A stretch of DNA of 64,000 nucleotides from a virus: the IMG/VR virus record IMGVR_UViG_3300027754_004232, positions 28,194-92,193 of that record. One strand, given 5' to 3'. Each line of letters begins with the position of its first letter. Within the stretch, counting starts at the first letter, position 1. Shown piece by piece: positions 1 through 64,000 of this stretch. The notes beneath the pieces were generated by a model that worked only from the letters and a program-made list of their open reading frames with translations, had not been told where the DNA came from and made no database searches. The translations under genes were made by a program, and so were the position numbers.

Positions 1-2
1 CA

Positions 3-83
3 AGAAGAGAACAAAGTGTTTGTATTTCAGTTAGAGATAAAAGCGGTTTGTATTTAACAGACAATTTTGTTGTAACTCATAAT
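3..83 (+). mobile_element. C-terminal end of an intein (blocks F and G) in recA
   Basis: Translates as RREQSVCISVRDKSGLYLTDNFVVTHN followed by Thr, the canonical His-Asn|Thr splice junction. Confidence 0.9.
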
Positions 84-944
84 ACGCTTACATCACTATC
101 TTTTGCTGCCCAATGTCAAAAACCAGAGAATGGTTCTAGACATGTGTACTATCTAAACATTGAGGGTAGATTAAAGCCTATGAATCTAAGGGGCATAGCT
201 GGCTTAGATTTGAATAAGATGACAATCTATAGATCTACTCAAGATAAGATTCTTACAGCAAAGGACTACCTAAATCTGGCCTTTAAAGCTATCAATACAC
301 ACCCAGGAAGTTTGATCATTATAGATAGTGTTTCTGCTCTATGTGATGAGAAGGAGATGGATCAAGGTATTGGCTATGAGAATAGAGGGGCTGGCAATAA
401 GCTTTTTGCTGGATTTTGTAGGCAAGCAGCAAATATAGTGCCTGTTCAAAACTGTATGGTTTGGGCAATTATGCATTTAACACAATCTCAAGGTATGTAT
501 GGTGGTTATACAGAAAAGGGTTCTAGAACATTGCAATACCAAGCAGATGTTCAAATGAGAGTAAAGTCTGATAAGCCTTGGACTGTTGGTGGGGAAGGAA
601 AAGACAAGCAGATTGGCCAGCAAGTACATTGGCTAATTGAATCTTGTTCTTTGGGATCGCCAGGAATGGAAGTAGATAGTTATATAAGATATGGTATTGG
701 AATAGATAATACATACGAGGCAATCAACTTAGGTTGTCAGCTTGGACTTATAAACAAAGCTGGTGCTTGGATGACATTAGATTTTATGGAAAGACATTTA
801 AAGCTATTAAAGGCTGAAGCTTGGGATGATGCCACTATAAAATTAGTTAAAACTCAAGGGGCAGAAAAAATGTATAAATTATTGTTGGAAAATCCTAAGT
901 GGATTGCTGCATTAGAAAAAGAAATTAAGGCTATTATATCGTGA
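3..944 (+). CDS. recA: RecA/UvsX-like recombinase, 5'-truncated by the window edge, carrying an intein
   Basis: Frame open from base 3. After the intein end: TLTSLSFAAQCQ (helix after Walker A), YLNIE, Walker B LIIIDSVSAL, and TLQYQADVQMRV and YIRYGIGID, which resemble RecA motifs. Confidence 0.85.
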   Translation, partial: RREQSVCISVRDKSGLYLTDNFVVTHNTLTSLSFAAQCQKPENGSRHVYYLNIEGRLKPMNLRGIAGLDLNKMTIYRSTQDKILTAKDYLNLAFKAINTHPGSLIIIDSVSALCDEKEMDQGIGYENRGAGNKLFAGFCRQAANIVPVQNCMVWAIMHLTQSQGMYGGYTEKGSRTLQYQADVQMRVKSDKPWTVGGEGKDKQIGQQVHWLIESCSLGSPGMEVDSYIRYGIGIDNTYEAINLGCQLGLINKAGAWMTLDFMERHLKLLKAEAWDDATIKLVKTQGAEKMYKLLLENPKWIAALEKEIKAIIS

Positions 945-1339
945 AAGTAATAGGACTTGATGGTAAAACTTACTCTTGGACTTCTGGTAATGTTCCAGAT
1001 CATGATGATTCTAAACCTAGATCTTCATTGCATTTATTAGCTAGATCTATACTTAAAGCAATGTATCCAATGGACAGAATCTTAGAAGAAGCAACTTTGC
1101 CGGGTTCTGGAGGTTTAGCAGCAGATTTTTGGTTGCCATTGAGAAAAACAATAATTGAAGTTCATGGAGAACAACACTACAAATTTATACCGTTTTTTCA
1201 TAATACGATGTTAAACTTTTATCATTCCAAAAAAAATGATAAGAATAAAATAGAGTGGTGTGAAAAAAATAACATTTACCTTATAGAGTTACCATTCAAT
1301 GAATCAGAACAACAATGGCGAAAAAGAATTGAAGGTTAG
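941..1339 (+). CDS. Vsr/DUF559-like PD-(D/E)xK endonuclease
   Basis: LEE..LP...LAADFWLP...IIEVHGEQHY motif and the KIEWCEKNNIYLIEL tail typical of this fold. Confidence 0.7.
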   Translation: MKVIGLDGKTYSWTSGNVPDHDDSKPRSSLHLLARSILKAMYPMDRILEEATLPGSGGLAADFWLPLRKTIIEVHGEQHYKFIPFFHNTMLNFYHSKKNDKNKIEWCEKNNIYLIELPFNESEQQWRKRIEG

Positions 1340-1811
1340 TGAAGAGGAAAAATTTGATTCTCTTTTAGATAGCTATGAAAATTCAATAGGGTTATCCTCA
1401 ATCCCTAAAGATTTAGAATTTACTTGTATAAAATACTTATATCTTTCTCAAGAAGAATTAAAAAAAATGTCTTCTGAAGATTGTGCAGAAGCGTGTGTTC
1501 TATTAAATAGTTTTTCTTTTCACTTATCTAGAGTGCTTAACAGAGAAAAAGCAAAATTAAGATGGTGCAACGAGAAGATTCTAAAGGCTATTTCTTCTAA
1601 GCTTACAGACTATAGATACTTTTCTCCAGATGAAAGAATGGCATTATCAGTCAAAGATGATGACTATGCACAAAAAGTAAAAATGCTTGCAGTAAAGATA
1701 CAAGCAAGGATAGACAGGACAGAATATTTACCTATAAGAGTAGAGAAGGTTTCTGATACATTTTCTAATCTTTCTTATAACAAAAGGAAAAACAATGAGC
1801 GTAATATCTAA
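1329..1811 (+). CDS. Hypothetical helical protein (possible recombination accessory factor)
   Basis: ORF track 1299..1811, probable TTG start at 1329. Overlaps both neighbours and looks coiled-coil. The function is a guess from context. Confidence 0.45.
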   Translation: MKVSEEEKFDSLLDSYENSIGLSSIPKDLEFTCIKYLYLSQEELKKMSSEDCAEACVLLNSFSFHLSRVLNREKAKLRWCNEKILKAISSKLTDYRYFSPDERMALSVKDDDYAQKVKMLAVKIQARIDRTEYLPIRVEKVSDTFSNLSYNKRKNNERNI

Positions 1812-2280
1812 GTTAAAAGAAGCAATACTTAAAAATGATTGGGTATTAGTGGATGAGGTATTGCAAGATTTGGCTGGTGTTGTAGCACTTAACAATAAAA
1901 AAGAAAAAGTAGTTGAAGAAAAAAAACAGGTTCTTGTTGAAACAATTAAAAATGACGATATTGAATTGAATAAATTCATGGTGAATACGAATAATACTAC
2001 AGCAAAGACAAAAGAATCAGTTGCTAGGCCAGTATTTCAAAACAAATTTGTAGACGATCAAACTTTAGAGTGTTCTTTTATTGAAGAGCAATCTAAAGAG
2101 TTACAACCTAAGAAATACAGAAGGCCAGTAGATGAATCTTCTGGATTTCAAAGCGTTAATTGTACAAAATGTTCCAATTCTATGGAAATAACTTCAGAGG
2201 AATATGCTTTTAAATCTAGAGATAGTGAATCTTCTGGATTTATATGTGTTCCTTGCATGAAGAAAGCGGTGAGAAGATGA
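1795..2280 (+). CDS. Hypothetical protein with C-terminal Zn ribbon
   Basis: CTKC...CVPC pair. Its stop overlaps the dnaB start (ATGA). Confidence 0.6.
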   Translation: MSVISKLKEAILKNDWVLVDEVLQDLAGVVALNNKKEKVVEEKKQVLVETIKNDDIELNKFMVNTNNTTAKTKESVARPVFQNKFVDDQTLECSFIEEQSKELQPKKYRRPVDESSGFQSVNCTKCSNSMEITSEEYAFKSRDSESSGFICVPCMKKAVRR

Positions 2281-3737
2281 TAGATGTTGGTGCAGAAAGG
2301 GTAGTCTTAGCTGGACTTTTTCAGAAAGGCTATGACTGTTTTATTGAAGTTGCAGATATTATCGATGAAAACTGTTTTTCTAGTGATGACAATGCTGCTA
2401 TATTTAAATGTTTTTCAAAAATTATTACTGATAAGAGTTCAAGAGTAGATATACCAACAGTTATTTCTACTGCCGAATCTTTAAACCTGTCACAGTTTTT
2501 TAAGACATCAGAACAAGCAAAGTATTTAAGATCGCTAACTAGTTTTCCAGTTGAGTTAGTTAATGCTAGAAAAAGTGCAGCAAAACTTAAGAAATTGAGC
2601 ATTGCAAAAAACCTATCTTTAAATCTAATCAATGGTGCAAACACACTTGAAAATATTACTGGTGATGAGCCTATAAGCCATATAATTTCTATTGCAGAAT
2701 CATGTGTTTTAGATGCAACATTTAAGATTTCAAATTCTGAAGATCCTAACCCAAAACTAATGAGCGATGGTATAGAAGAATATGTTGAGTATTTAGAGTC
2801 AAATCCAATTTCGCAATTGGGTATTTCCTCTGGATTCAAAGCATATGATATGGCTATTGGGGGTGGGTTTAGGCCAGGAACAGTCAATCTAATCGGTGCT
2901 AGAATGAAAACTGGCAAAAGCTTTTTTGCTGACAATGTAGGTATTAGCGTATCATCAAATAACATTCCAGTCTTAATGCTTGATACAGAAATGACAGAGA
3001 AAGATCATTGGCATAGAATATTAGCTTGTATATCTGGAGTCAAAATAGAAGAAATTGAAAGCGGATTGTTTTCAAAAGATACTTCAAAAAGAAACAACAT
3101 TAAAAAGGCTATTGAAAAAATCAAATTGATGCCATTTCAATACAAATCTATTGCAGGAAAAAGCTTTGATGAAGTTATAAGTATGGCTAGAAGATGGGTG
3201 ATTAAAGATGTTGGACTTGATGATTCTGGAAAAGCAAACCCATGTTTAATCATATATGACTATATAAAGTTGATGGATGATTCTGCTATTGGTAAAAATA
3301 TGGCAGAATATCAAGCACTTGGCTTTTTAATGACAAACCTACATAACTTCATGGTTCAATATAATGCTTCATGTTTAGCGTTTACTCAGCTAAATAGGGA
3401 TGGGATCAATCGTGAAGATACTGATGTAGCATCTGGTTCTGATAGAATACTTTGGCTTTGTTCAAACTTTTCAATCTACAAAAGGAAAAGTGAAGAGGAA
3501 ATGGCAGATGAAGGATTTTCACAAGACAAGATTAGATATAACTTGAAATTAGTTCCTGTTGTTGCAAGACATGGCAAAGGAATGGATCAGGGGGATTATA
3601 TAAATATAATTGCTAATTATGAATTTGGAAAAATAGAAGAAGGTCCAACTAGAAGTCAAATTTTTAAATCTCAGTCTACAAGGCAGAATAGTGGTTTTGT
3701 AGTGGAAGGATTACCAGATGAAATCGAAGTCAACTGA
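2277..3737 (+). CDS. dnaB: Replicative DnaB-family helicase
   Basis: N-terminal AERVVLAGL, Walker A GARMKTGKS, DTEM, IYDYIKLM, TQLNR, and ARHG arginine-finger region. Confidence 0.92.
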   Translation: MIDVGAERVVLAGLFQKGYDCFIEVADIIDENCFSSDDNAAIFKCFSKIITDKSSRVDIPTVISTAESLNLSQFFKTSEQAKYLRSLTSFPVELVNARKSAAKLKKLSIAKNLSLNLINGANTLENITGDEPISHIISIAESCVLDATFKISNSEDPNPKLMSDGIEEYVEYLESNPISQLGISSGFKAYDMAIGGGFRPGTVNLIGARMKTGKSFFADNVGISVSSNNIPVLMLDTEMTEKDHWHRILACISGVKIEEIESGLFSKDTSKRNNIKKAIEKIKLMPFQYKSIAGKSFDEVISMARRWVIKDVGLDDSGKANPCLIIYDYIKLMDDSAIGKNMAEYQALGFLMTNLHNFMVQYNASCLAFTQLNRDGINREDTDVASGSDRILWLCSNFSIYKRKSEEEMADEGFSQDKIRYNLKLVPVVARHGKGMDQGDYINIIANYEFGKIEEGPTRSQIFKSQSTRQNSGFVVEGLPDEIEVN

Positions 3738-4845
3738 ACTAAGTAAGAATGAATATTTAAATGCTGTAATATGCGAAAGAATAGAATTTCTTATGGATTA
3801 TTTTAATATTCAATATAAAACAGTTTCAGATTCAATAATTTGTGCTTGTCCAGTTCATGGTGGAGACAATAGAACAGCAGTAAATCTTTTTATGTCTGGA
3901 CACACAAGAGTTGGCAATTGGGTTTGTTATACACATCATTGCGAAAATACATTTATAAATACATCTATAGGATTTTTTCGTGGAGTAATGAGTAATAAAA
4001 AATATGGTTGGTCAAAAATTGGAGATAAAACAGTTAGTTTTTCAGATACAATTGCTTCTCTTTGCGGATTATTAAAATTGGATCTTTCTGACATAAAAGA
4101 TACTGTTAGTTCTCATGCTTTTGATAAACACGCACATTTATTTACTCCTTCTAAAAAAGGGAAAGAATTCTTATACACTAAAAAAGTTGTAAGAGAAAGA
4201 CTTGATATACCATCAAAATACTTTGTATCTAGAGGCTATTCTGCACATATATTAGATATGTATGACATTGGGGAATCAAAATCAGACAATAGATTCTTTA
4301 GGAAAAGAGCAGTAGTTCCAGTATATGATTCAGACAATAAAACAATTGTAGGTTTTACTGGAAGAACAATACTTGATAAATGCATTAAATGTAATGACTA
4401 TCATGAAAATGAAAGCTGTGATCCACAAAATGTTATTAGTAAATGGATTCACAATAAAGGATTCTCAAAAAAGAACTACCTTTATAATTTTGGCAATGCT
4501 AAAGATGAGATTAAAAAAACTGGAATAGTTATATTGGTCGAAGGTCCAGCAGATGTGTGGAAATTTGTCGAGAACGGAATACATAATGTTGTTGCTGTTT
4601 TTGGATCTTCGCTTACAGATACACAACAAGTTTTACTTGAATCATCTGGTGCTACTACATTAATATTGCTTTTTGACTCAGATAAAGCTGGCAATAATGC
4701 TTCTAATAAATTAAATTCATCTCTTTCCAGAATGTTTAAAATAATAATTCCATCTTTGCCAGATGGGATTAAAGACCCAGGCGATCTTAGCAGCGAGCAA
4801 ATAAATATGATAATTAAACCCTTGATTGAAAAGAACTCGTATTAA
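3718..4845 (+). CDS. dnaG: DNA primase (Zn finger plus TOPRIM)
   Basis: CPVH...C..C zinc finger, GFTGR, TOPRIM VEGPADV and FDSDKAG, KDPGD. Confidence 0.9.
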   Translation: MKSKSTELSKNEYLNAVICERIEFLMDYFNIQYKTVSDSIICACPVHGGDNRTAVNLFMSGHTRVGNWVCYTHHCENTFINTSIGFFRGVMSNKKYGWSKIGDKTVSFSDTIASLCGLLKLDLSDIKDTVSSHAFDKHAHLFTPSKKGKEFLYTKKVVRERLDIPSKYFVSRGYSAHILDMYDIGESKSDNRFFRKRAVVPVYDSDNKTIVGFTGRTILDKCIKCNDYHENESCDPQNVISKWIHNKGFSKKNYLYNFGNAKDEIKKTGIVILVEGPADVWKFVENGIHNVVAVFGSSLTDTQQVLLESSGATTLILLFDSDKAGNNASNKLNSSLSRMFKIIIPSLPDGIKDPGDLSSEQINMIIKPLIEKNSY

Positions 4846-5498
4846 TGACAATTCAAAGACTAATAGGTTTTTCTGGAAGAAAAGGTTCTGGTAAGGATAC
4901 CTTGGCTGGATTTCTTTCATTTAATTCCGTTGATCTTTTTGGTTGTAATTCATGCATATTTTCTTTTGCTCAAACAATGAAATCATTAGCAATTAACTTT
5001 TTTGGATTAAAGCACAAACAGGTCTTCGGATCTTTAGAAGACAAAAACTCACTTACAAGTTATTTATGGGAAGACTTGCCTCATTATAGTGAAATAAAAT
5101 CTAGTCGTTTAAATCCACCAATAGGACAAATGACAGCTAGAGAATTTCTACAAGAGTTTGGAACTGGAATAGCCAGAAAAATGAATAAATCAATACATAT
5201 TAACGCTTGTTTTAATATGATAAGCAAAGAAAACTGCCCATTAAATTTTATTACTGATGCAAGGTTTGAAAATGAAATTGATAGCATTAAAGATGCTGGT
5301 GGCATAGTTATTAGGCTAACAAGAAGCACAGATAATGATAGCCACATAAGTGAAAACGAAATAGATAAATGTGCAAGCAAATTTGACATTATTTTAAATA
5401 ATGAAAATATGTCTAAAGAAGAACAGCAATTTGAACTTATCAGAAAACTAAAACAAATAAACTGGATTAAAAATGATCATAACTTATCTAAGGTCTAG
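4845..5498 (+). CDS. Deoxynucleoside monophosphate kinase (T4 gp1-like)
   Basis: GRKGSGKDT P-loop, FA..MK, TAREFLQEFGT, ITDARFENE, HISE. Confidence 0.88.
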   Translation: MTIQRLIGFSGRKGSGKDTLAGFLSFNSVDLFGCNSCIFSFAQTMKSLAINFFGLKHKQVFGSLEDKNSLTSYLWEDLPHYSEIKSSRLNPPIGQMTAREFLQEFGTGIARKMNKSIHINACFNMISKENCPLNFITDARFENEIDSIKDAGGIVIRLTRSTDNDSHISENEIDKCASKFDIILNNENMSKEEQQFELIRKLKQINWIKNDHNLSKV

Positions 5499-6504
5499 TT
5501 CTGTAAGTTCTTACGCATGGTGTCAACATAAGTACTGGCTAACTTACAACTTAGGCTTTCAAGATGATTCCAATAAAAAAGCGGAAAAGGGCAATGTTGT
5601 TCATAAAGCATTAGAATTGTTGGCAAATAAAAAGCTTTGCCTACAAAACGAAACATCTACATTTACAGATAGTGAATTAAAAGAAACTTTTTCCACAATA
5701 GATATTTCTCCAGAAAGTGCCATACTGTCTGCTTTTAATCATTATAAAAACAAAAGCATTCATGAGTGGGATGATAAGGATCTAAAGGAATGCTCTAAAT
5801 GGACTTGGGATACACTATTATTTAACAATGGTATGTTTTCACCTTTATCTAGAAAGATTGAGCAACCAGAGCAGTATTTTGATATAGAGATTGAAGAACC
5901 TTGGGCTAAATACGAATACTATTTAGATGATGGTACTGTTATGTCTGGAAATCTTAGAATTAAAGGAACAATGGACTTAATAACTAGAGTAGACAAAAAA
6001 ACAATAGAGTACATAGACTGGAAAACAGGAGAAAGAAAAAACTGGGCAACTGGAAAGGAAAAAAACTATGATGACTTTTATAAAGACTTTCAATTAAGAC
6101 TTTATCATTACGCATTAAACAAACTTTATCCAGATGAAGAAAATATAATTATTACTATTTTTTTTAATAAAGCTGGTGGTCCTTTTACATTGTGTTTTCA
6201 TAAAGAAGATATAAAAACAACAATTGAAATGATTAGGTATGAATTTGAAAAAATAAAGTCTTGTCATTTTCCATCGAGAATTATAGATTATGGTAAAGAT
6301 AGATGGAAATGTGAGAAGCTTTGTAGGTTTCATAAAGAAAAATATGAAGATACAGATATTTCTGTCTGTGACTTTATGAATAAAGAACTTATACAATTGG
6401 GCATGAATGTTGCGTATACTAAATATGCCAATAAAAAAACAGTTGTTTCTTATGGCGATGGTGGTGGTCAATCTAACAGGGAGAATAATGATGTCAAAAA
6501 GTAA
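5473..6504 (+). CDS. Cas4/RecB-like PD-(D/E)xK exonuclease
   Basis: SS..Y..C, GNVVHKALE, KGTMDLI, IDWKTG, QLRLY, and C-terminal C...C...C cysteines. Confidence 0.85.
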   Translation: MIITYLRSSSVSSYAWCQHKYWLTYNLGFQDDSNKKAEKGNVVHKALELLANKKLCLQNETSTFTDSELKETFSTIDISPESAILSAFNHYKNKSIHEWDDKDLKECSKWTWDTLLFNNGMFSPLSRKIEQPEQYFDIEIEEPWAKYEYYLDDGTVMSGNLRIKGTMDLITRVDKKTIEYIDWKTGERKNWATGKEKNYDDFYKDFQLRLYHYALNKLYPDEENIIITIFFNKAGGPFTLCFHKEDIKTTIEMIRYEFEKIKSCHFPSRIIDYGKDRWKCEKLCRFHKEKYEDTDISVCDFMNKELIQLGMNVAYTKYANKKTVVSYGDGGGQSNRENNDVKK

Positions 6505-7255
6505 AAAGTGGATAGAAGCTATTTTTGAAAAATCAAAACAGACAACGACTTCTACAACATTTAGTCCAGAAAATTCTCCTACAGACCAAGATTATCCAAA
6601 TTATAATGAGGAAGGGGAATTAATTGTTTCAAAAGAACCAGAGTATCTTCCAAAGTACAATGGTGAGAAAGTTTTGGTCTTTAGAAAAGAATTGTTAACT
6701 GAAGACTTATCGTTTCAAGGAATGCTAACTGGAGAAAAAGCTTCTAGCATTAAAAATAAGATCCTTGCTCCAGAAAATTTATTTTATATAGACAGAGATA
6801 TTGCAGAAAATAACCAGAATTATAAACAAGTAATTCCTTATTGTATTTTTACAAAAAATGATCAATTGTTTATGTATCAAAGATCAAAGCATGGTTCTGA
6901 AAATAGGCTTCATGATCTATGGTCTGTTGGCGTTGGTGGACATGTTAATCCTTGCGATGGGAACAACATTGAAACAATAGGCAATGCTTGCAAAAGAGAA
7001 ATAGAAGAAGAAGTTCAGTTTTCAGATCCTCATTCTGTAAGATTGGTTGGTGTTATAAATGACGATTCGTCTACAGTTAATGCTGTTCATTTTGGTGTTG
7101 TTTTTCATGTTCATTTAAAAGATGGAACTTCGCTTAATCCAATTGATAAAGCTCTTGCAAATGGCGAATTTAGACACACAAAAACAACAGTAATATCAGA
7201 TATAAACTGGGAAGATTGGTCAGTGCATGTAATTAGGAACTACTTAAGAAATTAA
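6488..7255 (+). CDS. NUDIX-family phosphoesterase
   Basis: KQVIPY, E.RLH...SVGVGGHVN, REIEEE Nudix box, VHFGVV. Confidence 0.85.
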   Translation: MMSKSKKWIEAIFEKSKQTTTSTTFSPENSPTDQDYPNYNEEGELIVSKEPEYLPKYNGEKVLVFRKELLTEDLSFQGMLTGEKASSIKNKILAPENLFYIDRDIAENNQNYKQVIPYCIFTKNDQLFMYQRSKHGSENRLHDLWSVGVGGHVNPCDGNNIETIGNACKREIEEEVQFSDPHSVRLVGVINDDSSTVNAVHFGVVFHVHLKDGTSLNPIDKALANGEFRHTKTTVISDINWEDWSVHVIRNYLRN

Positions 7256-7277
7256 TTAATTGAAAAAAATTTAAGGA

Positions 7278-9200
7278 TTGAACATGAATTGGATACCATT
7301 GCATTGTCATACTCATTATAGTTTATTGGATGGATTAAGTAAGCCAGATCTTTTAGCAAAAAGATGCAAAGAGCTTGGATATACTTCATGTGCTATAACT
7401 GATCATGGAACTATATCTGGTGCTATTTCTTTTTCTAAAGCTTGTATTTCACAAGGTATAAAGCCAATTATTGGTTGTGAATTTTATATTTGTAAAAAAC
7501 CAGCGATAGAACAAAATAAAGAAAACTCAAGTTTGACCCATCTATGCGTTATTGCTAAGAATTTAAATGGATGGAAAAACTTAATTAATCTATCTTCTTT
7601 AGCCAATTCTTTAGATTATTTTTATTATAAACCAAGATTAAACTTAAATGACTTTAAAGGAGTTTGCGGTGATCTAATTGCTTTCTCTGGTCACCCAGGA
7701 ACCGATTTGGCAAACTGCTTATTTGAGGATTATAAAGAAGCATACAAAAGAACCGATTATGATGAAATAAAAGAAATGCTTAAGCCTAATTGGTTGAATG
7801 AAGCTGGAAACATTTGTTCGGAGTATACAGACATATTTGGGGCAGACAATTTTTTTGTAGAAATACAATTGTTTGATAGTTCTAATTTAGTTGCATCAAA
7901 AGTTATTGCGGAATGCTTGAGAGAACTTTGTGCTAAAACTGGAATTAAAAAAATAGCAACTCCAGATGTTCATTATGTTATGCCAGAAGATGCCCCTGAT
8001 CAAAGGGTTTTGTTGTGTTCTTCAATGGAAACAACTTTAAAAAATGTAAATAGCAAATTAGAAAATAACGAAGAATTTGGACTTTCCGTATTCTTTAAAT
8101 CAAATAGATACTATCTTCCAACAATTGAAGAGATATCTAGCTTTCATGAAGAAGATGAAATAAGTAATTGCTGTTTAATTGATAGTTTATGTGAAAGTTA
8201 TTCACTTATAAAACAACCAGCCATACCAAACTTTGCTTGTCCAGATGGGCTTTCTCAGATCCTTTATTTGAGGAAGTTATGCAGAGATGGGTGGAATAGG
8301 CGTTTTTCTGAAATAAAGCCAAAAACAGATGAATACAAGGAATATACAGAGAGAATAAAGCATGAGCTTGAAGTTATAGATACTTCGGGTTTAGCTGGAT
8401 ACTTTTTAATTGTGCAGGACTATTGCAATTGGGCAAAGTCTAAGGGTTGGATTATGGGTAGAGGTAGGGGTTCTGGTGCTGGATGCATGATATCCTACCT
8501 TTTAGGAATAACAGAAGTAGATCCAATTAAACATTCTCTTATATTTGAAAGATTTTATAATGCAGGAAGAAACTCTGCTGGTCGTATAAGTTTGCCAGAT
8601 ATTGACTGTGACTTTCCAATTACAAAGCGTGATAAGGTAATAGAATATATAAAGCAAAAGTATGGAAGTACCAATGTTTGTCAAATGATAACATTTAGTC
8701 GTATGCAGGGTCGTGGATCACTCAAAGATGTTCTTAGAGTTCACGGCTTTTCTTTTGAGGAAAGCAACAATGTAACAAAATATATTCCAGATGAATCAGA
8801 GATATCTGAACAGCTACAAGATATGAAAGATGAAGATGGAGATTCTTCAATAATAAGGTGGGCGTTAGAGAATATTCCTGATAGATTATCTGAGTATTGC
8901 AAGATTGAAAAGGATGGAACTTACTCTGGAAGATTAGCAAAGGAATTTGCACAAGCAATAAGATTAGAAGGAACAAAAAGGAGTCAAGGTAAACATGCTG
9001 CTGGTATAGTTATTAGCAATATTCCATTATCAGAAGTATGCCCAATGACATTTGATAAAAAAACAAAACAAATGATAGCTGGTCTGGAAATGTCAGATTT
9101 AGAATCAATTGGTATGGTTAAGTTTGACATACTTGGAGTTGCAGTTTTAGATAAGATAATGGGTTGTATAAATATTTTAAAGGGGAAACCAAATGAATGA
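7278..9200 (+). CDS. dnaE: DNA polymerase III alpha (DnaE), N-terminal part: PHP, palm and thumb
   Basis: LHCHTHYSLLDG, AITDHG, GRGRGSGAG, FERFYN, PDIDCDF, GKHAAG. Ends shortly after VKFDILG. Confidence 0.93.
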   Translation: MNMNWIPLHCHTHYSLLDGLSKPDLLAKRCKELGYTSCAITDHGTISGAISFSKACISQGIKPIIGCEFYICKKPAIEQNKENSSLTHLCVIAKNLNGWKNLINLSSLANSLDYFYYKPRLNLNDFKGVCGDLIAFSGHPGTDLANCLFEDYKEAYKRTDYDEIKEMLKPNWLNEAGNICSEYTDIFGADNFFVEIQLFDSSNLVASKVIAECLRELCAKTGIKKIATPDVHYVMPEDAPDQRVLLCSSMETTLKNVNSKLENNEEFGLSVFFKSNRYYLPTIEEISSFHEEDEISNCCLIDSLCESYSLIKQPAIPNFACPDGLSQILYLRKLCRDGWNRRFSEIKPKTDEYKEYTERIKHELEVIDTSGLAGYFLIVQDYCNWAKSKGWIMGRGRGSGAGCMISYLLGITEVDPIKHSLIFERFYNAGRNSAGRISLPDIDCDFPITKRDKVIEYIKQKYGSTNVCQMITFSRMQGRGSLKDVLRVHGFSFEESNNVTKYIPDESEISEQLQDMKDEDGDSSIIRWALENIPDRLSEYCKIEKDGTYSGRLAKEFAQAIRLEGTKRSQGKHAAGIVISNIPLSEVCPMTFDKKTKQMIAGLEMSDLESIGMVKFDILGVAVLDKIMGCINILKGKPNE

Positions 9201-9474
9201 CAACTCTCTTGAAATATCTATAATAAGCAAATTAGTAGTTCAGCAAACAGCCTTGTTGGATGCTTTATCTGATTGTTCTTCTTTAAAGAAAGACCTTGTT
9301 AAACAGGCTAATAAACTATTAAAAGCGATAACAATTCAAAATGGAGGAATATTATTTATAGATAAGGATTTTTTAGATTCAGCAGAAGATGCGGAAGTTG
9401 AACTTAAAATACAGCAAAATGATGATGGATCAATAGAACTAACTATTAAAGGAGAAGAAGACGATGAAGAGTAA
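9193..9474 (+). CDS. Small acidic hypothetical protein
   Basis: 93-aa ORF overlapping both neighbours, acidic C-terminus. Confidence 0.6.
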   Translation: MNDNSLEISIISKLVVQQTALLDALSDCSSLKKDLVKQANKLLKAITIQNGGILFIDKDFLDSAEDAEVELKIQQNDDGSIELTIKGEEDDEE

Positions 9475-10102
9475 TACGATTATTGTTTTTGATTTTGAAA
9501 CAGGATCTTTAGATACAAATACTTGTGAAGTTATTCAAATTGCTGCAAAGGCAATAAATAGGAAAACTCTTCAACCAATAGAAGGTGCGGTATTTAATAG
9601 TCTTGTAAAACCTAGAGACTTTAATAACTTACAAGAAGCAGCACTAGCAGTAAACAAAAAGACAAGAGAAGAACTTCAGCTTGCACCTAATCTTGATGTT
9701 GTTTGGAGTAGATTTATTGATTTTATATCTACTTTTGCAGTTGGTAAAAGTAATATATTAGCCCCTGTTCCAGCAGGAAAAAACATTAGATTTTTTGATA
9801 TGCCGATTTTTCAAAGAGTCTGTATTGAATTAGGATATGTTCAGCCAAATGCCACACAATCTTTCTTTAATAAAAGAAGCATGTTTGATCTAGATGAAAT
9901 GATGCTGCTTTGGTTTGAAAATTCAGATGATATGCCTAATATGAAAATGGATACCATTAGAGATCATTTTGGAATGTCAAAGGCTAATGCTCATGATGCA
10001 CTAGTTGATGTTGAGCAAACAGCAGACTTAATCACATACTTCTTAAAACTACATAGATCAATATACCCAAAAGTTAAATTTAAAGACTCATTTAAGAAAT
10101 AA
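9464..10102 (+). CDS. DEDDh 3'-5' exonuclease (DnaQ/epsilon-like)
   Basis: ExoI VFDFETG, ExoII NIRFFD, ExoIII AHDALVD. Confidence 0.88.
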   Translation: MKSNTIIVFDFETGSLDTNTCEVIQIAAKAINRKTLQPIEGAVFNSLVKPRDFNNLQEAALAVNKKTREELQLAPNLDVVWSRFIDFISTFAVGKSNILAPVPAGKNIRFFDMPIFQRVCIELGYVQPNATQSFFNKRSMFDLDEMMLLWFENSDDMPNMKMDTIRDHFGMSKANAHDALVDVEQTADLITYFLKLHRSIYPKVKFKDSFKK

Positions 10103-10106
10103 TAAT

Positions 10107-11732
10107 ATGACAAAAACATACAAGTTTTCATGCGGTTGTAGTTTTCCAATAATTGGAGATCCTTTAACCAAAAATTCTTTGCCTCTAATGGAAGTAGACC
10201 CAACCAATCTACCTTCTTGCGATATTGCTTGGGATATATTTTCTAGAGGCGATACAAAAGGAATTTTTCAATTAGAGTCAGATCTTGGAAAACAGTGGTC
10301 TAAGAAATTAAGACCAAAGACTGTTGAACATTTAACTGCTCTTGGAGCACTGATAAGGCCAGGAGCTTTGCGTTCTGTTGACGATAAGGGCGTTAGTATG
10401 ACCGCACATTATTGTCGTATTGTAAATGGAGAAGAACAGATTTCATCTTATCATCCTATTGTTGATGAAGCACTTAAATCAACATACGGATCGCTTGTTT
10501 TCCAAGAACAGGCAATGGAACTTTCTAGGGTTATCGCTGGATTCACTTTACAAGAGGCAGATATGCTTCGTAAAGCAATGGGAAAGAAATCATCTAGCGA
10601 AATGGCAAAATGTAAAAAGATGTTTATTGAGGGTGCTAAAAAAATAGAGGTTGTTTCAGAAGATCAAGCCGAAGAAATATTTGGATGGATTGAACAGAGT
10701 CAAAAATATTCCTTTAATCGCAGTCACAGTTGTTGTTATGGTTTAATTGGATATGATACCGCTTATTTAAAGAGTCACTTTCCAGTTCAATTCTTTACTA
10801 GCTGGCTTTATTTTGCTAAAGACAAGGCAGATAGCCAACTTGAAATATCAGATCTAATTGAAGATGCAAAAAAATTTAACATAATTGTTGAGCCTCCAGA
10901 TTTAATGATGCTAAATAGCAATTTCTATACTGATGGAATATCAATTTGGTTTGGTATTACTGATGTAAAAGGAATTGGCCAATCTCAATTTGAAAAAATT
11001 AAGCTCGCTATAAATAATTATGGCAAAAGCATAGATTCTTGGGAAGAATTTGTTGTTAAATGTTCTGATGAAATGCCAAAATCAAGTATTGAAAAATTAA
11101 TTGCTGTTAATGGACTAAGAAAATTTGGAAGCAAAAGGAAGGTTCTTCTTGCAGAATTTAATGCTTGGTGTGAATTAACAGATAAAGAAAGAGAATGGAT
11201 AAAAGCCAATGCTGAAATCACTAACATATCAGATATGATTTTAAACTCAGCAAACACAAAAAAAGAAGGTGGTTGTTGTTCCTCAGTCAAAAGAGTTGAG
11301 GTTTTAAAAAGCATTGCCTCTATGATTAAAAATCCTCCTTCTCCATTAATAGATATTCCAAGTTGGGTTTGTTGGATTGAAAAGGACTCTTTAGGGATTT
11401 CTTTAACATATAATGCTACAGATTCCTGCGATACAAGTAGTTCAAATACTACATGCAAAGAATACTTAGATGGAAAGAATGGTTATATGGTTTTTGGTGT
11501 TGAAGTAAGAAGGTCTAAAGAAGTACTTACAAAAGCTGGAAAAACACCGGGATCTAGAATGGCATTTTTATCAATATCTGATGCTACTGGAAAAATAGAT
11601 GATGTTATCTGTTTTCCAAACTCGTACAAAGATTTTGCTTCTTTGTTAAAAGAGGGTAATACAGTCTTGATTCAAGGTGAACGAGACAAAAAAAGTGACT
11701 CTCTTTTAGTTAAAACTGTTGTTCAAATTTAG
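10107..11732 (+). CDS. dnaE: DNA polymerase III alpha (DnaE), C-terminal part: fingers, HhH and OB fold
   Basis: GIFQLES, ALIRPG, TYG.LVFQEQ, ADMLRKAMGKK, YSFNRSH, HhH VKGIG, OB-fold MAFLSISDATG. Confidence 0.92.
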   Translation: MTKTYKFSCGCSFPIIGDPLTKNSLPLMEVDPTNLPSCDIAWDIFSRGDTKGIFQLESDLGKQWSKKLRPKTVEHLTALGALIRPGALRSVDDKGVSMTAHYCRIVNGEEQISSYHPIVDEALKSTYGSLVFQEQAMELSRVIAGFTLQEADMLRKAMGKKSSSEMAKCKKMFIEGAKKIEVVSEDQAEEIFGWIEQSQKYSFNRSHSCCYGLIGYDTAYLKSHFPVQFFTSWLYFAKDKADSQLEISDLIEDAKKFNIIVEPPDLMMLNSNFYTDGISIWFGITDVKGIGQSQFEKIKLAINNYGKSIDSWEEFVVKCSDEMPKSSIEKLIAVNGLRKFGSKRKVLLAEFNAWCELTDKEREWIKANAEITNISDMILNSANTKKEGGCCSSVKRVEVLKSIASMIKNPPSPLIDIPSWVCWIEKDSLGISLTYNATDSCDTSSSNTTCKEYLDGKNGYMVFGVEVRRSKEVLTKAGKTPGSRMAFLSISDATGKIDDVICFPNSYKDFASLLKEGNTVLIQGERDKKSDSLLVKTVVQI

Positions 11733-11741
11733 GAGATAGAA

Positions 11742-12125
11742 ATGAATATTTGTTCTTTCCTTGGCAAGCTAACTAGAGAACCAGAACTTATAAAATTAAA
11801 CAACGGAAAATCTGTTGTTAACTTTTGTATTTCGGTTAGAAACCCATCTAAAAATCAAGAAAAACCAGAAATGACTTTTATTGATTGTGTTGCTTGGGAA
11901 AAAACTGCTGATTTGATTGGTAAGTATTTTAAAAAAGGTTCTAGAATTTTGGTGCATACTTCTGCTAAAACAGAAAGTTGGGTAGATAAAGAAAATGGCA
12001 AAAACAGGCATAAAATTAAATTTATAGTTCAAAAATTTTGGTATGTAGATCAGAAATCAAACGATGAAGAAGAACAAACGGAAGTATTTGTAGAAGAAGA
12101 AGATTTTGGCAATCAAATACTATAG
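11742..12125 (+). CDS. ssb: Single-stranded DNA-binding protein
   Basis: MN...LGKLTREPEL, TFIDCVAWEKTAD...KKGS, acidic tail. AGGAG Shine-Dalgarno upstream. Confidence 0.92.
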   Translation: MNICSFLGKLTREPELIKLNNGKSVVNFCISVRNPSKNQEKPEMTFIDCVAWEKTADLIGKYFKKGSRILVHTSAKTESWVDKENGKNRHKIKFIVQKFWYVDQKSNDEEEQTEVFVEEEDFGNQIL

Positions 12126-12133
12126 GAATTAAA

Positions 12134-13633
12134 ATGTCAAAAAAACGAATACTCCTGTGCGGTGAAGCTACATTTATAAACTCTGGATATGCCAACTATG
12201 GTTGCCAGATTATGAATAGGCTTTATCAAACAGGAGAATTTGAATTGGCAGAAATAGGGTGTTTTGGTAAAGATCATTCATCAGTTCCAAAACCACCTTG
12301 GAAAATATACTATCCAAAGGAAGATAATGGGGCTGGAAGATTCGGATCTTCTATTTTTGAAGATGTTCTTCTGGAATTTAAACCAGATGTAGTATGGTCT
12401 TTTAGAGATCCTTGGATTGATGATTTTATTGGAGATTCGCCTTACAAGAGACATTTTCATTGGGCTTATATGCCAACCATTGATTCTATTCCACTAGATC
12501 CAGAATGGATATACACATTAACTAAGGCAGATTCCATATTTACATATTCAGATTGGGCATTAGATATACTTAAAGAAAATTACCCAAATTTAAATTTAAT
12601 TTCTTCTGCATCTCCAGCAGCAGACGAAGTATTTACAATGATTAAAGACAAGAAAGAATTTAAAAAATCTCATGGCTTAGATCCAGACTGTTTAATAATC
12701 GGTTCTGTTATGAGAAATCAAAAAAGAAAACTTATTCCAGATCTTTTTGATGCATTTGAAATGTTGTTGGATCAAGCACCAAAAGAGATATCTTCAAAAT
12801 TAATTCTATATATGCACACTACTTATCCAGATGTTGGTTGGGATATACCAAAATTAATAGCAGAAAGACCAAAAATATCAAAAAAATTATTCTTTACATA
12901 TAGTTGTAGAGTTTGTTTTAACATATCAATATCAAATTTTAATGGTGCAATTATACAATGCAATCATTGCAAAAAAACATCTTCTTTGTTTCCTAATACA
13001 AGTTCTGGTGCAAAAAGAGACTCTATGGCAATGGTGTATAATCTAATGGATCTATATGTTCAGTATTCTTGTGCAGAAGGGTTTGGAATGCCATTAGTTG
13101 AAGCAGCTTCTTGTGGAGTTCCTATTTGTGCTACAGATTATAGTGCCATGTACGATATAGTTAGAAAACTTGATGGTTTTCCAATAAAGGTACAGAGAAT
13201 GCATTATGAGGTTGAAACACATAGAAAGTTTGCACTACCAGACAATCAAAATTTTGTAGATATTTGTATTAAATATTTTAAACAGCCAGAATCAGTAAGA
13301 AAGTTTAAGTCTAATAAAACATTAAATTTAGCAAAAGAAAAATATAGTTATGATGCTGTTTCAGAAAAGTTAAAAAATCACTTTTTATCTATACCAAGCT
13401 CAAATACATGGAATGAACCAAAAAGGTATATGAGTATATCTTCACAAATATTATTTGAAAATAATTCAGATTTTTTAAAACAGTTGCTAAAATGTTTTAA
13501 TGATGATTTTTCTCTTTTGTTTTCAAAGTTTTTAAAAAAAATGAATTACAACATGTCTTCTAAAGAAGATGTATGCAAGGAAGTAGAAAAAATAGTATCT
13601 AAATATAACCATTATGAATCTATAAGGAACTAG
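12134..13633 (+). CDS. GT-B (GT4-like) glycosyltransferase with inserted Zn ribbon
   Basis: SGYA, RNQKRK, YNLMDLYVQYSCAEGFGMPLVEAASCGVP. CRVC...CNHC insertion. Confidence 0.88.
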   Translation: MSKKRILLCGEATFINSGYANYGCQIMNRLYQTGEFELAEIGCFGKDHSSVPKPPWKIYYPKEDNGAGRFGSSIFEDVLLEFKPDVVWSFRDPWIDDFIGDSPYKRHFHWAYMPTIDSIPLDPEWIYTLTKADSIFTYSDWALDILKENYPNLNLISSASPAADEVFTMIKDKKEFKKSHGLDPDCLIIGSVMRNQKRKLIPDLFDAFEMLLDQAPKEISSKLILYMHTTYPDVGWDIPKLIAERPKISKKLFFTYSCRVCFNISISNFNGAIIQCNHCKKTSSLFPNTSSGAKRDSMAMVYNLMDLYVQYSCAEGFGMPLVEAASCGVPICATDYSAMYDIVRKLDGFPIKVQRMHYEVETHRKFALPDNQNFVDICIKYFKQPESVRKFKSNKTLNLAKEKYSYDAVSEKLKNHFLSIPSSNTWNEPKRYMSISSQILFENNSDFLKQLLKCFNDDFSLLFSKFLKKMNYNMSSKEDVCKEVEKIVSKYNHYESIRN

Positions 13634-13634
13634 A

Positions 13635-14774
13635 ATGAAAGTTCTTTACATTGGAAATTACAGAGATGGAACTGGATATGGTCAAGCTGCTGAAGATTAT
13701 ATATTATCTTTAGATTCAGTTGGCGTAAATGTTGTTTGTAGACCATTGAAGTTCAATGAATTAAATCACACGCCACACAAAAGAGTAGAAGAGTTAGAAA
13801 AAAAATCGATAGATAATTGTAATGTTGTTATTCAACACACTCTTCCAACTCATATGCAATATGATTCAAATTTTGATTTAAATATAGCACTTTTTGCTCA
13901 TGAAACATCTTCATTTAGAATGGCTGGCTGGCAAAACCATTTAAATAATATGGATTGTTGTGTTGTTATAAATAATGAAATGATTGAATCATGCAGAAAT
14001 AGTGGAGTAAAAGTTCCAATATATGTTGTTCCTCATGCTAGAGATTTTTCTATTTATACTGAAAAATTTGAAAAGTTAAAACAGATAGAAGACAATACTT
14101 TTAAAAATGATTTTATCTTTTATACTATTGGAGAACAGAAAAGAAGAAAGAATTTATCGTCATTATTAAAAGCATATTTTTTAGAGTTTTCAAGAGATGA
14201 AAATGTTTGCTTAATAGTAAAAACAAATCACGATGACAAAGAAGACTTTGTTAAATACTGCAATTCTATTTCCTCTGGACTTAATGTCAAAAGACCACCT
14301 AGAGTATTTTGTATAAAAGAAAGATTATCAAATAACGCTATATATAAACTGCATAATTCATGCGATGCTTTTGTACAAGCATCTTATGGTGAAGCTTGGA
14401 GTATACCAGCATTTGATGCAATGGGTTTTGGAAAGACACCTATTGTAACTAATTGCTCTGGTTACAAAGACTATTTGAATGACAATGTTGGATGGATGGT
14501 TGATTGCCATAAGGAATTTGTTTTCGGTCAAGAAAGGATTCTTAATGGCATTTACGATGGTTCTGAATATTGGTGGTCAATTGATATTCATGACTTAAGA
14601 AGGAAGATGAGAGATTGTTATTCGATGGAGGATATCAGAAAATCTAAGGCTACTTCTGCTTTAGATCGTGCCTACGAATTCTCCCACGAAAAAGTGGGTT
14701 TAAAATTTTTAAAGGTGATCAAACATGCCTCCAAAAAAGAAAAAACAAACTTGGGTAGACATTGCAAACTATAA
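13635..14774 (+). CDS. GT-B (GT4-like) glycosyltransferase
   Basis: TGYGQAA, RRKNL, CDAFVQASYGEAWSIPAFDAMGFGKTPI. Confidence 0.85.
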   Translation: MKVLYIGNYRDGTGYGQAAEDYILSLDSVGVNVVCRPLKFNELNHTPHKRVEELEKKSIDNCNVVIQHTLPTHMQYDSNFDLNIALFAHETSSFRMAGWQNHLNNMDCCVVINNEMIESCRNSGVKVPIYVVPHARDFSIYTEKFEKLKQIEDNTFKNDFIFYTIGEQKRRKNLSSLLKAYFLEFSRDENVCLIVKTNHDDKEDFVKYCNSISSGLNVKRPPRVFCIKERLSNNAIYKLHNSCDAFVQASYGEAWSIPAFDAMGFGKTPIVTNCSGYKDYLNDNVGWMVDCHKEFVFGQERILNGIYDGSEYWWSIDIHDLRRKMRDCYSMEDIRKSKATSALDRAYEFSHEKVGLKFLKVIKHASKKEKTNLGRHCKL

Positions 14775-15459
14775 AGAAGAACCAACAGAACTTTCTTGGA
14801 AGGAAGAAAGAGATAAGTCAGTTGAAGAAGAAAAGACGAATCAAATAAAAGGAAAAACAAAAAATCAAGATATTTATATAGAAGCAATTGAAAAACACAC
14901 GCTTACAATATGTTCTGGTCCTGCTGGTGCAGGGAAAACATTTATAGCTTGTGGTGTTGCTGCTGGATTGTTGATGCAGAAAAAAATAGAAAAAATTATT
15001 ATAGCTAGACCATTAATTGAATGCGGGCAAAAGATTGGTGCTTTTCCAGGCGATTTAAAAGAAAAAACTGAACCTTTTATGGTTGCCATGCTTGAGGCAA
15101 TCGGTAATTTTGTAACAAAAACAAAAATGAAAGCAATAAGAAATGATCAGATATTAGAAATATGTCCTCTTGAATTAATGAGAGGAAGAACATTTAATGA
15201 CTCTATGATTATTTTAGATGAAGCACAAAATGCCACAAGACGGCAATTAAAAATGTTTTTAACTAGGTTTGGTCAAAATTCAAAAGTTGTTGTTTGTGGT
15301 GATCACACACAAACAGACTTGCCTCACTACGAAGGAAATACTATGGAGTGGATTTTAGAAAAACTTAATCATAAAGATATTGCTAAAGTGTTCCTGACTG
15401 GTGATGATATACAAAGGCATGGGCTTATTAAATATATCGTTGAGCAGTTAGGGGAATAA
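14725..15459 (+). CDS. phoH: PhoH-family ATPase
   Basis: GPAGAGKT, RP, MRGRTF, ILDEAQN, LTRFG, GD..Q.D, RH. Confidence 0.93.
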   Translation: MPPKKKKQTWVDIANYKEEPTELSWKEERDKSVEEEKTNQIKGKTKNQDIYIEAIEKHTLTICSGPAGAGKTFIACGVAAGLLMQKKIEKIIIARPLIECGQKIGAFPGDLKEKTEPFMVAMLEAIGNFVTKTKMKAIRNDQILEICPLELMRGRTFNDSMIILDEAQNATRRQLKMFLTRFGQNSKVVVCGDHTQTDLPHYEGNTMEWILEKLNHKDIAKVFLTGDDIQRHGLIKYIVEQLGE

Positions 15460-16455
15460 ATGCATTCTGCATTAAGTAATATAATAAGGTCATCCACTAG
15501 AAAAAGTGGGGATAGACTTAAGATACTTACATTTTCAACGCATGAAAGATATCAGTCTAATATGGCTGATATCAATGCTGATTTTTGGGTCATAAACAAT
15601 CCAAAAATTAAAGCTTGGAATACTCAATATGCAGAAGTTCCAAAAAACCATAAGCTATTAAATAATATAGATAAAATATCTGATATTCCAAACTATCTAG
15701 TTTTTGATGCTATTTTAAGCCATGAAAAATTTATGCAATTTAATATAGCATCGATTATATCTAAACATTTACACATACCATTAATATGCCTAGAACATGT
15801 ATGCATGACAGAAACAAGAACTTCATTAAAGAAAAAACTTGGCAATACAAATATATTTATTTCTGAATATTCTGTAAAATCTTGGGATTTTAAGGAAGAA
15901 CATGAAGTTATTAATCATGGGGTTGACACTAAGGTTTTTAACAATAAAAAAATAAAAAGAGAAAACAACATTTTGAGTGTCGTTAATGATTGGCAAAATA
16001 GAGATTATGAATGTGGATTTACATTGTGGCAGACAATAACCAAGGATATGCCAGTAGTTGTAATTGGCAATAATCCTGATCTTTCTGAACCAGCTAAAAA
16101 TATCGATGATTTAGTTAATGGCTATAATAGATCTAGTATATTTTTAAACACATCAATATTTAGTCCGCTACCAACTACTTTAATAGAAGCTATGGCATGT
16201 GGTTGTTGTGTTGTTACTACTGCAAATGGTATGTGTCCAGAGATAATTAAAAATGGCGTAAATGGATTTATTTCAAATGATGAAGAAGAACTTAAATTGT
16301 TTTTGAATAATTGTTTGGAAGATCCTTCTTTGTGCAGAAAAATGGGAGAAGAAGCAAGAAAAACAATAGTTGAAAATTTTTCTTTAAAATCTTTTACGAA
16401 TAGATGGAATGAAGTTTTACAGAAGGCAGTAACCAAAAACTGGTGGGAACTATGA
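15460..16455 (+). CDS. GT-B (GT4-like) glycosyltransferase
   Basis: INHGVD, FLNTS...P..LIEAMACG, IIKNGVNGFI. Confidence 0.88.
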   Translation: MHSALSNIIRSSTRKSGDRLKILTFSTHERYQSNMADINADFWVINNPKIKAWNTQYAEVPKNHKLLNNIDKISDIPNYLVFDAILSHEKFMQFNIASIISKHLHIPLICLEHVCMTETRTSLKKKLGNTNIFISEYSVKSWDFKEEHEVINHGVDTKVFNNKKIKRENNILSVVNDWQNRDYECGFTLWQTITKDMPVVVIGNNPDLSEPAKNIDDLVNGYNRSSIFLNTSIFSPLPTTLIEAMACGCCVVTTANGMCPEIIKNGVNGFISNDEEELKLFLNNCLEDPSLCRKMGEEARKTIVENFSLKSFTNRWNEVLQKAVTKNWWEL

Positions 16456-16931
16456 AAATAAATATAGGAATACCATTCTTTATAGAAGATGTTGAAGATA
16501 GTGAGTTTACATATATAAGCCCATTTCCAACATCGTCTAATAGTGTTTTGTATTGTCATTATCAAGATTTAAGTAAAATTGCAGATGATGGTGAGTTAGA
16601 TGCTATCTCTTGCAAAAGAGTTTTAAATTTTATAAGTCATTTAGAAATAAAAGACACTATTAAACATTGGTGCAAAAAATTAAAGCATGAAGGAAAATTA
16701 TTTCTATTTTTTGAAGATATTATTGAATTATGTAGATTGGTAACAATTGGAACTATTAAAGAAGAAGATATTTCACAATATATTTATGGCGGTCAAGAAG
16801 AAGGATGGAATTTTAAAAAATCTGGATTTACAATACCTTTTATAAAAAATATACTTGTAGAAAATGATATGATAATAGAGAATGTCAAGCTTGACTCATT
16901 TTATTGCTATATAGAATCAAGGAGAAAATAA
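16443..16931 (+). CDS. SAM-dependent methyltransferase-like protein (divergent)
   Basis: INIG, D...IADDGELDAI, WCKKLKHEGKL, resembling small class-I methyltransferase-like proteins in glycan loci. Confidence 0.55.
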   Translation: MGTMKINIGIPFFIEDVEDSEFTYISPFPTSSNSVLYCHYQDLSKIADDGELDAISCKRVLNFISHLEIKDTIKHWCKKLKHEGKLFLFFEDIIELCRLVTIGTIKEEDISQYIYGGQEEGWNFKKSGFTIPFIKNILVENDMIIENVKLDSFYCYIESRRK

Positions 16932-17749
16932 TGCTAGGAAGTGTTCATACATCATGTAAAGATTGTGCGTTTGCCATTTATTCTGATAAAACTCAAACAG
17001 ATTGCTCTTTTGATAAAATAAAAAAGCTTAAAGAAAATGGTGTTGCTGTAGATGAATCGTTTGATGAAGAAAAGGAATTTTTTGTAATTAATAATCATGC
17101 TTGCATGACATATAGACCAATATCTTTTTTAGAAGGAAAAACATTTGAAGAAGCAAAGCAAAGTGCTAGAGAAAGATGTTCAGTTAGAGTCGGCTGTTTA
17201 GTTATGATAAAAGAAAGCGAAGAAAATTTAATTAGAATTATAGATAGTATTTGCAATCAAACCAAACAATTTAGCGAAGTAATTTTTTGTGCTAATCCAG
17301 AAGTTCAACCATCAAAAATAATGAAAGTTCTTAATGATAAAAAAGTAACATTTAAATGGTCTATTAGGCATATAGTTGATGGTGAATATGTTGGTGATGT
17401 TTCTATGAATGTAGCAATGCAAAAAACAAATTGCATATACATGTCTGTTTTCACCTCCGATTTTATTATACCAAATAGATTTGTAGAAGAAATTGATATT
17501 GCCTTGAATGACAACATGCAAAGATTCCTATTGTTAGAACCGATTGATTCTCAGAACAATGGTCTTACTTTTCAATCTTTTATATTTAATTTCTTGCGTG
17601 GAAACGAAGAAGCTGTTGTTGATGATGATTCAGAAAAACCAGCAAACACTATTGTTGAAAAAATAAAATATATTGCAACAACGCAAAACCTTACTTCCAT
17701 GATTAAAAAGTGTGAAGACATATGTCCATGCATAATAAGCCAAGGGTAA
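16931..17749 (+). CDS. Hypothetical protein: Cys-rich N-terminus plus degenerate GT2-like domain
   Basis: CKDC..C..C N-terminus. IIDSICNQTKQFSEVIF resembles a GT-A N-terminus. Confidence 0.45.
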   Translation: MLGSVHTSCKDCAFAIYSDKTQTDCSFDKIKKLKENGVAVDESFDEEKEFFVINNHACMTYRPISFLEGKTFEEAKQSARERCSVRVGCLVMIKESEENLIRIIDSICNQTKQFSEVIFCANPEVQPSKIMKVLNDKKVTFKWSIRHIVDGEYVGDVSMNVAMQKTNCIYMSVFTSDFIIPNRFVEEIDIALNDNMQRFLLLEPIDSQNNGLTFQSFIFNFLRGNEEAVVDDDSEKPANTIVEKIKYIATTQNLTSMIKKCEDICPCIISQG

Positions 17750-18492
17750 CTGTAGTTGTACCAAATTACAATTATGGTCATTGGATAGAAAGCTGCCTAG
17801 ACAGTGTGGCTAATGATCCGTATGACAGTAAAAGCATTGTAGTTATTGATGATGGATCTACAGATAATTCAGCACAAAACATATACAATTTAATAACTAA
17901 TCCAAAACCCTTTTTAGAAAATGAAGTCTCTGGAATAGTTGGAACATATAAAGATTATGATTTTAAAATAAAATTAATTGCTGCAAATGCATCTAAAGGT
18001 CCATCAGCAGCTAGAAACATTGGAATAAAATCTTGTTTTGATGAAACAGATTTCTTTTCATTTATTGATTCAGATGACATGCACATTGCTGGAAAAATAA
18101 AAAAAACAGTTAAAAAAATGATTGAACATCAAAACTATGTTGGTGTTGTGTATTGTGACTATGAAAATTTATATGTAGACAACAATAGGGTTCATCAACA
18201 ATATAAAGAACCATTCTGCTCAGAAAGATTGCTTTCAGAGTGCATAATTCCACCACATAGTTTGGTTGCTAAGTATGCAATTGAAGACTCTGGTTTTTTT
18301 GACGAAGAAATGCGTGTAGCAGAAGATTACGATTGGTGGATAAGAATAGCTAAGAAATTCGTTTGTTATCATATACCAGAAAAATATGTAATCATGAGAA
18401 CAGGAAAGTACAATTCTTCCAATACAGTAGAAAAAAATGTATGGATTAAAAATTGGGCAAGAATAAGAGACAAAATAAGTAATGGCTCATAA
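17722..18492 (+). CDS. GT-A (GT2) glycosyltransferase
   Basis: VTVVVPNYN, VIDDGSTD, GPSAARNIG, FIDSDD, FDE...AEDYDWWIR. Confidence 0.92.
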   Translation: MSMHNKPRVTVVVPNYNYGHWIESCLDSVANDPYDSKSIVVIDDGSTDNSAQNIYNLITNPKPFLENEVSGIVGTYKDYDFKIKLIAANASKGPSAARNIGIKSCFDETDFFSFIDSDDMHIAGKIKKTVKKMIEHQNYVGVVYCDYENLYVDNNRVHQQYKEPFCSERLLSECIIPPHSLVAKYAIEDSGFFDEEMRVAEDYDWWIRIAKKFVCYHIPEKYVIMRTGKYNSSNTVEKNVWIKNWARIRDKISNGS

Positions 18493-19168
18493 ACTTGGGG
18501 TTGTTATATTAGCTGCTGGCCTTGGCAAAAGAATGAAGGCATATGGTCCTAAATCGGCTATTGGTATATCGTCAGATCAAACAGTTATAGGAAGACAAAT
18601 AAGTATAATTCAATCATGTTTTCCAAAATACGAAATAACTGTGATAGTAGGGTTTCAAAAAGATAAAGTATTAGAAAAAATGCCTTCTTTAATTTCATAT
18701 ATAGAAAACAAAAGTTACGAATCTACCAACACATCAATGTCTGTCAATTTAGCTTTAAGCAGGAATAACTACTCAAAACTTTTAATAATTTATGGGGATC
18801 TTGTTTTTACAGACGAGATTTTTAAAGAAACACCAAAAAACAATTCTTGGGTTGCTATAGACAATGAAAAAAATCAAAGGTCTATGGAGGTTGGAGTTAA
18901 TGTAGTTGATAACAATGTTGTTCATTTTTCTTATGGTATAAGTCCAAAGTGGGGCCATATAGCTATGCTCACTGGAAATGAATTGCTTCTTTATAAAAAA
19001 ATAACAAATAATGAAAGATCACATAAGAAATTTTGCTTTGAAATTTTTAATGAAATAATAGATCAGTCTGGTATATTTAAAGCTCATAGGAATAACAACT
19101 GGAAAATGGTTGAGATAGATACTTCCAAAGATATAGATAGAGCAAAGAAACTAGTGAAAAGAGGTTAA
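18482..19168 (+). CDS. Sugar or phosphocholine nucleotidyltransferase (NTP transferase family)
   Basis: VILAAGLGKRM...PK, IIYGDL, EIDT..D. Confidence 0.85.
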   Translation: MAHKLGVVILAAGLGKRMKAYGPKSAIGISSDQTVIGRQISIIQSCFPKYEITVIVGFQKDKVLEKMPSLISYIENKSYESTNTSMSVNLALSRNNYSKLLIIYGDLVFTDEIFKETPKNNSWVAIDNEKNQRSMEVGVNVVDNNVVHFSYGISPKWGHIAMLTGNELLLYKKITNNERSHKKFCFEIFNEIIDQSGIFKAHRNNNWKMVEIDTSKDIDRAKKLVKRG

Positions 19169-19169
19169 G

Positions 19170-20036
19170 ATGAATATTCTTTGTGTTTATGGGGAACAAT
19201 TAAACATAGAAGAGTTCTCAGGTTGGGGAAAAGCATTTATATCTTGTGGACATGATTTTCTATTCTTTAAGCAAAAAGAAAAATCAATTTTAGATGCATT
19301 TTACGAAAAAAAACCAGATTTATTTATTGCATGTGAATCAGCATTTGATAGAGCTACAAAAAAAGCAATAAATCTTTATCCAAAATGCAAGGTTGTTATA
19401 TTTTATAAAAACGCTTCTTTTTTAGAAAATAAAAATTTTCATGATAATGTTTATTGTTTTAATAATTTTGATCCATCCGTAGATATCTATCCTTTGCTCA
19501 AAGGAAAATCAAAGACAAACTTAATTTCTGACATTAATTATGTTGGTGAATACATAGATGATAATGACAATGTTATTTTAAACACCCTATCTGAAAATGG
19601 TTTTATTGTTAAGGTATGGGGAGATAAGAAGTGGCCATATAGACAGTATTTAGGAAAGGCAAAGGAAAATCTAGTTAAAGATATTATAATGTCTTGCTCC
19701 TTGTCTGTTTCTTCTGATTTATTTTCTGGTGAAATTTGGCCTTTAAAGGTGTTCGCATCTGGAAAACCATGTATACTGTATAGATCGGCTAAGACGAAAA
19801 ATTTGATAAATGCAGATAATTTTAATTATGAAGATGAAGAATCGTTTTTTAAAGCTATTATAGACTTGCTTCAAAATCCAGATTCTTTAAATGACGAAGT
19901 AGAAAGAATAAATAAAGATGTAAGGAATAATCATACATCGCATAATAGAGTAGCAAAACTTTTTAATCTATTGAGTATGGAACAGGAGTCAGATAAATGT
20001 CTATTGGAATTAAAGAAAATTCTAGAGAAGTATTAA
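19170..20036 (+). CDS. CgeB-like / GT-B glycosyltransferase-like protein
   Basis: SDINYVG, VWG..W, and HTSHNRV near the C-terminus, as in CgeB-type proteins. Confidence 0.55.
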   Translation: MNILCVYGEQLNIEEFSGWGKAFISCGHDFLFFKQKEKSILDAFYEKKPDLFIACESAFDRATKKAINLYPKCKVVIFYKNASFLENKNFHDNVYCFNNFDPSVDIYPLLKGKSKTNLISDINYVGEYIDDNDNVILNTLSENGFIVKVWGDKKWPYRQYLGKAKENLVKDIIMSCSLSVSSDLFSGEIWPLKVFASGKPCILYRSAKTKNLINADNFNYEDEESFFKAIIDLLQNPDSLNDEVERINKDVRNNHTSHNRVAKLFNLLSMEQESDKCLLELKKILEKY

Positions 20037-20701
20037 GTGTAAATTTAGGTTTTGTTAAATCTTCAGATCATCTTAGAAAGTGTTTGTGGTGGATAACTAG
20101 AGATCTTACCAACACAACTTTAAAAGTAATTATAGCTATAGATGATAACGAAAAATCTAATGATATAATTGATGTTTTAACAATATATTCGGCAAGATGT
20201 TCTTGGACTGTTATTAAAACAAAACCAGAACATTTAATGGAAACATATAATTTAAAAACATATCAACAATCAAAAAGTCTAGCTCATAAAGTATGCGATA
20301 GGTTTTGCACAAAAAGAAAAATAGTTGCAAGCCCTCAGATTATTTATGGCAATAATTGCTTCAAAGAATTTGCGGATCAAATAGATAATGACTTTGTAAA
20401 TACAATGAACTGTTATTCAATGCCACCATATGTTCAAGTCGGACTTACGGATGCATCTTCTAATCTTTCAAACTTTTTAATGAAAGAATGCTTTAAATTT
20501 CCAATATATAATTTAGAATATCCACCAAAGATAGCTGACTATACGGTTAAGTCTTTCTATGATACTGAAGAAAACAAAGAAGTTAGGTTTTTAGATTTCA
20601 ATTGCTTTTTTCTAGAATCAAGTGATGCTTGCCCACAAATAGATGTTGAACTTAATGAATCTACGATAGACAAAAATAATGTTATGGAGTGGCTATGTTA
20701 G
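19997..20701 (+). CDS. Hypothetical protein, possibly a degenerate GT-A fold
   Basis: LRKCLWWI...KVIIAIDD resembles a GT2 N-terminus. Lies within the glycan cluster. Confidence 0.35.
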   Translation: MSIGIKENSREVLSVNLGFVKSSDHLRKCLWWITRDLTNTTLKVIIAIDDNEKSNDIIDVLTIYSARCSWTVIKTKPEHLMETYNLKTYQQSKSLAHKVCDRFCTKRKIVASPQIIYGNNCFKEFADQIDNDFVNTMNCYSMPPYVQVGLTDASSNLSNFLMKECFKFPIYNLEYPPKIADYTVKSFYDTEENKEVRFLDFNCFFLESSDACPQIDVELNESTIDKNNVMEWLC

Positions 20702-21435
20702 CATTTAAAATACCAAAACCAATAACTGTAATTGGCGATTATACCAATAAGGCTATTACCTTTGCATCATGTAATTTTTGTACATGCATTAACTTTAATA
20801 CTATAATTGAGCAAGAAGAGCCATGTGATTCAACATTAAAAGTATTAAAGTATTTAAATTTACATAGGACTTTTGAGAAAAATATAATCATAGAAGGTCT
20901 TTATCCTAATGATGACTTTGCTAAAATCCAATCCGCTGTATTTGGTGGATTAAACTATTTAACAGTTTCAGATCATCTTTGGTTTTCAATAAAGCTTGAT
21001 TATGAAAAAGAATTTTTTGATCACATTATGCTTTATGAAATAAACAAAGATTTTTTTGAATACGATAAGTCTATAGCGAAATCATTTCATAAAATAGACA
21101 ATCTTGAAAAGATGGTTGCTGATTTTTATGATGCATATCAAGAAAAAAACTGGGTATTTTTAGGCCAATTAATAAATTCTTACTGGAAAATAAAAAGAGA
21201 TATTGATCCAGCATCTAAAAACGCATACATAGAAAAACTTTATTCTGACTGTAGATTAAATGGTGCAATAGGTGGTAAAATGGATGGTTCTTTAATGTTG
21301 TTATTTGTAAATCCAAAAAATCAAGACTCGATAAGATCAATAATGAAAGATCATGTTCAAATAAATGGTAGCTTAGATTTAACTGGCATAATCCATGAGG
21401 AACTATTCAGTGGAAGTAGCAATTGTTGTAAATAA
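20689..21435 (+). CDS. Degenerate GHMP sugar kinase-like protein (HddA-like C-terminal region)
   Basis: LGQLINSYWKIKR...IEKLY....NGAIGGK...MLLFV resembles heptose-7-phosphate kinase C-termini, but the Gly-rich motifs are missing. Confidence 0.55.
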   Translation: MAMLAFKIPKPITVIGDYTNKAITFASCNFCTCINFNTIIEQEEPCDSTLKVLKYLNLHRTFEKNIIIEGLYPNDDFAKIQSAVFGGLNYLTVSDHLWFSIKLDYEKEFFDHIMLYEINKDFFEYDKSIAKSFHKIDNLEKMVADFYDAYQEKNWVFLGQLINSYWKIKRDIDPASKNAYIEKLYSDCRLNGAIGGKMDGSLMLLFVNPKNQDSIRSIMKDHVQINGSLDLTGIIHEELFSGSSNCCK

Positions 21436-21868
21436 AATAAGGTTTAGCCAACTTTCATATCTTTTGACTAAACAGTCACAAGACAATGACTTAATTGTAT
21501 TTTCTCAAAATGAATATACTATTAATGCAAACAACGGATTTTCAATCTTTATGATGTATGATTTTTGGAATTATAAGGGCAAGAACATTGTTGCTACAGA
21601 TATAGAATCATGCAAACTTATCTTAAAAAATCCATCCGTAAAAAGTTTTTATTTTTATGTTTGGGATTTAGAATGGATGAGATTAAAATCTTTTGATTAT
21701 GAAGACATTCAGCAAATATATGGTAATAGCAAAATTAAATTGATTGCTAGAAGTGATAGACATGCATTAGCTATTGAACAGGCGTGGAATAAAAAATGTT
21801 TGGTGGTTGAAGACTTTAAATTAAGCGAAATATTTAGGAGCGATAAAAATGAACCAGTTAACGCATGA
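21395..21868 (+). CDS. Hypothetical protein, possible glycosyltransferase fragment
   Basis: IVATD...FYFYVWDLEW...LIARS resembles the N-terminal lobe of GT-B proteins. Confidence 0.45.
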   Translation: MRNYSVEVAIVVNKIRFSQLSYLLTKQSQDNDLIVFSQNEYTINANNGFSIFMMYDFWNYKGKNIVATDIESCKLILKNPSVKSFYFYVWDLEWMRLKSFDYEDIQQIYGNSKIKLIARSDRHALAIEQAWNKKCLVVEDFKLSEIFRSDKNEPVNA

Positions 21869-22613
21869 ATACCTAATAGAACATTATGTACAGCAAGTTA
21901 AATCTACATATCAAATAGCAGAAGAATTTGGTACATATCCTAATAAGGTTAGAAGGGCTTTAGTTGAGTTTGGCATACCACTCAGGGATAAATCTCAAGC
22001 ACAAGAAAAAGCCATAGAAACTGGTAGGTGTAAACACCCCACAAAAGGCAAGAAGACATCAGAAGCAACAAAGAACAAGATAAGTGACTCTATTGCCAAT
22101 GTATGGCAGGAAATGGGTGAGGATGAAAAGAAGAGAAGGGCCGAAATGTCTAGACAGCAGTGGGAAGCTAAGTCTGTGCAAAAAGTAGAGGAAATGCAAA
22201 AGGCAGCAGCAATATCAGTTAGGGCAGCAGCAGTATATGGATCTAAGCTAGAAAAGTTCTTAATTACTGGATTGAAAAAAGAAGGCTTTAAAGCAGACTT
22301 CCACAAAGAATTTTGGGCTATTGACAGAAAACAACACATAGATATATTTATATCTGATCTTAATTTGGCAATAGAAATAGATGGGCCAAGTCATTTTAGG
22401 TCTATTTGGGGTGAAGATATACATAAAAAACAAGTGGCTAGTGATAGTAAAAAGACTGGATTTATAATAAATGCTGGAATGAAAATGATTCGTGTAAAAA
22501 ACATAGATGGAAATAGTTCTGGATTTTATATGAGAACGATCTTGAAAAAACTTTTGCATACAATAGACTTAGTTAAGAATGGTACGAAGGAATGTTTTTT
22601 TGAACTGGAGTAA
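21849..22613 (+). CDS. HTH + NUMOD3 + Vsr/EDxHD-type endonuclease (homing endonuclease-like)
   Basis: STYQIAEEFG..VRRAL HTH, KGKKTSEATKNKIS NUMOD3, IDIFI...IEIDGPSH catalytic motif. Confidence 0.7.
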   Translation: MNQLTHEYLIEHYVQQVKSTYQIAEEFGTYPNKVRRALVEFGIPLRDKSQAQEKAIETGRCKHPTKGKKTSEATKNKISDSIANVWQEMGEDEKKRRAEMSRQQWEAKSVQKVEEMQKAAAISVRAAAVYGSKLEKFLITGLKKEGFKADFHKEFWAIDRKQHIDIFISDLNLAIEIDGPSHFRSIWGEDIHKKQVASDSKKTGFIINAGMKMIRVKNIDGNSSGFYMRTILKKLLHTIDLVKNGTKECFFELE

Positions 22614-22616
22614 TTA

Positions 22617-23282
22617 ATGTTAGATGAACAAGAGAATGAAATTCCTCTTAGGACTAGTAGAGACTGGAATGAGTATGTACTATCCCATTTTGGTCCAGAT
22701 GAATTAGCCGATGGAAATCCAACAGTAGATGGTTTAAGAAGAGTTACAGAACTTCTTCTTGGGCCAATTATCGATGGGAATGCCAAAGTTGTACAATCAC
22801 CAACACCTCAGAATGACAACAGATGTGTTGTTGAATATGAAGTTACAGTTCGTATTGGAGAGGAAGTGGTATCGCAACAAAGCGTAGCTGATTGCTATCC
22901 TGGCAATTGTGACCACCGATTTGCCGTCTATTCTTCTGCAATAGCTGAAACTAGGGCTGAAGGTCGAGCATTGAGGAAATTGCTCAAATTACGCAAAGTA
23001 ATCGCTGCTGAAGAAGCAGGGCTAGTTCCTCTTGAAGAAACTGGGGTTAATGGTAAGATAACTCCTACGCAGATGAATTTCATAGAAACTCTCTGCCAAA
23101 GAAATGATATCAATGTACCAGCTTATTTGGGTGCAGCAAAGGATTTTAACTTTAATGGAAAGCTTGAAGAAATTCCATATAAGTCAGCAGTTGCTGTAAT
23201 ATCACATTTGTCTGAAATGCAAAGAAATCAAGCGTCTATTAATGTTAAGTTCAAAGGCTATAACTCTAACTGGAGGAAGTAA
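22617..23282 (+). CDS. Rad52/Sak-like single-strand annealing protein
   Basis: GLRRV..., AIAETRAEGRALRKLL motif, C-terminal ITPTQ..FI helical domain. Confidence 0.55.
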   Translation: MLDEQENEIPLRTSRDWNEYVLSHFGPDELADGNPTVDGLRRVTELLLGPIIDGNAKVVQSPTPQNDNRCVVEYEVTVRIGEEVVSQQSVADCYPGNCDHRFAVYSSAIAETRAEGRALRKLLKLRKVIAAEEAGLVPLEETGVNGKITPTQMNFIETLCQRNDINVPAYLGAAKDFNFNGKLEEIPYKSAVAVISHLSEMQRNQASINVKFKGYNSNWRK

Positions 23283-23284
23283 TT

Positions 23285-23653
23285 ATGAAGGCTATTATCC
23301 CAACAAAGTTTTGCACAATTGAAATAGATTGTGATTCGGTAAAAGATGTGTTTAGAGAAGTAGGAGGCATCTCTGAAATCTTTAATGAAGAAAAATGTGG
23401 GTTGTGTGGCAATACCGCAATTATGCCAAAAACACGATCCGTAGAAAAGAACAAGAAAGTCTACGAATATTTTGAGATGAGTTGCACTAACTCAAAATGT
23501 AGGGCAAGGTTGTCTTATGGGCAGCGACAAGATGGCGGTGGGATTTTCCCAGTACGCAAGCTTGATACTAATGGCAAGCCTGATCGTGAAACTGGTTCTT
23601 ATGGACCACATAATGGTTGGAGCAAATACCGAGGTGAAAACAAAGATGAGTGA
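23285..23653 (+). CDS. Zn-ribbon hypothetical protein
   Basis: CGLC...C....C motif. GGAGG Shine-Dalgarno upstream. Confidence 0.65.
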   Translation: MKAIIPTKFCTIEIDCDSVKDVFREVGGISEIFNEEKCGLCGNTAIMPKTRSVEKNKKVYEYFEMSCTNSKCRARLSYGQRQDGGGIFPVRKLDTNGKPDRETGSYGPHNGWSKYRGENKDE

Positions 23654-23804
23654 TGTTGGCATTGATGTTAGCTCTTTCAAGACTGAAGAGCTTAAAAAAG
23701 AACTCCTTTGGCTAGACGGATATGATACCGAATGGTCAAAGGAGATTTCTAAATTGATTAAAGAAGAACTTAAGCTTAGAGATATTCAAGTTCAATCCAC
23801 ATAG
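23646..23804 (+). CDS. Small hypothetical protein (52 aa), last gene of the plus-strand block
   Basis: ATG at 23646 with GAGGTG upstream. The 3' end overlaps the convergent gene. Confidence 0.5.
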   Translation: MSDVGIDVSSFKTEELKKELLWLDGYDTEWSKEISKLIKEELKLRDIQVQST

Positions 23805-24390
23805 CATATTGAGTTTTTGAACCAATTGAGTCTGGAGATGCAGACAGGGCAAGATACCAATCGTGCCTATTTGATGTTGTTCCACTTCCACTTGGACTTA
23901 AACCTGACATTCCAGGCGAACTAGCTAATGAAACAATTGATCCAGATCCTGCTGGCGTTTGCCAAGAAGAAGATCCAGAACCATCTAAAGCATTAGTTAA
24001 AGTTGGATGAATAATCTCTGCAACTTTAGTAGTAACACCACTAGCAGCATTATTAATGTTTGATCTATCATAGATCCTTAACTTTACATTTTGTGTTGCT
24101 ACCGCTGTGGCATGGGTAAAACGCACATTTAAACTAGCTTGGGCATTGGTTATTGTTTGAAGGTTTAGACCGCTTGGAGATCCAATTCCATTAACTATTC
24201 CAGAGTTTGGATGAGAGTACTTTACATTGTTTATTGCAGCACCAGCAATAGTGCCATTACTATTAGTTATATAGCTAGAGTCTTGATAGTTTCCTACGGA
24301 AACAGACGATCCAAATCCAGAGCTTCCAAAGAAGCCCACGCCACTTGAACCTATGTCGTTTCCTGCCGAAAAAAAAGCAAATGTAGCCAT
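23776..24390 (-). CDS. Putative virion structural protein (Gly/Ser-rich, beta-rich)
   Basis: 204-aa ORF with AGGAG Shine-Dalgarno, preceded by the GGTGTAATA motif, at the end of the structural block. Confidence 0.55.
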   Translation of the reverse strand: MATFAFFSAGNDIGSSGVGFFGSSGFGSSVSVGNYQDSSYITNSNGTIAGAAINNVKYSHPNSGIVNGIGSPSGLNLQTITNAQASLNVRFTHATAVATQNVKLRIYDRSNINNAASGVTTKVAEIIHPTLTNALDGSGSSSWQTPAGSGSIVSLASSPGMSGLSPSGSGTTSNRHDWYLALSASPDSIGSKTQYAMWIELEYL

Positions 24391-24415
24391 GATTTTTCTC
24401 CTATTGTATATAGTA

Positions 24416-24424
24416 TATTACACC
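24416..24424 (-). promoter_or_regulatory. Candidate late-promoter motif GGTGTAATA
   Basis: One-mismatch copy of the motif found in three other minus-strand intergenic gaps. Confidence 0.45.
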
Positions 24425-24457
24425 GCACAATCAAAATATTACGCACAAGCGTTGATA

Positions 24458-25858
24458 TTATGGTGAACTCGTAAAGGTCGGTGTTCCTGTCGTAGTAGTT
24501 GGTGTTGATGTTGTAGTGGTCGGTGTTCCTGTCGTTGTGGTTGGTGTTCCTGTCGTACTTGTCGAGGTTGAGGTTGAAGTTATAGTATTACAGTATTCAT
24601 CCACATTCATTTGAATATTATTAATATTTCTTATAGTTATACAATCTGATTCGCCAGTTATTGAAGCAAAAAATTCTACTATGTTGTTTATGTAGTTACC
24701 TAAATCAAAACATTGAGTAATGCAGCCATAACATTCAATTAGAAGTAATGCTGTTGCATAAGATTCTCCAACAGGACATATAGTTGTTGATGTGCTAGTA
24801 CTTGTAGATGTTGAGGTTGAGGTACTAGTACTTGTAGAGGTTGTTACAAAATTACAATTTGCATCTATATTATTTATTAAATTTCTTGAATCTCTATCTA
24901 TTATGCATGAACTATTGTCATTATAAAATACTCCAGCATAATATCCAAGTTGATTAACTATAGACATTTCCCAACAATCAGGATTGCATGTATAACAAAT
25001 TCTTGGCGGGGAAGGATAAAAAATCTGAAATAGTGGGCTACCATAAACTTCCCCAGTAGGACATATGGTTGTACTTGTTGATGTACTGGTAGAGGTACTG
25101 GTAGAGGTAGCAGTTGCACAATCAATATTTCCAGTATTTAATTCTTCAGCATTCATTAAACATTCTTCGGGGCTATACGGACCCCCAAGATTATCAGTTG
25201 GATCATAATCACAATAATAACATAAATCTACAGTCTCTTGATGAATGTATTGTGGTTCTGGAGTAGTCGAAGTAGATGTACTAGTACTCGTAGAGGTAGT
25301 CGAAGTAGTTGGCGGTGGTGTTGTACAACTACATTGATAAGTTGTAAATAAAAAGTCTTGTGGAGTTATACAAGGACCACCAGCATTGGGCCAGCCAGCC
25401 CTATCACTTGCCAAACATGGAGAAGTACAAGAAAAGCTAAGATATTGCTGAATTCCATTTTGACAAATTAAATTTGTTGCAATTACTCCAGCACATGGGC
25501 AATAAGTAGTACTTGTAGAGGTTCCTGTGGTACTAGTCGATGTACTCGTAGAAGTGGTACTCGTAGATGTAGTTGTTCCATCGCATTCTGCTCTAGAACT
25601 GCCACATGGCAGACATTCACAATTTGGGCCTGTTGGTGCTAGTCCACTACCGCAACAACAGCAATTAGCCCCACAAGCCGTTCCAGTTTCATCAGGACAA
25701 CAAGGAGGTGAATAGCATGGATTATGGCTAGTACTTGTAGTAGTACAGCAATTACATTCACCAGAGCTAAGTGTAGATATACTATCATTATAAACAACAA
25801 TTTCATTAGGTACTTCTACCCCATATAATCTTAATAGTTCTAAATCTTCATTATTCAT
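24458..25858 (-). CDS. Cys-rich protein with Thr/Ser-rich (TSTST) linkers, putative tail-tip or surface protein
   Basis: Repeated CYxC-containing modules separated by TSTSTSTST runs. C-terminal TTT(G/S)TP repeats. Confidence 0.6.
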   Translation of the reverse strand: MNNEDLELLRLYGVEVPNEIVVYNDSISTLSSGECNCCTTTSTSHNPCYSPPCCPDETGTACGANCCCCGSGLAPTGPNCECLPCGSSRAECDGTTTSTSTTSTSTSTSTTGTSTSTTYCPCAGVIATNLICQNGIQQYLSFSCTSPCLASDRAGWPNAGGPCITPQDFLFTTYQCSCTTPPPTTSTTSTSTSTSTSTTPEPQYIHQETVDLCYYCDYDPTDNLGGPYSPEECLMNAEELNTGNIDCATATSTSTSTSTSTSTTICPTGEVYGSPLFQIFYPSPPRICYTCNPDCWEMSIVNQLGYYAGVFYNDNSSCIIDRDSRNLINNIDANCNFVTTSTSTSTSTSTSTSTSTSTTICPVGESYATALLLIECYGCITQCFDLGNYINNIVEFFASITGESDCITIRNINNIQMNVDEYCNTITSTSTSTSTTGTPTTTTGTPTTTTSTPTTTTGTPTFTSSP

Positions 25859-28800
25859 CTGTTTTTATTCCATGTTTTTGCAAAACAGAATAAATATTAG
25901 ATAGCTGTTGTTTTAAAGATTGAATTTCTATTTTCATTAATTGTGTACTAAAGTCAGATAAAAACGGAGATGGCGATGGCGTTGGAGAATCTGTAGATGC
26001 ATATCCACAAGCAAGAACACTTACATAACTTGCTGGTGCTGCACTTATACTACCATCTTCAGCACAGGTTATAGTCCATGAATCAGGAACTTGTACACAA
26101 TAAGGTGGAGGTGTTGTTGGTGCTGGAGTTGTGCAGCTAATTGTATTATGTGTAATTTCTGCTTCTGCACATCTTGCCAAAGAATTATTTCCAACATATG
26201 CCGTTCCACCACAACCTTGATAATATGGAACACATGCTCTACAATCAGGTCCATATGGTGGCATATTTGCTGTATATGTATCTAAACAATATGATTCTGA
26301 ACACATTGGATTATTTGAATTATCAAATTCTACGCCAAGATTACAAGATGCTAAATCATCATATTCAGCACCAAAAATAATTGGTGGTTCAATATAACTA
26401 TAACATTCATAACAACCAACATTGTTTTGTTGTGAGTACCATTTATATGTTGGTGGAGGTGGCGGGGTTGGTGGCGGTGGAGGTGCAGGATTTGGAACAA
26501 CCTTTTTAAGTAATCCATTTCTAAATGTAGCTGTAATAGTAGCACCAGCAACAGATGTCAATGCCGTATGTGTGCCATTAAATCCATTTGTTTCAAGAAA
26601 ATCATGGCATAAAAAGTCTGTACATGTTCCTACATCTCCACTATTATTTTTTGTTATTTTAAAATCAGAGTCACTTTCGTCAGTAATGATATCGCCACAT
26701 TCAGCTTCAGAATATCTAATTCCACAACCTTGTCCTTCAACATACCAATTTCCGTCATAGACAGAGTATTTTGCAACAACAGGAGATCCTACTGGTATAG
26801 CTTTGCCTATATTTTTTACTTGTATAATTGCTGCATTAGTTGATTCGCCTCCAGAAATTGTTTTTAAAGCAACATTTCCAGTCGGATAATTTTCATTTGC
26901 TTGACCTAAATTATATGATTGAATATTGGATGCTGCTTGCCCAAGAAATATATCGTGAGAAGTCCATACGCCTCTTGCACTATCCCACATTAAATCTACT
27001 GGTCCAGCCAAAGCTGCTGCTGTCATATAAGCATTTTGATTTGGAACAATTTGCTTTGTAAATAAATCTGTTCCCCAACCACTAAGCATTATTGGACCAC
27101 GAAGACCAATTGGTTGTCCACCAAGAACTCCATTTTGTGCTCCTATAGCATCATTCATAGCCCATGATCCACCAGAAGAAACCATGTTTGCTATATATGA
27201 TCCAGATCTAAATGGAGTGTATGTAAACGATGTGGGTACATATTGATCTGATTGTTGAAATGCACCAATAGGTTGCAATGTACTTGAAGATAACATTCCA
27301 TTGTAAAAATTATTAAAAGGAGAAAATAAACCATCTAAAGATACTCCACCTTTATTAAAATATTTTCCGCTTTGAGAATGAATTGCAGCATTTGTTTCTC
27401 TGTTACTTAAAGTCGCTCCAAGTATTTTTGTTGGTCCATATCTACCAGCTATTTGTGCCATAATAATATTTGTATGTGGCGTATTTCTATCATTTCTTCT
27501 TCCCAAATAATCTAAAAAGAATGATGATATTGCAAATCCAGTTTTTCTTCTATTTACAGCTTGAATTTTTTTAAGTGAGTCATTATATAATGCCAAAAGA
27601 TTTTTTCTATCAGAGTAAGCTTTTATTGCTGTTTTTTTAAGTCTTTCAGTTAAATATCTTGATGGCAAACCAAATTTTGGCGTAAATGTTCTAAATGAAT
27701 ACTGTGTAGTTACTCCAGAAGATCCATAGCTACACGATAAAGATGTTAGTATTGGCCCATTAGAAACAATTTCGTCACCCAAATTATGTTCTGGTAATCC
27801 AACTTTAGTTAATGTTCCTGTTTCCATATATGGTATTGGAACAATGTCTTTTAATTTTGCTGATGCAGCAGTATTTAAAATAGATGAAGAATTAAATGTC
27901 CAAGGAACTAAAGAATCATCTTTTTGAACAACTGTTTTTCCACCAATAGTATTACCAAAATACCAAGGTCCATAAAAATCATTTCTAGTGGATTTAAAAT
28001 TTACCAATACTCCACTTGGAGAGATTGGCAAAATTCCAGTTTTTACTGTCATAGACTGACCTAAAACACTATTCTTATCTCTTATCCCAAAAAAACAATT
28101 CGTTAAGTTAAAATATCCAACTTCATTAATAATTGATTCATCAAATATAGATACAGAATTTGTTAGTGTTATCGATAAATGTTCTTGATCATCAATTATT
28201 GCGTATTCTGAATTTAAAGAACACTTTACCCATAAAACATCATCAACTAAAAATGTTTCTTCACTATTTTCAAAAATAAAATTTCCAGAATACTTTTTAA
28301 AGGTCATGTAATTATTTGTTTTACCATTTGCATCTAAAACATATCCGTATATATACTCTTTTGGGATAGATCCAATAAGTGCCTCTAATAATGCTGGTTC
28401 TGTCCATCCTGTGTCTGTAGGAACAATATTGTATATTTTTTTTGGTGTTTCAGTTATTGATGCTGATTTTAATACGACTCCAAACGGACTTCCTGCCCCC
28501 GATACGCCAGGAAATGGAACTGTAGAATTAAAAGAAGAATAAGGCAAAGATAAGCTTGTTATTTCTTTTCCTGACGATGTGTAATATGTAAGATAACTTC
28601 CATTATATACCCATGTAGTTGGTCCAGAAAATAATTGATTGTATTGTGTTTTGCTTAATGTGGTTGTGCTTAAGGATAGATTAGATGATCTTATTGAATT
28701 AGTTGATAATTCAAGCCATTTATATGAAACATTAAGATTTACATCATAGTTTATAGATGCAGAAGGAGTTAGTGCATCTGCATCTGTATAGTATTCTAAT

Positions 28801-30233
28801 TTTTGTTTTGTAGCTAAAAGACCGTCTGTTTTTGATAATGGATCTGATGAATTTATATTGTAGTCGCTAATTAATTCCCCATTATAATTTACTGGCAACA
28901 TAAAAGATTTGCCTAAATATGATTCTAATGATTGTTTTAAATAAGAAAAAACTCTTGTTCCCCTTATTACTCCAGCATCATTTTCTTTCTCCCCATAAAC
29001 TCTTGTGACAGGATATTCATCTGATCCACCAAAATGCATAAAATTTGCAACTTGAGCTATACGAAGTCTAGGTGGTTTTAAAAATATTTGCTGATAGTAA
29101 TCGCTTACCCCTTGATCTTGTCTTATTTCTAAGTACAATTCCCAAAGATCTTGTTGCCCACCCAATATTATTGCTACTTGAGCTATATCCAAAGTAATAA
29201 ATAAACCGCCATCTGAAGAAATTACATCTTCAATTCCTTTTATCGGAAAACAAAAATATCCTGGTTGTGCTGGATGAGATTTTTCTGCAAAATCAATAAA
29301 GGTTAAATTAGCACCAATATAAGGACATGTATATGTTGTATTTGTGACATACTTAGTTGAAACCCAATATGGTTTTCCATCAATATCATAACCTAAAAAT
29401 TGTTTCAATCTTCCGTCTTTAAAGCAATCAAATGCAAAAGTATGGTCTTTTTGCCCACCCCATAACATAAAATTAGAATCTATATTATTTGACGATTCAA
29501 CTCCAGCATCCCAAGATATAACATCTTTATTTTTAGCAAGATCTTTAATTACATTATTAACTTTTTGATTGGCTGCATTGTTTGCCAAACTTGCGGTTTT
29601 TATTTTAAAAACATTTCCATCAAGTTCAATTCTATAGAGTAAACCTAAATCATCGCAAACCTTTGATATTAAATCCATTAGATTTATATTTGGAAGATCA
29701 ACTCTGTAATACTGTGGAAGCTGTGAAGAAAAGTTTAATTCAATTGAATAAGCTTTCCCTGCTGAAAAAATTCCGTATTTTCTAGATAAATAATTTACTG
29801 CTTCCTCAAATTTTTGATATGGCATTCCAGTATCATTAGTTTGACTAACTCCAAAACCTTTAGATTCATGATATCTAAAAACATTAAATAAATTTATTAT
29901 TGGAAAGTCTTCTGCTGCATCTGAAGTTCCATATAAAGATGTAACACACTCAACATTTCTAATTAAATCTTTTCCATCATTAAGTTTTATTTCATAAGTA
30001 AATCCACTGCCATTATGTTTTTCAATTACTCTATCTAAAAAACCAGTAAATTTAAAAGGAGATTTTGGATTTAAAGAAAACTCAATTGGCTCCCCTAATT
30101 GATATGGAGCTATAGTTTCGCCATCTTCTGGAGCAAGATTTATAGTTACAGATGATTCTGAATCATTCCATCCAACGGATGAAGAAAAATCTATAACAGT
30201 TAAATTTAAAATCTTTATTCTATCAAAGCTCAT
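25851..30233 (-). CDS. Large tail-tip / baseplate hub-like protein with Pro/Cys-rich C-terminus
   Basis: ~1460 aa, downstream of the TMP. Beta-rich N-terminus as in hub proteins, then PPPPPTPPPP and Cys modules. Probable ATG at 30233. Confidence 0.6.
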   Translation of the reverse strand: MSFDRIKILNLTVIDFSSSVGWNDSESSVTINLAPEDGETIAPYQLGEPIEFSLNPKSPFKFTGFLDRVIEKHNGSGFTYEIKLNDGKDLIRNVECVTSLYGTSDAAEDFPIINLFNVFRYHESKGFGVSQTNDTGMPYQKFEEAVNYLSRKYGIFSAGKAYSIELNFSSQLPQYYRVDLPNINLMDLISKVCDDLGLLYRIELDGNVFKIKTASLANNAANQKVNNVIKDLAKNKDVISWDAGVESSNNIDSNFMLWGGQKDHTFAFDCFKDGRLKQFLGYDIDGKPYWVSTKYVTNTTYTCPYIGANLTFIDFAEKSHPAQPGYFCFPIKGIEDVISSDGGLFITLDIAQVAIILGGQQDLWELYLEIRQDQGVSDYYQQIFLKPPRLRIAQVANFMHFGGSDEYPVTRVYGEKENDAGVIRGTRVFSYLKQSLESYLGKSFMLPVNYNGELISDYNINSSDPLSKTDGLLATKQKLEYYTDADALTPSASINYDVNLNVSYKWLELSTNSIRSSNLSLSTTTLSKTQYNQLFSGPTTWVYNGSYLTYYTSSGKEITSLSLPYSSFNSTVPFPGVSGAGSPFGVVLKSASITETPKKIYNIVPTDTGWTEPALLEALIGSIPKEYIYGYVLDANGKTNNYMTFKKYSGNFIFENSEETFLVDDVLWVKCSLNSEYAIIDDQEHLSITLTNSVSIFDESIINEVGYFNLTNCFFGIRDKNSVLGQSMTVKTGILPISPSGVLVNFKSTRNDFYGPWYFGNTIGGKTVVQKDDSLVPWTFNSSSILNTAASAKLKDIVPIPYMETGTLTKVGLPEHNLGDEIVSNGPILTSLSCSYGSSGVTTQYSFRTFTPKFGLPSRYLTERLKKTAIKAYSDRKNLLALYNDSLKKIQAVNRRKTGFAISSFFLDYLGRRNDRNTPHTNIIMAQIAGRYGPTKILGATLSNRETNAAIHSQSGKYFNKGGVSLDGLFSPFNNFYNGMLSSSTLQPIGAFQQSDQYVPTSFTYTPFRSGSYIANMVSSGGSWAMNDAIGAQNGVLGGQPIGLRGPIMLSGWGTDLFTKQIVPNQNAYMTAAALAGPVDLMWDSARGVWTSHDIFLGQAASNIQSYNLGQANENYPTGNVALKTISGGESTNAAIIQVKNIGKAIPVGSPVVAKYSVYDGNWYVEGQGCGIRYSEAECGDIITDESDSDFKITKNNSGDVGTCTDFLCHDFLETNGFNGTHTALTSVAGATITATFRNGLLKKVVPNPAPPPPPTPPPPPTYKWYSQQNNVGCYECYSYIEPPIIFGAEYDDLASCNLGVEFDNSNNPMCSESYCLDTYTANMPPYGPDCRACVPYYQGCGGTAYVGNNSLARCAEAEITHNTISCTTPAPTTPPPYCVQVPDSWTITCAEDGSISAAPASYVSVLACGYASTDSPTPSPSPFLSDFSTQLMKIEIQSLKQQLSNIYSVLQKHGIKTDE

Positions 30234-30241
30234 TTTTTCAC

Positions 30242-31600
30242 CTAGTTGTAATTCCAAACTACAGAACGAGTTATTTTACCAGTCTTATAATCATAAGTCA
30301 CATCATCTTTTTCAACAAACATATCCGTTGAATTTGGCGTATAGGTATCAACATCTATTGGAATCTTTATTTTTCCAACAGAATCAAATGGATCATTATA
30401 TAACACCTCTACATTTACAGTTTTAACACCATTTTTTTTCGTTGTTAATCTTTGTATAATTGGCCCTTCTGGTTTACCAATTGCTACAATTGAAACAAAA
30501 TTAATTAAGGGTGGCGTATCTGTCCAAGTAATAGATTTTGTTCTTTCTCCAGTTTCTTCTATGCCTTCAGAAATATCTACAGAAAAGGTTATTACTCCAG
30601 ATATTTTATTTGTTCCTTCAGAAATAGACTTTACTTTACCAGTTATTGCTCCAATAGTGTATGTCTCACCTATTTTCCACCCATTGGCTTGTTTGATTGC
30701 TTTTAATTTATCCTCTGCATTCTTATACTTTGTCTTCCCTTCGCCTTCATATCCAGTTATAGTTCCTTGCAAACTTGCAGATTTATATATAGATTCAGAA
30801 GATTCTTTAGTATTTATTGTTTGTTCTATTACATATGGATTAGTTGATATAATCCAAGACTCATTGCATTCCACGCTATTCTTATAAGTGTTTACTGAAT
30901 AGCTAGTTGTTTTGTTATAAACACCACCTGTTGGAACAGTTAGATATGTAGAAGCATCTACAATTGAAGTAGATGGCTTTAATTTTTTAACTGCTAAATT
31001 ATAATCTTTTTCTGTTAAAACTTCAGTATCTACACTCTTTACTTGTATACTTCTAGTTCTATTTATTTTTACAAATCTTCCGTATTCATCTGCTGGATCT
31101 AATGACCAAGTTTCATCTGGTTCTTGTGTATCTAAAACTATCTGCTCTAAGGATATTGTATAATCGCATATTAAACTTGCTTCGTTAATTTGAAAGTTTT
31201 TTGATTTTAATTTAAATTTTTCATTTAGGTCTGGTAATTGAGATAAATTTGGTCCAACTATTGGTGTTGTTATATTTATATTATTTATGTCATGAACTAA
31301 TACTAATTCTAAATTTGCTATTTTATCTCTAAGTAAAGTCAACTTTTTTTTGTCTATATCTAATGGAGTTACATCAGTTGGCTCTAGCTCTCCTTGCACT
31401 GGATCAACAGCTAAAATTTTTCCTTTCAAATCCACTTGTCTTGTAATTGTTTTTACTTCACCATTCTCTGTAAATTCTGATTGTTGACTAATACTCATTA
31501 ATGGAGTTGGTACTAGTTCTTTTCCATTTAATGTCATGGCCATGTTATTTGGCGTTAATCGTTGTTTAGGAATCGTATAGAATGGTCCATTCGTAGGCAT
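30242..31600 (-). CDS. Putative distal tail protein (paralog of 31610..32989)
   Basis: Position after the TMP. Shares DE(T/S)WS, (Q/E)GTITG and GPI(I/F)Q motifs with its neighbour. Confidence 0.5.
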   Translation of the reverse strand: MPTNGPFYTIPKQRLTPNNMAMTLNGKELVPTPLMSISQQSEFTENGEVKTITRQVDLKGKILAVDPVQGELEPTDVTPLDIDKKKLTLLRDKIANLELVLVHDINNINITTPIVGPNLSQLPDLNEKFKLKSKNFQINEASLICDYTISLEQIVLDTQEPDETWSLDPADEYGRFVKINRTRSIQVKSVDTEVLTEKDYNLAVKKLKPSTSIVDASTYLTVPTGGVYNKTTSYSVNTYKNSVECNESWIISTNPYVIEQTINTKESSESIYKSASLQGTITGYEGEGKTKYKNAEDKLKAIKQANGWKIGETYTIGAITGKVKSISEGTNKISGVITFSVDISEGIEETGERTKSITWTDTPPLINFVSIVAIGKPEGPIIQRLTTKKNGVKTVNVEVLYNDPFDSVGKIKIPIDVDTYTPNSTDMFVEKDDVTYDYKTGKITRSVVWNYN

Positions 31601-31609
31601 ATAGTGTTC

Positions 31610-32989
31610 CTAGTATGGTCTTGGTATTGCGGTTTTTAACACGGCAAAATTAACAGTAGGAGTAGTTGGAAAATCTTTAATTGAATCGTCTGCCCAAATA
31701 AATGTTGTTGTCCTTGATATTTTTTTATTTTGTGCAGTAAAGTTAATAGAGTCTGATTCGATAACACTTCCTGCTGGTTCATATCCAGTTAATGTATCTG
31801 GAGTAGCCTCAGTTCCAATTCTTTCTATTGTTACAGACATAGCCCTTACTTTTTTTGTATTAATATCTTGAAATATTGGTCCAGAAGTTCCGTATATTGT
31901 ATTATGAATAACATAATTTTTAAGTGATTTTGCCTTTGGATTAAAAAGAGTTACGCTTATAGATTCACTTTTAAATGCTGCACCAGTTGGTCTAGTCATA
32001 TTTTCAATTTCATAATTATAATTAATAATTCCCTTTTCTAAATCTTTAGTTTCTGAAAATGATGTTACTGTCAATGTTAAATACTTTTGATCTAATGCTA
32101 ATTTTACAGTTCCCCATAAAACATTAGCAGCAGCATACCTATCACCACTTGATAATGCATTAAGACCAGTTATTGTTCCTTCAATACTCAAACTTTCTCT
32201 TAAGCTTTCAGTTGTTGATTTATCTGTCACTGTTTGCTCATGGTAAGCATAGGCATCTTGATCTAATTCAGAATTAAAAATTGTAGAATTATGATAAACA
32301 AGATTTATTTCGGCAGAAAACTCACCACTGTTTGGATTAACATTATAACTAATTAATTTATTGCAGGGAGTGGCATAAGTAGTTGTATAAGTATCTGTAG
32401 AAGCTATCTTTATGTCTAATGGAATTAAATCATTTATCTTTTTTAAAACTTCTGTTTTTGATATTTCCCAACCTTTTTTTGTGCCAACAGATTTTGATTT
32501 TGCTGAAATTTTATGATTAACTTTAGTTAATCTTAAGTCTTCTTGATTGTATTCAGTACTCCAAGATTCATCTACATCTGCTGGATTAACATTTGAAAGT
32601 GTTTTAGGGTCTGGAATTGTTTGTAATCCAATAGCTATCGAATCAGCTTCCATTTCAATTGTATAATCACAAAAATCAACCCATACATCTTCTTTAAAGC
32701 TAATGCTTTTTACTCTAGGAAGAAACTTAAATGGGAGTGTTGCATCTCTTGGTTGAACTTCAAAATATTGAGTGGATGCATTTGAATATTGTTTAAACTG
32801 ATTTAATATCGCTGTTTGTCTTGCAAGAATGAATGCTTTTTTATTTTCTGTAGATAATGTTTGACTTGCCACAATTTTTGCTGATACAGATATACTAAAT
32901 AAATATAATTTTGCTTTTCCATTTTCGTAGAATTGAACATCTTCTGTAATAGAAAAGGATTGAATCGGATCTGTTAATGTTCCAGCCAT
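31610..32989 (-). CDS. Putative distal tail protein (paralog of 30242..31600)
   Basis: Position after the TMP, shared motifs and similar length (459 vs 452 aa). Confidence 0.5.
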   Translation of the reverse strand: MAGTLTDPIQSFSITEDVQFYENGKAKLYLFSISVSAKIVASQTLSTENKKAFILARQTAILNQFKQYSNASTQYFEVQPRDATLPFKFLPRVKSISFKEDVWVDFCDYTIEMEADSIAIGLQTIPDPKTLSNVNPADVDESWSTEYNQEDLRLTKVNHKISAKSKSVGTKKGWEISKTEVLKKINDLIPLDIKIASTDTYTTTYATPCNKLISYNVNPNSGEFSAEINLVYHNSTIFNSELDQDAYAYHEQTVTDKSTTESLRESLSIEGTITGLNALSSGDRYAAANVLWGTVKLALDQKYLTLTVTSFSETKDLEKGIINYNYEIENMTRPTGAAFKSESISVTLFNPKAKSLKNYVIHNTIYGTSGPIFQDINTKKVRAMSVTIERIGTEATPDTLTGYEPAGSVIESDSINFTAQNKKISRTTTFIWADDSIKDFPTTPTVNFAVLKTAIPRPY

Positions 32990-32991
32990 AT

Positions 32992-34044
32992 TTAATCCTC
33001 AAAACCATGAATGTATAATTCTACATTACCATTGAATGGTTGATTTGTTTCTGGAATTACTAACTCTATTGAATCAAAATAAGTATCTTTTGTATATATA
33101 TTAAAGTCAATACTACTAGTTATTGCAGGAGAAGCACCATAAGCTATTAATGGCACAGAATTCCAAGTTGCCTCAATATCTCTTTGTATAAATAGTTCCA
33201 TAGATGAATTGCTTGGTATTCCATTAAATGTAGTTCCAAGACCAATTATAGTTATGTTTAATGAATTATAAATTGATTTATATTCGTTGCTCAAGTAAAG
33301 ATTTAAACTTTTAAACATTTTTAAATTTTCAAAATTGCCATCAATAAATAAATTAATAAAGTTAGTGCTATTACCTATTTCGCTGACCTTTAAAAACAAT
33401 TCAAAATTTTGTTGTGTGATACTGTTTATGTATAGATCAACAACATTTATTTGTGTGTCTATTGTTGAGCCATAAATATTAAAATCTATATTAGTATTTT
33501 GTAAAGATATAGCTAAACTAGATATGTATAAGTCTTTGCTTGATTCCATAAATGATTTTATGTAAAGATCTTGACTGTCTTGATATTCATACCAATATTT
33601 TATAAATAAGTTAATTGAACTTTGAGGAAAAGATTTTAAATATAAATTTATTTGTTCTTGTGTGTCTGACTGTAAATACAATGCTATTGCACCAACATCT
33701 CCTATAGATGATTTTATATATAAAGAAACGCTATTTTCAAAAGATGACTTTAAGAATAAATTTTTTGTATTAAATATTTTTTTGGGTGGAACCATTGATA
33801 TTGTTGGTGCTGGTGCTGAACCTAATGATGTTAGCCATCCTGTTAGCGGTGGACTTCCTGCACTTGCGGTATTATAGTAATAAATGCTTGAAAAATGACG
33901 AATAGTCCACTGAGATAGTCCTGAGTCATAGGCTAACACATAATTTGAATCTACGCTATTTTGATACAAATAACCGCTGGCAAACACAAATGTGCCATTA
34001 AAGTTTCCACCACTGCCAGCACCAGCAATAATATAATTTGCCAT
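32992..34044 (-). CDS. Putative tail protein with short LY(I/L)KS-type repeats
   Basis: Immediately downstream of the TMP. Recurrent INLYLKS, DLYIKS and ELFIQ-type strands. Confidence 0.5.
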   Translation of the reverse strand: MANYIIAGAGSGGNFNGTFVFASGYLYQNSVDSNYVLAYDSGLSQWTIRHFSSIYYYNTASAGSPPLTGWLTSLGSAPAPTISMVPPKKIFNTKNLFLKSSFENSVSLYIKSSIGDVGAIALYLQSDTQEQINLYLKSFPQSSINLFIKYWYEYQDSQDLYIKSFMESSKDLYISSLAISLQNTNIDFNIYGSTIDTQINVVDLYINSITQQNFELFLKVSEIGNSTNFINLFIDGNFENLKMFKSLNLYLSNEYKSIYNSLNITIIGLGTTFNGIPSNSSMELFIQRDIEATWNSVPLIAYGASPAITSSIDFNIYTKDTYFDSIELVIPETNQPFNGNVELYIHGFED

Positions 34045-34053
34045 ATTTATACC

Positions 34054-37000
34054 TTAACCCATTTCATCTGTTATTTGCCTATCTATTTCACTAGTTATCC
34101 ATCCTTTTAGAGACTCAGTAGCATCTGTTACTGCTGCATAAACACTACTAGTATCAAAATTAACATTTAATGAAGCATTTAAAGTGCCCATTATTTCTAA
34201 ATTTAATGTTCCTGGTATTCTATTTATTGCAGCACTTAATTCATCTACATATGTTTTAAATTTTTCTAATGATGAGCTAAAACCGCTGTTAAATCCTGTT
34301 GAATTTGTACCAAATTGTGTAACTGCATTATTAAATTTATCTATTGGTCCTGATCCTATTTTTATTTCAGTTTTTAGTATTCTTGAAAGTTCTTCAAAAC
34401 TAGACTTTGCTATGTTTATTTGATTGTTATTGTTAGAACCGCCATCTGGCCTGTTCATTCTTGATATAGCAGCATCAAATCTTGATGTTCCATTATTAAA
34501 TGTTATTGCAGCTTGCAAAAGTAAGCCAGATGTTTTGCCTCCACTATTTGTTCTTCCTCCAGCATAATAACCAACAGTACCACCATTTGCAAAACCTTCA
34601 ACATCTTTTCCAGTATTTATTGCATGTAGTAAAGAAGCATTCTTAGATGATTGTCTTGCATTAACAACAAACTCACCTGGAGTTAACATGGCTGGAATAG
34701 TGTCAGAGCTAGATGATGGTATTCCACCTTTAGAAAAATATAATTCTTCATTGGCCATAGCATCTTGTTGTGCTTGTAATGCTTCCATCTTAGCTTTTAA
34801 CTGCTCTATTTCTCCTATGCTTTGTTTAGGATCTGTTTTTACTACTGCGTTTGTATTATCTGGTTTCTTATCTTTTACATCTGGTGGAGTTGTTGTTGGT
34901 TGAGTAGGTGGCAGTAAAGGCATAGTCCTTGTTTGTTTTTGTTTTTGTTGTTCTTGTTTTTGCTCTTGTTCTTTTGCTAATTGTATTGGCTTTGTTTCTA
35001 TTGCATATGAACCAAGCTCCTGTGGTCCTTCAGCATAATTCCCTGCATCTCCAATTCTGCTCACACCAGCTTTTTTATTAGCATCTGGCCCTTTGAAGAA
35101 ATTAAATCCAAGTTGTTTTTCAAAATTTTTGCTAAGAACCTCATTTCTACTATTTCTCTGTGCATCTCCTGCCTTAAGATTCATTTCATATATCTGCTGC
35201 TTATCACCAGATTGAATTGCTTCCATCATTCCTTTTTGAGTAATACCAGCATTTTTTAATCGCTTTTCAAAACTAGTTGAACTATCTCCATAAGCAAGAT
35301 ATTCTATTAAACCACCAGTTGCTGAATAACCAACATCTTGCCCACTATTTATCGCACTTAATAAATCGCCATGTTTAGCAGTAGCACCAGCATTTATTAC
35401 AAACTCACCAGGAGATAGCATAGCAGGTACTGTATCTGTACCTTTAGGCTTAAAGTAAGATGGATTAGGGTTTGGTCTATATGATGGAACATTACCGCCA
35501 GTTGCAAGGTAGTTTACTACTCCACCAACTGACATGCCTGTGGCTCTAGCATCTCGCATTCTCTGATACTTTTGCATAATTCTAATTCGGCCTTCATTAT
35601 CTCCTTGTTCAAGTGCTGCAATTTCATCAGCTTGATTTCTATCATCGATTTGATTAACCAATTGCACTCCACCTTGCTGTGGGGTTATTTCTCCCCTTCT
35701 TGTGCGATTTGCAATACTGTTTGCATCATCTGATGGTAATGGGCCGTTTGATGATTTAACAACATTTGTTTGTGATTTACTATTAGGATCTGATTCTGCT
35801 TTTTTATTTGGTTCTTGTCCATCACCCTTAATTTGTTTTGATATCTCCACTAATCTTTGATATGTATTTTTATTTTCTAATAATGCAATTGTTGCTTGTC
35901 TTTCAAATATTGTTTTTCCTTCATCATCTTGTTTTGGGAAAGAATTTACTCTAAACAAACCACCATCCATTAATCCTTGAACAACATCTTCTTTATTTGC
36001 TGGAAAATTTAAATAACCATAATTACTAATACTTGCTGTAGCATCAAGAGCCTTCAATACATTATTGTCTAATCCACTTTTATATGGATATAAACCTTTT
36101 GCCATTAATACTTCTATTATTTGCTCATTATCCATTTGTGGAACAGCAGTTCTAAAATCAGTCGCACTAAAGTCTATTTCTGTATCTACCTTCTTGCCAA
36201 AATTTACATTTCCTATTCCATTTTCACCTATACCATTACCTGTTAATTTTCCAAATCTTGTAAACGATTGAATATTTTTATCAGACTTTTCTTCTAAAAC
36301 TTCAAGAAAACCTCTTCCTTTTTTTATTTGATTTGTGCTTGCAAATAATTTATTAGCTTTTCCTTCTCTATCTAAAAACATTAATGCTTCAAATATACCT
36401 TGTGCTTGTGCAGTTATAAATTCTGGATCACCACTAATATCAGATCTTTTTGCTTTTTCTTTTATTAATTTTTCAACTAAAACTTGTGGGTCTTTAGTTA
36501 TAGCTTTTCCATATGTTTCTATATATGAAGCCATCTCTGGACCTTTTGAAGTTGCTGCCTTTTCAAAAGAGTTCATGGTTATAAATGAATCAACTATTTT
36601 CTTTTGTCCTGCTGATATATTTGATAACGACTTTTTATCTATAGTTGTTTCCTCTCCTTTTATTAATTTTTGAAGTTCTTGTTGCCCAACTTCAAAAGCA
36701 AACTTTGGCGTTATTCCTGTTGGATCTTCTTCTGGATTATCTTGTATTAATTTCATTTTTCCAATAATTGCCTGTGCCTGTGCCTCTCTTTGCAAATATA
36801 TTTTTGCTATTGCTTCTGGACTTCCTTTTCTTCTAAAGAAATAATTGTCTTCTTTTGCACCCTTTTCTTTAATGAATTTATCTACATTTTGTGATCCTAC
36901 TTCATTAATTAAACCGCTATTTACATAGTCACCTTGAATGCCTGACTCTTTAAGTTTTGCTTTTTGTTTTTCTATATCTTTTGTTTTAGCAATAGCACCT

Positions 37001-40000
37001 TGTTTATCTAAAACATTTGAAGTGTCTAATTTTGCTGCTGTATCTTTTTTAAATTTAGCTTCTTTTTCATTTTTTAATCTTTGCTGTTCATCTGCTATTT
37101 TTTGTTTTTCTTCTGCTATTCTTTTATCAAATTGTTTTTTTGCATCATTAATTTCTTGTGTATAATTCATCTGTCCTTTTTGTTTTATTCCTAATGCAAA
37201 ATCAACATAACCTTTAGATGATTCATTTACTTTTATTTGTTTTTTACCAAGGTTAGTTTCTGGAAAGTATTTATCAAATTCTGCTTTAGAAGGTATTAAA
37301 TTCGACACACCTAAACTTAAAGTTGAAAGAAGACTATTTTGAACAACTGCTGCTCCTTGACCGCTAGATATCTCATCTTTAATCGTTCTATATTCACTTG
37401 AAAAATAATCTATCCCTCTATCTCTTGATTTTTTATCAATTTCTGCTTGTGAATTAAAAAGATTTAACTTAGATTCTTTAGAAAGTCCAACATCATAATT
37501 ATCTAATTCTTTACCAAGTTTTCCTGATTCAACAGTTTTATTTGCTAGTGTAGTGAAATTTTCATTATATAACTTTATTATATTTTGTTTTTCATCGCTT
37601 TTTGTAATAGCTTTATTTATAGTTGAAGGCCAATTTCTAGAAGAACCGAATACTACATTTGATTCCTTTAAATAATCATCATTTCTTTTTTCTTCATTTA
37701 GTTTGTCCGCTTTAGTTTTTAATTCTCCAGAAAAACTAGCTACTTGCAAATATTTTTGTTTAATAGCATTTTTATATTCATCGCTATTCATAAATTCTAA
37801 ATTGGAAGATGCATTATTAATTGTATTATTGATATAACCAGCAATACCACCTCCAGCTAAATAAGATGTTTTTCCACTATTTATAGATTGTAATAATGGT
37901 AGATTTTGTTGTGTCGCACTTCTATTTACTACAAATTCTCCTGGTGTCAACATTGCAGGAACTGTATCTGTACCCCTTGGTTTAAATACTGAACCACCAA
38001 CAGCAAAAGCTGAAACTTGAGGTTTGGCTTCTGCACTTGGCAATTGTTGAATTCCACCAAGTCCATTTATAGCTTCATTTAAAGCTTTTATTCTTGCTTC
38101 AGCATTTGTTGCAGCAGTGGATAATCCTTCACCAACTCCAAGTTGAAGTTCTTTTATACTGGCCAAAGCTCTATCAAATTGATCAAATGATATTTCATTT
38201 CCAGCTAATTTTTGTGCTAAACTATTTAATTTTTCTTCAATTCCAGAACCTTTAAAATCACCTTGTATTTTTGTTTGTTCTGTATTAAGTTCCTTGCCTT
38301 TTTGTTCATGAAATTGATTTCTTGCTAAACGCAATGAATCTTTTCCTTTTCCTTCACTTATCTTTTCTTGAGTAATCTCTCTTATTTTTTGAGCTTCACT
38401 TGCCTTATACCCCCCTTCATTTACTAATGTGTTTTCAATTTCACTAGTATTAGTAATAACACCACCAACTGTTTTTATGTTGGTAGGAACTTTTCGTTCA
38501 CCTTTTTCAGCTAAACTTGTTTGTTCTTGTTTGTTTTTTGCTAAAGCTGTAACTTGTCCTTTATATGTATTCAATTTTTGAAAATCTTCTTTAGTATTAA
38601 ATCCAGATTCACCTAAAAATTTACCTTCTTTTTGAACATCTTTAATCTGTGCTACTTTTTGTTGTTCTTTTCCTTTTTCTGCACTTAAACTATTCTTTTG
38701 CATCTCCTGAGTAAACTTTTGTAGCTCAGAATAAAACTTTTCATTTCTTGAATCTAAATTACTAAAATAATCTTGTTGCAATGATTGCTGATTAGCTATT
38801 ATCTGTCTTTGTGCTTCTTCTTGTTGAGCAAAAATTCTAGCTTGTTCTGCAATAAGAGCCTTCTCTTCTGCTTTATCATCCTTACCAGCACCATATCCAT
38901 TAGCATCAAGTATTTGATCTTGTATTTTCTTTCCCGCAGCACCAAAATTATCTAAAAAATCAAATAAAATAGCATTTTGCTCCGTACTCATCCCTTGAAG
39001 GCTACCGCCACTAGCTTGTACTTGATTAAAAATTGCCTGTCCTTGCAACATTTTTTGCTGTTCTTCTGGACCTTGTGTCAATAGCTTTCTTCCTAAAGAT
39101 CTTTTCTCATCTATGTTTTGTCTAACTTGTGAAAGTTTAGCTTGTGCTGCTTCTAATTTCTTTGATTGATCAGTAAGGCTTTTTAATGCATCATTTAAAT
39201 TAGATGATTGAGATTTTAATTTTGTTAATTCTAATGCTGCACTTCTAAAGTCTGCACCACCATTTGTAGACTTATTTGTATTTAATACTTTCTCTTCTTG
39301 AACTCTTATTTGTTGTTGTGTGCTTTTTAATCTAGAAGCTATGGCAGCAGGGTTTTCTGCTGCACCAGCACCAAAACCAGTTAATCTTTGTTGTTGTTCA
39401 GAAAAGTCATTTCTTGCACCTTGTAAGTTTATACTTTCTGCTGCCCCTTGTTGTACTCCAGGAAGTCTCTGTATTTCATTAGCTGCAAAAGATCTAGATT
39501 TACTTCTTAGTTCAGAAAGTTTACCTATTTGATCCCCAATAGCTTTCTGTCTTTTTGCTAAATCTTCAAGTCCACTTATGTATTTATTTCCAGCATCAGT
39601 TAATTTGCTATCTATTTCATTAAATGCACTTATGAGTGGATCACTAATGTCAGACATTAATTTTTGAGTTGCTTTAGAAACATCTCCACCAGCTTCAGCC
39701 AACAATTTAGTAAAGTCTTCTGACGATACTTTTCCACCAACAGAACTTACTACTTGATCAGCAGCAGCACCTGTTATTCCTCTTGCTTTTAATCCTTCTT
39801 TCAATGCATCAGTTATTTGTGTTGATGTGTCCTTTCCAGATATTGGATTAGCTACAGATTGTGCAAGAATGTCTGGTAAAATTTGACTTGCTGCATTTAC
39901 TGCATTGCCTTGACTCTTAAATTGTTCTCCATAAACACCTAATGCACCAGAAGATTCAGTTATTGCTGCATTAAATTTTGCAAAATCAGGAGTTGAACCA

Positions 40001-43000
40001 CCGCTTTTTTCTGCAAAAGAAGTTAACTTTGTTGATCCAATTGAACCTTCAAATAATGATGAATTTGTATCTAACTTTGATGAGAATGAATCAGCAGATG
40101 CAGCAGCAGCATTAACCGCATTACTAAGTGACTGCATTGAATTTATAGCTCTTGCATTTTCTTGTACTGCTTTAGTAGTTACAGACTTTATTTTTTCTGC
40201 TTGGAAAGACTCTTGTAGTGTTTTTATAAATTGTTTTTCTGCATCTGCAATACTAATATCTTGAGCAGAAGCAATCTTAGCAATTTGTTCTTTTCCAGAC
40301 CCACCACCAGCGGACCTTAAATCTTTAAGTAATCCACCCTTAAGATCTTCAAAATTTGTTGTGGCTATATCTCCACCACCAGATTTTATTTTTAATGCTG
40401 CATCTTTACCTATTTGTTCACTGTATTTATTTAAAACATTAGTCAATGGTCCTATTTGTGCAGCGTTAGTTTCTTTTGAAGATTTAGACAATGTTTCATT
40501 ATACTTTTTTTGATTTACATCAGTTCCAGTAAGCCCAAAACTAATAGTGTTTAAGCCTTTCATAAAACTACTATTGTTGCCACCAGATTCTTCATATGCT
40601 TTTGTGGCGTTTTCTTCAGTCACAACTTTTTGATTTTCGGATATTTTTCGTAATGTGGAATCATTTACTTCAAGTAAACCACTTGAAACTCTTTCAAATA
40701 TATTTTGCAAATTATTTAATGCTTGAGCAATTTTTGCTTCTCTTATTTCAGCTTCTGCTTGTTTTATTCCATTGTGGTATCCTTCTATTGCACCAACTAT
40801 TCCAGCTATTCCAGCACCCACACCAGCAACAACTGGGCCAAATTTAGCTAATGATTGACCAGCAACAGCAGCGTATGTGCTTGCTGAACTTAGTGCTGCA
40901 CCAAAAGCTTGTGCTGATTTAAAACTAGATGCTGCACCTTCATCTACCTTTACAGTATCTCCTTCGCCCTTAGAAACTATTCCCGCTGCTGTTCCACCCG
41001 AAGACTTAATTCTTTCACTTAAAAAACTAGCACCCACAGCAGCAGTAGTTAGTCTGTTAGCTACAGTACTTCCTCTTGATTGTTTAAACTGTTGATCTCC
41101 TTCTGAACCAGTTTCAAAGTCAGTTCTTTTTGCACCAAAAAGTGCCCTTTCTCCAAAATCTTTTAATGCTCCACCTTTTGTTAGTTCTCCAGTTTCCTTA
41201 TATCCACCACCAACAAGTTTTTTACCTAAACCAGTATCTCCAGTTATTTCTCCTTGAGCATTAGTCTGTAGTTTTCTTTGCCCTTTACTGGCCTGATTAA
41301 CATAATTATCTACAACTGATTGTACTTGTATATCATTTACTGGCTTTCCTCTTTTTACTGCATCTGCTCTGACTTGTTTTTCTACTCCAGTTCTATATTC
41401 GCCCAAAGCTTCTTGCTTTAAATTTTTCTTGTCTTCCTTAGTAGCCTTTCGGTTAAATGTTGCCTCAAAATTTGCGGTTTTTTGTTTAACAATATCACTT
41501 ATTGATCCTGGACCCCTAGATGATTGTTCACCAACAACTTTATTGTTTTTTGTTACTTCTCCAGATTTATTTACTTTGTATTGGTCTAAATCTACTTTTG
41601 CTTTTGATTGTTCGTCTTCTGCTGTTTTATATTTTGCTTGATCAGCAGCAACAGTTTTCTGAAGTGGTACAAGCCTAGATTTTTCAGATACAAGTTCCCT
41701 TCTTTTATCTGCCAATTGATTGTTTACGCTGTCTAATTTTTTTTGTGCTCTAGCATCACCTGGGTTTGCTCTAAGAAAAGCTTCTTGTTTTTTTTGTGCT
41801 GCTTCAAGACCCTTAATTCCTTTGGATAAATTTTCAGTTACTGTTTGTTGATCTTCTAATGTTTTTGTTGATCTTTCAAGCTGTTGCTTAAGTCTATTCG
41901 CTTCTGCTGATGTATCTACTAATTTTTGCCCTTTTGTTTTAATATCGTTATAGCTAGTTGCTGCTTTAGTTCTTGCCTGACTTCGAGTTAAATCTGGATT
42001 ATTTTGCATCTGCTGATCAACTAGTTGCTTTGCTAATCTAGCCATTTTTCTAGGGTCTGCTGGATCAAAAGTATTGTCCTCACTTAATGGTGTGCCACCC
42101 TTGCCTAATTTTACTGAGCCACCTCTAGCAAATTTAGCAAACTGATTCATAGCATGTAATTTTGAAGAACCAATCTTGTTTGCTTCTTGTGGACTATATA
42201 TGTATTCACCTGGCATTACTAATGCAGGAACAGTACCACCACTAGCAAATCTTGAGGCTTTTGCTAAATTATCTGCACCTATCTTATTAACTGAAGACTT
42301 TCTAATTACAAAAGAGCCTTCGGGCAAATCCATAGGAACAGTGTCGGAGTTTCCAGTTCCTGGTACTAATCCACCAGTTGCAAACCTACCTTTTTTGGTT
42401 CTAGATGTAGCAGCAATACCAGCTAATAATCTTTGGTATTCAGCTTCTTGTGCATCATAGGAAGCTGTATTGCTTGTATTTTTTGTAGCTCTAGGTTTTC
42501 TTGGCTTTCTTGGTTTTTTTACTTTAGCATAAGGATCATAATTATCTTCTGGAATCTGTGTGTTTGGTAAACTTACAATTGGCTTTGCTGCTTGTGCCTG
42601 TGGTTTTAATTCCGATACGACTGGCTTTGCAATCGCTATTGGTATTGTTGCTTGTGCCTGTGGTTTTGTTTCTGAAACGACTGGCTTTGCAGTCGCTGTA
42701 GATCTCAAGCTCCTTAAGTTTTCTGCCAAATTTTCATTCGCTATTCCTCTTTCTCTTACTCTATTTGATTGTCTTTCATTTAATCTAAGATTTCCTTTAA
42801 TGCGATTTTCTGCTGATGTATCTCTAAGTCGTTTTAAGGCATCAGCATTATCTTTAATCTTCTGTTCTTGTGTTCCATATGAGCCTATTTTGGCAAGTTC
42901 CATTTCATCAAATAAAGTTTTTTCTTGTGCAGGAGCAGACTGCTTTCTTGATATGTTATATCTTTCGGACTCTGTTTTCGGAGTTCTTGGTTCTTTTTTA

Positions 43001-46000
43001 GTTTTCTGACTTCTTGCTATTTTAATATTTAAATTTTCGTTGAAATCCCTTTCTTCTCTTTGCATTCTTAGTCTTTGTGCTTGTGGCGATGTGCCTGGAA
43101 TATCAGAAAAGAATTTAAATCTTTTTGGGTCTACTTGTTGTTGTTCTTGAGGTGCTTTATAATTTTCATTTATACCGATTAAATTTTTTGGTTCTAAACT
43201 TTCTTTTGGATTAGGCAACCCTCTTCCTTCTCTTCGTTGTCTATCTAAAGCCAACTTTTTCTGTAGTTCTTTATATTGATCTGAACCTTCAAATACTTTT
43301 GTGTCTCTAGCTATACCAAATGTTTTATTTTGTTGGTTTTCTTCATCTATTCCAGAAATAATGCTGCTTAAACTTGAAGCATTATCAGTTTTTGCTTTTG
43401 TTGCATCTGCTGTACTTGCTGAAGCAAGATTTCTATTTTTTTCTGCTTTAGCAGTTCTAGCAATATTTTCAGCTTTTTTTCTAGCATTTCTTTCTGTAGC
43501 TACTCTTAATTCTTCAGTGCGTTTTTCTTTTGGCGTTTTTGGTTTCCAAGGGAATGTTCCAATGGTTCCAAATTTTATTACATCTTTATCTAGCTGTATA
43601 TTTAATGGGCCACGCTTATCGCCAAAATCATAATCAAACTTAAGATCTTTGATGTTTTTTGTTTGTGAAAACTTATCTTGTGCTCTATTAAGTTTTGCTC
43701 TTAGTTCTTCTGAATGTTTTGGTGGTAGTTTAGAAAGAAGCTCATCTAAAGATTTAACGCCTTTTAAATCGTATGTTGGTTTTACTTCTGTTGGTTTTGT
43801 AGTGCCCTTGTCTGCAAGATCTTTATTTGCTGTAACATTAAATTTTGTACCAAGAAAATTAAATCCAACAGACTTTAATTTCATTGATCCAGATGTTCTT
43901 GCATTTACTATTATTTCCTTAGCAGTTTTTATTTTTTCTTTAAAATCAGCTAATTGTTTTGGGCTTAACGCATTGGTAAATTCTTCTAAGTTTTTTGGTT
44001 TTACAACTGGCTTTGCAGTTGGTTTTGGCTTAGTCGGGATAGGTGCGGTAGCGGTAGCTGTGGCGGTAGGTTTTGGTACTGGTGCTGAAACGACTGGCTT
44101 TGCAGTCGGGATAGGTGCGGTGGCGGTGGCGGTAGGTTTTGGTACTGGTGCTGAAACGACTGGCTTTGCAGTCGGTGCTGAAACGACTGGCTTTGCAGTC
44201 GGGATAGGTGCGGTGGCGGTGGCGGTAGGTTTTGGTACTGGTGCTGAAACGACTGGCTTTGCAGTCGGTGTTGAAACGACTGGCTTTGCAGTCGGTGCTG
44301 GAACATATGGCTTTCCAGTCTTTCTTATTTCATCTAAAATTCTCCTTGCTTCATTTTTTCTTTCTTCCCAGTTTGGTCCTCTAGCCTTAGCTTTTTCTTC
44401 CTGCAAAATTCTCGATGCCTCATTCTTTCTTTCCAACCAATTTGGTCCTTGAGATTCACTTTTTGCTTTATTTAAATCTGCTCTTGCTTTATTTAATCTT
44501 TCATTAAATTTCGGTCCTTGAGGTTTCTCATCATATATTTTTGTCCAAGCAGCAAGTGCAGACTTTGCTTCTGGACTTGCAATGTCTTCGTTATATATTT
44601 TATCCCAAGCAGCAAGTGCAGACTTTACTTTTGGGTTTTCCATTCCTTCATCATCTATTTTTAACCAAGCAGCAAGTGCTTCTTTTTCTGAAATTCCTGG
44701 CTTTGCAGTCGGTGCGGTAGCTATAGGTTTTGATACTGGTTCTGAAACGACTGGTTTTACAGTCGCCTCATCTTCATCTGGCCTTCTACCCGCTTGATTT
44801 ACATATTCTCTATGCCCTCTTTTTACTTGTCTTTCATACTGAAATTTTTTAAATTCTTTAGTGTCACTAATAAGCTTTCCTGTTTTTGGATCTTTTTTAA
44901 GATTGGGTTTTAATAAGTTAAGGGGGTTTAATTTTGACAATGTGTCTCGCACACCACCAAAAATGCCTTTTGCTTTTTTTATTCCTAAATATTTTTCTGC
45001 AAATTTCTGTTTTCTTCTTTCTCCTTTAAATTCAATGTTTTTTCTAGCATCATATGTGTCACTTTGATTAAAATCTGTTAATAGTCTTCCGCTATCTCCA
45101 CCTCTTGATCCTACCAGTTCTCCTGGATAAACAAAACTTTTTAGTATATTGCTTTCTCCCATATCTCCACCACTAGGAAGAAGAATTGATCTTCTGTCAG
45201 CAATATTTCTTTTTTCGTATTGCTTCCTTATTTTACTTTCTGCTTCAAGTTTTTTTGCTTGTTTTTTTTCTTCTATTTGTTTAGGAGAAGAGAATATTTT
45301 TTTGCCAGCTTTATTTCCAAGTGCCCCAAGTCCAAATCCAGAAGCCATAGATCCAACAACTAAACCAGAAAAATATCCCATAAAAGGACCAATACTTGGA
45401 TCATCACCAAGAATAGAATCACCACCAAGTATTCCAGCAGCAAATGGAACCATCCCACCAACAACACCAAGCGAAACACCAAGCAACATTGACTTATCAC
45501 CAACAGTTAATCTTTCGGGTCCACCCCCCTTGCCAAACTTTTGTCTAGCCACTTGATTTTTTGGAACAACTAGTTCGCCTGGCTCAAGTAATGCACGAAC
45601 CTTATCTCCAGAGCCACTTCCCGGTACTATCCCGCCCTTTTTCATCCTTACAATAGGACCACCTTCAAAGTATCCACCTCTTTTTGCTTTAGCAGCTTTC
45701 TGTCTTTGGCTATATGCAGTAGAAGCATTATCTGTTTTAGCTCTCTCTTTTGCTTCTTCATTTGGGCGAATGCCCCTAGCTGCTTCAAAACTATCAAATC
45801 TATTTGGTTTGGTGAATGTTTCTGGATTTGTACCTTGCCATTGACTTCTTGCTTGAGCTTTAGTTGGAGGATCTTTAAAAATAGATCTAAACATTTCATC
45901 TTCTGATTGAGCATTACTTTTTGGGGGTGGTGTCGTAGTCTTTGGACCAGCTTCAGCCCTTGCTTTTCTAAGACTGTTTCTATCTAATAAAGTCTTAAGA

Positions 46001-48780
46001 GCAGCATTTATTCTTTCCATGTTGCCATTAGGTTTAGCAGTAGGATTCTTGTCTGGATGATTTATTTTTGCAGCAACTCTAAATGCACCCTTTATCACTT
46101 CATCTGTATGAATAACGCCCTTGACCAAATTTAAAATTTCTTCGGGGGAAAAATTTGGTGGAAATGGTTTTGGTCCTACATTATTGCCCTCCATGAATCT
46201 TTGGCGAGAGATTGGTCCACCTAGAGCAGCTTTTCTAAATTTAAATTTGCGAATTTTTTCAAGTTCTTTATTATTGTATGTTGTTTTTATTGAACTTAAT
46301 TCATCAAGAATTCTAGTATCGTAGCTTGTATCTGATTCAGTAGCCGATTGAATATTTTCTTTTCTGTAAGATTTTTTTTCTTTTTTTAAATCATTTATTT
46401 GATTTTGTACATCTGCTTTTTTTAAACTAGAATCTTCTATCCAATCTTTTTGTTTTAATTTTTTAATTATTTCTAATTGAAAAACTTTAGTGCCAACTTC
46501 TTTTCTAAGAATCGAACTAATTGCATCATCACTACCTTTATTTTTTGAATCTATAAATTTATCTTTTGAATCAAAATCAGAACCTTTAATTCCTATCATT
46601 GTTGCTTGTGTTTTATTGAATTTTGGAAAATCAAATCTAGCACCAGAAACTTGAGGTTTTAATCCTGTTTTTTTTGAAATATAAGACTCTAAAAAATACC
46701 CCCTTTTAGAGCCTACTTGTGATGCTAAATATTTTGGATCAACACTAGAATCATTTTTAAATATGCCAGAAACTAATGGTATATTGTTTTTACTTTTTAA
46801 ATTAATGCCCAATTTTTTTTTCTTATTTAAGAATGAATTTAATGTTTTTTGATTGCTTACGAGATTTTTATCTTTTGATATATAATCATCTGGTCCAAAA
46901 TAATAATTTCTAGCACCTTTTGCTCTAAGTATTTCGTTTTGAATTACTTGATATTCTTGAGAAAGCACAGTGTTTTCTATTTTTTTATCTAATGAATTTA
47001 TGTCTTTTTTACCAATAGTATATATATTTATTGATGAATCTTTTATGCTTATTTTTTGTTTTGCTTTTTGTGGTTTATTCCGATATGTAAAAACATCATC
47101 ACCATAAATAAGTGGCGTTCCTTTAGGAAAAGATATTTGATTATTATTTGATTTGGATTGTTTCTTGCTTGGTTCACTTGAAGCTTCTATTATTGCTCCT
47201 TGACCAGGAGTTGCTTGAAAATTATTTATATCTATAGTACCGCCACCAGCATATTTATTTCTTCTTACTTGATTCCTTGGCACAACCATCTCACCTGGCT
47301 CAAGCAAAGCTGGCACTTTATCCCCAGTTCCACTTCCTGGGACTATACCCCCTGTTCTCATCCTAAGAAAACCGCCATATGCCTTTTTATTTGTCCTTGC
47401 AGAAGAATTGTCTGCACCAGCACCTTTTACAAAACCTGTGGCAAAAGAGCCAATTCCTTGACCAATTTTTACAGCAGCAAGGGCAGTAAATAATGGGAGT
47501 AAACCTTTAAGTGAATTAATTAATGACAAAACAGAAGTGGCAGCACCAATGAATGTATCAGCCAAACTTCTAAAGCCAGGGCTATTAACAATACTTCTAC
47601 CAACCTCAAAAAAGCTTTCCTTCAACTTCTGTAGTTTTACAGCAAGAGCATCCTGTGCTTGGCCAGCATTAACGGCTAAAGACACACTACCAGCTTGAGC
47701 TATACCCAATGCCTTCTGTGCAGTAGCAAATTCTTGAATAAGTGGGATAACCTTACTGATCTGCCTATAACCACCTAATTGCTCAACAATGGCACTAAAT
47801 CGGGGGTCTGTTGACCTTAATTCAGAAAGTCCAGCAGATAATCTTTTGACTGCTTCATACGGACCAACAAACTGCTGTTCTAGGCCAGCATCGCCTAAAG
47901 CCCTAGCTTCTTCTGCTGTATACCTAAGATTTATACCAACTTCTTTTAGAGCGTTAGCCGTATCATTTCTTTGTATTCGTGTAAATATAGTTCGCAAACC
48001 AGTACCAATACTTTCGGCACTTTCTCTTGTCGTTTGTCGTACTGATGTAAATAAAGCTATAAGTTCATTTAGTTGACCACCAGCAGCTTTAAATGCACCC
48101 CCTGTCTTTCTAATCGCCTCAATAATGTCTGATGCTTCAACAGCAAACTCACCAGCTACGGCATTAACAGAACCTAAAGCTGCACCAAGATCTTTTGCTT
48201 CGATCTTAAACTGCTTCATAATAGCAATAGCACCTTCAGTCGTATCTTTGAGGTTATCAAAGTTTGGTGCTAAAGCAGCTTGTGCCATTGCTTCTAATGC
48301 ATCTTTAGTTTCAGAAAGAGTTAAGTTAGCTTGTTTTAAAACTACCGCTACGCCAATCAAGTCCTTGCTAGAAACACCTAAATTTTTAGACAAATTTGTT
48401 ACTTGTTGACCTACAGCACCAACATCTTGTACTGTGTCTGAAGAAACTTGTCTCAGCCTAATCATCTCTCTATCAAAATCTACCGCAGCAGAAACAGCTT
48501 CTTTCATTGTGTTGGTAAAAGCAATGATTGATCCAGCAGTAACGGCAAATGCAGCAAACCTTTTGGCAGCAAAGCCAGCTTGTCTACCAAAATTTTCCAT
48601 AGAGTCAGTAGCTTCAGAAATTTGAGACTTTATTTGCCCCAATCCAGAAGCACTACCTCTATCAATACCAAGCTTTACTTGAGTATTAGAATTTAGTGCT
48701 GCATTTAATTGGCTTGAAGCATTCCTCAGAGAAGCACTATTGAGAGCAATATTCAATTGAGCAGTTAAATTAAAAGCCAT
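34054..48780 (-). CDS. Giant tape measure protein (4908 aa) with inserted cargo-like domains
   Basis: N-terminal phage TMP-type region (AVDFDREM, GESIGTGLRTIFTRI-like segment), long Ala/Gln/Lys helical tracts, repeated DTVPAMLTPGEFV modules, and a position after tail-tube and chaperone genes. Confidence 0.9.
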   Translation of the reverse strand: MAFNLTAQLNIALNSASLRNASSQLNAALNSNTQVKLGIDRGSASGLGQIKSQISEATDSMENFGRQAGFAAKRFAAFAVTAGSIIAFTNTMKEAVSAAVDFDREMIRLRQVSSDTVQDVGAVGQQVTNLSKNLGVSSKDLIGVAVVLKQANLTLSETKDALEAMAQAALAPNFDNLKDTTEGAIAIMKQFKIEAKDLGAALGSVNAVAGEFAVEASDIIEAIRKTGGAFKAAGGQLNELIALFTSVRQTTRESAESIGTGLRTIFTRIQRNDTANALKEVGINLRYTAEEARALGDAGLEQQFVGPYEAVKRLSAGLSELRSTDPRFSAIVEQLGGYRQISKVIPLIQEFATAQKALGIAQAGSVSLAVNAGQAQDALAVKLQKLKESFFEVGRSIVNSPGFRSLADTFIGAATSVLSLINSLKGLLPLFTALAAVKIGQGIGSFATGFVKGAGADNSSARTNKKAYGGFLRMRTGGIVPGSGTGDKVPALLEPGEMVVPRNQVRRNKYAGGGTIDINNFQATPGQGAIIEASSEPSKKQSKSNNNQISFPKGTPLIYGDDVFTYRNKPQKAKQKISIKDSSINIYTIGKKDINSLDKKIENTVLSQEYQVIQNEILRAKGARNYYFGPDDYISKDKNLVSNQKTLNSFLNKKKKLGINLKSKNNIPLVSGIFKNDSSVDPKYLASQVGSKRGYFLESYISKKTGLKPQVSGARFDFPKFNKTQATMIGIKGSDFDSKDKFIDSKNKGSDDAISSILRKEVGTKVFQLEIIKKLKQKDWIEDSSLKKADVQNQINDLKKEKKSYRKENIQSATESDTSYDTRILDELSSIKTTYNNKELEKIRKFKFRKAALGGPISRQRFMEGNNVGPKPFPPNFSPEEILNLVKGVIHTDEVIKGAFRVAAKINHPDKNPTAKPNGNMERINAALKTLLDRNSLRKARAEAGPKTTTPPPKSNAQSEDEMFRSIFKDPPTKAQARSQWQGTNPETFTKPNRFDSFEAARGIRPNEEAKERAKTDNASTAYSQRQKAAKAKRGGYFEGGPIVRMKKGGIVPGSGSGDKVRALLEPGELVVPKNQVARQKFGKGGGPERLTVGDKSMLLGVSLGVVGGMVPFAAGILGGDSILGDDPSIGPFMGYFSGLVVGSMASGFGLGALGNKAGKKIFSSPKQIEEKKQAKKLEAESKIRKQYEKRNIADRRSILLPSGGDMGESNILKSFVYPGELVGSRGGDSGRLLTDFNQSDTYDARKNIEFKGERRKQKFAEKYLGIKKAKGIFGGVRDTLSKLNPLNLLKPNLKKDPKTGKLISDTKEFKKFQYERQVKRGHREYVNQAGRRPDEDEATVKPVVSEPVSKPIATAPTAKPGISEKEALAAWLKIDDEGMENPKVKSALAAWDKIYNEDIASPEAKSALAAWTKIYDEKPQGPKFNERLNKARADLNKAKSESQGPNWLERKNEASRILQEEKAKARGPNWEERKNEARRILDEIRKTGKPYVPAPTAKPVVSTPTAKPVVSAPVPKPTATATAPIPTAKPVVSAPTAKPVVSAPVPKPTATATAPIPTAKPVVSAPVPKPTATATATAPIPTKPKPTAKPVVKPKNLEEFTNALSPKQLADFKEKIKTAKEIIVNARTSGSMKLKSVGFNFLGTKFNVTANKDLADKGTTKPTEVKPTYDLKGVKSLDELLSKLPPKHSEELRAKLNRAQDKFSQTKNIKDLKFDYDFGDKRGPLNIQLDKDVIKFGTIGTFPWKPKTPKEKRTEELRVATERNARKKAENIARTAKAEKNRNLASASTADATKAKTDNASSLSSIISGIDEENQQNKTFGIARDTKVFEGSDQYKELQKKLALDRQRREGRGLPNPKESLEPKNLIGINENYKAPQEQQQVDPKRFKFFSDIPGTSPQAQRLRMQREERDFNENLNIKIARSQKTKKEPRTPKTESERYNISRKQSAPAQEKTLFDEMELAKIGSYGTQEQKIKDNADALKRLRDTSAENRIKGNLRLNERQSNRVRERGIANENLAENLRSLRSTATAKPVVSETKPQAQATIPIAIAKPVVSELKPQAQAAKPIVSLPNTQIPEDNYDPYAKVKKPRKPRKPRATKNTSNTASYDAQEAEYQRLLAGIAATSRTKKGRFATGGLVPGTGNSDTVPMDLPEGSFVIRKSSVNKIGADNLAKASRFASGGTVPALVMPGEYIYSPQEANKIGSSKLHAMNQFAKFARGGSVKLGKGGTPLSEDNTFDPADPRKMARLAKQLVDQQMQNNPDLTRSQARTKAATSYNDIKTKGQKLVDTSAEANRLKQQLERSTKTLEDQQTVTENLSKGIKGLEAAQKKQEAFLRANPGDARAQKKLDSVNNQLADKRRELVSEKSRLVPLQKTVAADQAKYKTAEDEQSKAKVDLDQYKVNKSGEVTKNNKVVGEQSSRGPGSISDIVKQKTANFEATFNRKATKEDKKNLKQEALGEYRTGVEKQVRADAVKRGKPVNDIQVQSVVDNYVNQASKGQRKLQTNAQGEITGDTGLGKKLVGGGYKETGELTKGGALKDFGERALFGAKRTDFETGSEGDQQFKQSRGSTVANRLTTAAVGASFLSERIKSSGGTAAGIVSKGEGDTVKVDEGAASSFKSAQAFGAALSSASTYAAVAGQSLAKFGPVVAGVGAGIAGIVGAIEGYHNGIKQAEAEIREAKIAQALNNLQNIFERVSSGLLEVNDSTLRKISENQKVVTEENATKAYEESGGNNSSFMKGLNTISFGLTGTDVNQKKYNETLSKSSKETNAAQIGPLTNVLNKYSEQIGKDAALKIKSGGGDIATTNFEDLKGGLLKDLRSAGGGSGKEQIAKIASAQDISIADAEKQFIKTLQESFQAEKIKSVTTKAVQENARAINSMQSLSNAVNAAAASADSFSSKLDTNSSLFEGSIGSTKLTSFAEKSGGSTPDFAKFNAAITESSGALGVYGEQFKSQGNAVNAASQILPDILAQSVANPISGKDTSTQITDALKEGLKARGITGAAADQVVSSVGGKVSSEDFTKLLAEAGGDVSKATQKLMSDISDPLISAFNEIDSKLTDAGNKYISGLEDLAKRQKAIGDQIGKLSELRSKSRSFAANEIQRLPGVQQGAAESINLQGARNDFSEQQQRLTGFGAGAAENPAAIASRLKSTQQQIRVQEEKVLNTNKSTNGGADFRSAALELTKLKSQSSNLNDALKSLTDQSKKLEAAQAKLSQVRQNIDEKRSLGRKLLTQGPEEQQKMLQGQAIFNQVQASGGSLQGMSTEQNAILFDFLDNFGAAGKKIQDQILDANGYGAGKDDKAEEKALIAEQARIFAQQEEAQRQIIANQQSLQQDYFSNLDSRNEKFYSELQKFTQEMQKNSLSAEKGKEQQKVAQIKDVQKEGKFLGESGFNTKEDFQKLNTYKGQVTALAKNKQEQTSLAEKGERKVPTNIKTVGGVITNTSEIENTLVNEGGYKASEAQKIREITQEKISEGKGKDSLRLARNQFHEQKGKELNTEQTKIQGDFKGSGIEEKLNSLAQKLAGNEISFDQFDRALASIKELQLGVGEGLSTAATNAEARIKALNEAINGLGGIQQLPSAEAKPQVSAFAVGGSVFKPRGTDTVPAMLTPGEFVVNRSATQQNLPLLQSINSGKTSYLAGGGIAGYINNTINNASSNLEFMNSDEYKNAIKQKYLQVASFSGELKTKADKLNEEKRNDDYLKESNVVFGSSRNWPSTINKAITKSDEKQNIIKLYNENFTTLANKTVESGKLGKELDNYDVGLSKESKLNLFNSQAEIDKKSRDRGIDYFSSEYRTIKDEISSGQGAAVVQNSLLSTLSLGVSNLIPSKAEFDKYFPETNLGKKQIKVNESSKGYVDFALGIKQKGQMNYTQEINDAKKQFDKRIAEEKQKIADEQQRLKNEKEAKFKKDTAAKLDTSNVLDKQGAIAKTKDIEKQKAKLKESGIQGDYVNSGLINEVGSQNVDKFIKEKGAKEDNYFFRRKGSPEAIAKIYLQREAQAQAIIGKMKLIQDNPEEDPTGITPKFAFEVGQQELQKLIKGEETTIDKKSLSNISAGQKKIVDSFITMNSFEKAATSKGPEMASYIETYGKAITKDPQVLVEKLIKEKAKRSDISGDPEFITAQAQGIFEALMFLDREGKANKLFASTNQIKKGRGFLEVLEEKSDKNIQSFTRFGKLTGNGIGENGIGNVNFGKKVDTEIDFSATDFRTAVPQMDNEQIIEVLMAKGLYPYKSGLDNNVLKALDATASISNYGYLNFPANKEDVVQGLMDGGLFRVNSFPKQDDEGKTIFERQATIALLENKNTYQRLVEISKQIKGDGQEPNKKAESDPNSKSQTNVVKSSNGPLPSDDANSIANRTRRGEITPQQGGVQLVNQIDDRNQADEIAALEQGDNEGRIRIMQKYQRMRDARATGMSVGGVVNYLATGGNVPSYRPNPNPSYFKPKGTDTVPAMLSPGEFVINAGATAKHGDLLSAINSGQDVGYSATGGLIEYLAYGDSSTSFEKRLKNAGITQKGMMEAIQSGDKQQIYEMNLKAGDAQRNSRNEVLSKNFEKQLGFNFFKGPDANKKAGVSRIGDAGNYAEGPQELGSYAIETKPIQLAKEQEQKQEQQKQKQTRTMPLLPPTQPTTTPPDVKDKKPDNTNAVVKTDPKQSIGEIEQLKAKMEALQAQQDAMANEELYFSKGGIPSSSSDTIPAMLTPGEFVVNARQSSKNASLLHAINTGKDVEGFANGGTVGYYAGGRTNSGGKTSGLLLQAAITFNNGTSRFDAAISRMNRPDGGSNNNNQINIAKSSFEELSRILKTEIKIGSGPIDKFNNAVTQFGTNSTGFNSGFSSSLEKFKTYVDELSAAINRIPGTLNLEIMGTLNASLNVNFDTSSVYAAVTDATESLKGWITSEIDRQITDEMG
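44005..44300 (-). repeat. Intragenic tandem repeats in the TMP encoding PTAKPVVSAP / PVPKPTATATAPI
   Basis: Near-identical DNA units (gaaacgactggctttgcagtcgg) repeated five times, plus more diverged copies near 42600-42700 and 44700-44760. Confidence 0.9.
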
Positions 48781-48794
48781 TTTTATACCTCAAT

Positions 48795-48844
48795 AAAAAA
48801 GGGCAGAGCATAAGCGTAGTTACTTCTACGATTAAACCCTGCCC
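48795..48844 (-). terminator. Intrinsic terminator-like hairpin directly upstream of the TMP gene
   Basis: Minus strand reads GGGCAGGGTTTAATCGTAG-AAGTAA-CTACGCTTATGCTCTGCCC then TTTTTT (19-bp imperfect stem). Confidence 0.75.
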
Positions 48845-48864
48845 ATCTATGCGATACTGTCCGT

Positions 48865-49737
48865 TTAGTTCTCAACGACCTTTGCTGGTTCAACAACAAC
48901 TGCTGGTGCTTCTGTTGTTTTAACAGCTTCAACCTTTTCTTCAATCGGCTTACCTTCGTCATCAAGGAATGGAGAGAAGTCAACAACATAATCTCCTTCC
49001 TCGTTAACTCGATTGCCATTAATATCAATGAGTTCACCAGCCTCACTAATATACCTACCATCCTTATTGACTAGCCTACCCTCAGAATCAACCCTTCGCC
49101 CTGTCTTATCAACTAAATGCAACTCTTCATCCACAAAGTTATATTTAGCTAAAAACTGGTTCTCAGGGAGCTTCTTTTCATAATCTGGATCAAGATTATA
49201 AAGCAACATAGCGAGGCTTCCTGCTGCCTGTCCAGTTGCTGGATCGTCATCTCTATTCAAGTAATCTTCATAATTACCAAAATATGTTTTCCCTGTCTCT
49301 GAATACACCGTACACGAACTAACCCAGTAATTGAATTGGGCATTATCTGCTTGACCTTCAGCAGTATTATTATCTAGAGATGATCGCTCAGAGGTTAAAG
49401 ACCTGAGTTCTGCACGATCTTTCCTCATTTCAAGAGCTAAGTCCTTAGCCTGATTGAGTTTAATACCGCCAGACTTAATCTTTCTTTCTGCCCCATTAAT
49501 TTTTTCCAACAATTTGCGATATTCAGCTTCTTTGTTATCATCCCAAAGATTCTGCTCTCGCATAACATTATTAACTTTACCACGAAGAATTGCACCAGAT
49601 TCAACGGCATCTCGAAATGCCTTATTATAAATCTTTTGCCCTTCCTGCCTTTGTTTAACATTAGGTCGAACAACACAAAGTTCGATTTCTTTGCTATCCA
49701 AAGTCACCTTAAACTGCTTCTTATTTGTGACACTCAT
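48865..49737 (-). CDS. Putative tail assembly chaperone
   Basis: Between the tail tube and TMP genes, helical, with C-terminal 7-aa G(R/N)xV(D/N)xx repeats. GGAGG Shine-Dalgarno. Confidence 0.55.
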   Translation of the reverse strand: MSVTNKKQFKVTLDSKEIELCVVRPNVKQRQEGQKIYNKAFRDAVESGAILRGKVNNVMREQNLWDDNKEAEYRKLLEKINGAERKIKSGGIKLNQAKDLALEMRKDRAELRSLTSERSSLDNNTAEGQADNAQFNYWVSSCTVYSETGKTYFGNYEDYLNRDDDPATGQAAGSLAMLLYNLDPDYEKKLPENQFLAKYNFVDEELHLVDKTGRRVDSEGRLVNKDGRYISEAGELIDINGNRVNEEGDYVVDFSPFLDDEGKPIEEKVEAVKTTEAPAVVVEPAKVVEN

Positions 49738-49739
49738 AA

Positions 49740-50105
49740 CTAATCCTCCTTTTGCTTAAGAATATTCTGGTGTCTGTTCCAATAAACAATATACTGCATT
49801 ATCTCATTTTCACAAGATCTAATTTGATGATTGCCATTATTTAAAACATTTGTTCTACACAAATCCCATAGTTCCCTCCACTTTCTTTGTTTGTCAGTTA
49901 AATCCGCTTCGCTTATTCCATATCCCCAAATCTCTCCAAAGTTTTGCTCAAAAGAAGAAAGAGCACCAATAAATGATGTTCTTAGCTTGGTAGTTATAAT
50001 TTTTTGCAATCTTGATTTTGATTCAGTTTCATACTTTTTTTTGTTTCTATCCTCATCTTTTTTGGAAAAGTTAGAAGCATCTTCCATTTGTGAGTATATA
50101 TCCAT
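49740..50105 (-). CDS. Hypothetical protein in the tail chaperone region
   Basis: ORF with GGAGG upstream of the ATG at 50105, tightly packed with neighbours. Confidence 0.55.
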   Translation of the reverse strand: MDIYSQMEDASNFSKKDEDRNKKKYETESKSRLQKIITTKLRTSFIGALSSFEQNFGEIWGYGISEADLTDKQRKWRELWDLCRTNVLNNGNHQIRSCENEIMQYIVYWNRHQNILKQKED

Positions 50106-50106
50106 T

Positions 50107-51153
50107 TTACTTACCTCCAGCATTCATTTGCATTTGAATATCCCTTATGGAGTCGGGCATATTTTCTTCTGCAAGAGTGCCATGTTTTTTTAGAGCTTGT
50201 GTTCTTTCTTTCTTAATCATCCTTGCATTCATGTCATTTAAAGATTCTATCTTCTTAGCATCTTCCTTGCTTTCTGCAATTATAAATATTTCTTTACTAT
50301 TTCTTATTTTATCATTTGATAGTAATCCATCTATTCCAGTTTCTATTCCTTTTTTAACCCTTTTCCTTCTTTGTAGAATTAACCATCCATCAAGCATGTC
50401 ATCGTCTTCTAAAACTTCTTCTGATGGAGATTCTGGATGCTCATATATATTATCATAGAGTGATGACCAAATGATAACGCTTTTTTGTTCTTCTGTTAAA
50501 TCTACAGCAGGAACGCCAAATAGATTATTCTCAGACTTTCTACATGACCATGTAGATCGCCAAGGATCTGTTCTGGCTATTTCTCTAAAATCAGAATCAG
50601 ATATTTTATTTTCAACAAATACTGAAGTGGCATCTTCTAAAAGTGGTTCTGTCTGCTTCCAAAATTCATCGCCTTCCCAAACTCTAGTTCCGTCTTCAAA
50701 CAAAAGCCCTTTACCAACTAAATACCTCATTTTATTCATGGAGGCAGTACCCTCACAGGATAAATGATTGTAGGTACTTTTTTCTCTGTATAATTCAGAG
50801 TATGATTCCTTTGCTATTTTAAGCATTTTTCTAATTAATTTTCGTTCTTCTGTTTTGAATGTGGCTTCAAATAATCTTACTTTTAATTCTTCAATATCCT
50901 TTGGCATTTGAACGATTTGTTTTTCTTTCTCATCATCCCATACATTGTTGCTATACATGAAGAATTCTAATTCTTCTTGATTGTATAGACCTTCTAATGC
51001 TGCTTCTTCAAATGATTCTATGAATATTTCTTGAGCGATGTGGCGAATGTGGCGATCTGGCTGTTTAAGCAAATAGACTTTTCCGTTGATTTTACAACGA
51101 AAAAATCCAGTAATAATTCTACTAATATATAATTCCTTCTTAAACTGTTCCAT
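50107..51153 (-). CDS. Putative tail assembly chaperone-like protein
   Basis: Directly follows the major tail gene. Acidic and helical, with a YEHPESP..EVLEDDDMLDGW motif. Confidence 0.5.
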   Translation of the reverse strand: MEQFKKELYISRIITGFFRCKINGKVYLLKQPDRHIRHIAQEIFIESFEEAALEGLYNQEELEFFMYSNNVWDDEKEKQIVQMPKDIEELKVRLFEATFKTEERKLIRKMLKIAKESYSELYREKSTYNHLSCEGTASMNKMRYLVGKGLLFEDGTRVWEGDEFWKQTEPLLEDATSVFVENKISDSDFREIARTDPWRSTWSCRKSENNLFGVPAVDLTEEQKSVIIWSSLYDNIYEHPESPSEEVLEDDDMLDGWLILQRRKRVKKGIETGIDGLLSNDKIRNSKEIFIIAESKEDAKKIESLNDMNARMIKKERTQALKKHGTLAEENMPDSIRDIQMQMNAGGK

Positions 51154-51165
51154 CCTATATTCCTA

Positions 51166-51197
51166 AAAATAAGGGGCAACAGGTTCCCCTGCTGCCC
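51166..51197 (-). terminator. Intrinsic terminator after the major tail protein gene
   Basis: Minus strand GGGCAGCAGG-GGAA-CCTGTTGCCC followed by CTTATTTTT. Confidence 0.8.
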
Positions 51198-51217
51198 ACA
51201 TATTTATTTACAAACTA

Positions 51218-52312
51218 TTATAGATCAGCAGTGCTTCGTAAAGCAGATGTAGGATCTACTGGATGCTTAATAGTAAAGTCATTGAAGGTTTTGAATGAGT
51301 AAGTAACAGTTGCGTTATTGCCATCAACACCACCACCTTGGTAATTACAAGATTGCATCTTGTTTTTTGTACCAAGATCAATAACAGTACCTTCGGTAAG
51401 AACTAACTTAATTGTCTGATCTTTCAAGTTGTTACCATTGTAACTGTTAAGTGCAGAACCACTTTCGGTTACTTCAATTTCATCTCCACCCTTTGCCAAT
51501 ACTTCAAATTCAGCAGTAACTTCTACTGGGAATTTGGTATATCGGAAGTAAGGTGCTTTTCGACCCAATTCAAGAATCTGTTCACGACCAAGGGTCGCAG
51601 AAGCAGAAGTAGATTGGAAAGATGTATTAAAGCAATTTAAAGTAGCATTAACAGTATTTTTACCAGAAGCATCAATACCAGGAATCTGAGTTGGGAAAAG
51701 TGATTTGCTCATATTAAGATGCTGTCTTTGAGCAATACCAGAGGCAGACCTTTGAGCACTATAATTAGTTGCTTCATCATATGGGTCAGCATCCCAAGCA
51801 GGACTAACACTATCTGCTGGCTGGAAGTTTGGTGTCCACTTACCAGTAGAACCAGTATTCCAAACTTTATTGTTTGCAACCATAGTTACTGATTCAGTAG
51901 CATTTCCATCAATGCCAATTTTGTAAGAAACTTGACTTACAAAACAACCAGAAACAACGCAAGTAGAACTTGGAACTCCAGAAGCAGCTTCTTGAGTATC
52001 ATCAGTAATAGAAAGAGCAAGAATTGCTTTCTTATTAGATCGACCAACCAAAGTTGCACTAGAAGCACCTTGAGTTCCGAGATGGTACAACAATGGAAAT
52101 CCATCGAGCACCTTTTCAAGTGTAACTTCTACATCTGCAACACCTTCAATGTTTTCATAGATTGAAATCATGCCGATTTCAAAAACTTGTTGAAGATTAA
52201 AAGTGGTGTTAATACCAACAGATTGAAGACCACGAACTTCTTGATAAGAAGAAGATCCATCTGCTGCAATGCCTACTGCTTGACAAGCGTAAAATATTCT
52301 TCGATTTGCCAT
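51218..52312 (-). CDS. Major tail (tube) protein
   Basis: Beta-rich ~364-aa protein upstream of chaperones and TMP, with its own promoter-like motif, strong Shine-Dalgarno and a downstream terminator, as expected for a high-copy protein. Two related halves (QVFEIG / QILELG). Confidence 0.7.
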   Translation of the reverse strand: MANRRIFYACQAVGIAADGSSSYQEVRGLQSVGINTTFNLQQVFEIGMISIYENIEGVADVEVTLEKVLDGFPLLYHLGTQGASSATLVGRSNKKAILALSITDDTQEAASGVPSSTCVVSGCFVSQVSYKIGIDGNATESVTMVANNKVWNTGSTGKWTPNFQPADSVSPAWDADPYDEATNYSAQRSASGIAQRQHLNMSKSLFPTQIPGIDASGKNTVNATLNCFNTSFQSTSASATLGREQILELGRKAPYFRYTKFPVEVTAEFEVLAKGGDEIEVTESGSALNSYNGNNLKDQTIKLVLTEGTVIDLGTKNKMQSCNYQGGGVDGNNATVTYSFKTFNDFTIKHPVDPTSALRSTADL

Positions 52313-52363
52313 GTTTAAAATCTCCCATATTAAATTCTGTCCAAAAATCAACCCTCATTTAAT

Positions 52364-52372
52364 TAATACACC
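52364..52372 (-). promoter_or_regulatory. Candidate late-promoter motif GGTGTATTA
   Basis: Exact 9-mer in the intergenic gap upstream of the major tail gene. Confidence 0.55.
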
Positions 52373-52375
52373 AAT

Positions 52376-53332
52376 TTAAAGAGAATCTATTGAGAAAGTA
52401 ACTCTTATACTAGATCTATACATAGGTGGGGCAGCAATCTGCTCTTGAGATCTAATTTTATCAAAAGATATTAACTTCCATTGATAATTAGTTGTTATAT
52501 CCCCATAATTTAATCCAGATGGTGCTATTTGCCCATCATATGTAAGTGGGTATTTTTGATCGGCTAAAAGTTTTGTCTTATCTATGCCCCAAAACCTTTT
52601 TTCCCATTGATTAACAATAATGTCATGAACTTGCCTTCTATCCCAAGGCGTTTCTGCAAAAACATGCATTAATATATCTTGTTTGTGAACCCTATTTATA
52701 GCCCCTATCTCATAAGGTGTCATACTTACAGATGGCAATGTTTCTAAAACTATAGCAGGAAGCTGTATTCTATTTAGCGAAAGAACATCCCAAGCACCAG
52801 ACCCCTTAGACGAAAATTGAACATCGTCAACTCTAAAACTGTCATATTGTATGGTTTGAAACCAAGGTATGTCAGCAGATACAATCTTTACATTCCTATA
52901 AGAATGTTCACATTTAACTATACTGGTTGTAGCTATTGGGGAATTAAAAATAATTTTTCCTTCGGGATAATTTATCTTATATCCAGAAGGTCCAGATGTG
53001 TTTTTAGGTATAAAAGATGTGTTTACATATATACCACTAATGCTTATAGGCTGGTGACTATATTCAACTCCAGACTCCCACACCCAATCTGATCTAGCAC
53101 CTTCCCAAACAGAACCATTTGCATATCTAGGATCTCTAGAAAGCCTCATCTTATAAGATGGCAAAGAATGTGAGCCAACTCCTGTGGGATAAACACCTGT
53201 TGGAACATAAATATTTGTAAAAGCACCAGCACATAAGAATCCATTTTGCATAAACAAATGAACAGATGTTTCAAGAAGATCCGAAAATAATGGGTCACCA
53301 TAATTAGAAACGCCATGAAATTTAATGCTCAT
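52376..53332 (-). CDS. Putative tail terminator / completion protein
   Basis: Just upstream of the tail tube gene. IQLPAIVLE motif resembles tail-terminator folds. Confidence 0.5.
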   Translation of the reverse strand: MSIKFHGVSNYGDPLFSDLLETSVHLFMQNGFLCAGAFTNIYVPTGVYPTGVGSHSLPSYKMRLSRDPRYANGSVWEGARSDWVWESGVEYSHQPISISGIYVNTSFIPKNTSGPSGYKINYPEGKIIFNSPIATTSIVKCEHSYRNVKIVSADIPWFQTIQYDSFRVDDVQFSSKGSGAWDVLSLNRIQLPAIVLETLPSVSMTPYEIGAINRVHKQDILMHVFAETPWDRRQVHDIIVNQWEKRFWGIDKTKLLADQKYPLTYDGQIAPSGLNYGDITTNYQWKLISFDKIRSQEQIAAPPMYRSSIRVTFSIDSL

Positions 53333-53985
53333 CTTAATAAATCCTCTAATCCTTTTTGTAACTTTTCGAGCATGTCTATTTCTGTCGCAATCAACGCCCT
53401 AGTTATCCAGTTGTCATCTATTGTTCCAGAATGATTTGGGTCTACTCTAAATCCTTTTGACATTTTTGGCGAAACCATTAGTGCGTAACCGCTTCTTGAA
53501 CCCTTTAAGGGCGTACCCTTTTCTTTCATTACTTGATAATCAGCAATAACTATAGTATCACCAGCAGTTAGTAGCCATCTTAGCCAATCTACAGTATTTC
53601 CATTTGAATCATAAGCCCCAAAACCTTTATCTAATAAAAATTCTATACCACCCTTCAATAATTGTAATCTAATCCCGCCTAAACTTGCTGAAGTTGATCC
53701 AAGTTTTGTAAGCTCAATTGATCCAGATACTGCCTTTACTACTCTCTCTCCAACATTTTCTCCTGCCCTAAAACCAAAATCTCTTCTTAGCTCTCCAATA
53801 TCTAAAGAATAGTAAGTATCATTTGGCCCTTTCCTTAATTTTTCTTCAACATAAGCAACAAGACCTGACCTTATTTTTCTAATTAGCTGGCTTATTGTTC
53901 GATCAAGAATTGCTTTTATTTCTGATGTTGCAGCTATTGAGAATTGTTGTTGATCAAGCTTGACATCGTATTTAAAAGAAGCCAT
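53329..53985 (-). CDS. Putative neck / tail completion protein
   Basis: Gene order in the head-tail joining region. Basic protein with C-terminal GT..DNWITRA. Confidence 0.45.
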   Translation of the reverse strand: MASFKYDVKLDQQQFSIAATSEIKAILDRTISQLIRKIRSGLVAYVEEKLRKGPNDTYYSLDIGELRRDFGFRAGENVGERVVKAVSGSIELTKLGSTSASLGGIRLQLLKGGIEFLLDKGFGAYDSNGNTVDWLRWLLTAGDTIVIADYQVMKEKGTPLKGSRSGYALMVSPKMSKGFRVDPNHSGTIDDNWITRALIATEIDMLEKLQKGLEDLLR

Positions 53986-53987
53986 AT

Positions 53988-54509
53988 TTAAGCTCCTATT
54001 CTATTCCATATAGCAACCCAATATCTGTTTTGCACTATGTTTCCTTGATCAATAGGCTCGCCAGCGAGTTCATATGTATATCTGATCATTGGCTCTAAAC
54101 TTATTTGCATAATCATTTTTCTTGACTGCAAAACATTCGCCAAATCTTTTATATATCCCTTAGTTTGAATTGTTCCCGCTGGATGATGTATATTTGCTGG
54201 AATTTTAACAAACCAATCAGAAGGGCTATTTGATATTAAAAGTTTTATTGGAATTGTTATCTCTGAAAAATGATAGCCCCTACCATCACACAAAGGACAA
54301 ATGCTGCCATTTGGAAAAGGCATAGGGCCACCGCTAGTCCAATGATTTGATGACTTATTTCCAATTGGATCTATAACGCAGTTAACACAAGCACTTGGAA
54401 GTGGAGGATAAACCAATAGGCAATCCTTGCCCAATTGATCTATTAGGTCATCTATAGCATCTTGAGCTATTTTTTTAACATCATCAGATAATGTGAATAA
54501 TTTGCCCAT
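53988..54509 (-). CDS. Putative head-closure protein with Zn-finger insertion
   Basis: CVNC...CPLC.GRG and gene order. Confidence 0.45.
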   Translation of the reverse strand: MGKLFTLSDDVKKIAQDAIDDLIDQLGKDCLLVYPPLPSACVNCVIDPIGNKSSNHWTSGGPMPFPNGSICPLCDGRGYHFSEITIPIKLLISNSPSDWFVKIPANIHHPAGTIQTKGYIKDLANVLQSRKMIMQISLEPMIRYTYELAGEPIDQGNIVQNRYWVAIWNRIGA

Positions 54510-54515
54510 AATGTA

Positions 54516-54524
54516 TAATACACC
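54516..54524 (-). promoter_or_regulatory. Candidate late-promoter motif GGTGTATTA
   Basis: Exact 9-mer a few bases upstream of the ATG at 54509. Confidence 0.5.
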
Positions 54525-54540
54525 ACTGATAATTATACAA

Positions 54541-56340
54541 TTAAAGCTTCTTTAAAATTAAATAATCATCTGAAGACTTAATTACACTGAGTTTTTCTGA
54601 TTTTTTATAAATATCTAGAATTTGTTGATCTGCTTTCACTATAATCAAACAATCATTAGACCTTAAAAATGTTTCTTGTTTTATCAATGAGAAATCAATA
54701 AGTTCTTGAGATAGCCCTTTATAATTAATTAATAGAGTTCTAAGATTATCTTCTGGTGCTTGGAAATCATCTTCTTTATCTGTAAGAATAAAGTTTTCAT
54801 AACTAAAATTCTTTATATTTGTTTGCAATTGTTCTTTAGATTGATTTTTATATTCATCTACTCTAACTACCCCAAGACCCTTTTGGCAGAGAGCGAGAGT
54901 GGTTTGTAAACCTTCTGAGCTTATATCTAAACAATATGAGTTGCTTGCTGCCCAAACAATTTCTCTTACTGCTTCAACTGAAAGCCCACCATCAACATTA
55001 GGTAGAGGAACATATTGCATTCTAAGTCTGAGAATATTTTCTTCAAATGTGTAAAGAAAAGGAATAATATTTTCTTTTTCACAAATATAAGAGAACTCTG
55101 CACCTTCTTTATAATCATCTAAAACTTTTTGTGCAAAATCTTTACTTACAAAATATAAAGGTGCATCATCTAGTTCATCAACATCAGCAATTTTATAAGA
55201 AAGTTGAGAATGTTTTGTCTTTAAAGATGATTTGTTTATCTGATCAAATATAGTTATCTTTGCTTGACCTGTTTTAATTAGTGGCCAAAAATCAATCATT
55301 ATATTTATATTTTTTTCTAGTCTTAAATTGCCCTTACATATTAACGCATAGTCATTTCCTTCTGCGATAAATTTTTCTAATACAGATTTTAGATTTGCAC
55401 CCAACATATATTCTTTTTCTTTAGTCCATTTAATTTTTTTAAATGATTCTTCAGTAGTTACACTTTCTCTTCCAATAACATAAGCTTTAACTTTGATGGC
55501 ATTTTTTTCTGAAGAGTTTATTGGGGTAGGATTACCAATAATTTTAGATGAATCAGCAATAGCTTTAAATAGCTCTTCTTGTGTTACTTTGCTAGTAAAA
55601 TAATTAATTACTTCCCTATGATTCCAACCAATTTCTGTCCAACCAACAATATAATTAAAGATTCTATCTACAACAGATAGTGGGTACGGAACACCTTTTG
55701 GTCTGCCAAATCTATGTATCCATTTTAAAAATGTAAGACAAACTGTTTTTCCACCATTCTGTCTAACCTTTTCTTGTATATAGCCTTCTTCGCCACCAAA
55801 TCCACGAAAACTCTTATTGAATCCTGGCCAAGCATCTTTCCTCATGCAAAAAATGCCTAGACCTTGCATTGGAATTTCAAATTCTTCTTCTGAAATAGCT
55901 CTAGGATCATTCCCCCAAGTTCCATACATATGACCTCTCCAGCCTGGGTCAAAATGCGTAGATGTGCTTTTTTGATCATCATAAAGAAGTGGACCTTGAA
56001 TTAAATTCTTTGTGTTTTCATTTTGCTTTAAGTATTCTTTAAGCTTCTGAATAGAGTCTTTTGTAAAAATAATATGGCAATCAATACACATTACAAATTT
56101 GCCAGTTGCCATTTCAAAAACATGATTTCTAGATTGAGATGTTCCAGCTTTTTCTGGAGCGTGTATATACTTAGCACCAACACTTCCACATGTTGCCTTA
56201 GTATCTTCACAAGATTTCGGCTTTGTATCTATTACTAAAAGTTCTACATCTTCTAGATTGTGAAAAGCTTTTAGTGCTTGAAGTGTAAAATAAACACCAT
56301 CGAAATCATCATATGTAGCCATACCAATGGTTAATAACAT
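54541..56340 (-). CDS. GT2-family glycosyltransferase with extra C-terminal domains, inside the morphogenesis block
   Basis: LTIGMATYDD, LLVID, SRN, CIDCH (DxH), FRGFGGEEGY. Confidence 0.8.
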   Translation of the reverse strand: MLLTIGMATYDDFDGVYFTLQALKAFHNLEDVELLVIDTKPKSCEDTKATCGSVGAKYIHAPEKAGTSQSRNHVFEMATGKFVMCIDCHIIFTKDSIQKLKEYLKQNENTKNLIQGPLLYDDQKSTSTHFDPGWRGHMYGTWGNDPRAISEEEFEIPMQGLGIFCMRKDAWPGFNKSFRGFGGEEGYIQEKVRQNGGKTVCLTFLKWIHRFGRPKGVPYPLSVVDRIFNYIVGWTEIGWNHREVINYFTSKVTQEELFKAIADSSKIIGNPTPINSSEKNAIKVKAYVIGRESVTTEESFKKIKWTKEKEYMLGANLKSVLEKFIAEGNDYALICKGNLRLEKNINIMIDFWPLIKTGQAKITIFDQINKSSLKTKHSQLSYKIADVDELDDAPLYFVSKDFAQKVLDDYKEGAEFSYICEKENIIPFLYTFEENILRLRMQYVPLPNVDGGLSVEAVREIVWAASNSYCLDISSEGLQTTLALCQKGLGVVRVDEYKNQSKEQLQTNIKNFSYENFILTDKEDDFQAPEDNLRTLLINYKGLSQELIDFSLIKQETFLRSNDCLIIVKADQQILDIYKKSEKLSVIKSSDDYLILKKL

Positions 56341-56370
56341 AAATCCTCCTTTAGCTTCCTAAAACTTAAA

Positions 56371-56829
56371 TTAAGCCTGTTTTGCAACAAACAAACCAGA
56401 TAGCTCAACCGAATAAACATTGACCGCATCCAATGGAACAAACCCATTCTCAAATACTAGTTCTTGACTTGCTGACAAATTATATGATGTAGTTGTATCA
56501 GCAGCTTGACCAAAATTCAAGTGCATAATTCCAGTAGAGTTGTTTTTAAAGTAAAAATAATTTCTTGATGGTTTTGAAGCAAATACTTGTTGGCTAATTC
56601 CTGTTGCAGCAATAGCACTAGAGCCATCTTCAAGACTGTCGCTCATGCTAGTATCTACATTATAATAACCAAAGTTTCTTCCTATATTTATTGATGCAAT
56701 ATCATTGAATGTCCTCACATCAACCCTATTGTAATTAATTACTTCTCCAGTAGGATGACCTTCAGTTGGTTGAATAGTTGAAGATCCAATTTTAATCGTA
56801 CCGCCATTAATTATATGATGAGTTGCCAT
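56371..56829 (-). CDS. Hypothetical virion protein
   Basis: C-terminal SRNYFYFKNNS...LNFG small beta-sandwich. GGAG Shine-Dalgarno. Confidence 0.5.
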   Translation of the reverse strand: MATHHIINGGTIKIGSSTIQPTEGHPTGEVINYNRVDVRTFNDIASINIGRNFGYYNVDTSMSDSLEDGSSAIAATGISQQVFASKPSRNYFYFKNNSTGIMHLNFGQAADTTTSYNLSASQELVFENGFVPLDAVNVYSVELSGLFVAKQA

Positions 56830-56840
56830 CTAACTACTCC

Positions 56841-57371
56841 TTATCTTGAGAAAAATGTTCTGCCTTCGTTGCCATTATAATAAGCCTGATCTCTAGAACC
56901 AGCAAACAGCCTAAACGGACTCATTATAGCAGCACCAGCCGTTAATCCAACTCTTGCTGTTTGATATTCTAGTTTAACTTCTTCGTAAACATAACACCAA
57001 CCTTTTTCTAGCAATTTCATTCTACCATCCATAGTTCCACGCAAGTCAATAGAAGAACTACCATCTCTAATAGCAATTCCTTGACCAACAGCCCTTCTTG
57101 TCTCGCCACGCTCTATTAAACATGCTGATTTTATGGTCACTAAATTTATAAAATTATCATCTCTAGTAGTCGCCCTATCTACTGGACTAGGCTCAATCGT
57201 GAGTGCTTGAATATCAACTTGAAAATTATTTGCAAATCTTAATTCTGAAGTAACTAATTGAGCAGCAACAGCAATTACTTGCGTAAGTCGTTTATCTGTA
57301 TAGAGTTGTGGAGAAACTAAATCGTCTAGTAAAACTCTCAATAATGTTATGAATTCTGCTTGCCAGTACAT
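56841..57371 (-). CDS. Putative head-tail adaptor
   Basis: LRVLLDD....YTD.RL helical N-terminus typical of adaptor proteins, and gene order. Confidence 0.55.
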   Translation of the reverse strand: MYWQAEFITLLRVLLDDLVSPQLYTDKRLTQVIAVAAQLVTSELRFANNFQVDIQALTIEPSPVDRATTRDDNFINLVTIKSACLIERGETRRAVGQGIAIRDGSSSIDLRGTMDGRMKLLEKGWCYVYEEVKLEYQTARVGLTAGAAIMSPFRLFAGSRDQAYYNGNEGRTFFSR

Positions 57372-57406
57372 AATAACCTCTATGGTTAGAGTATTGTTTC
57401 AATTAA

Positions 57407-57415
57407 TAATACACC
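57407..57415 (-). promoter_or_regulatory. Candidate late-promoter motif GGTGTATTA
   Basis: Exact 9-mer in the intergenic gap upstream of the ATG at 57371. Confidence 0.55.
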
Positions 57416-57420
57416 ATATT

Positions 57421-59811
57421 TTAATCGGTAAATGGTGGCACTATAACTATATTGCCAACAGACAGTGTAATTATATGGGTATTAGATAAGGTAGATCTAA
57501 ATTCATATGACCACCTTCCTGCCCCAATTTGTGCTAATTCTTCATTGCTAAGTTCAACTCTTAAAGATGTTCCATTAAGTAGTTGTGCTCGTTTAATAAA
57601 TGTTGGTCTAGAATCAATCATAAAGTCTGTAGTAGAACCAGTTAGGTTTGGCCAATCAACAGAAGTTATATCTATCGATCTTGATTCTTGAATTAAATAA
57701 TCATCTGTAAGTCTTAGTTCTATAGGGTCTGCTGGATTAATCGGTATTGGATTTGTTAATGATGGAACTCCTACTCCAGAAGTGGCACATCTTGTGCTTA
57801 CTTTTACATCTACATTTTCATATTCTTCTGAATTAATTGCGGTAACACCTAAAAGTTCAGACCCACAATAAAATTTAATAGCACCTCTAAATGATGTTGG
57901 TATTATTCCAGTAAATAAATAATTGCCATTTGTTAAATTTGCAAATCCTGTTGAGTGTGAAACACCATAATTTGTTCCATCACCATTTATTAATTGTGCA
58001 TACATATAACTACAGTTTTCATATTTTTTGCCCAAAGAAAGACTAACCCCTAAAGTAAATCCTTCTGATGAACTAGGATTTGAATTAGATGTAAATACAG
58101 CTATTTCATAACCAAGGTATTCTATTGCTGTGGTAATAGAAATTTGTTCGCTAACAGATTCTGGAGATCCATGAGAAATAGCCCTAATATAATATGTTGT
58201 TCCTGGATTTAAATTTGAAATAGTAACACTATGACTTGTTACTAAATTAGAATCTTCAACTGTAGAATTTGCATAACCATAATTTGGTTCTGATCCTAAT
58301 GTTGTGCGAGAAGTAGTGTCATAAATAATACGACTGGTTGAAGGAGTATTTGTTTGCCAAGTAATTTGTACTTGACTGTTGTTTATAAAAACATAGTTCA
58401 ATAAAGAAATTGTTGGGCCTACTGGGGTAGGAGTAGGTGTTGGAGTAGGCGTTGGTGTCGGTGTCGGTGTCGGTGTAGGCGTTGGGGTAGGTGTTGGTGT
58501 TGGAGTCGGTGTAGGCGTAGGTGTTGGGGTAGGTGTTGGGGTAGGTGTTGGTGTTGGCGTTGGAGTCGGTGTTGGGGTAGGTGTTGGAGTCGGTGTTGGA
58601 GTCGGTGTTGGGGTTGGAGTAGGAGTAGGGGTTGGAGTAGGCGTTGGAGTAGGCGTTGGAGTCGGTGTTGGGGTTGGAGTTGGAGTAGGGGTTGGAGTTG
58701 GAGTAGGCGTTGGAGTAGGCGTTGGAGTTGGAGTAGGGGTTGGAGTTGGAGTAGGCGTTGGAGTAGGCGTTGGAGTAGGGGTTGGAGTTGGAGTAGGCGT
58801 TGGAGTAGGCGTTGGAGTAGGCGTTGGAGTCGGGGTAGGTGTTGGCGTTGGGGCAGTGTAACAATTTTCTCTATTAAAAACTGTAACATTAGAACTTTCG
58901 TAATTTGTTACATATAAATTTTCTCCATCCAATGGCATTGCAATACCATAAGGATTAATCCCGCCAGTTAATACAGTATCAATTAAATAAATCATTCCAT
59001 CTAAAGAATTTATTGTAAATATAGAAACACTATTGCCAATAAAATTAGTCACATAAAGATTTCTATTGTCTGAAGAAATCAAAATATTTTTTGGTTTTAA
59101 TCCACAGTTTACATCTCTAAAATGAAGCAATGCACCTGTCGATGGATTTCTTGAAAAAATTGAAACTGTATTGTCATATGAGTTAAGGCAATAAAGAACT
59201 CTTCCATCTAATGAAACAACCATTCCTAGCGGTTCATTTCCAGTTGCTATTTTTGTTGAACCAGAAAGAACTCCTGTTGATGACCTTCTAAATATTGAAA
59301 TGCTATTGCTTTTAAAATTTGAAACATAAACATTTTTTTGATCTGAAGAAAAACAAATTTCGTTTGGTTCAAGTTCAGTAGCCGTACTATTTACTATAGT
59401 TAATAAACCAGTAGAAATACTTCTTGTATAAGAAGAAACAGTATTTTGATCTTTATTTACAAGATAAATATTTGTGTCATTTAAAGAAATTATAATTTTA
59501 GTTGGGTTAGATCCTGATGATGGAATTGTTGCTGCTATACTTAAGGAACCATTTAAAGTATTTCTGTCAAAGATTGAAACTGTTCCAGAAGAATAGTTTG
59601 TTGCATAAACATTTTTACCATCATTTGAAATACATACTTCGTAAGGATTGACTTCTGTGGGAATTACTGCATCAGAAGTAAGAACTCCAGAAGTAGTGTT
59701 TCTACTATAGATCGAGAGTGTGTTTGAATTAAAGTTTGCTACATAAGCATTTTTGCCATCACTAGATAAACACAATCCTTTTGGATTTAATTCGCTTGCT
59801 ATAATTATCAT
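57421..59811 (-). CDS. Surface protein: YVTN/lactonase-type beta-propeller, (PT)n stalk, FN3-like domain, C-terminal domain
   Basis: About seven P...S.DG.N.YV.N...N.VS.F blades, ~70 PT units, then a W.T....SRI.Y...H.VT...L.P.T.YY FN3-like motif. Confidence 0.8.
58422..58851 (-). repeat. 6-bp-period coding repeat, (Pro-Thr) ~70 times
   Basis: Plus-strand ggNgtN hexamers with synonymous variation. Confidence 0.95.
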
Positions 59812-59812
59812 T

Positions 59813-62800
59813 TTAAACTAATCCCCCAATTCTGCAAATAGTTGGATCTGATAAGGATGAACCTTGAATTTCTGCGTATTTACTATCGTAATTAGTTCTG
59901 GTCGTAGAAATTCTAATAGTGTCAAAAGTATTAGCTGGCATTCCAGAAACAGTGACTAATCCAGTATTTGAAATTGTAACTGTATAGTTTCCACCTGATT
60001 GATAACTATAAGTAAAATTAGCATCATAATTAGTAATTTGTACTGTAAATCCATCTAGTGTTGATGTTACTGAACCAAAAACTGGAGTATTAGCTACATT
60101 TGCAATAAAATTTATAGTTACACTTTTTCTAATTATGTCTGGAAACAAACCAGTTTGTTCATTAAGTGGAAGAGTTTGCGTACAGCAAAAAGGACCAGTA
60201 TCAATTTTATAAAAATCAATTACAATACTAAAATCTTCTGCTAAATTATTTTTTACTTTAAAAATAAATGGCGTTAAGGATTGTGTTGGACATACCCAAT
60301 TATAATTAAAATTATTTAATCCAAAATAGGGTATTCCTTGACTACAACTAGGAGAAAGATCAAACTGATATGGAGTAATATTTGTATTTTCGCTTAAGAA
60401 ATTTGATAAATCAACAAGCTTACTGTCAAAAACATTGCAATTTTGAATTGATGAAATTCCAGACTCATAAATTGTAATATTAAGTGCGGTATTAAATTGA
60501 AATTCAAAATATTGATCATATGTTAAGTTAACAGTTAGCGGAAGAGCAGAAATATTCTGCCCATTAAGACCTCCTGTTATTTCACAACAGTATTCACATG
60601 CAGGAATACTTGGTGGTGGAACAATTGGAACATTTGGAAGAGTTGGAACAGGAGAAAATGGAGGACTATCACTTATACATTCTCCATAGAAACAATATTG
60701 TGGTGGAACGCAAATTGTTCCACAATCATTACAATTAAAGCTATCAAATAATACATTTTTACAAATTCCATCACAACATTTAAATGGTGCTGGACAAGAT
60801 GAATTACAGCTTCCACAATTAGTAATGCTGTCAAGAATATCTACACAGCTTCCGTTGCAACAAGCCGTTCCAGTGCCACAAACAGTTTCACAATTTCCAC
60901 AATTTGCTTCATCTGTTAGTTTGTTAACAACAATACCCCCACAACACGATTGACCTGTTTGTAAACGCTGACCACAACCACCACAATTATCTGAATCTGT
61001 ATCTAAATCTACACACGCACCATTGCAGCATGTTAGTCCTGCACCACATGCGTTTCCACATGTTCCACAATTTGCTTCATCTGCCAATAAGTCTTTACAT
61101 ATGCCAGAACAGCATATTGTTCCATATAAACAAGTAACTCCACAAGCCCCACAATTTGATTCGCTTGTATTTAAATTTACACATGTTCCGTTACAGCATG
61201 TTTCTCCTACATCACAAGCATTTGTGCAAGAACCGCAGTGCTGTTCGTCTGAAAAATAATTATAGCACCCTCCATTACAACAAACATCTTGTGGACCACA
61301 AGCATAATTACAAGTGCCACAATTATCTACATCTTGAGAAAGTTCTTTGCATACTCCATCACAACATGTATAACCTACAAGACAAGAATTGTAACAACTA
61401 CCACAATTTGCTTCGTCTGTATTTAAATTTTTACATGCTCCGTTACAACATGTTTCTCCTATAGCACATACATTTCCACATGTTCCGCAATTTGATTCAT
61501 CTTGACTTAAAATAGAACAAACTTTAGGTAAGGCAGGATTTGGATTTGGGCAACAACTGGCTTGTTCGCTTCCGCAACAATAACCATCACAACACATTCC
61601 ATTTGGACAAATAGTTCCACAAGCACCACAGTTATTTCTATCTGTCTTGGTATTTTTACAAACGCCATTACAGCATAGTTCATTTTCCCCACAAACAACT
61701 CCACATGCCCCACAATTTGATTCATCAGAATTATAATTTGTACAAACACCATTACAACATTCATATTGTTGATTACCAATACCAACCATGCCACATTGAT
61801 TTCCACATGTGCCACAATTAGATCTGTCTGTTTGAGTATCTATGCATGAATAAACCCCATCTTTTTCACAGCATGTTTTACCAGCATCACAAACATTCCC
61901 GCAAGCACCACAATTTGAAGAATTCAACTTGCTTACACAGATAGGAGTAAGCCCACCCGCTGGATTCTGGCAACAATTTGATTGGCTATTACAAGCATTA
62001 GAAGGATCTAAACAGCCTGGGTCGTATGACTTTTCTCCTTCTCTTTGAACACAAGAGCCAGCTACACATTCAACCCAAATCCGTTGTACATAACTACCAT
62101 TCTCATCTACATCATATTTAAAGGCTTCTTTTCCAGAGGTTGTAACTCCGTTTATTATAAGAAAACATTCATTAGTACATGATCCGCAATGAGTAAGACT
62201 TGCTTGCAAATCTGTGCAACTACCATCACAACATTGTTTTCCATTGGTGCATGTTTGATAAGGGGTCCAGCCAGGATAATTACAACCACCACATTGAGTG
62301 TTATCAGTCATTAGATCTACGCAAGTACCAAAACAACAATGTGTTCCTGATGGACAAACATTGCCACAAGTATTGCAATTATTATCGTCAGTACCATATT
62401 TGCATACTCCACCACAACACAATGACCCAACTCCAGTTTGATTATCTGTGCAATCATTCCCGCATTCGCCACAACTTAGTGGGTCTATTTGATAATCTCT
62501 GCATACGCCATTACAGCATTGTTCTGGAAATACACACTGATTTCCACATGACCCACAATTATAAAAATTGCTTGATGGATCTATGCATCCTGCTGCTGCA
62601 CCAAAAATTGGATTAGCAGGAGCACAACAAATTTTACCTTGTGGTTCACAAAAACCATACAAGCAATCACATGAGTCAATACTACAACAGTAGCCATCTT
62701 TACAATAACTTCGAGCACCACAATCATTGCCACAATCACCACAGTTTCGAGCATCACGATATATATCTACTGCTACGCCACCGCAACATGTATTAAAAAC

Positions 62801-63436
62801 AGGATCTGAAGTTATATTATTATAACAACTTCCGCAATTGGTTTCATCTATCTGCAAATCTACGCAATGACCACCACAACATTTTTGACCTCCTGTGCAT
62901 GGACCATTACAGTTTTCACATGCATCATCAAGCCACCCAACATTTTTACATGTTCCATTACAACATGTTTCTCCTGCACCACATACTTTTCCGCATGATC
63001 CACAGTTTCTATCATCAGTAGATGTATCAATACAAGAAGAAACGCCATTTGCTACACAACATGTTTTGCCATTACAATTACGACCACACCCACCACAATT
63101 TTGATTTGTGCTTACTAATACTCCCTCACAACAAATTTGATTAAGTCCAGTACGATTTCCACATGCACCACAATTATTATAATCATTATAAAATATACAG
63201 TAACCATTACAACAATTAAATCCAGCAGCACATGCTGGAATACATGGTCTTCCACCACCAGTAGTACCATTTACTGTAAAAACATTTATTTCTTCATTTG
63301 GATCAAAGTACTGCTCTTGCCAAAAAAGAACATTGTCGATATTTACTGCTTGATATATACACACATCTAAACTTAAAATTTCACCTTCATAAGATGGAAT
63401 TATTTGTAAGTTTGATGGTTCAATACAATTAGACAT
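59813..63436 (-). CDS. Cys-rich repeat protein (~25 STIG1-like CC.G.C.....D..NCG.CG..C repeats) with C-terminal beta domains
   Basis: Repeats are visible in the translation. ATG at 63436 has an AGGAG Shine-Dalgarno. Confidence 0.8.
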
Positions 63437-63446
63437 TTTAAAACTC

Positions 63447-64000
63447 CTATATATGACCAACTGGTCTAAAATAATATATTGTGCTGGGCAAAAGCCCAGT
63501 GACAGTAACAGTATGTGTTGTGGTTAATTGTGTATTTTCTACTGTTGAATTTTGATAACCATAATTTGGATAAGTCGATGGAGATAAAACCTGTGTTGTT
63601 TCATATAAAATACGACTAGTTAAAGGAATTAAACTTTTCCAAATAACTGTTACTGATGTTGTTGTTCTTGCAGAATAAGTGATGTCGTAAATCATTGAGC
63701 TTGGAATAGGCGTTGGAGTAGGAGTCGGGCTTGGGCTAGGTGTAGGCGATGGCGTTGGACTAGGAGTCGGGCTAGGTGTTGGGCTAGGAGTTGGGCTAGG
63801 TGTTGGCGTAGGCGTAGGTGTTGGAGTAGGCGTAGGTGTCGGTGTTGGAGTAGGCGTAGGAGTCGGTGTTGGCGTAGGAGTCGGTGTTGGAGTAGGCGTA
63901 GGAGTCGGTGTAGGAGTCGGTGTTGGCGTTGGTGTAGGAGTAGGCGTAGGTGTCGGTGTAGGAGTCGGTGTTGGCGTTGGTGTCGGTGTTGGCGTAGGTG
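63447..64000 (-). CDS. 3' end of a (PT/PS)n-stalk plus FN3-like protein; gene starts beyond the window
   Basis: Frame continues upstream of 63695 as PTPTPSP repeats to the window edge. The FN3-like domain is homologous to that in 57421..59811. Confidence 0.75.
63708..64000 (-). repeat. 6-bp-period coding repeat, Pro-Thr / Pro-Ser
   Basis: ggNgtN and gggcta hexamer tract running to the end of the window. Confidence 0.9.

Follow-up and report, generated by a model that had tools for sequence, protein, structure and literature searches.

The window analysed here, a 64,000-nucleotide stretch of viral DNA, contains an open frame of 4,908 aa on its minus strand, one of a series of large ORFs of late type that lie on this strand. 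As the original prediction had proposed, this frame encodes a tape measure protein (TMP): its product matches PF10145 (PhageMin_Tail) over aa 125-335 with 84.3 bits, against a curated cut-off of 33.2, and in a comparison with PHROGs it matches two families annotated as 'tail length tape measure protein' (phrog_4211, E 7.5e-26; phrog_28, E 1.3e-22). Comparison of the whole protein with PDB sequences and a search of NCBIfam each returned no match, and no usable PHROG or Pfam match was obtained for the ten genes neighbouring it. The source contig is 92 kb in length and is estimated to be 57% complete. Listed below are the gene and, in order of translation, the features within it.

34054..48780, minus strand: tape measure protein gene, 4,908-aa open frame, PF10145 and PHROG TMP families
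47776..48408, minus strand: PhageMin_Tail domain, aa 125-335, within the conserved N-terminal unit aa 1-461
47230..47397, minus strand: junction module 1, aa 462-517, short type (HMM 60.4 bits)
46234..47229, minus strand: orphan segment A1, aa 518-849
46216..46233, minus strand: isolated half-motif KAALGG, aa 850-855
45976..46137, minus strand: J-domain with HPD, aa 882-935, inside a mobile cassette of aa ~850-1034
45514..45660, minus strand: junction module 2, aa 1041-1089, short type (HMM 53.4 bits)
45286..45495, minus strand: glycine-rich hydrophobic hairpin after module 2, aa ~1096-1165 (KD19 1.93 at aa 1096-1124)
44689..44829, minus strand: PT-rich 'AKPVVS' linker 1, aa 1318-1364, internal repeat
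44026..44355, minus strand: PT-rich linker 2, aa 1476-1585, internal repeat
42565..42726, minus strand: PT-rich linker 3, aa 2019-2072, internal repeat
42109..42396, minus strand: double junction module 3a/3b, aa 2129-2184 and 2183-2224 (HMM 76.6 and 48.7 bits)
38020..42108, minus strand: conserved core segment C, aa 2225-3587, hydrophobic over aa 2643-2668
37840..38019, minus strand: junction module 4, aa 3588-3647, long type (HMM 89.6 bits)
35524..37839, minus strand: variable segment D, aa 3648-4419, coverage of at least 50% in just 11 relatives
35302..35523, minus strand: junction module 5, aa 4420-4493, long type (HMM 83.4 bits)
34750..35301, minus strand: variable segment E, aa 4494-4677, coverage of at least 50% in 10 relatives
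34570..34749, minus strand: junction module 6, aa 4678-4737, long type (HMM 87.1 bits)
34057..34569, minus strand: C-terminal tail, aa 4738-4908

Sequence comparison establishes this protein as the phage's TMP and as a member of a very large family of giant TMPs, mostly from uncultured phages, that share one fixed scaffold, an architecture common to more than 250 giant relatives. The order of parts in this scaffold is likewise established: it opens with the N-terminal PhageMin_Tail unit, followed by a junction module, a variable slot, a double module and a conserved core of ~1,400 aa with a membrane-type hydrophobic stretch, and continues through a module, a variable segment, a module, a further variable segment and a module to a C-terminal tail of ~170 aa. 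The N-terminal unit (aa 1-461) shares 91-94% DNA identity with its counterparts in L007-L012, and core segment C, whose hydrophobic stretch has a KD19 value of 1.91, is covered to at least 50% in 59 relatives. The probable docking site of the C-terminal tail (aa 4738-4908) is the tail tip, by analogy with lambda gpHC, T5 pb2C and Douge gp16, whose C-terminal peptides are visible in the hub.

The repeated GG modules of the original prediction were recovered within a few codons of the positions given for them, as seven copies of ~55 aa, two of which are in tandem. A strict core, D[TKS][IV][PR][AM].[LM].[PE]G[ES].[VI], occurs six times (aa 487, 1059, 2146, 3605, 4449 and 4693), and a seventh copy follows directly upon the third at aa 2184 with no spacer, which makes this module a double one. 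Each copy both starts and ends with (F/Y/M)xxGG and scores 48-90 bits against an HMM built from the copies. At the DNA level, copies within the gene are 40-74% identical (74% for module 2 against module 1), with a longest exact run of 14 nt, and they are old; that the peptide has nevertheless been kept at such low DNA identity indicates that selection acts on the peptide. An AlphaFold2 model of module 4, generated from an alignment of 34 copies, gave no confident fold for the isolated module (mean pLDDT 62, core ~70-76) and showed only a short hairpin and one helix, and a Foldseek search of this model against the PDB gave no match.

Comparison of the protein with itself revealed internal similarity limited to the modules and the three PT-rich 'AKPVVS' linkers, so the inter-module segments are mutually unrelated, as had been suggested. 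These segments are also unevenly distributed among relatives: the N-terminal unit is present in 114 of 119, as against 2-11 for any one of segments A, B, D and E. Homology breaks at the modules, in agreement with the prediction that modules would be conserved and the segments between them swapped. The 91-94% DNA identity shared with five close relatives ends inside module 1 (aa 503-510), and P0005, which is 95% identical over aa 1-510, is then unrelated up to aa 4417 save for the modules and one short weak match; at this position, which coincides with module 5, homology to P0004, P0005 and P0009 restarts. Modules 3a/b (aa 2127/2132-2220) form an island of 77-90% DNA identity in L009, L011 and L012, with flanks that have no DNA-level match, and module 4 is likewise an island (161 nt, 82-86% identity) in L008, L011 and L012, the length of such islands being 161-289 nt. 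Since the modules stand as DNA islands between unrelated flanks, the segments between them must have been swapped, and these alignments establish that related phages exchange the stretches between modules.

Modules are accompanied in this role by the PT linkers, as homology blocks in relatives begin at aa 1590-1592, after linker 2, and stop at aa 2026-2050, in linker 3. In general, ends of strong alignments fell within 30 aa of a module in 44 of 56 cases (15.6% expected) and 7 of 14 distinct breakpoints lay near modules (p = 0.003), the other half lying elsewhere and chiefly in PT linkers, although conservation of the module itself is in part the cause of alignments ending there and the relatives cannot be counted as independent of one another. 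ORFs in L015 and L016 that end just after module 1 were considered as split genes and rejected, as they reflect A-run frameshifts in short contigs and the frame continues beyond them.

Within the present protein the sole inter-module segment to be identified is the predicted J-domain. It scores 23.9 bits (E 4.6e-5) against Pfam PF00226 (DnaJ), under the gathering score of 27.8, and the same model gives 22.2 bits for the L008 orthologue and 25.9 bits for that of L012; a profile of four orthologues (A3) matches more than 20 solved J-domains, the best being 4j7z (E 4.5e-5), with 5vso at 3e-4. The HPD signature is present here as 'INHPDKN' and reads HSD in L011. The cassette that carries this domain occurs at differing positions in P0013, P0014, P0016, P0017, P0018, P0020, L008, L011 and L012, and in the last three its homology block starts at aa 849-860, the site of KAALGG, an isolated half-motif that had been placed near 46215 and was found at 46216-46233. 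In the relative P0083, the stretch from module 1 to the double module contains an ART-PolyVal domain (aa 794-976, 78 bits). The N-proximal slot holds a J-domain in this phage and a polyvalent-type ADP-ribosyltransferase in P0083. Other giants carry E3_binding and EF-hand domains, and a weak LPD14 match was found within the family.

Several labels had previously been attached to the inter-module sequence, of which the J-domain, the hydrophobic hairpin and the low-complexity repeats hold and the nuclease-like segment is not supported. The latter corresponds to segment A1, which has homologues in P0007 and P0008 only (jackhmmer, query aa 530-850), with no shorter homologues, no atlas match and no related loci in viral or metagenome contigs, and for which an AlphaFold2 model from three sequences reached a pLDDT of 45; assignment as a nuclease finds no support in these searches. 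In L012, the stretch orthologous to the glycine-rich hairpin gives a weak Gly-zipper match. Segment D has no Pfam or PDB match, and an atlas search with it returned weak, unnamed viral clusters only (scores of 0.81 or below). The expectation of recognisable host-directed domains between modules is consequently supported by the J-domain here and by ART-PolyVal in P0083, while the suggestion that this one protein delivers several effectors was overstated, given that the J-domain is its sole identified segment and A1 is an orphan. In 8 slots, and likewise in a sample of 14 giants, Pfam gave no match to most of the sequence between modules, which could therefore be plain ruler.

Beyond this protein, the module is conserved and very common, and neither Pfam nor NCBIfam has a family model devoted to it. 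A search with it found 24,061 representative proteins at E<=1e-3; of matches at E<=1e-30, a threshold that implies several copies in each protein, there were 1,007. Among 1,402 distinct copies, the consensus is dominated by G26 (98%), L23 (92%), P20 (91%), E27 (89%), D17 (88%) and N46 (86%), together with both GG pairs (86-90%). All 254 giant proteins that were fetched (2,300-7,900 aa) contain 3-11 copies, and 225 of them possess the N-terminal TMP domain of the present protein. In this set the first module lies near aa 513 and the last ends a median of 142 aa before the C-terminus, with a median of one module per 734 aa and a correlation between module number and length of r = 0.67; spacing is very uneven, comprising tandem pairs (160 in all), gaps of 100-500 aa and gaps of more than 2,000 aa.

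The module is also carried by 208 cultured-phage records, mainly in annotated TMPs and at one or two places per record, and single-copy TMPs bearing the peptide range from Actinobacteria to Cyanobacteria and include that of lambda. Two copies are carried by mycobacteriophage Douge (973-1027 and 1413-1461) and by certain Gordonia phages, and the double copy of Nodularia phage 2AV2 lies near aa 1000-1110. A profile of 668 copies matches lambda gpH at residues 732-784 (21.7 bits, E 1.4e-8 in a two-sequence search), the pattern in common being FAxGG...PxG(E)FV...(F/Y)AxGG. As judged by these matches, the element multiplied in giant TMPs is the same as that present singly in ordinary TMPs, lambda gpH among them, ~70-200 residues before the C-terminus, in line with the earlier remark that such a motif often occurs once near the end of a TMP. 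The lambda-type model TIGR01541 (332 positions), which scores 448.7 bits on lambda gpH at 472-813, gave no hit at E<=1 in the whole protein, its last 488 aa or module 4. Among TMP chains with solved structures, Douge gp16 (8zdo), 8vjh and 8rk3 contain the module by sequence; it is not visible in the Douge gp16 structure, where residues 1658-1699 alone are modelled. Motif 3 of TM4 was considered as an identity for the module and rejected, being a ~110-aa peptidoglycan-hydrolase motif with a conserved Trp.

The original prediction had further argued that a large part of the protein probably serves no ruler function, as the tail of ~700 nm implied by the whole chain seemed implausible. This argument is weakened by phages in which giant TMPs accompany giant tails. 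The TMP of P23-45, gp96, comprises 5,002 aa, sets an extraordinarily long tail and includes a working N-terminal virion RNA polymerase (PMC10770324); the tail of the related phage P74-26 measures nearly 1 um, and the Nodularia phage 2AV2 combines a 795-nm tail with a 3,404-aa TMP. In TM4 the tail is shortened by deletion of the embedded motif mt3. We propose that the entire chain of the present protein would still act as a ruler, giving a tail of roughly 0.7-1 um, or 0.7-1.1 um at ~0.15-0.23 nm per residue, and that inserted segments would lie extended in the tail lumen, exit before the DNA and refold in the host.

The presence of seven modules, together with the exchange of segments between phages, makes it probable that changeable proteins reach the host by way of the tail. 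Overall, we consider it somewhat probable that the protein is a module-fenced ruler with swapped cargo in which the modules serve as joints for maturation. In such a scheme the chain would be cut at or beside the modules after tail assembly, and their conservation would make them recombination joints for cargo swapping as well. As TMPs exit C-terminus first, the N-proximal slot would be the last to emerge, next to the DNA, a position that would suit cargo acting in the cytoplasm, such as a J-domain engaging DnaK or an NAD-dependent ADP-ribosyltransferase. The N-proximal slot is in this respect comparable with the N-terminal virion RNA polymerase of P23-45.

Cleavage at the modules is the part of this scheme that draws on lambda, in which gpH is converted to gpH* and gpHC, and we regard it as plausible while stopping short of calling it probable. 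Lambda gpH loses a C-terminal piece of ~14 kDa after tail assembly, at an unmapped site in a glycine-rich region (PMC12617516). A cut following one of the GG pairs at 710-737 would yield a piece of 12.2-14.6 kDa, and the module begins at 732; however, a Gly run that lies upstream of the module by 10-25 residues accounts for ~14 kDa at least as well as the GG inside it does. Even in lambda, the module is therefore a candidate cleavage site and not an established one. T5 pb2 is the one TMP with a mapped cut, after R1127, and contains no significant module, a non-significant alignment alone starting at 1128. No protease domain was detected in the TMP (Pfam, E<=0.1) or in the ten neighbouring genes.

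A different role, which we consider possible if rather doubtful, is that the modules are structural joints that stay uncleaved, holding three or six chains in register, binding, at intervals, the tube wall or the tail assembly chaperone, or contributing to a trans-envelope channel. A longer ruler would then need more modules, and the segments between them would be ordinary ruler in which embedded domains, as in TM4 and T5, travel as passengers, a corollary that we hold equally tentatively. This explanation accounts well for the scaling of module number with length (r = 0.67, one per ~734 aa), for the absence of a domain match in most inter-module sequence and for the association of giant TMPs with giant tails. 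Furthermore, ~55 conserved residues including a predicted helix exceed what a protease site needs, and the region of lambda gpH that contains the module is not resolved by cryo-EM (PMC12617516). Against it, the very uneven spacing of modules fits a periodic staple poorly, one or two copies suffice in ordinary long TMPs, and something further would be needed to explain why segments are swapped at modules and why slots contain enzyme domains.

The same swapping could be taken to mean that modules do nothing of their own once the protein is mature and are kept as joints for homologous recombination between the TMPs of co-infecting phages. Module islands of 77-90% identity between unrelated flanks, and homology that breaks inside modules, are what this would produce, but we consider it very improbable: copies within the gene have retained their peptide at 40-56% DNA identity, its G, P, L, E, D and N hardly varying; the peptide is also kept in single-copy TMPs and lambda, where a role in shuffling does not apply; and PT linkers act as joints while showing no such conservation.

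Finally, the module resembles the strand-turn-strand 'GDSMxPTLxxGDxVxV' of S24/S26 peptidases, with FAxGG as an Ala-Gly-like scissile site, which raises the notion of a miniature self-cleaving element akin to the Ser/Lys peptidases LexA and signal peptidase. This we reject as highly improbable and close to refuted, since the likeness is one of pattern only (spacing S/T(0), L(5), G(8), D/E(9), then hydrophobic residues), Pfam gave no S24 or S26 match at E<=0.1 in this protein of seven copies, the candidate nucleophile varies (T in 67%, S in 14% and K in 7% of copies, with K in modules 1 and 2), the module is much shorter than the S24 catalytic core, and Foldseek found no fold match.

Returning to the modules as joints for maturation, a broader extension of this reading, which we put forward tentatively and regard as unlikely on present evidence, is that the module is a general and undescribed TMP maturation signal and that giant TMPs are virion-borne polyproteins, cut or handed over at each copy and released in order. 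If so, envelope-acting C-proximal pieces would be released first and the J-domain or ADP-ribosyltransferase last, by the DNA, and the same signal would also account for the 50-year-old unmapped cleavage of lambda gpH to gpH*. The usual view of TMPs is of passive rulers, in which a single cell-wall enzyme may at most be embedded, and as recently as 2024 the TMP-fused RNA polymerase of P23-45 was termed a "previously unsuspected association" (PMC10770324). Our analysis points to thousands of environmental phages whose giant TMPs consist of exchangeable segments set apart by a conserved joint, and some of these segments are recognisable as domains for manipulating the host. The idea of an enzyme-bearing TMP appears here as a general modular system. 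The location of the module beside the cleavage zone of lambda gpH furthermore ties the old question of TMP cutting to that of polyprotein cargo delivery.

Among known systems, lambda gpH resembles the window TMP in that its module is preceded by a hydrophobic, glycine-rich stretch and followed by a tip-docking C-terminal peptide; its 853 residues, however, hold one copy and no inserted cargo, compared with seven copies here. TM4 gp17, through motif 3, and T5 pb2 likewise place a functional domain inside a ruler protein, with the embedded motif 3 still counting towards tail length in the former and the cut falling between the hydrophobic stretch and the enzymatic end in the latter. In contrast to the window TMP, each of the two embeds one cell-wall enzyme, which is directed at the envelope, and neither repeats a junction element. 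The 'Moraphage' paper (PMC12619734) was considered and set aside, as it concerns unrelated myoviruses. The cultured cyanosiphoviruses Nodularia vB_NpeS-2AV2 and vB_NspS-kac65/68, with genomes of ~140 kb, encode a 3,404-aa TMP with an internal double module, and their similarity to the window TMP is confined to the modules, of which they have two copies versus seven.

Polyvalent proteins (Iyer et al. 2017) follow the same logic, being giant polypeptides delivered with DNA that combine changeable host-directed domains, and ART-PolyVal and the weak LPD14 match of the window's relatives belong to their repertoire (PMC5512222). The paper describing them makes no mention of tape measure proteins and the junction module is not among its domains; it proposes a zincin-like metallopeptidase as processor (PMC5512222), a domain that was not found in the window TMP. 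P23-45 gp96 is of the same giant size as the window TMP and also places a host-directed enzyme N-proximally, where it acts right after ejection (PMC10770324). No Thermus phage is among the named groups of module-bearing cultured-phage records, and no sequence relation between gp96 and the window TMP was seen. Whereas gp96 carries one fixed enzyme, the family of the window TMP carries a module-fenced, swappable series.

The ORF at 34054-48780 on the minus strand runs through 4,908 codons without interruption, and its original assignment as a tape measure protein (TMP) was upheld by a Pfam PhageMin_Tail match at aa 125-335 (84.3 bits; cut-off 33.2) and by matches of its first ~470 residues to two PHROG tape-measure families. 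The single further Pfam match was a sub-threshold DnaJ at aa 882-935, and an NCBIfam search of the protein gave no match. The source record is a 92,193-bp IMG/VR virus entry with a completeness estimate of 57%. PHROG and Pfam searches of the ten genes flanking the TMP returned no match, which indicates a phage very distant from those described. Directly upstream lie two minus-strand ORFs without usable family matches, 49740-50123 (127 aa) and 48865-49737 (290 aa), the latter beginning 2 nt past the stop of the former in a different frame, a layout that would be expected for a tail assembly chaperone pair of the lambda G/GT type, produced by programmed frameshifting.

The strict core pattern of a ~55-aa glycine-flanked module occurs six times in this TMP, with a spacer-less seventh copy adjoining the third, and an HMM built from these copies scored all seven at 48-90 bits, at the coordinates originally proposed:

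aa 462-517, minus strand, module 1 (HMM)
aa 1041-1089, minus strand, module 2 (HMM)
aa 2129-2184, minus strand, module 3a (HMM)
aa 2183-2224, minus strand, module 3b (HMM)
aa 3588-3647, minus strand, module 4 (HMM)
aa 4420-4493, minus strand, module 5 (HMM)
aa 4678-4737, minus strand, module 6 (HMM)

Two subtypes were distinguished: a short one (modules 1 and 2), where a PGExVV hairpin leads directly to the closing (Y/F)xxGG, and a long one with an extra 'A...NLxLLxxIN.G' helix. DNA identity among the copies is only 40-74% and no exact run exceeds 14 nt, which marks the copies as old and shows the peptide to be what is conserved. Self-comparison limited internal similarity to the modules and three PT-rich 'AKPVVS' linkers, confirming that the segments between modules are unrelated to each other. 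Between the first two linkers, aa 1365-1475 (~44356-44688) hold short tandem helical repeats ('SALAAW.KIY.E' three times, 'GPNW.ERKNEA.RIL.E' twice).

A profile of the seven copies, searched against 1.84 billion representative proteins, matched 24,061 at E<=1e-3, 5,970 at <=1e-10 and 1,007 at <=1e-30, the best having up to 11 modules in 7,794 residues. Drawn from 1,402 distinct copies, the consensus reads FAxGG-x(6-10)-(G)TDTVPAMLTPGEFV(V/I)N(K/R)xA-x(6)-L-x(2)-(I/M)N-x-G-x(3-6)-(F/Y)AxGG, its G, P, L, E, D and N each kept in 86-98% of copies. The module has no dedicated Pfam or NCBIfam model; TIGR01541, which spans lambda gpH 472-813, does not detect the window copies. With one copy as tblastn query, 208 cultured-phage records were matched, nearly always within annotated TMPs and at 1-2 places per record, from phages of Actinobacteria, Alpha- and Betaproteobacteria and Cyanobacteria; gpH (853 aa) has a single copy at residues 732-784. 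The module is also present in annotated TMPs of the Brevundimonas phages Kikimora and Marchewka (matches H14 and H39; 312-348 kb), cultured jumbo siphoviruses that could provide a laboratory system for module-bearing giant TMPs.

A whole-length search identified 120 proteins of 2,700-7,500 aa, every one with 3-9 modules. Together with the profile matches the giants number 254, of which 225 share the N-terminal TMP domain of the window protein; among these 254 the first module begins near aa 513, the last ends a median 142 aa from the C-terminus, tandem pairs number 160, and modules occur at a rate of one per ~734 aa (r = 0.67 between count and length). Fifteen related IMG/VR loci were found on contigs up to 221 kb. 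Two short related contigs (L015:1395-4538 and L016:2212-4028) show a change of TMP reading frame within an A-run shortly past module 1; split genes were rejected, as the breaks look like homopolymer sequencing errors.

The expectation that modules are conserved while the segments between them are swapped was borne out by coverage across 119 relatives, alignment breaks and DNA islands. The N-terminal unit is present in 114 of the 119 and core C (aa 2225-3587) in 59, and segments A, B, D and E and the C-terminal tail in 2, 5, 11, 10 and 20, respectively. One relative (P0003) is 94% identical to the window TMP over 1-521 and then unrelated up to 1590; another (P0005) is 95% identical over 1-510 and from there to 4417 has only modules in common; in a third (P0004) homology restarts at 4417, at 89% identity. 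Strong alignments had their internal ends within 30 aa of a module in 44/56 cases (15.6% expected), as did distinct breakpoints in 7/14 (p = 0.003), figures to be read knowing that conserved modules lengthen alignments and that relatives are non-independent samples. In DNA, 91-94% identity with five relatives ends at aa 503-510, within module 1; a J-domain cassette forms a block from aa 849-860, at an isolated KAALGG, to 1034, just ahead of module 2; in four loci (L008, L009, L011, L012) modules 3a/b and 4 stand out as islands of 77-90% identity, with flanks lacking a DNA-level match; and the other homology edges lie at the PT linkers. Mosaicism extends into the slot behind module 1: its first 262 residues in L008 match locus L007 (90%), not the window, and the J-domain cassette is common to L008 and the window despite the differing slot start.

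A profile of four orthologous J-cassettes matched more than 20 solved J-domains (best genuine match 4j7z, E 4.5e-5; two top rows, designed repeat proteins, were discarded as artefacts), which bears out the predicted J-domain although Pfam DnaJ itself is sub-threshold. The HPD motif, required for Hsp70 stimulation, is intact in the window, L008 and L012, and reads HSD in L011 (L011:11978-12274), so that some copies may be inactive. The relative P0083 has an ART-PolyVal domain at 794-976 (78 bits) between module 1 (460-502) and a double module (1200-1287), the slot equivalent to that of the window J-domain. Other relatives have E3_binding, EF-hand and Gly-zipper domains and, per the database's precomputed list, ADPrib_exo_Tox; otherwise, Pfam searches of eight slots and 14 sampled giants gave almost no matches. 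LPD14, a 'large polyvalent protein-associated domain', weakly matches L013:11582-12247 (also L015 frame +1; E 0.0013, below cut-off), a ~220-aa slot from module 1 to the double module in 206-221-kb relatives, hinting at a further trace of the polyvalent-protein repertoire within TMPs. The predicted 'nuclease-like' segment proved to be orphan sequence with an uninformative predicted model. The proposed 'effector cassette' accordingly has a few recognisable domains as its basis. From established TMP topology, the C-terminus would exit first and the N-proximal slot last, adjacent to the DNA, an order that would fit the cytoplasmic nature of the J-domain, ART and the P23-45 polymerase.

The implied ~700-nm tail had been taken to mean that much of the protein is probably not ruler. 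Published giant tails speak against this: the 5,002-aa TMP of Thermus phage P23-45 defines an extraordinarily long tail (PMC10770324), Nodularia phage 2AV2, whose 3,404-aa TMP has an internal double module, has a 795-nm tail (PMC6293099), and that of P74-26, a relative of P23-45, is nearly 1 um (PMC10034513). In TM4, loss of an embedded TMP motif shortened tails as predicted (PMC1796659). The simplest interpretation of these reports has the entire chain measuring the tail, with inserted segments probably extended in the lumen.

As to what the module does, we tentatively rank first a maturation joint, with the chain putatively cut at or beside it. Lambda gpH is reported to lose a ~14-kDa C-terminal piece from its glycine-rich region, and its residues ~690-817, module included, are not resolved by cryo-EM (PMC12617516). 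Cuts after GG pairs between gpH 710 and 737 would yield a calculated 12.2-14.6 kDa, which places the lambda module in the cleavage zone or immediately past it. In T5 pb2 (L006, NC_005859), 'AEGGMMYPG...GEHGTEVV' directly follows the mapped cut (R1127), within residues 1120-1150, and the protein's single place of module-profile alignment, itself non-significant, is just past this cut. Structure prediction for the module was weak. An uncut structural joint is ranked second, as a somewhat doubtful alternative, and a mere recombination patch is unlikely, since what is conserved is the peptide rather than the DNA.

Overall, the original observation was confirmed and its interpretation in part, module and segment swapping standing, the 'nuclease-like' label unsupported and the tail-length objection weakened. 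The searchable literature yielded neither a repeated conserved junction module nor module-bounded segment swapping in giant TMPs, and the polyvalent-protein paper (PMC5512222) makes no mention of TMPs. TMPs with one embedded enzyme (TM4, T5), the P23-45 fusion of TMP with RNAP, cleavage of gpH and pb2, and the polyvalent-protein concept were already known; beside these, the recurrent junction-module pattern in giant TMPs is apparently undescribed.

Follow-up and report, generated by a model that had tools for sequence, protein, structure and literature searches.

A J-domain in a recombining cassette of a giant phage tape-measure protein suggests borrowing of host DnaK

Among the closest described systems are tape-measure proteins in which an additional functional domain is carried. 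SPbeta YomI has transglycosylase/peptidase domains, T5 pb2 is a tape measure with an embedded functional domain, and the tape measure of mycobacteriophage TM4 reportedly contains an Rpf-like motif, a finding credited to Piuri and Hatfull in 2006. The principle shared by these proteins is that domains of the tape measure reach the infected cell ahead of the DNA. To our knowledge, the functional domains found so far inside tape measures are all cell-wall-acting, and those of YomI, TM4 and pb2 attack the envelope peptidoglycan. A J-domain is a different case, as it has one known kind of partner, the cytoplasmic Hsp70. J-domains with the HPD motif stimulate the ATPase of DnaK/Hsp70.

We analysed a stretch of 64,000 nucleotides (the window), corresponding to positions 28,194 to 92,193 of the virus record IMGVR_UViG_3300027754_004232. 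A single ORF on the minus strand (34054..48780) encodes a giant protein of 4,908 aa (P0001), which the sequence-only reading had taken for a tape measure. Our searches lead to the same annotation: this protein is, by its sequence matches, a tail tape-measure protein. PF10145 (PhageMin_Tail) is found at residues 125-335 (47776-48408, minus strand) with 84.3 bits against a Pfam cut-off of 33.2, and two PHROGs annotated as tail length tape measure protein were matched, phrog_4211 (E 7.5e-26) and phrog_28 (E 1.3e-22). Residues 92-456 have 27% identity over 365 aa to the SPbeta-family YomI tape measure, so that the cores are related, and in both proteins extra domains ride in the tape measure. The N-terminal core, residues 1-518 (47227..48780, minus strand), is conserved in all relatives at 87-95% identity. 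At E <= 1, the only Pfam families found in the whole protein are PF10145 and the J-domain family PF00226.

The protein has seven Gly-rich modules of the lambda gpH type, according to a motif scan for the Gly-flanked pattern GGxVPGxGxGDxVPAxLxPGExVV. Copy 1 (residues 474-507; 47260..47361, minus strand) is similar to gpH 725-782, while copy 3 reaches 42% identity with gpH 754-784 in a pairwise search (E 3.6e-4). Copy 2 is located at residues 1046-1079 (45544..45645, minus strand). With its seven modules and 4,908 aa, the protein is far larger than the YomI, TM4 and pb2 tape measures. Its mass is about 540 kDa and it is largely disordered.

The gene is part of a co-oriented late block, and its neighbours correspond only to unnamed viral clusters in the ESM Atlas, with no PHROG or Pfam family matched. 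The source is a low-GC uncultured lake phage, probably a siphovirus with a genome of about 140-160 kb. Neither the phage record nor the complete relative gave a match to a sheath family, which lends weak support to a non-contractile tail. A search for tRNA genes, which might have pointed to the host, was negative, and blastn of the region against GenBank phages returned no match.

The core of the J-domain spans residues 877-940 (45961..46152, minus strand) and comprises a short helix I, helix II, the HPD loop and helix III/IV, as delimited with Pfam, AF2, Foldseek, VIA-align and an alignment with DnaJ. The sequence-only reading had described a DnaJ-type J-domain with an intact HPD at 45980-46152, bracketed by GG motifs. 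The peptide that it quoted is present in the 4,908-aa ORF as residues 877-933 (nt 46152-45982, minus strand), and its coordinates were correct to within a codon. The HPD tripeptide is indeed intact, as read directly from the codons CAT CCA GAT (46051..46059, minus strand), with H908, P909 and D910 falling in the helix II-III loop of the predicted fold. The bracketing also holds, with an invariant GG at 854-855 and GG runs at 1040-1050 bounding the module. The identity of the domain, in turn, is backed by the Pfam profile, the predicted fold and the signature residues.

The Pfam check that the earlier reading had proposed gave a marginal result. The match to DnaJ (PF00226) covers residues 882-935 and profile positions 4/5-57 of 63. 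It is above the curated cut-off of 27.8 bits for a 111-aa fragment (28.9 bits, E 1.2e-6) and in a six-frame genome search (29.5 bits), and below it for the whole 4,908-aa protein (23.9 bits, E 4.6e-5). Histidine is rare in this protein, with 9 of 4,908 residues, and only 0.018 HPD tripeptides are expected from composition. A profile search of the PDB reached Thermus DnaJ at E 5.9e-5, and the natural sequences matched were J-domains in every case. The best PDB matches were the designed toroid repeat proteins 5byo and 4yxz, which we discarded as an artefact that sums twelve sub-threshold repeats.

When aligned with E. coli DnaJ, the core keeps L10, R22 (as K), Y25 (as F), K26 (as R), A29, H33, P34, D35, F47 (as M), I50 and L57, and has V at the position of R27. 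Its pI is 9.9. There is no G/F region, no CXXCXGXG zinc finger and no DnaJ C-terminal domain, as in class C (type III) J-proteins. Residues 877-940 thus look like a genuine, diverged J-domain of the class C type.

The AF2 model of the fragment has a core pLDDT of 86-92 and predicts helices at fragment residues 30-33, 44-58 and 71-94. The HPD, at fragment residues 59-61, comes directly after the second of these, in the loop that joins the two long helices. The model shows helices III and IV as one continuous helix, and the N-terminal end of helix III is shortened by a Pro-rich loop, as seen in the model and in the DnaJ alignment. In a Foldseek search of the PDB, the top ~45 among the matches listed were J-domains (probability 0.35-1.0, mostly >=0.85; E 0.018-0.9), including the J-domain of E. 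coli DnaJ in its complex with DnaK (5nro_B; TM 0.72, rmsd 1.8 A over 56 columns). An exhaustive structural search with VIA-align gave J-domain proteins as 22 of the 23 best matches, with Z up to 9.3. We also considered whether the module contains another folded domain or an autoinhibitory helix; this was rejected, as the AF2 model of residues 840-1075 is confident for the J-domain only.

J-domains of this sequence subfamily are limited to about seven giant proteins, of 3,857-5,620 aa. Among the sequence types, H and D of the motif are invariant (7/7) and P is retained in 5/7. The two others, P0003 and P0004, have HSD in place of HPD, and neither was detected with Pfam DnaJ in the genome search. 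Carriers with 35-60% identity still share the signature positions. A very distant carrier (P0005) has only the J-domain and a PGEFV motif in common with our protein. It contains two J copies, both with HPD, and scores 39.3 bits with Pfam DnaJ. Retention of the domain and of both HPD motifs in P0005 points to constraint across divergent carriers, and we counted it in favour of the explanation preferred below.

This type of J-domain is rare. An exhaustive phmmer search of 1.84 billion representatives recovered four giant proteins, one multi-J protein and one spurious match. Scans of metagenome, viral and GTDB genomes with the J alignment found the same four contigs and L012 only, the latter being a short-motif match that has no J-domain. 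No match was found in the bacterial (GTDB) genomes, and P0005 was not found in the viral contigs. Two word-based searches, which are weak evidence, were also negative: residues 840-970 had no match at E <= 0.001 among proteins of 2,699-8,589 aa, and the J alignment had none among proteins of 211-2,000 aa. With tblastn, the J fragment did not match any of 50,697 GenBank phage records at E <= 0.05, with RB43 Rki included, and a fusion of a J-domain with a tape measure was described in none of the papers searched. The nearest complete relative (L009, 141.8 kb) has a J-domain nowhere in its genome, which indicates that the domain is dispensable in this lineage. The same absence is seen in relatives with 4,697-aa tape measures, one of them a complete genome.

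The domain heads a conserved J-module of ~210 aa (residues 850-1062; 45595..46233, minus strand), composed of xAxGG, an RQRFMEG motif, the J-domain, a PPPK linker and an F/W-rich tail. The module is set between Gly-flanked modules resembling one in lambda gpH, and copy 2 of these closes it. The block can be aligned in five relatives (L005, L006, L004, P0002 and P0004), and the flanks cannot. It lies in a hypervariable cassette region, residues 511-1589 (44014..47250, minus strand), without counterpart in L009: in BLASTP, identity is 95% over residues 1-510, and the alignment resumes only at residue 1590, with no match between.

The dS of the J-core DNA is 0 against L005 and 0.075 against L006. 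Synonymous identity with a phage whose flank has a dS of 0.37 implies that the cassette moves by recombination. The dN/dS of the J-core is uninformative on constraint, as the near-identity to L005 and L006 reflects recent recombination and L004 is near saturation; between HPD-type and HSD-type domains it is 0.41, only moderate. On this comparative evidence, the J-domain is an accessory, recombining cassette and not a core part of this tape measure.

Downstream of the module there is a putative glycine-zipper hydrophobic hairpin at residues 1094-1152 (45325..45501, minus strand), with a Kyte-Doolittle maximum of 1.93 in a 19-residue window. Such a segment is found 190-670 aa downstream in 6 of the 7 J-bearing proteins, P0004 being the one without it, an association that rests on seven related sequences. 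None was found in the J-less cassette of L009.

This arrangement suggests that the presumably injected tape measure borrows host DnaK, and we likewise infer the stage, entry or assembly, at which it would do so. Our best explanation, offered tentatively, is that an active J-domain recruits DnaK in cis at entry, a stage that is favoured by a small margin. The J-domain, with its HPD and the basic/aromatic signature of helix II intact, would dock host DnaK-ATP and trigger ATP hydrolysis. DnaK would then clamp the adjoining disordered, Lys-rich and glycine-zipper segments of the same chain. The tape measure would exit the tail before the DNA, the glycine-zipper hairpin, 150 residues downstream of the J-domain, would insert into the cytoplasmic membrane, and a fast-folding J-domain would become exposed on the cytoplasmic face. 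There, DnaK could pull, hold or remodel the tape measure in the manner of a ratchet or unfoldase, and so help to clear a path for the DNA. Such a use of Hsp70 may be likened to that of Pam18/Tim14 or Sec63 at the translocon.

Several observations favour recruitment of DnaK in cis and at entry. The tape-measure identity of the carrier is one, and the glycine-zipper segment downstream of the domain in most J-bearing proteins is another. Membrane translocation has been associated with the glycine zippers of tape measures (PMC10240207), lambda gpH* is the first protein out at ejection and makes a trans-envelope channel (PMC12617516), and the HK97 tape measure needs a host chaperone at injection, going by the citing account (Cumby 2015, as cited in PMC10240207). 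High turnover and recombination of the cassette are typical of entry or host-interaction determinants. With only about 3-6 copies of a tape measure in each virion, titration of DnaK is far less plausible than a local role. The phage record was searched for an Hsp70 gene and has none that was found, and we counted this for the use of host DnaK.

Other observations count against it. Changes of the HPD proline in DnaJ-type proteins usually abolish Hsp70 stimulation, so the HSD of P0003 and P0004 argues against an active domain. The marginal Pfam score, the shortened helix III and the J-less complete relative were weighed in the same direction. Entry itself is disfavoured by the N-proximal position of the domain, which implies late exit from the tail, and by the cytoplasmic location of DnaK. 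An extended form of the proposal, in which the J-domain beside the glycine-zipper hairpin makes a DnaK import motor for the tape measure and the leading DNA end and has been acquired repeatedly by giant tape measures, we consider speculative and rather improbable. Such a motor would be the bacterial-virus counterpart of the mitochondrial TIM23-PAM and ER Sec63-BiP translocation motors.

A functional J-domain could instead work in the producer cell, which we rate as possible and somewhat less probable than recruitment at entry. DnaK would be loaded in cis onto the nascent tape measure and keep it soluble and off the membrane until the tube subunits enclose it, supplementing the tail assembly chaperones. 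The surroundings of the domain, low-complexity sequence modelled with low confidence and a membrane-active-looking hairpin, would suit this role, as would the restriction of this J-domain type to proteins of 3,857-5,620 aa and the existence of cis-acting viral J-domains such as that of polyomavirus T antigen (fold match 1faf, Z 5.8). However, size alone is no requirement, given the J-less tape measures of 4,697 aa, and a stand-alone J-protein gene would be equally suitable. The other known tape-measure domains (Rpf, lysozyme, SLT, M23) are all entry-acting, as is well established (see PMC12617516, PMC6116005).

It is unlikely that the J fold has no Hsp70 function, either decaying or repurposed like Pam16/Tim16 or HPD-less J-like domains, and is present as a small folded spacer or to bind another partner in a cassette-shuffled tape measure. 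The HSD relatives missed by Pfam, the marginal score, the shortened helix III, the dispensability of the domain in the lineage and the only moderate dN/dS between HPD and HSD types would fit such a role. Against this, H and D are kept in all seven types and P in five, including both P0005 copies, and the Hsp70-contacting K/R-x-x-F/Y-K/R of helix II, pointless in a mere spacer, is kept as well.

Action in trans on the physiology or the defences of the host, following delivery or late expression, appears quite improbable. The domain would perturb DnaK/DnaJ/sigma-32 in the manner of RB43 Rki, or interfere with DnaJ-monitoring immune sensors. The citing text describes Rki as a J-protein of phage origin with the ability to bind DnaK and stabilise sigma-32 (Perrody 2012, cited in PMC12619734), and phage sensing by bNACHT25 is described there as mediated by DnaJ (Conte 2025, cited in PMC12619734, PMC13581612). 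In its accessory and rapidly changing distribution, the domain also resembles counter-defence genes. Nevertheless, few virion copies, tethered in a 540-kDa structural protein, are ill suited to titrate an abundant chaperone, the J fragment has no tblastn similarity to Rki or any GenBank phage protein, and a free gene would be the simpler solution.

A chance likeness between the J-domain profile and a helical stretch of low complexity, in line with the sub-threshold whole-protein score, Foldseek E values of only 0.02-0.9 and the ease with which small helical bundles reach middling Z, is hardly credible when independent lines concur, the fragment exceeds the cut-off, P0005 scores well above it, the structural match lists are almost purely J-domains, an HPD with so low an expected count sits exactly in the loop, and the signature positions are conserved across divergent carriers.

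Recruitment of DnaK by the tape measure bears on how this protein and the first DNA cross the cytoplasmic membrane in very-long-tailed phages, and on what powers the crossing. An active domain would make this the first virion structural protein with an Hsp70 recruiter of its own. Either part of the tape measure would then work in the recipient cytoplasm, or giant tape measures would need a built-in chaperone recruiter for their production.

Among phages, RB43 Rki (Perrody et al. 2012, PMC3486835, cited in PMC12619734) is likewise a phage-encoded J-domain protein, and together with the DnaJ/DnaK genes of "moraphages" (PMC12619734) it is, in the citing account, thought or shown to use host DnaK. 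Rki and the moraphage proteins are free-standing and non-structural, while our J-domain is part of a tape measure. The HK97 tape measure, with host PtsG and periplasmic FkpA, offers a precedent for chaperone-dependent injection (Cumby et al. 2015, as cited in PMC10240207, PMC12619734). FkpA is a periplasmic prolyl isomerase for which no dedicated recruiting domain is known, and Hsp70 is not known to take part, unlike in the system proposed here. In polyomaviruses, the large and small T antigens similarly contain a viral J-domain in cis in a multifunctional protein, which thereby exploits host Hsp70. That J-domain belongs to a eukaryotic virus and is N-terminal in a non-structural protein, with Rb-family complexes and replication as its targets.

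Finally, the class C J-proteins E. coli DjlA, mitochondrial Pam18/Tim14 and ER Sec63, which are tethered at membranes or translocons, have, like our protein, a lone J-domain beside hydrophobic membrane-type segments. By analogy, they would share with it a presumed local activation of Hsp70 on a polypeptide at a membrane. One of the best fold matches in VIA-align is the Tim14-Tim16 complex (2guz, Z 7.9, rmsd 2.1 over 60 residues), and the sequence relationship with this class is limited to the J-domain. Unlike the J-domains of these proteins, the one described here forms an internal cassette, and its carrier is a structural protein of the virion, presumably injected into another cell.

The candidate J-domain lies in a single ORF of 4,908 codons (34054-48780, minus strand), and the short plus-strand ORFs overlapping this interval are shadows of its frame. 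The sequence-only reading had called the carrier a tape measure, and profile matches point firmly the same way: PF10145 scored 84.3 bits at residues 125-335, tape-measure PHROGs 4211 (E 7.5e-26) and 28 (E 1.3e-22) matched as well, and over residues 92-456 the identity to YomI, a tape measure of the SPbeta family, is 27%. The IMG/VR virus record, of which the window covers positions 28194-92193, is 92 kb long (completeness 57% by CheckV), with a GC content of 30-37%. Its plus-strand half has replication genes (DnaB-type helicase, primase, split DnaE-type polymerase) and glycosyltransferases, and its minus-strand half is a late block with almost no matches for its proteins. The DNA polymerase (phrog_405) consists of two separate genes with other ORFs between them (window 7278-11732). 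A 92-aa ORF (48783-49061, minus strand) stops 3 nt ahead of the tape-measure start codon and overlaps, in a different frame, the 3' end of a 290-aa ORF (48865-49737, minus strand), an arrangement that recalls the frameshifted G/GT pair of tail assembly chaperones. A sheath family was found neither in this record nor in one complete relative, which weakly suggests a siphovirus.

The J-type peptide first noticed, with its HPD intact, was located at residues 877-933, with HPD at residues 908-910 (nt 46051-46059). Histidine occurs only 9 times in the protein, whose composition predicts 0.018 HPD tripeptides. The proposed match to Pfam DnaJ (cut-off 27.8 bits) held for the fragment (28.9 bits, E 1.2e-6) and in a six-frame search (29.5 bits), but not with the whole protein as context, where the score was only 23.9 bits. 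Among solved structures, the natural matches of the single sequence were all J-domains (E 0.008-0.9), and a four-sequence profile had Thermus DnaJ as its best match (E 5.9e-5). Some designed toroids scored better in this search and were rejected as repeat-summing artefacts. In alignment with the E. coli DnaJ J-domain, the kept positions are L10, R22 (K), Y25 (F), K26 (R), A29, H33, P34, D35, F47 (M), I50 and L57. The core is basic (pI 9.9).

The structural models are all predicted, from shallow alignments (6-7 rows). In the AF2 model, whose core has pLDDT 86-92, helices span fragment residues 30-33, 44-58 and 71-94, and HPD lies in the loop immediately following the second helix. About the top 45 matches listed by Foldseek were J-domains, among them that of DnaK-bound DnaJ (5nro_B; rmsd 1.8 A over 56 columns, TM 0.72). 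In an independent structure search, J-domain proteins took 22 of the first 23 ranks (xRbj, Z 9.3; Rap1 DnaJ-like, Z 8.8; Tim14-Tim16, Z 7.9), with unrelated helical bundles from Z 5.9 downward. The search tool warns that Z below 8-13 is common for helical bundles, so we give weight to the purity of the hit lists rather than to the scores. The model departs from a canonical J-domain in two respects: a Pro-rich loop after HPD shortens the N-terminal end of helix III, and helices III and IV form one helix. Profile, solved-structure matches, predicted fold and signature residues agree on a J-domain, and every J-domain trait testable by computation here was found in the segment. The architecture is that of a class C J-domain protein. 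Since AF2 of residues 840-1075 gave no other confident fold, the J-domain is modelled as a small folded bead amid a flexible, low-complexity string.

Comparison of the relatives reveals a mosaic tape measure. Residues 1-518 are 87-95% identical across all of them, residues 519-849 (K/S/I/N-rich) have no counterpart in any, and residues 850-1062 form a conserved block, the J-module, common to contigs L005, L006 and L004 (its giant protein is P0003) and to giant proteins P0002 and P0004. The module consists of an invariant lead-in (RQRFMxG...KPFP), the J-domain with a GPKTT-PPPK linker, and a conserved F/W-rich tail (QSEDxxFRxxFxDxP[T/S]K...WxG..PExFT.PN.FDS[F/W]EA). The lead-in motif (LRQRFMEGNNLGP) also occurs in an unrelated Pro/Thr-rich protein without a J-domain (L012:6001-6063, Ga0315906_10004347). 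As the first reading had noted, GG motifs bracket the J-domain: the module starts directly after an xAxGG motif and ends at the next Gly-flanked module.

A motif scan found seven copies of this Gly-flanked module (core GGxVPGxGxxDxVPAxLxPGEFVV...; in full, (F/Y)AxGG..VPGxGxxDxVPAxLxPGEFVV...IN.G..(F/Y)AxGG), all on the minus strand, at 47260-47361, 45544-45645, 42283-42384, 42175-42276, 37906-38007, 35374-35475 and 34642-34743. In lambda gpH one comparable module is present, at approximately residues 725-782 (42% identical over 31 aa, E 3.6e-4 in a pairwise search); it belongs to the Gly-rich C-terminal part, which is cleaved off as gpHC (PMC12617516). The giant protein resembles a series of tape-measure-end units separated by cassettes. 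Because the J-module of P0004 sits directly between two Gly modules, these look like cassette joints; they may mark sites of recombination, of processing, or of both. Just after the J-module lies a glycine-zipper hydrophobic hairpin of two segments (residues 1094-1152, window 45325-45501), and such segments also follow the J-domain in L005, L006, P0002, P0003 and P0005. Tandem Pro/Thr/Ala-rich repeats (TAKPVVSAPVPKPTATATAPIP units) occupy window ~44000-44330 and ~42560-42700 (residues ~1485-1590 and ~2030-2075).

When 1.84 billion representative proteins were searched exhaustively with phmmer, this J type turned up in only four others, all giant: P0002 (4,913 aa), P0003 (4,941 aa), P0004 (4,503 aa) and the metagenomic P0005 (3,857 aa). 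Scans of sequence collections brought in a further two IMG/VR contigs, whose copies are 82-83% identical; none were found in GTDB genomes, GenBank phages or proteins of 211-2,000 aa. The window type, P0002 and both J copies in P0005 retain HPD; in P0003 and P0004 the tripeptide is HSD and the loop is shortened by three to four residues. Between the window type and the HSD type, dS of the core is 1.16 and dN/dS 0.41. P0005 shares only the J-domain and the PGEFV motif with our protein, in a different domain order. Its two HPD copies (1223-1274 and 1690-1740, ~470 aa apart; 39.3 bits) are followed downstream by a region of strong hydrophobicity (2237-2417), which matches a tape-measure PHROG only weakly.

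The J-domain is absent from the 4,697-aa tape measures of L007 and L009, from the truncated one of L008, and from the whole of the complete L009 genome (141.8 kb, terminal repeats). Window 44014-47250 (residues 511-1589) is replaced as a whole cassette by an unrelated segment of ~580 aa in L009. The flanking blocks are 95%, 70%, 78% and 87% identical to L009, and outside this cassette the J-less relatives are nearer to our protein than J-bearing L004 and L005 are. These comparisons argue that the J-module is an accessory cassette moving between tape measures by recombination, with at least two old alleles.

The only established J-domain activity that we know of is docking of helix II and HPD on ATP-bound Hsp70, which triggers hydrolysis. 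Hydrolysis locks Hsp70 onto a nearby polypeptide. No Hsp70 gene was found in the phage record, so the putative partner would be host DnaK. A local role in cis is far more plausible than DnaK titration, as a lambda virion holds three to six tape-measure copies (PMC12617516).

Our tentative preference is for entry, where the J-domain would act with DnaK on the tape measure during infection. To our knowledge, all other tape-measure-embedded domains act at this stage, and entry determinants typically show fast cassette turnover. Six of the seven J-bearing proteins have a glycine-zipper segment 190-670 aa downstream of the J-domain; the J-less cassette has none. Tape measures exit first and build a trans-envelope channel (PMC12617516), their glycine zippers are linked to membrane translocation (PMC10240207), and during injection the HK97 tape measure depends for its function on a chaperone of the host (Cumby 2015, as cited in PMC10240207). 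Action with DnaK at assembly ranks only slightly lower: a chain of 540 kDa that is disordered and partly hydrophobic makes an obvious client for DnaK and this J type occurs only in giant proteins, but J-less relatives of equal length exist. The HSD alleles, the marginal profile score and the dispensability of the domain would fit a J fold devoid of Hsp70 activity, which we consider unlikely. A role in trans, in host manipulation or counter-defence, is improbable, and a chance resemblance to a J-domain very improbable indeed.

Full-text literature searches returned no tape measure with a J-domain, and the phage J-proteins described there are free-standing genes only. One of these, Rki of RB43, is unrelated to the present domain. 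The nearest functional analogues of our J-domain are the membrane- or translocon-tethered J-proteins DjlA, Pam18/Tim14 and Sec63, together with the cis-acting viral J-domain of polyomavirus T antigen.
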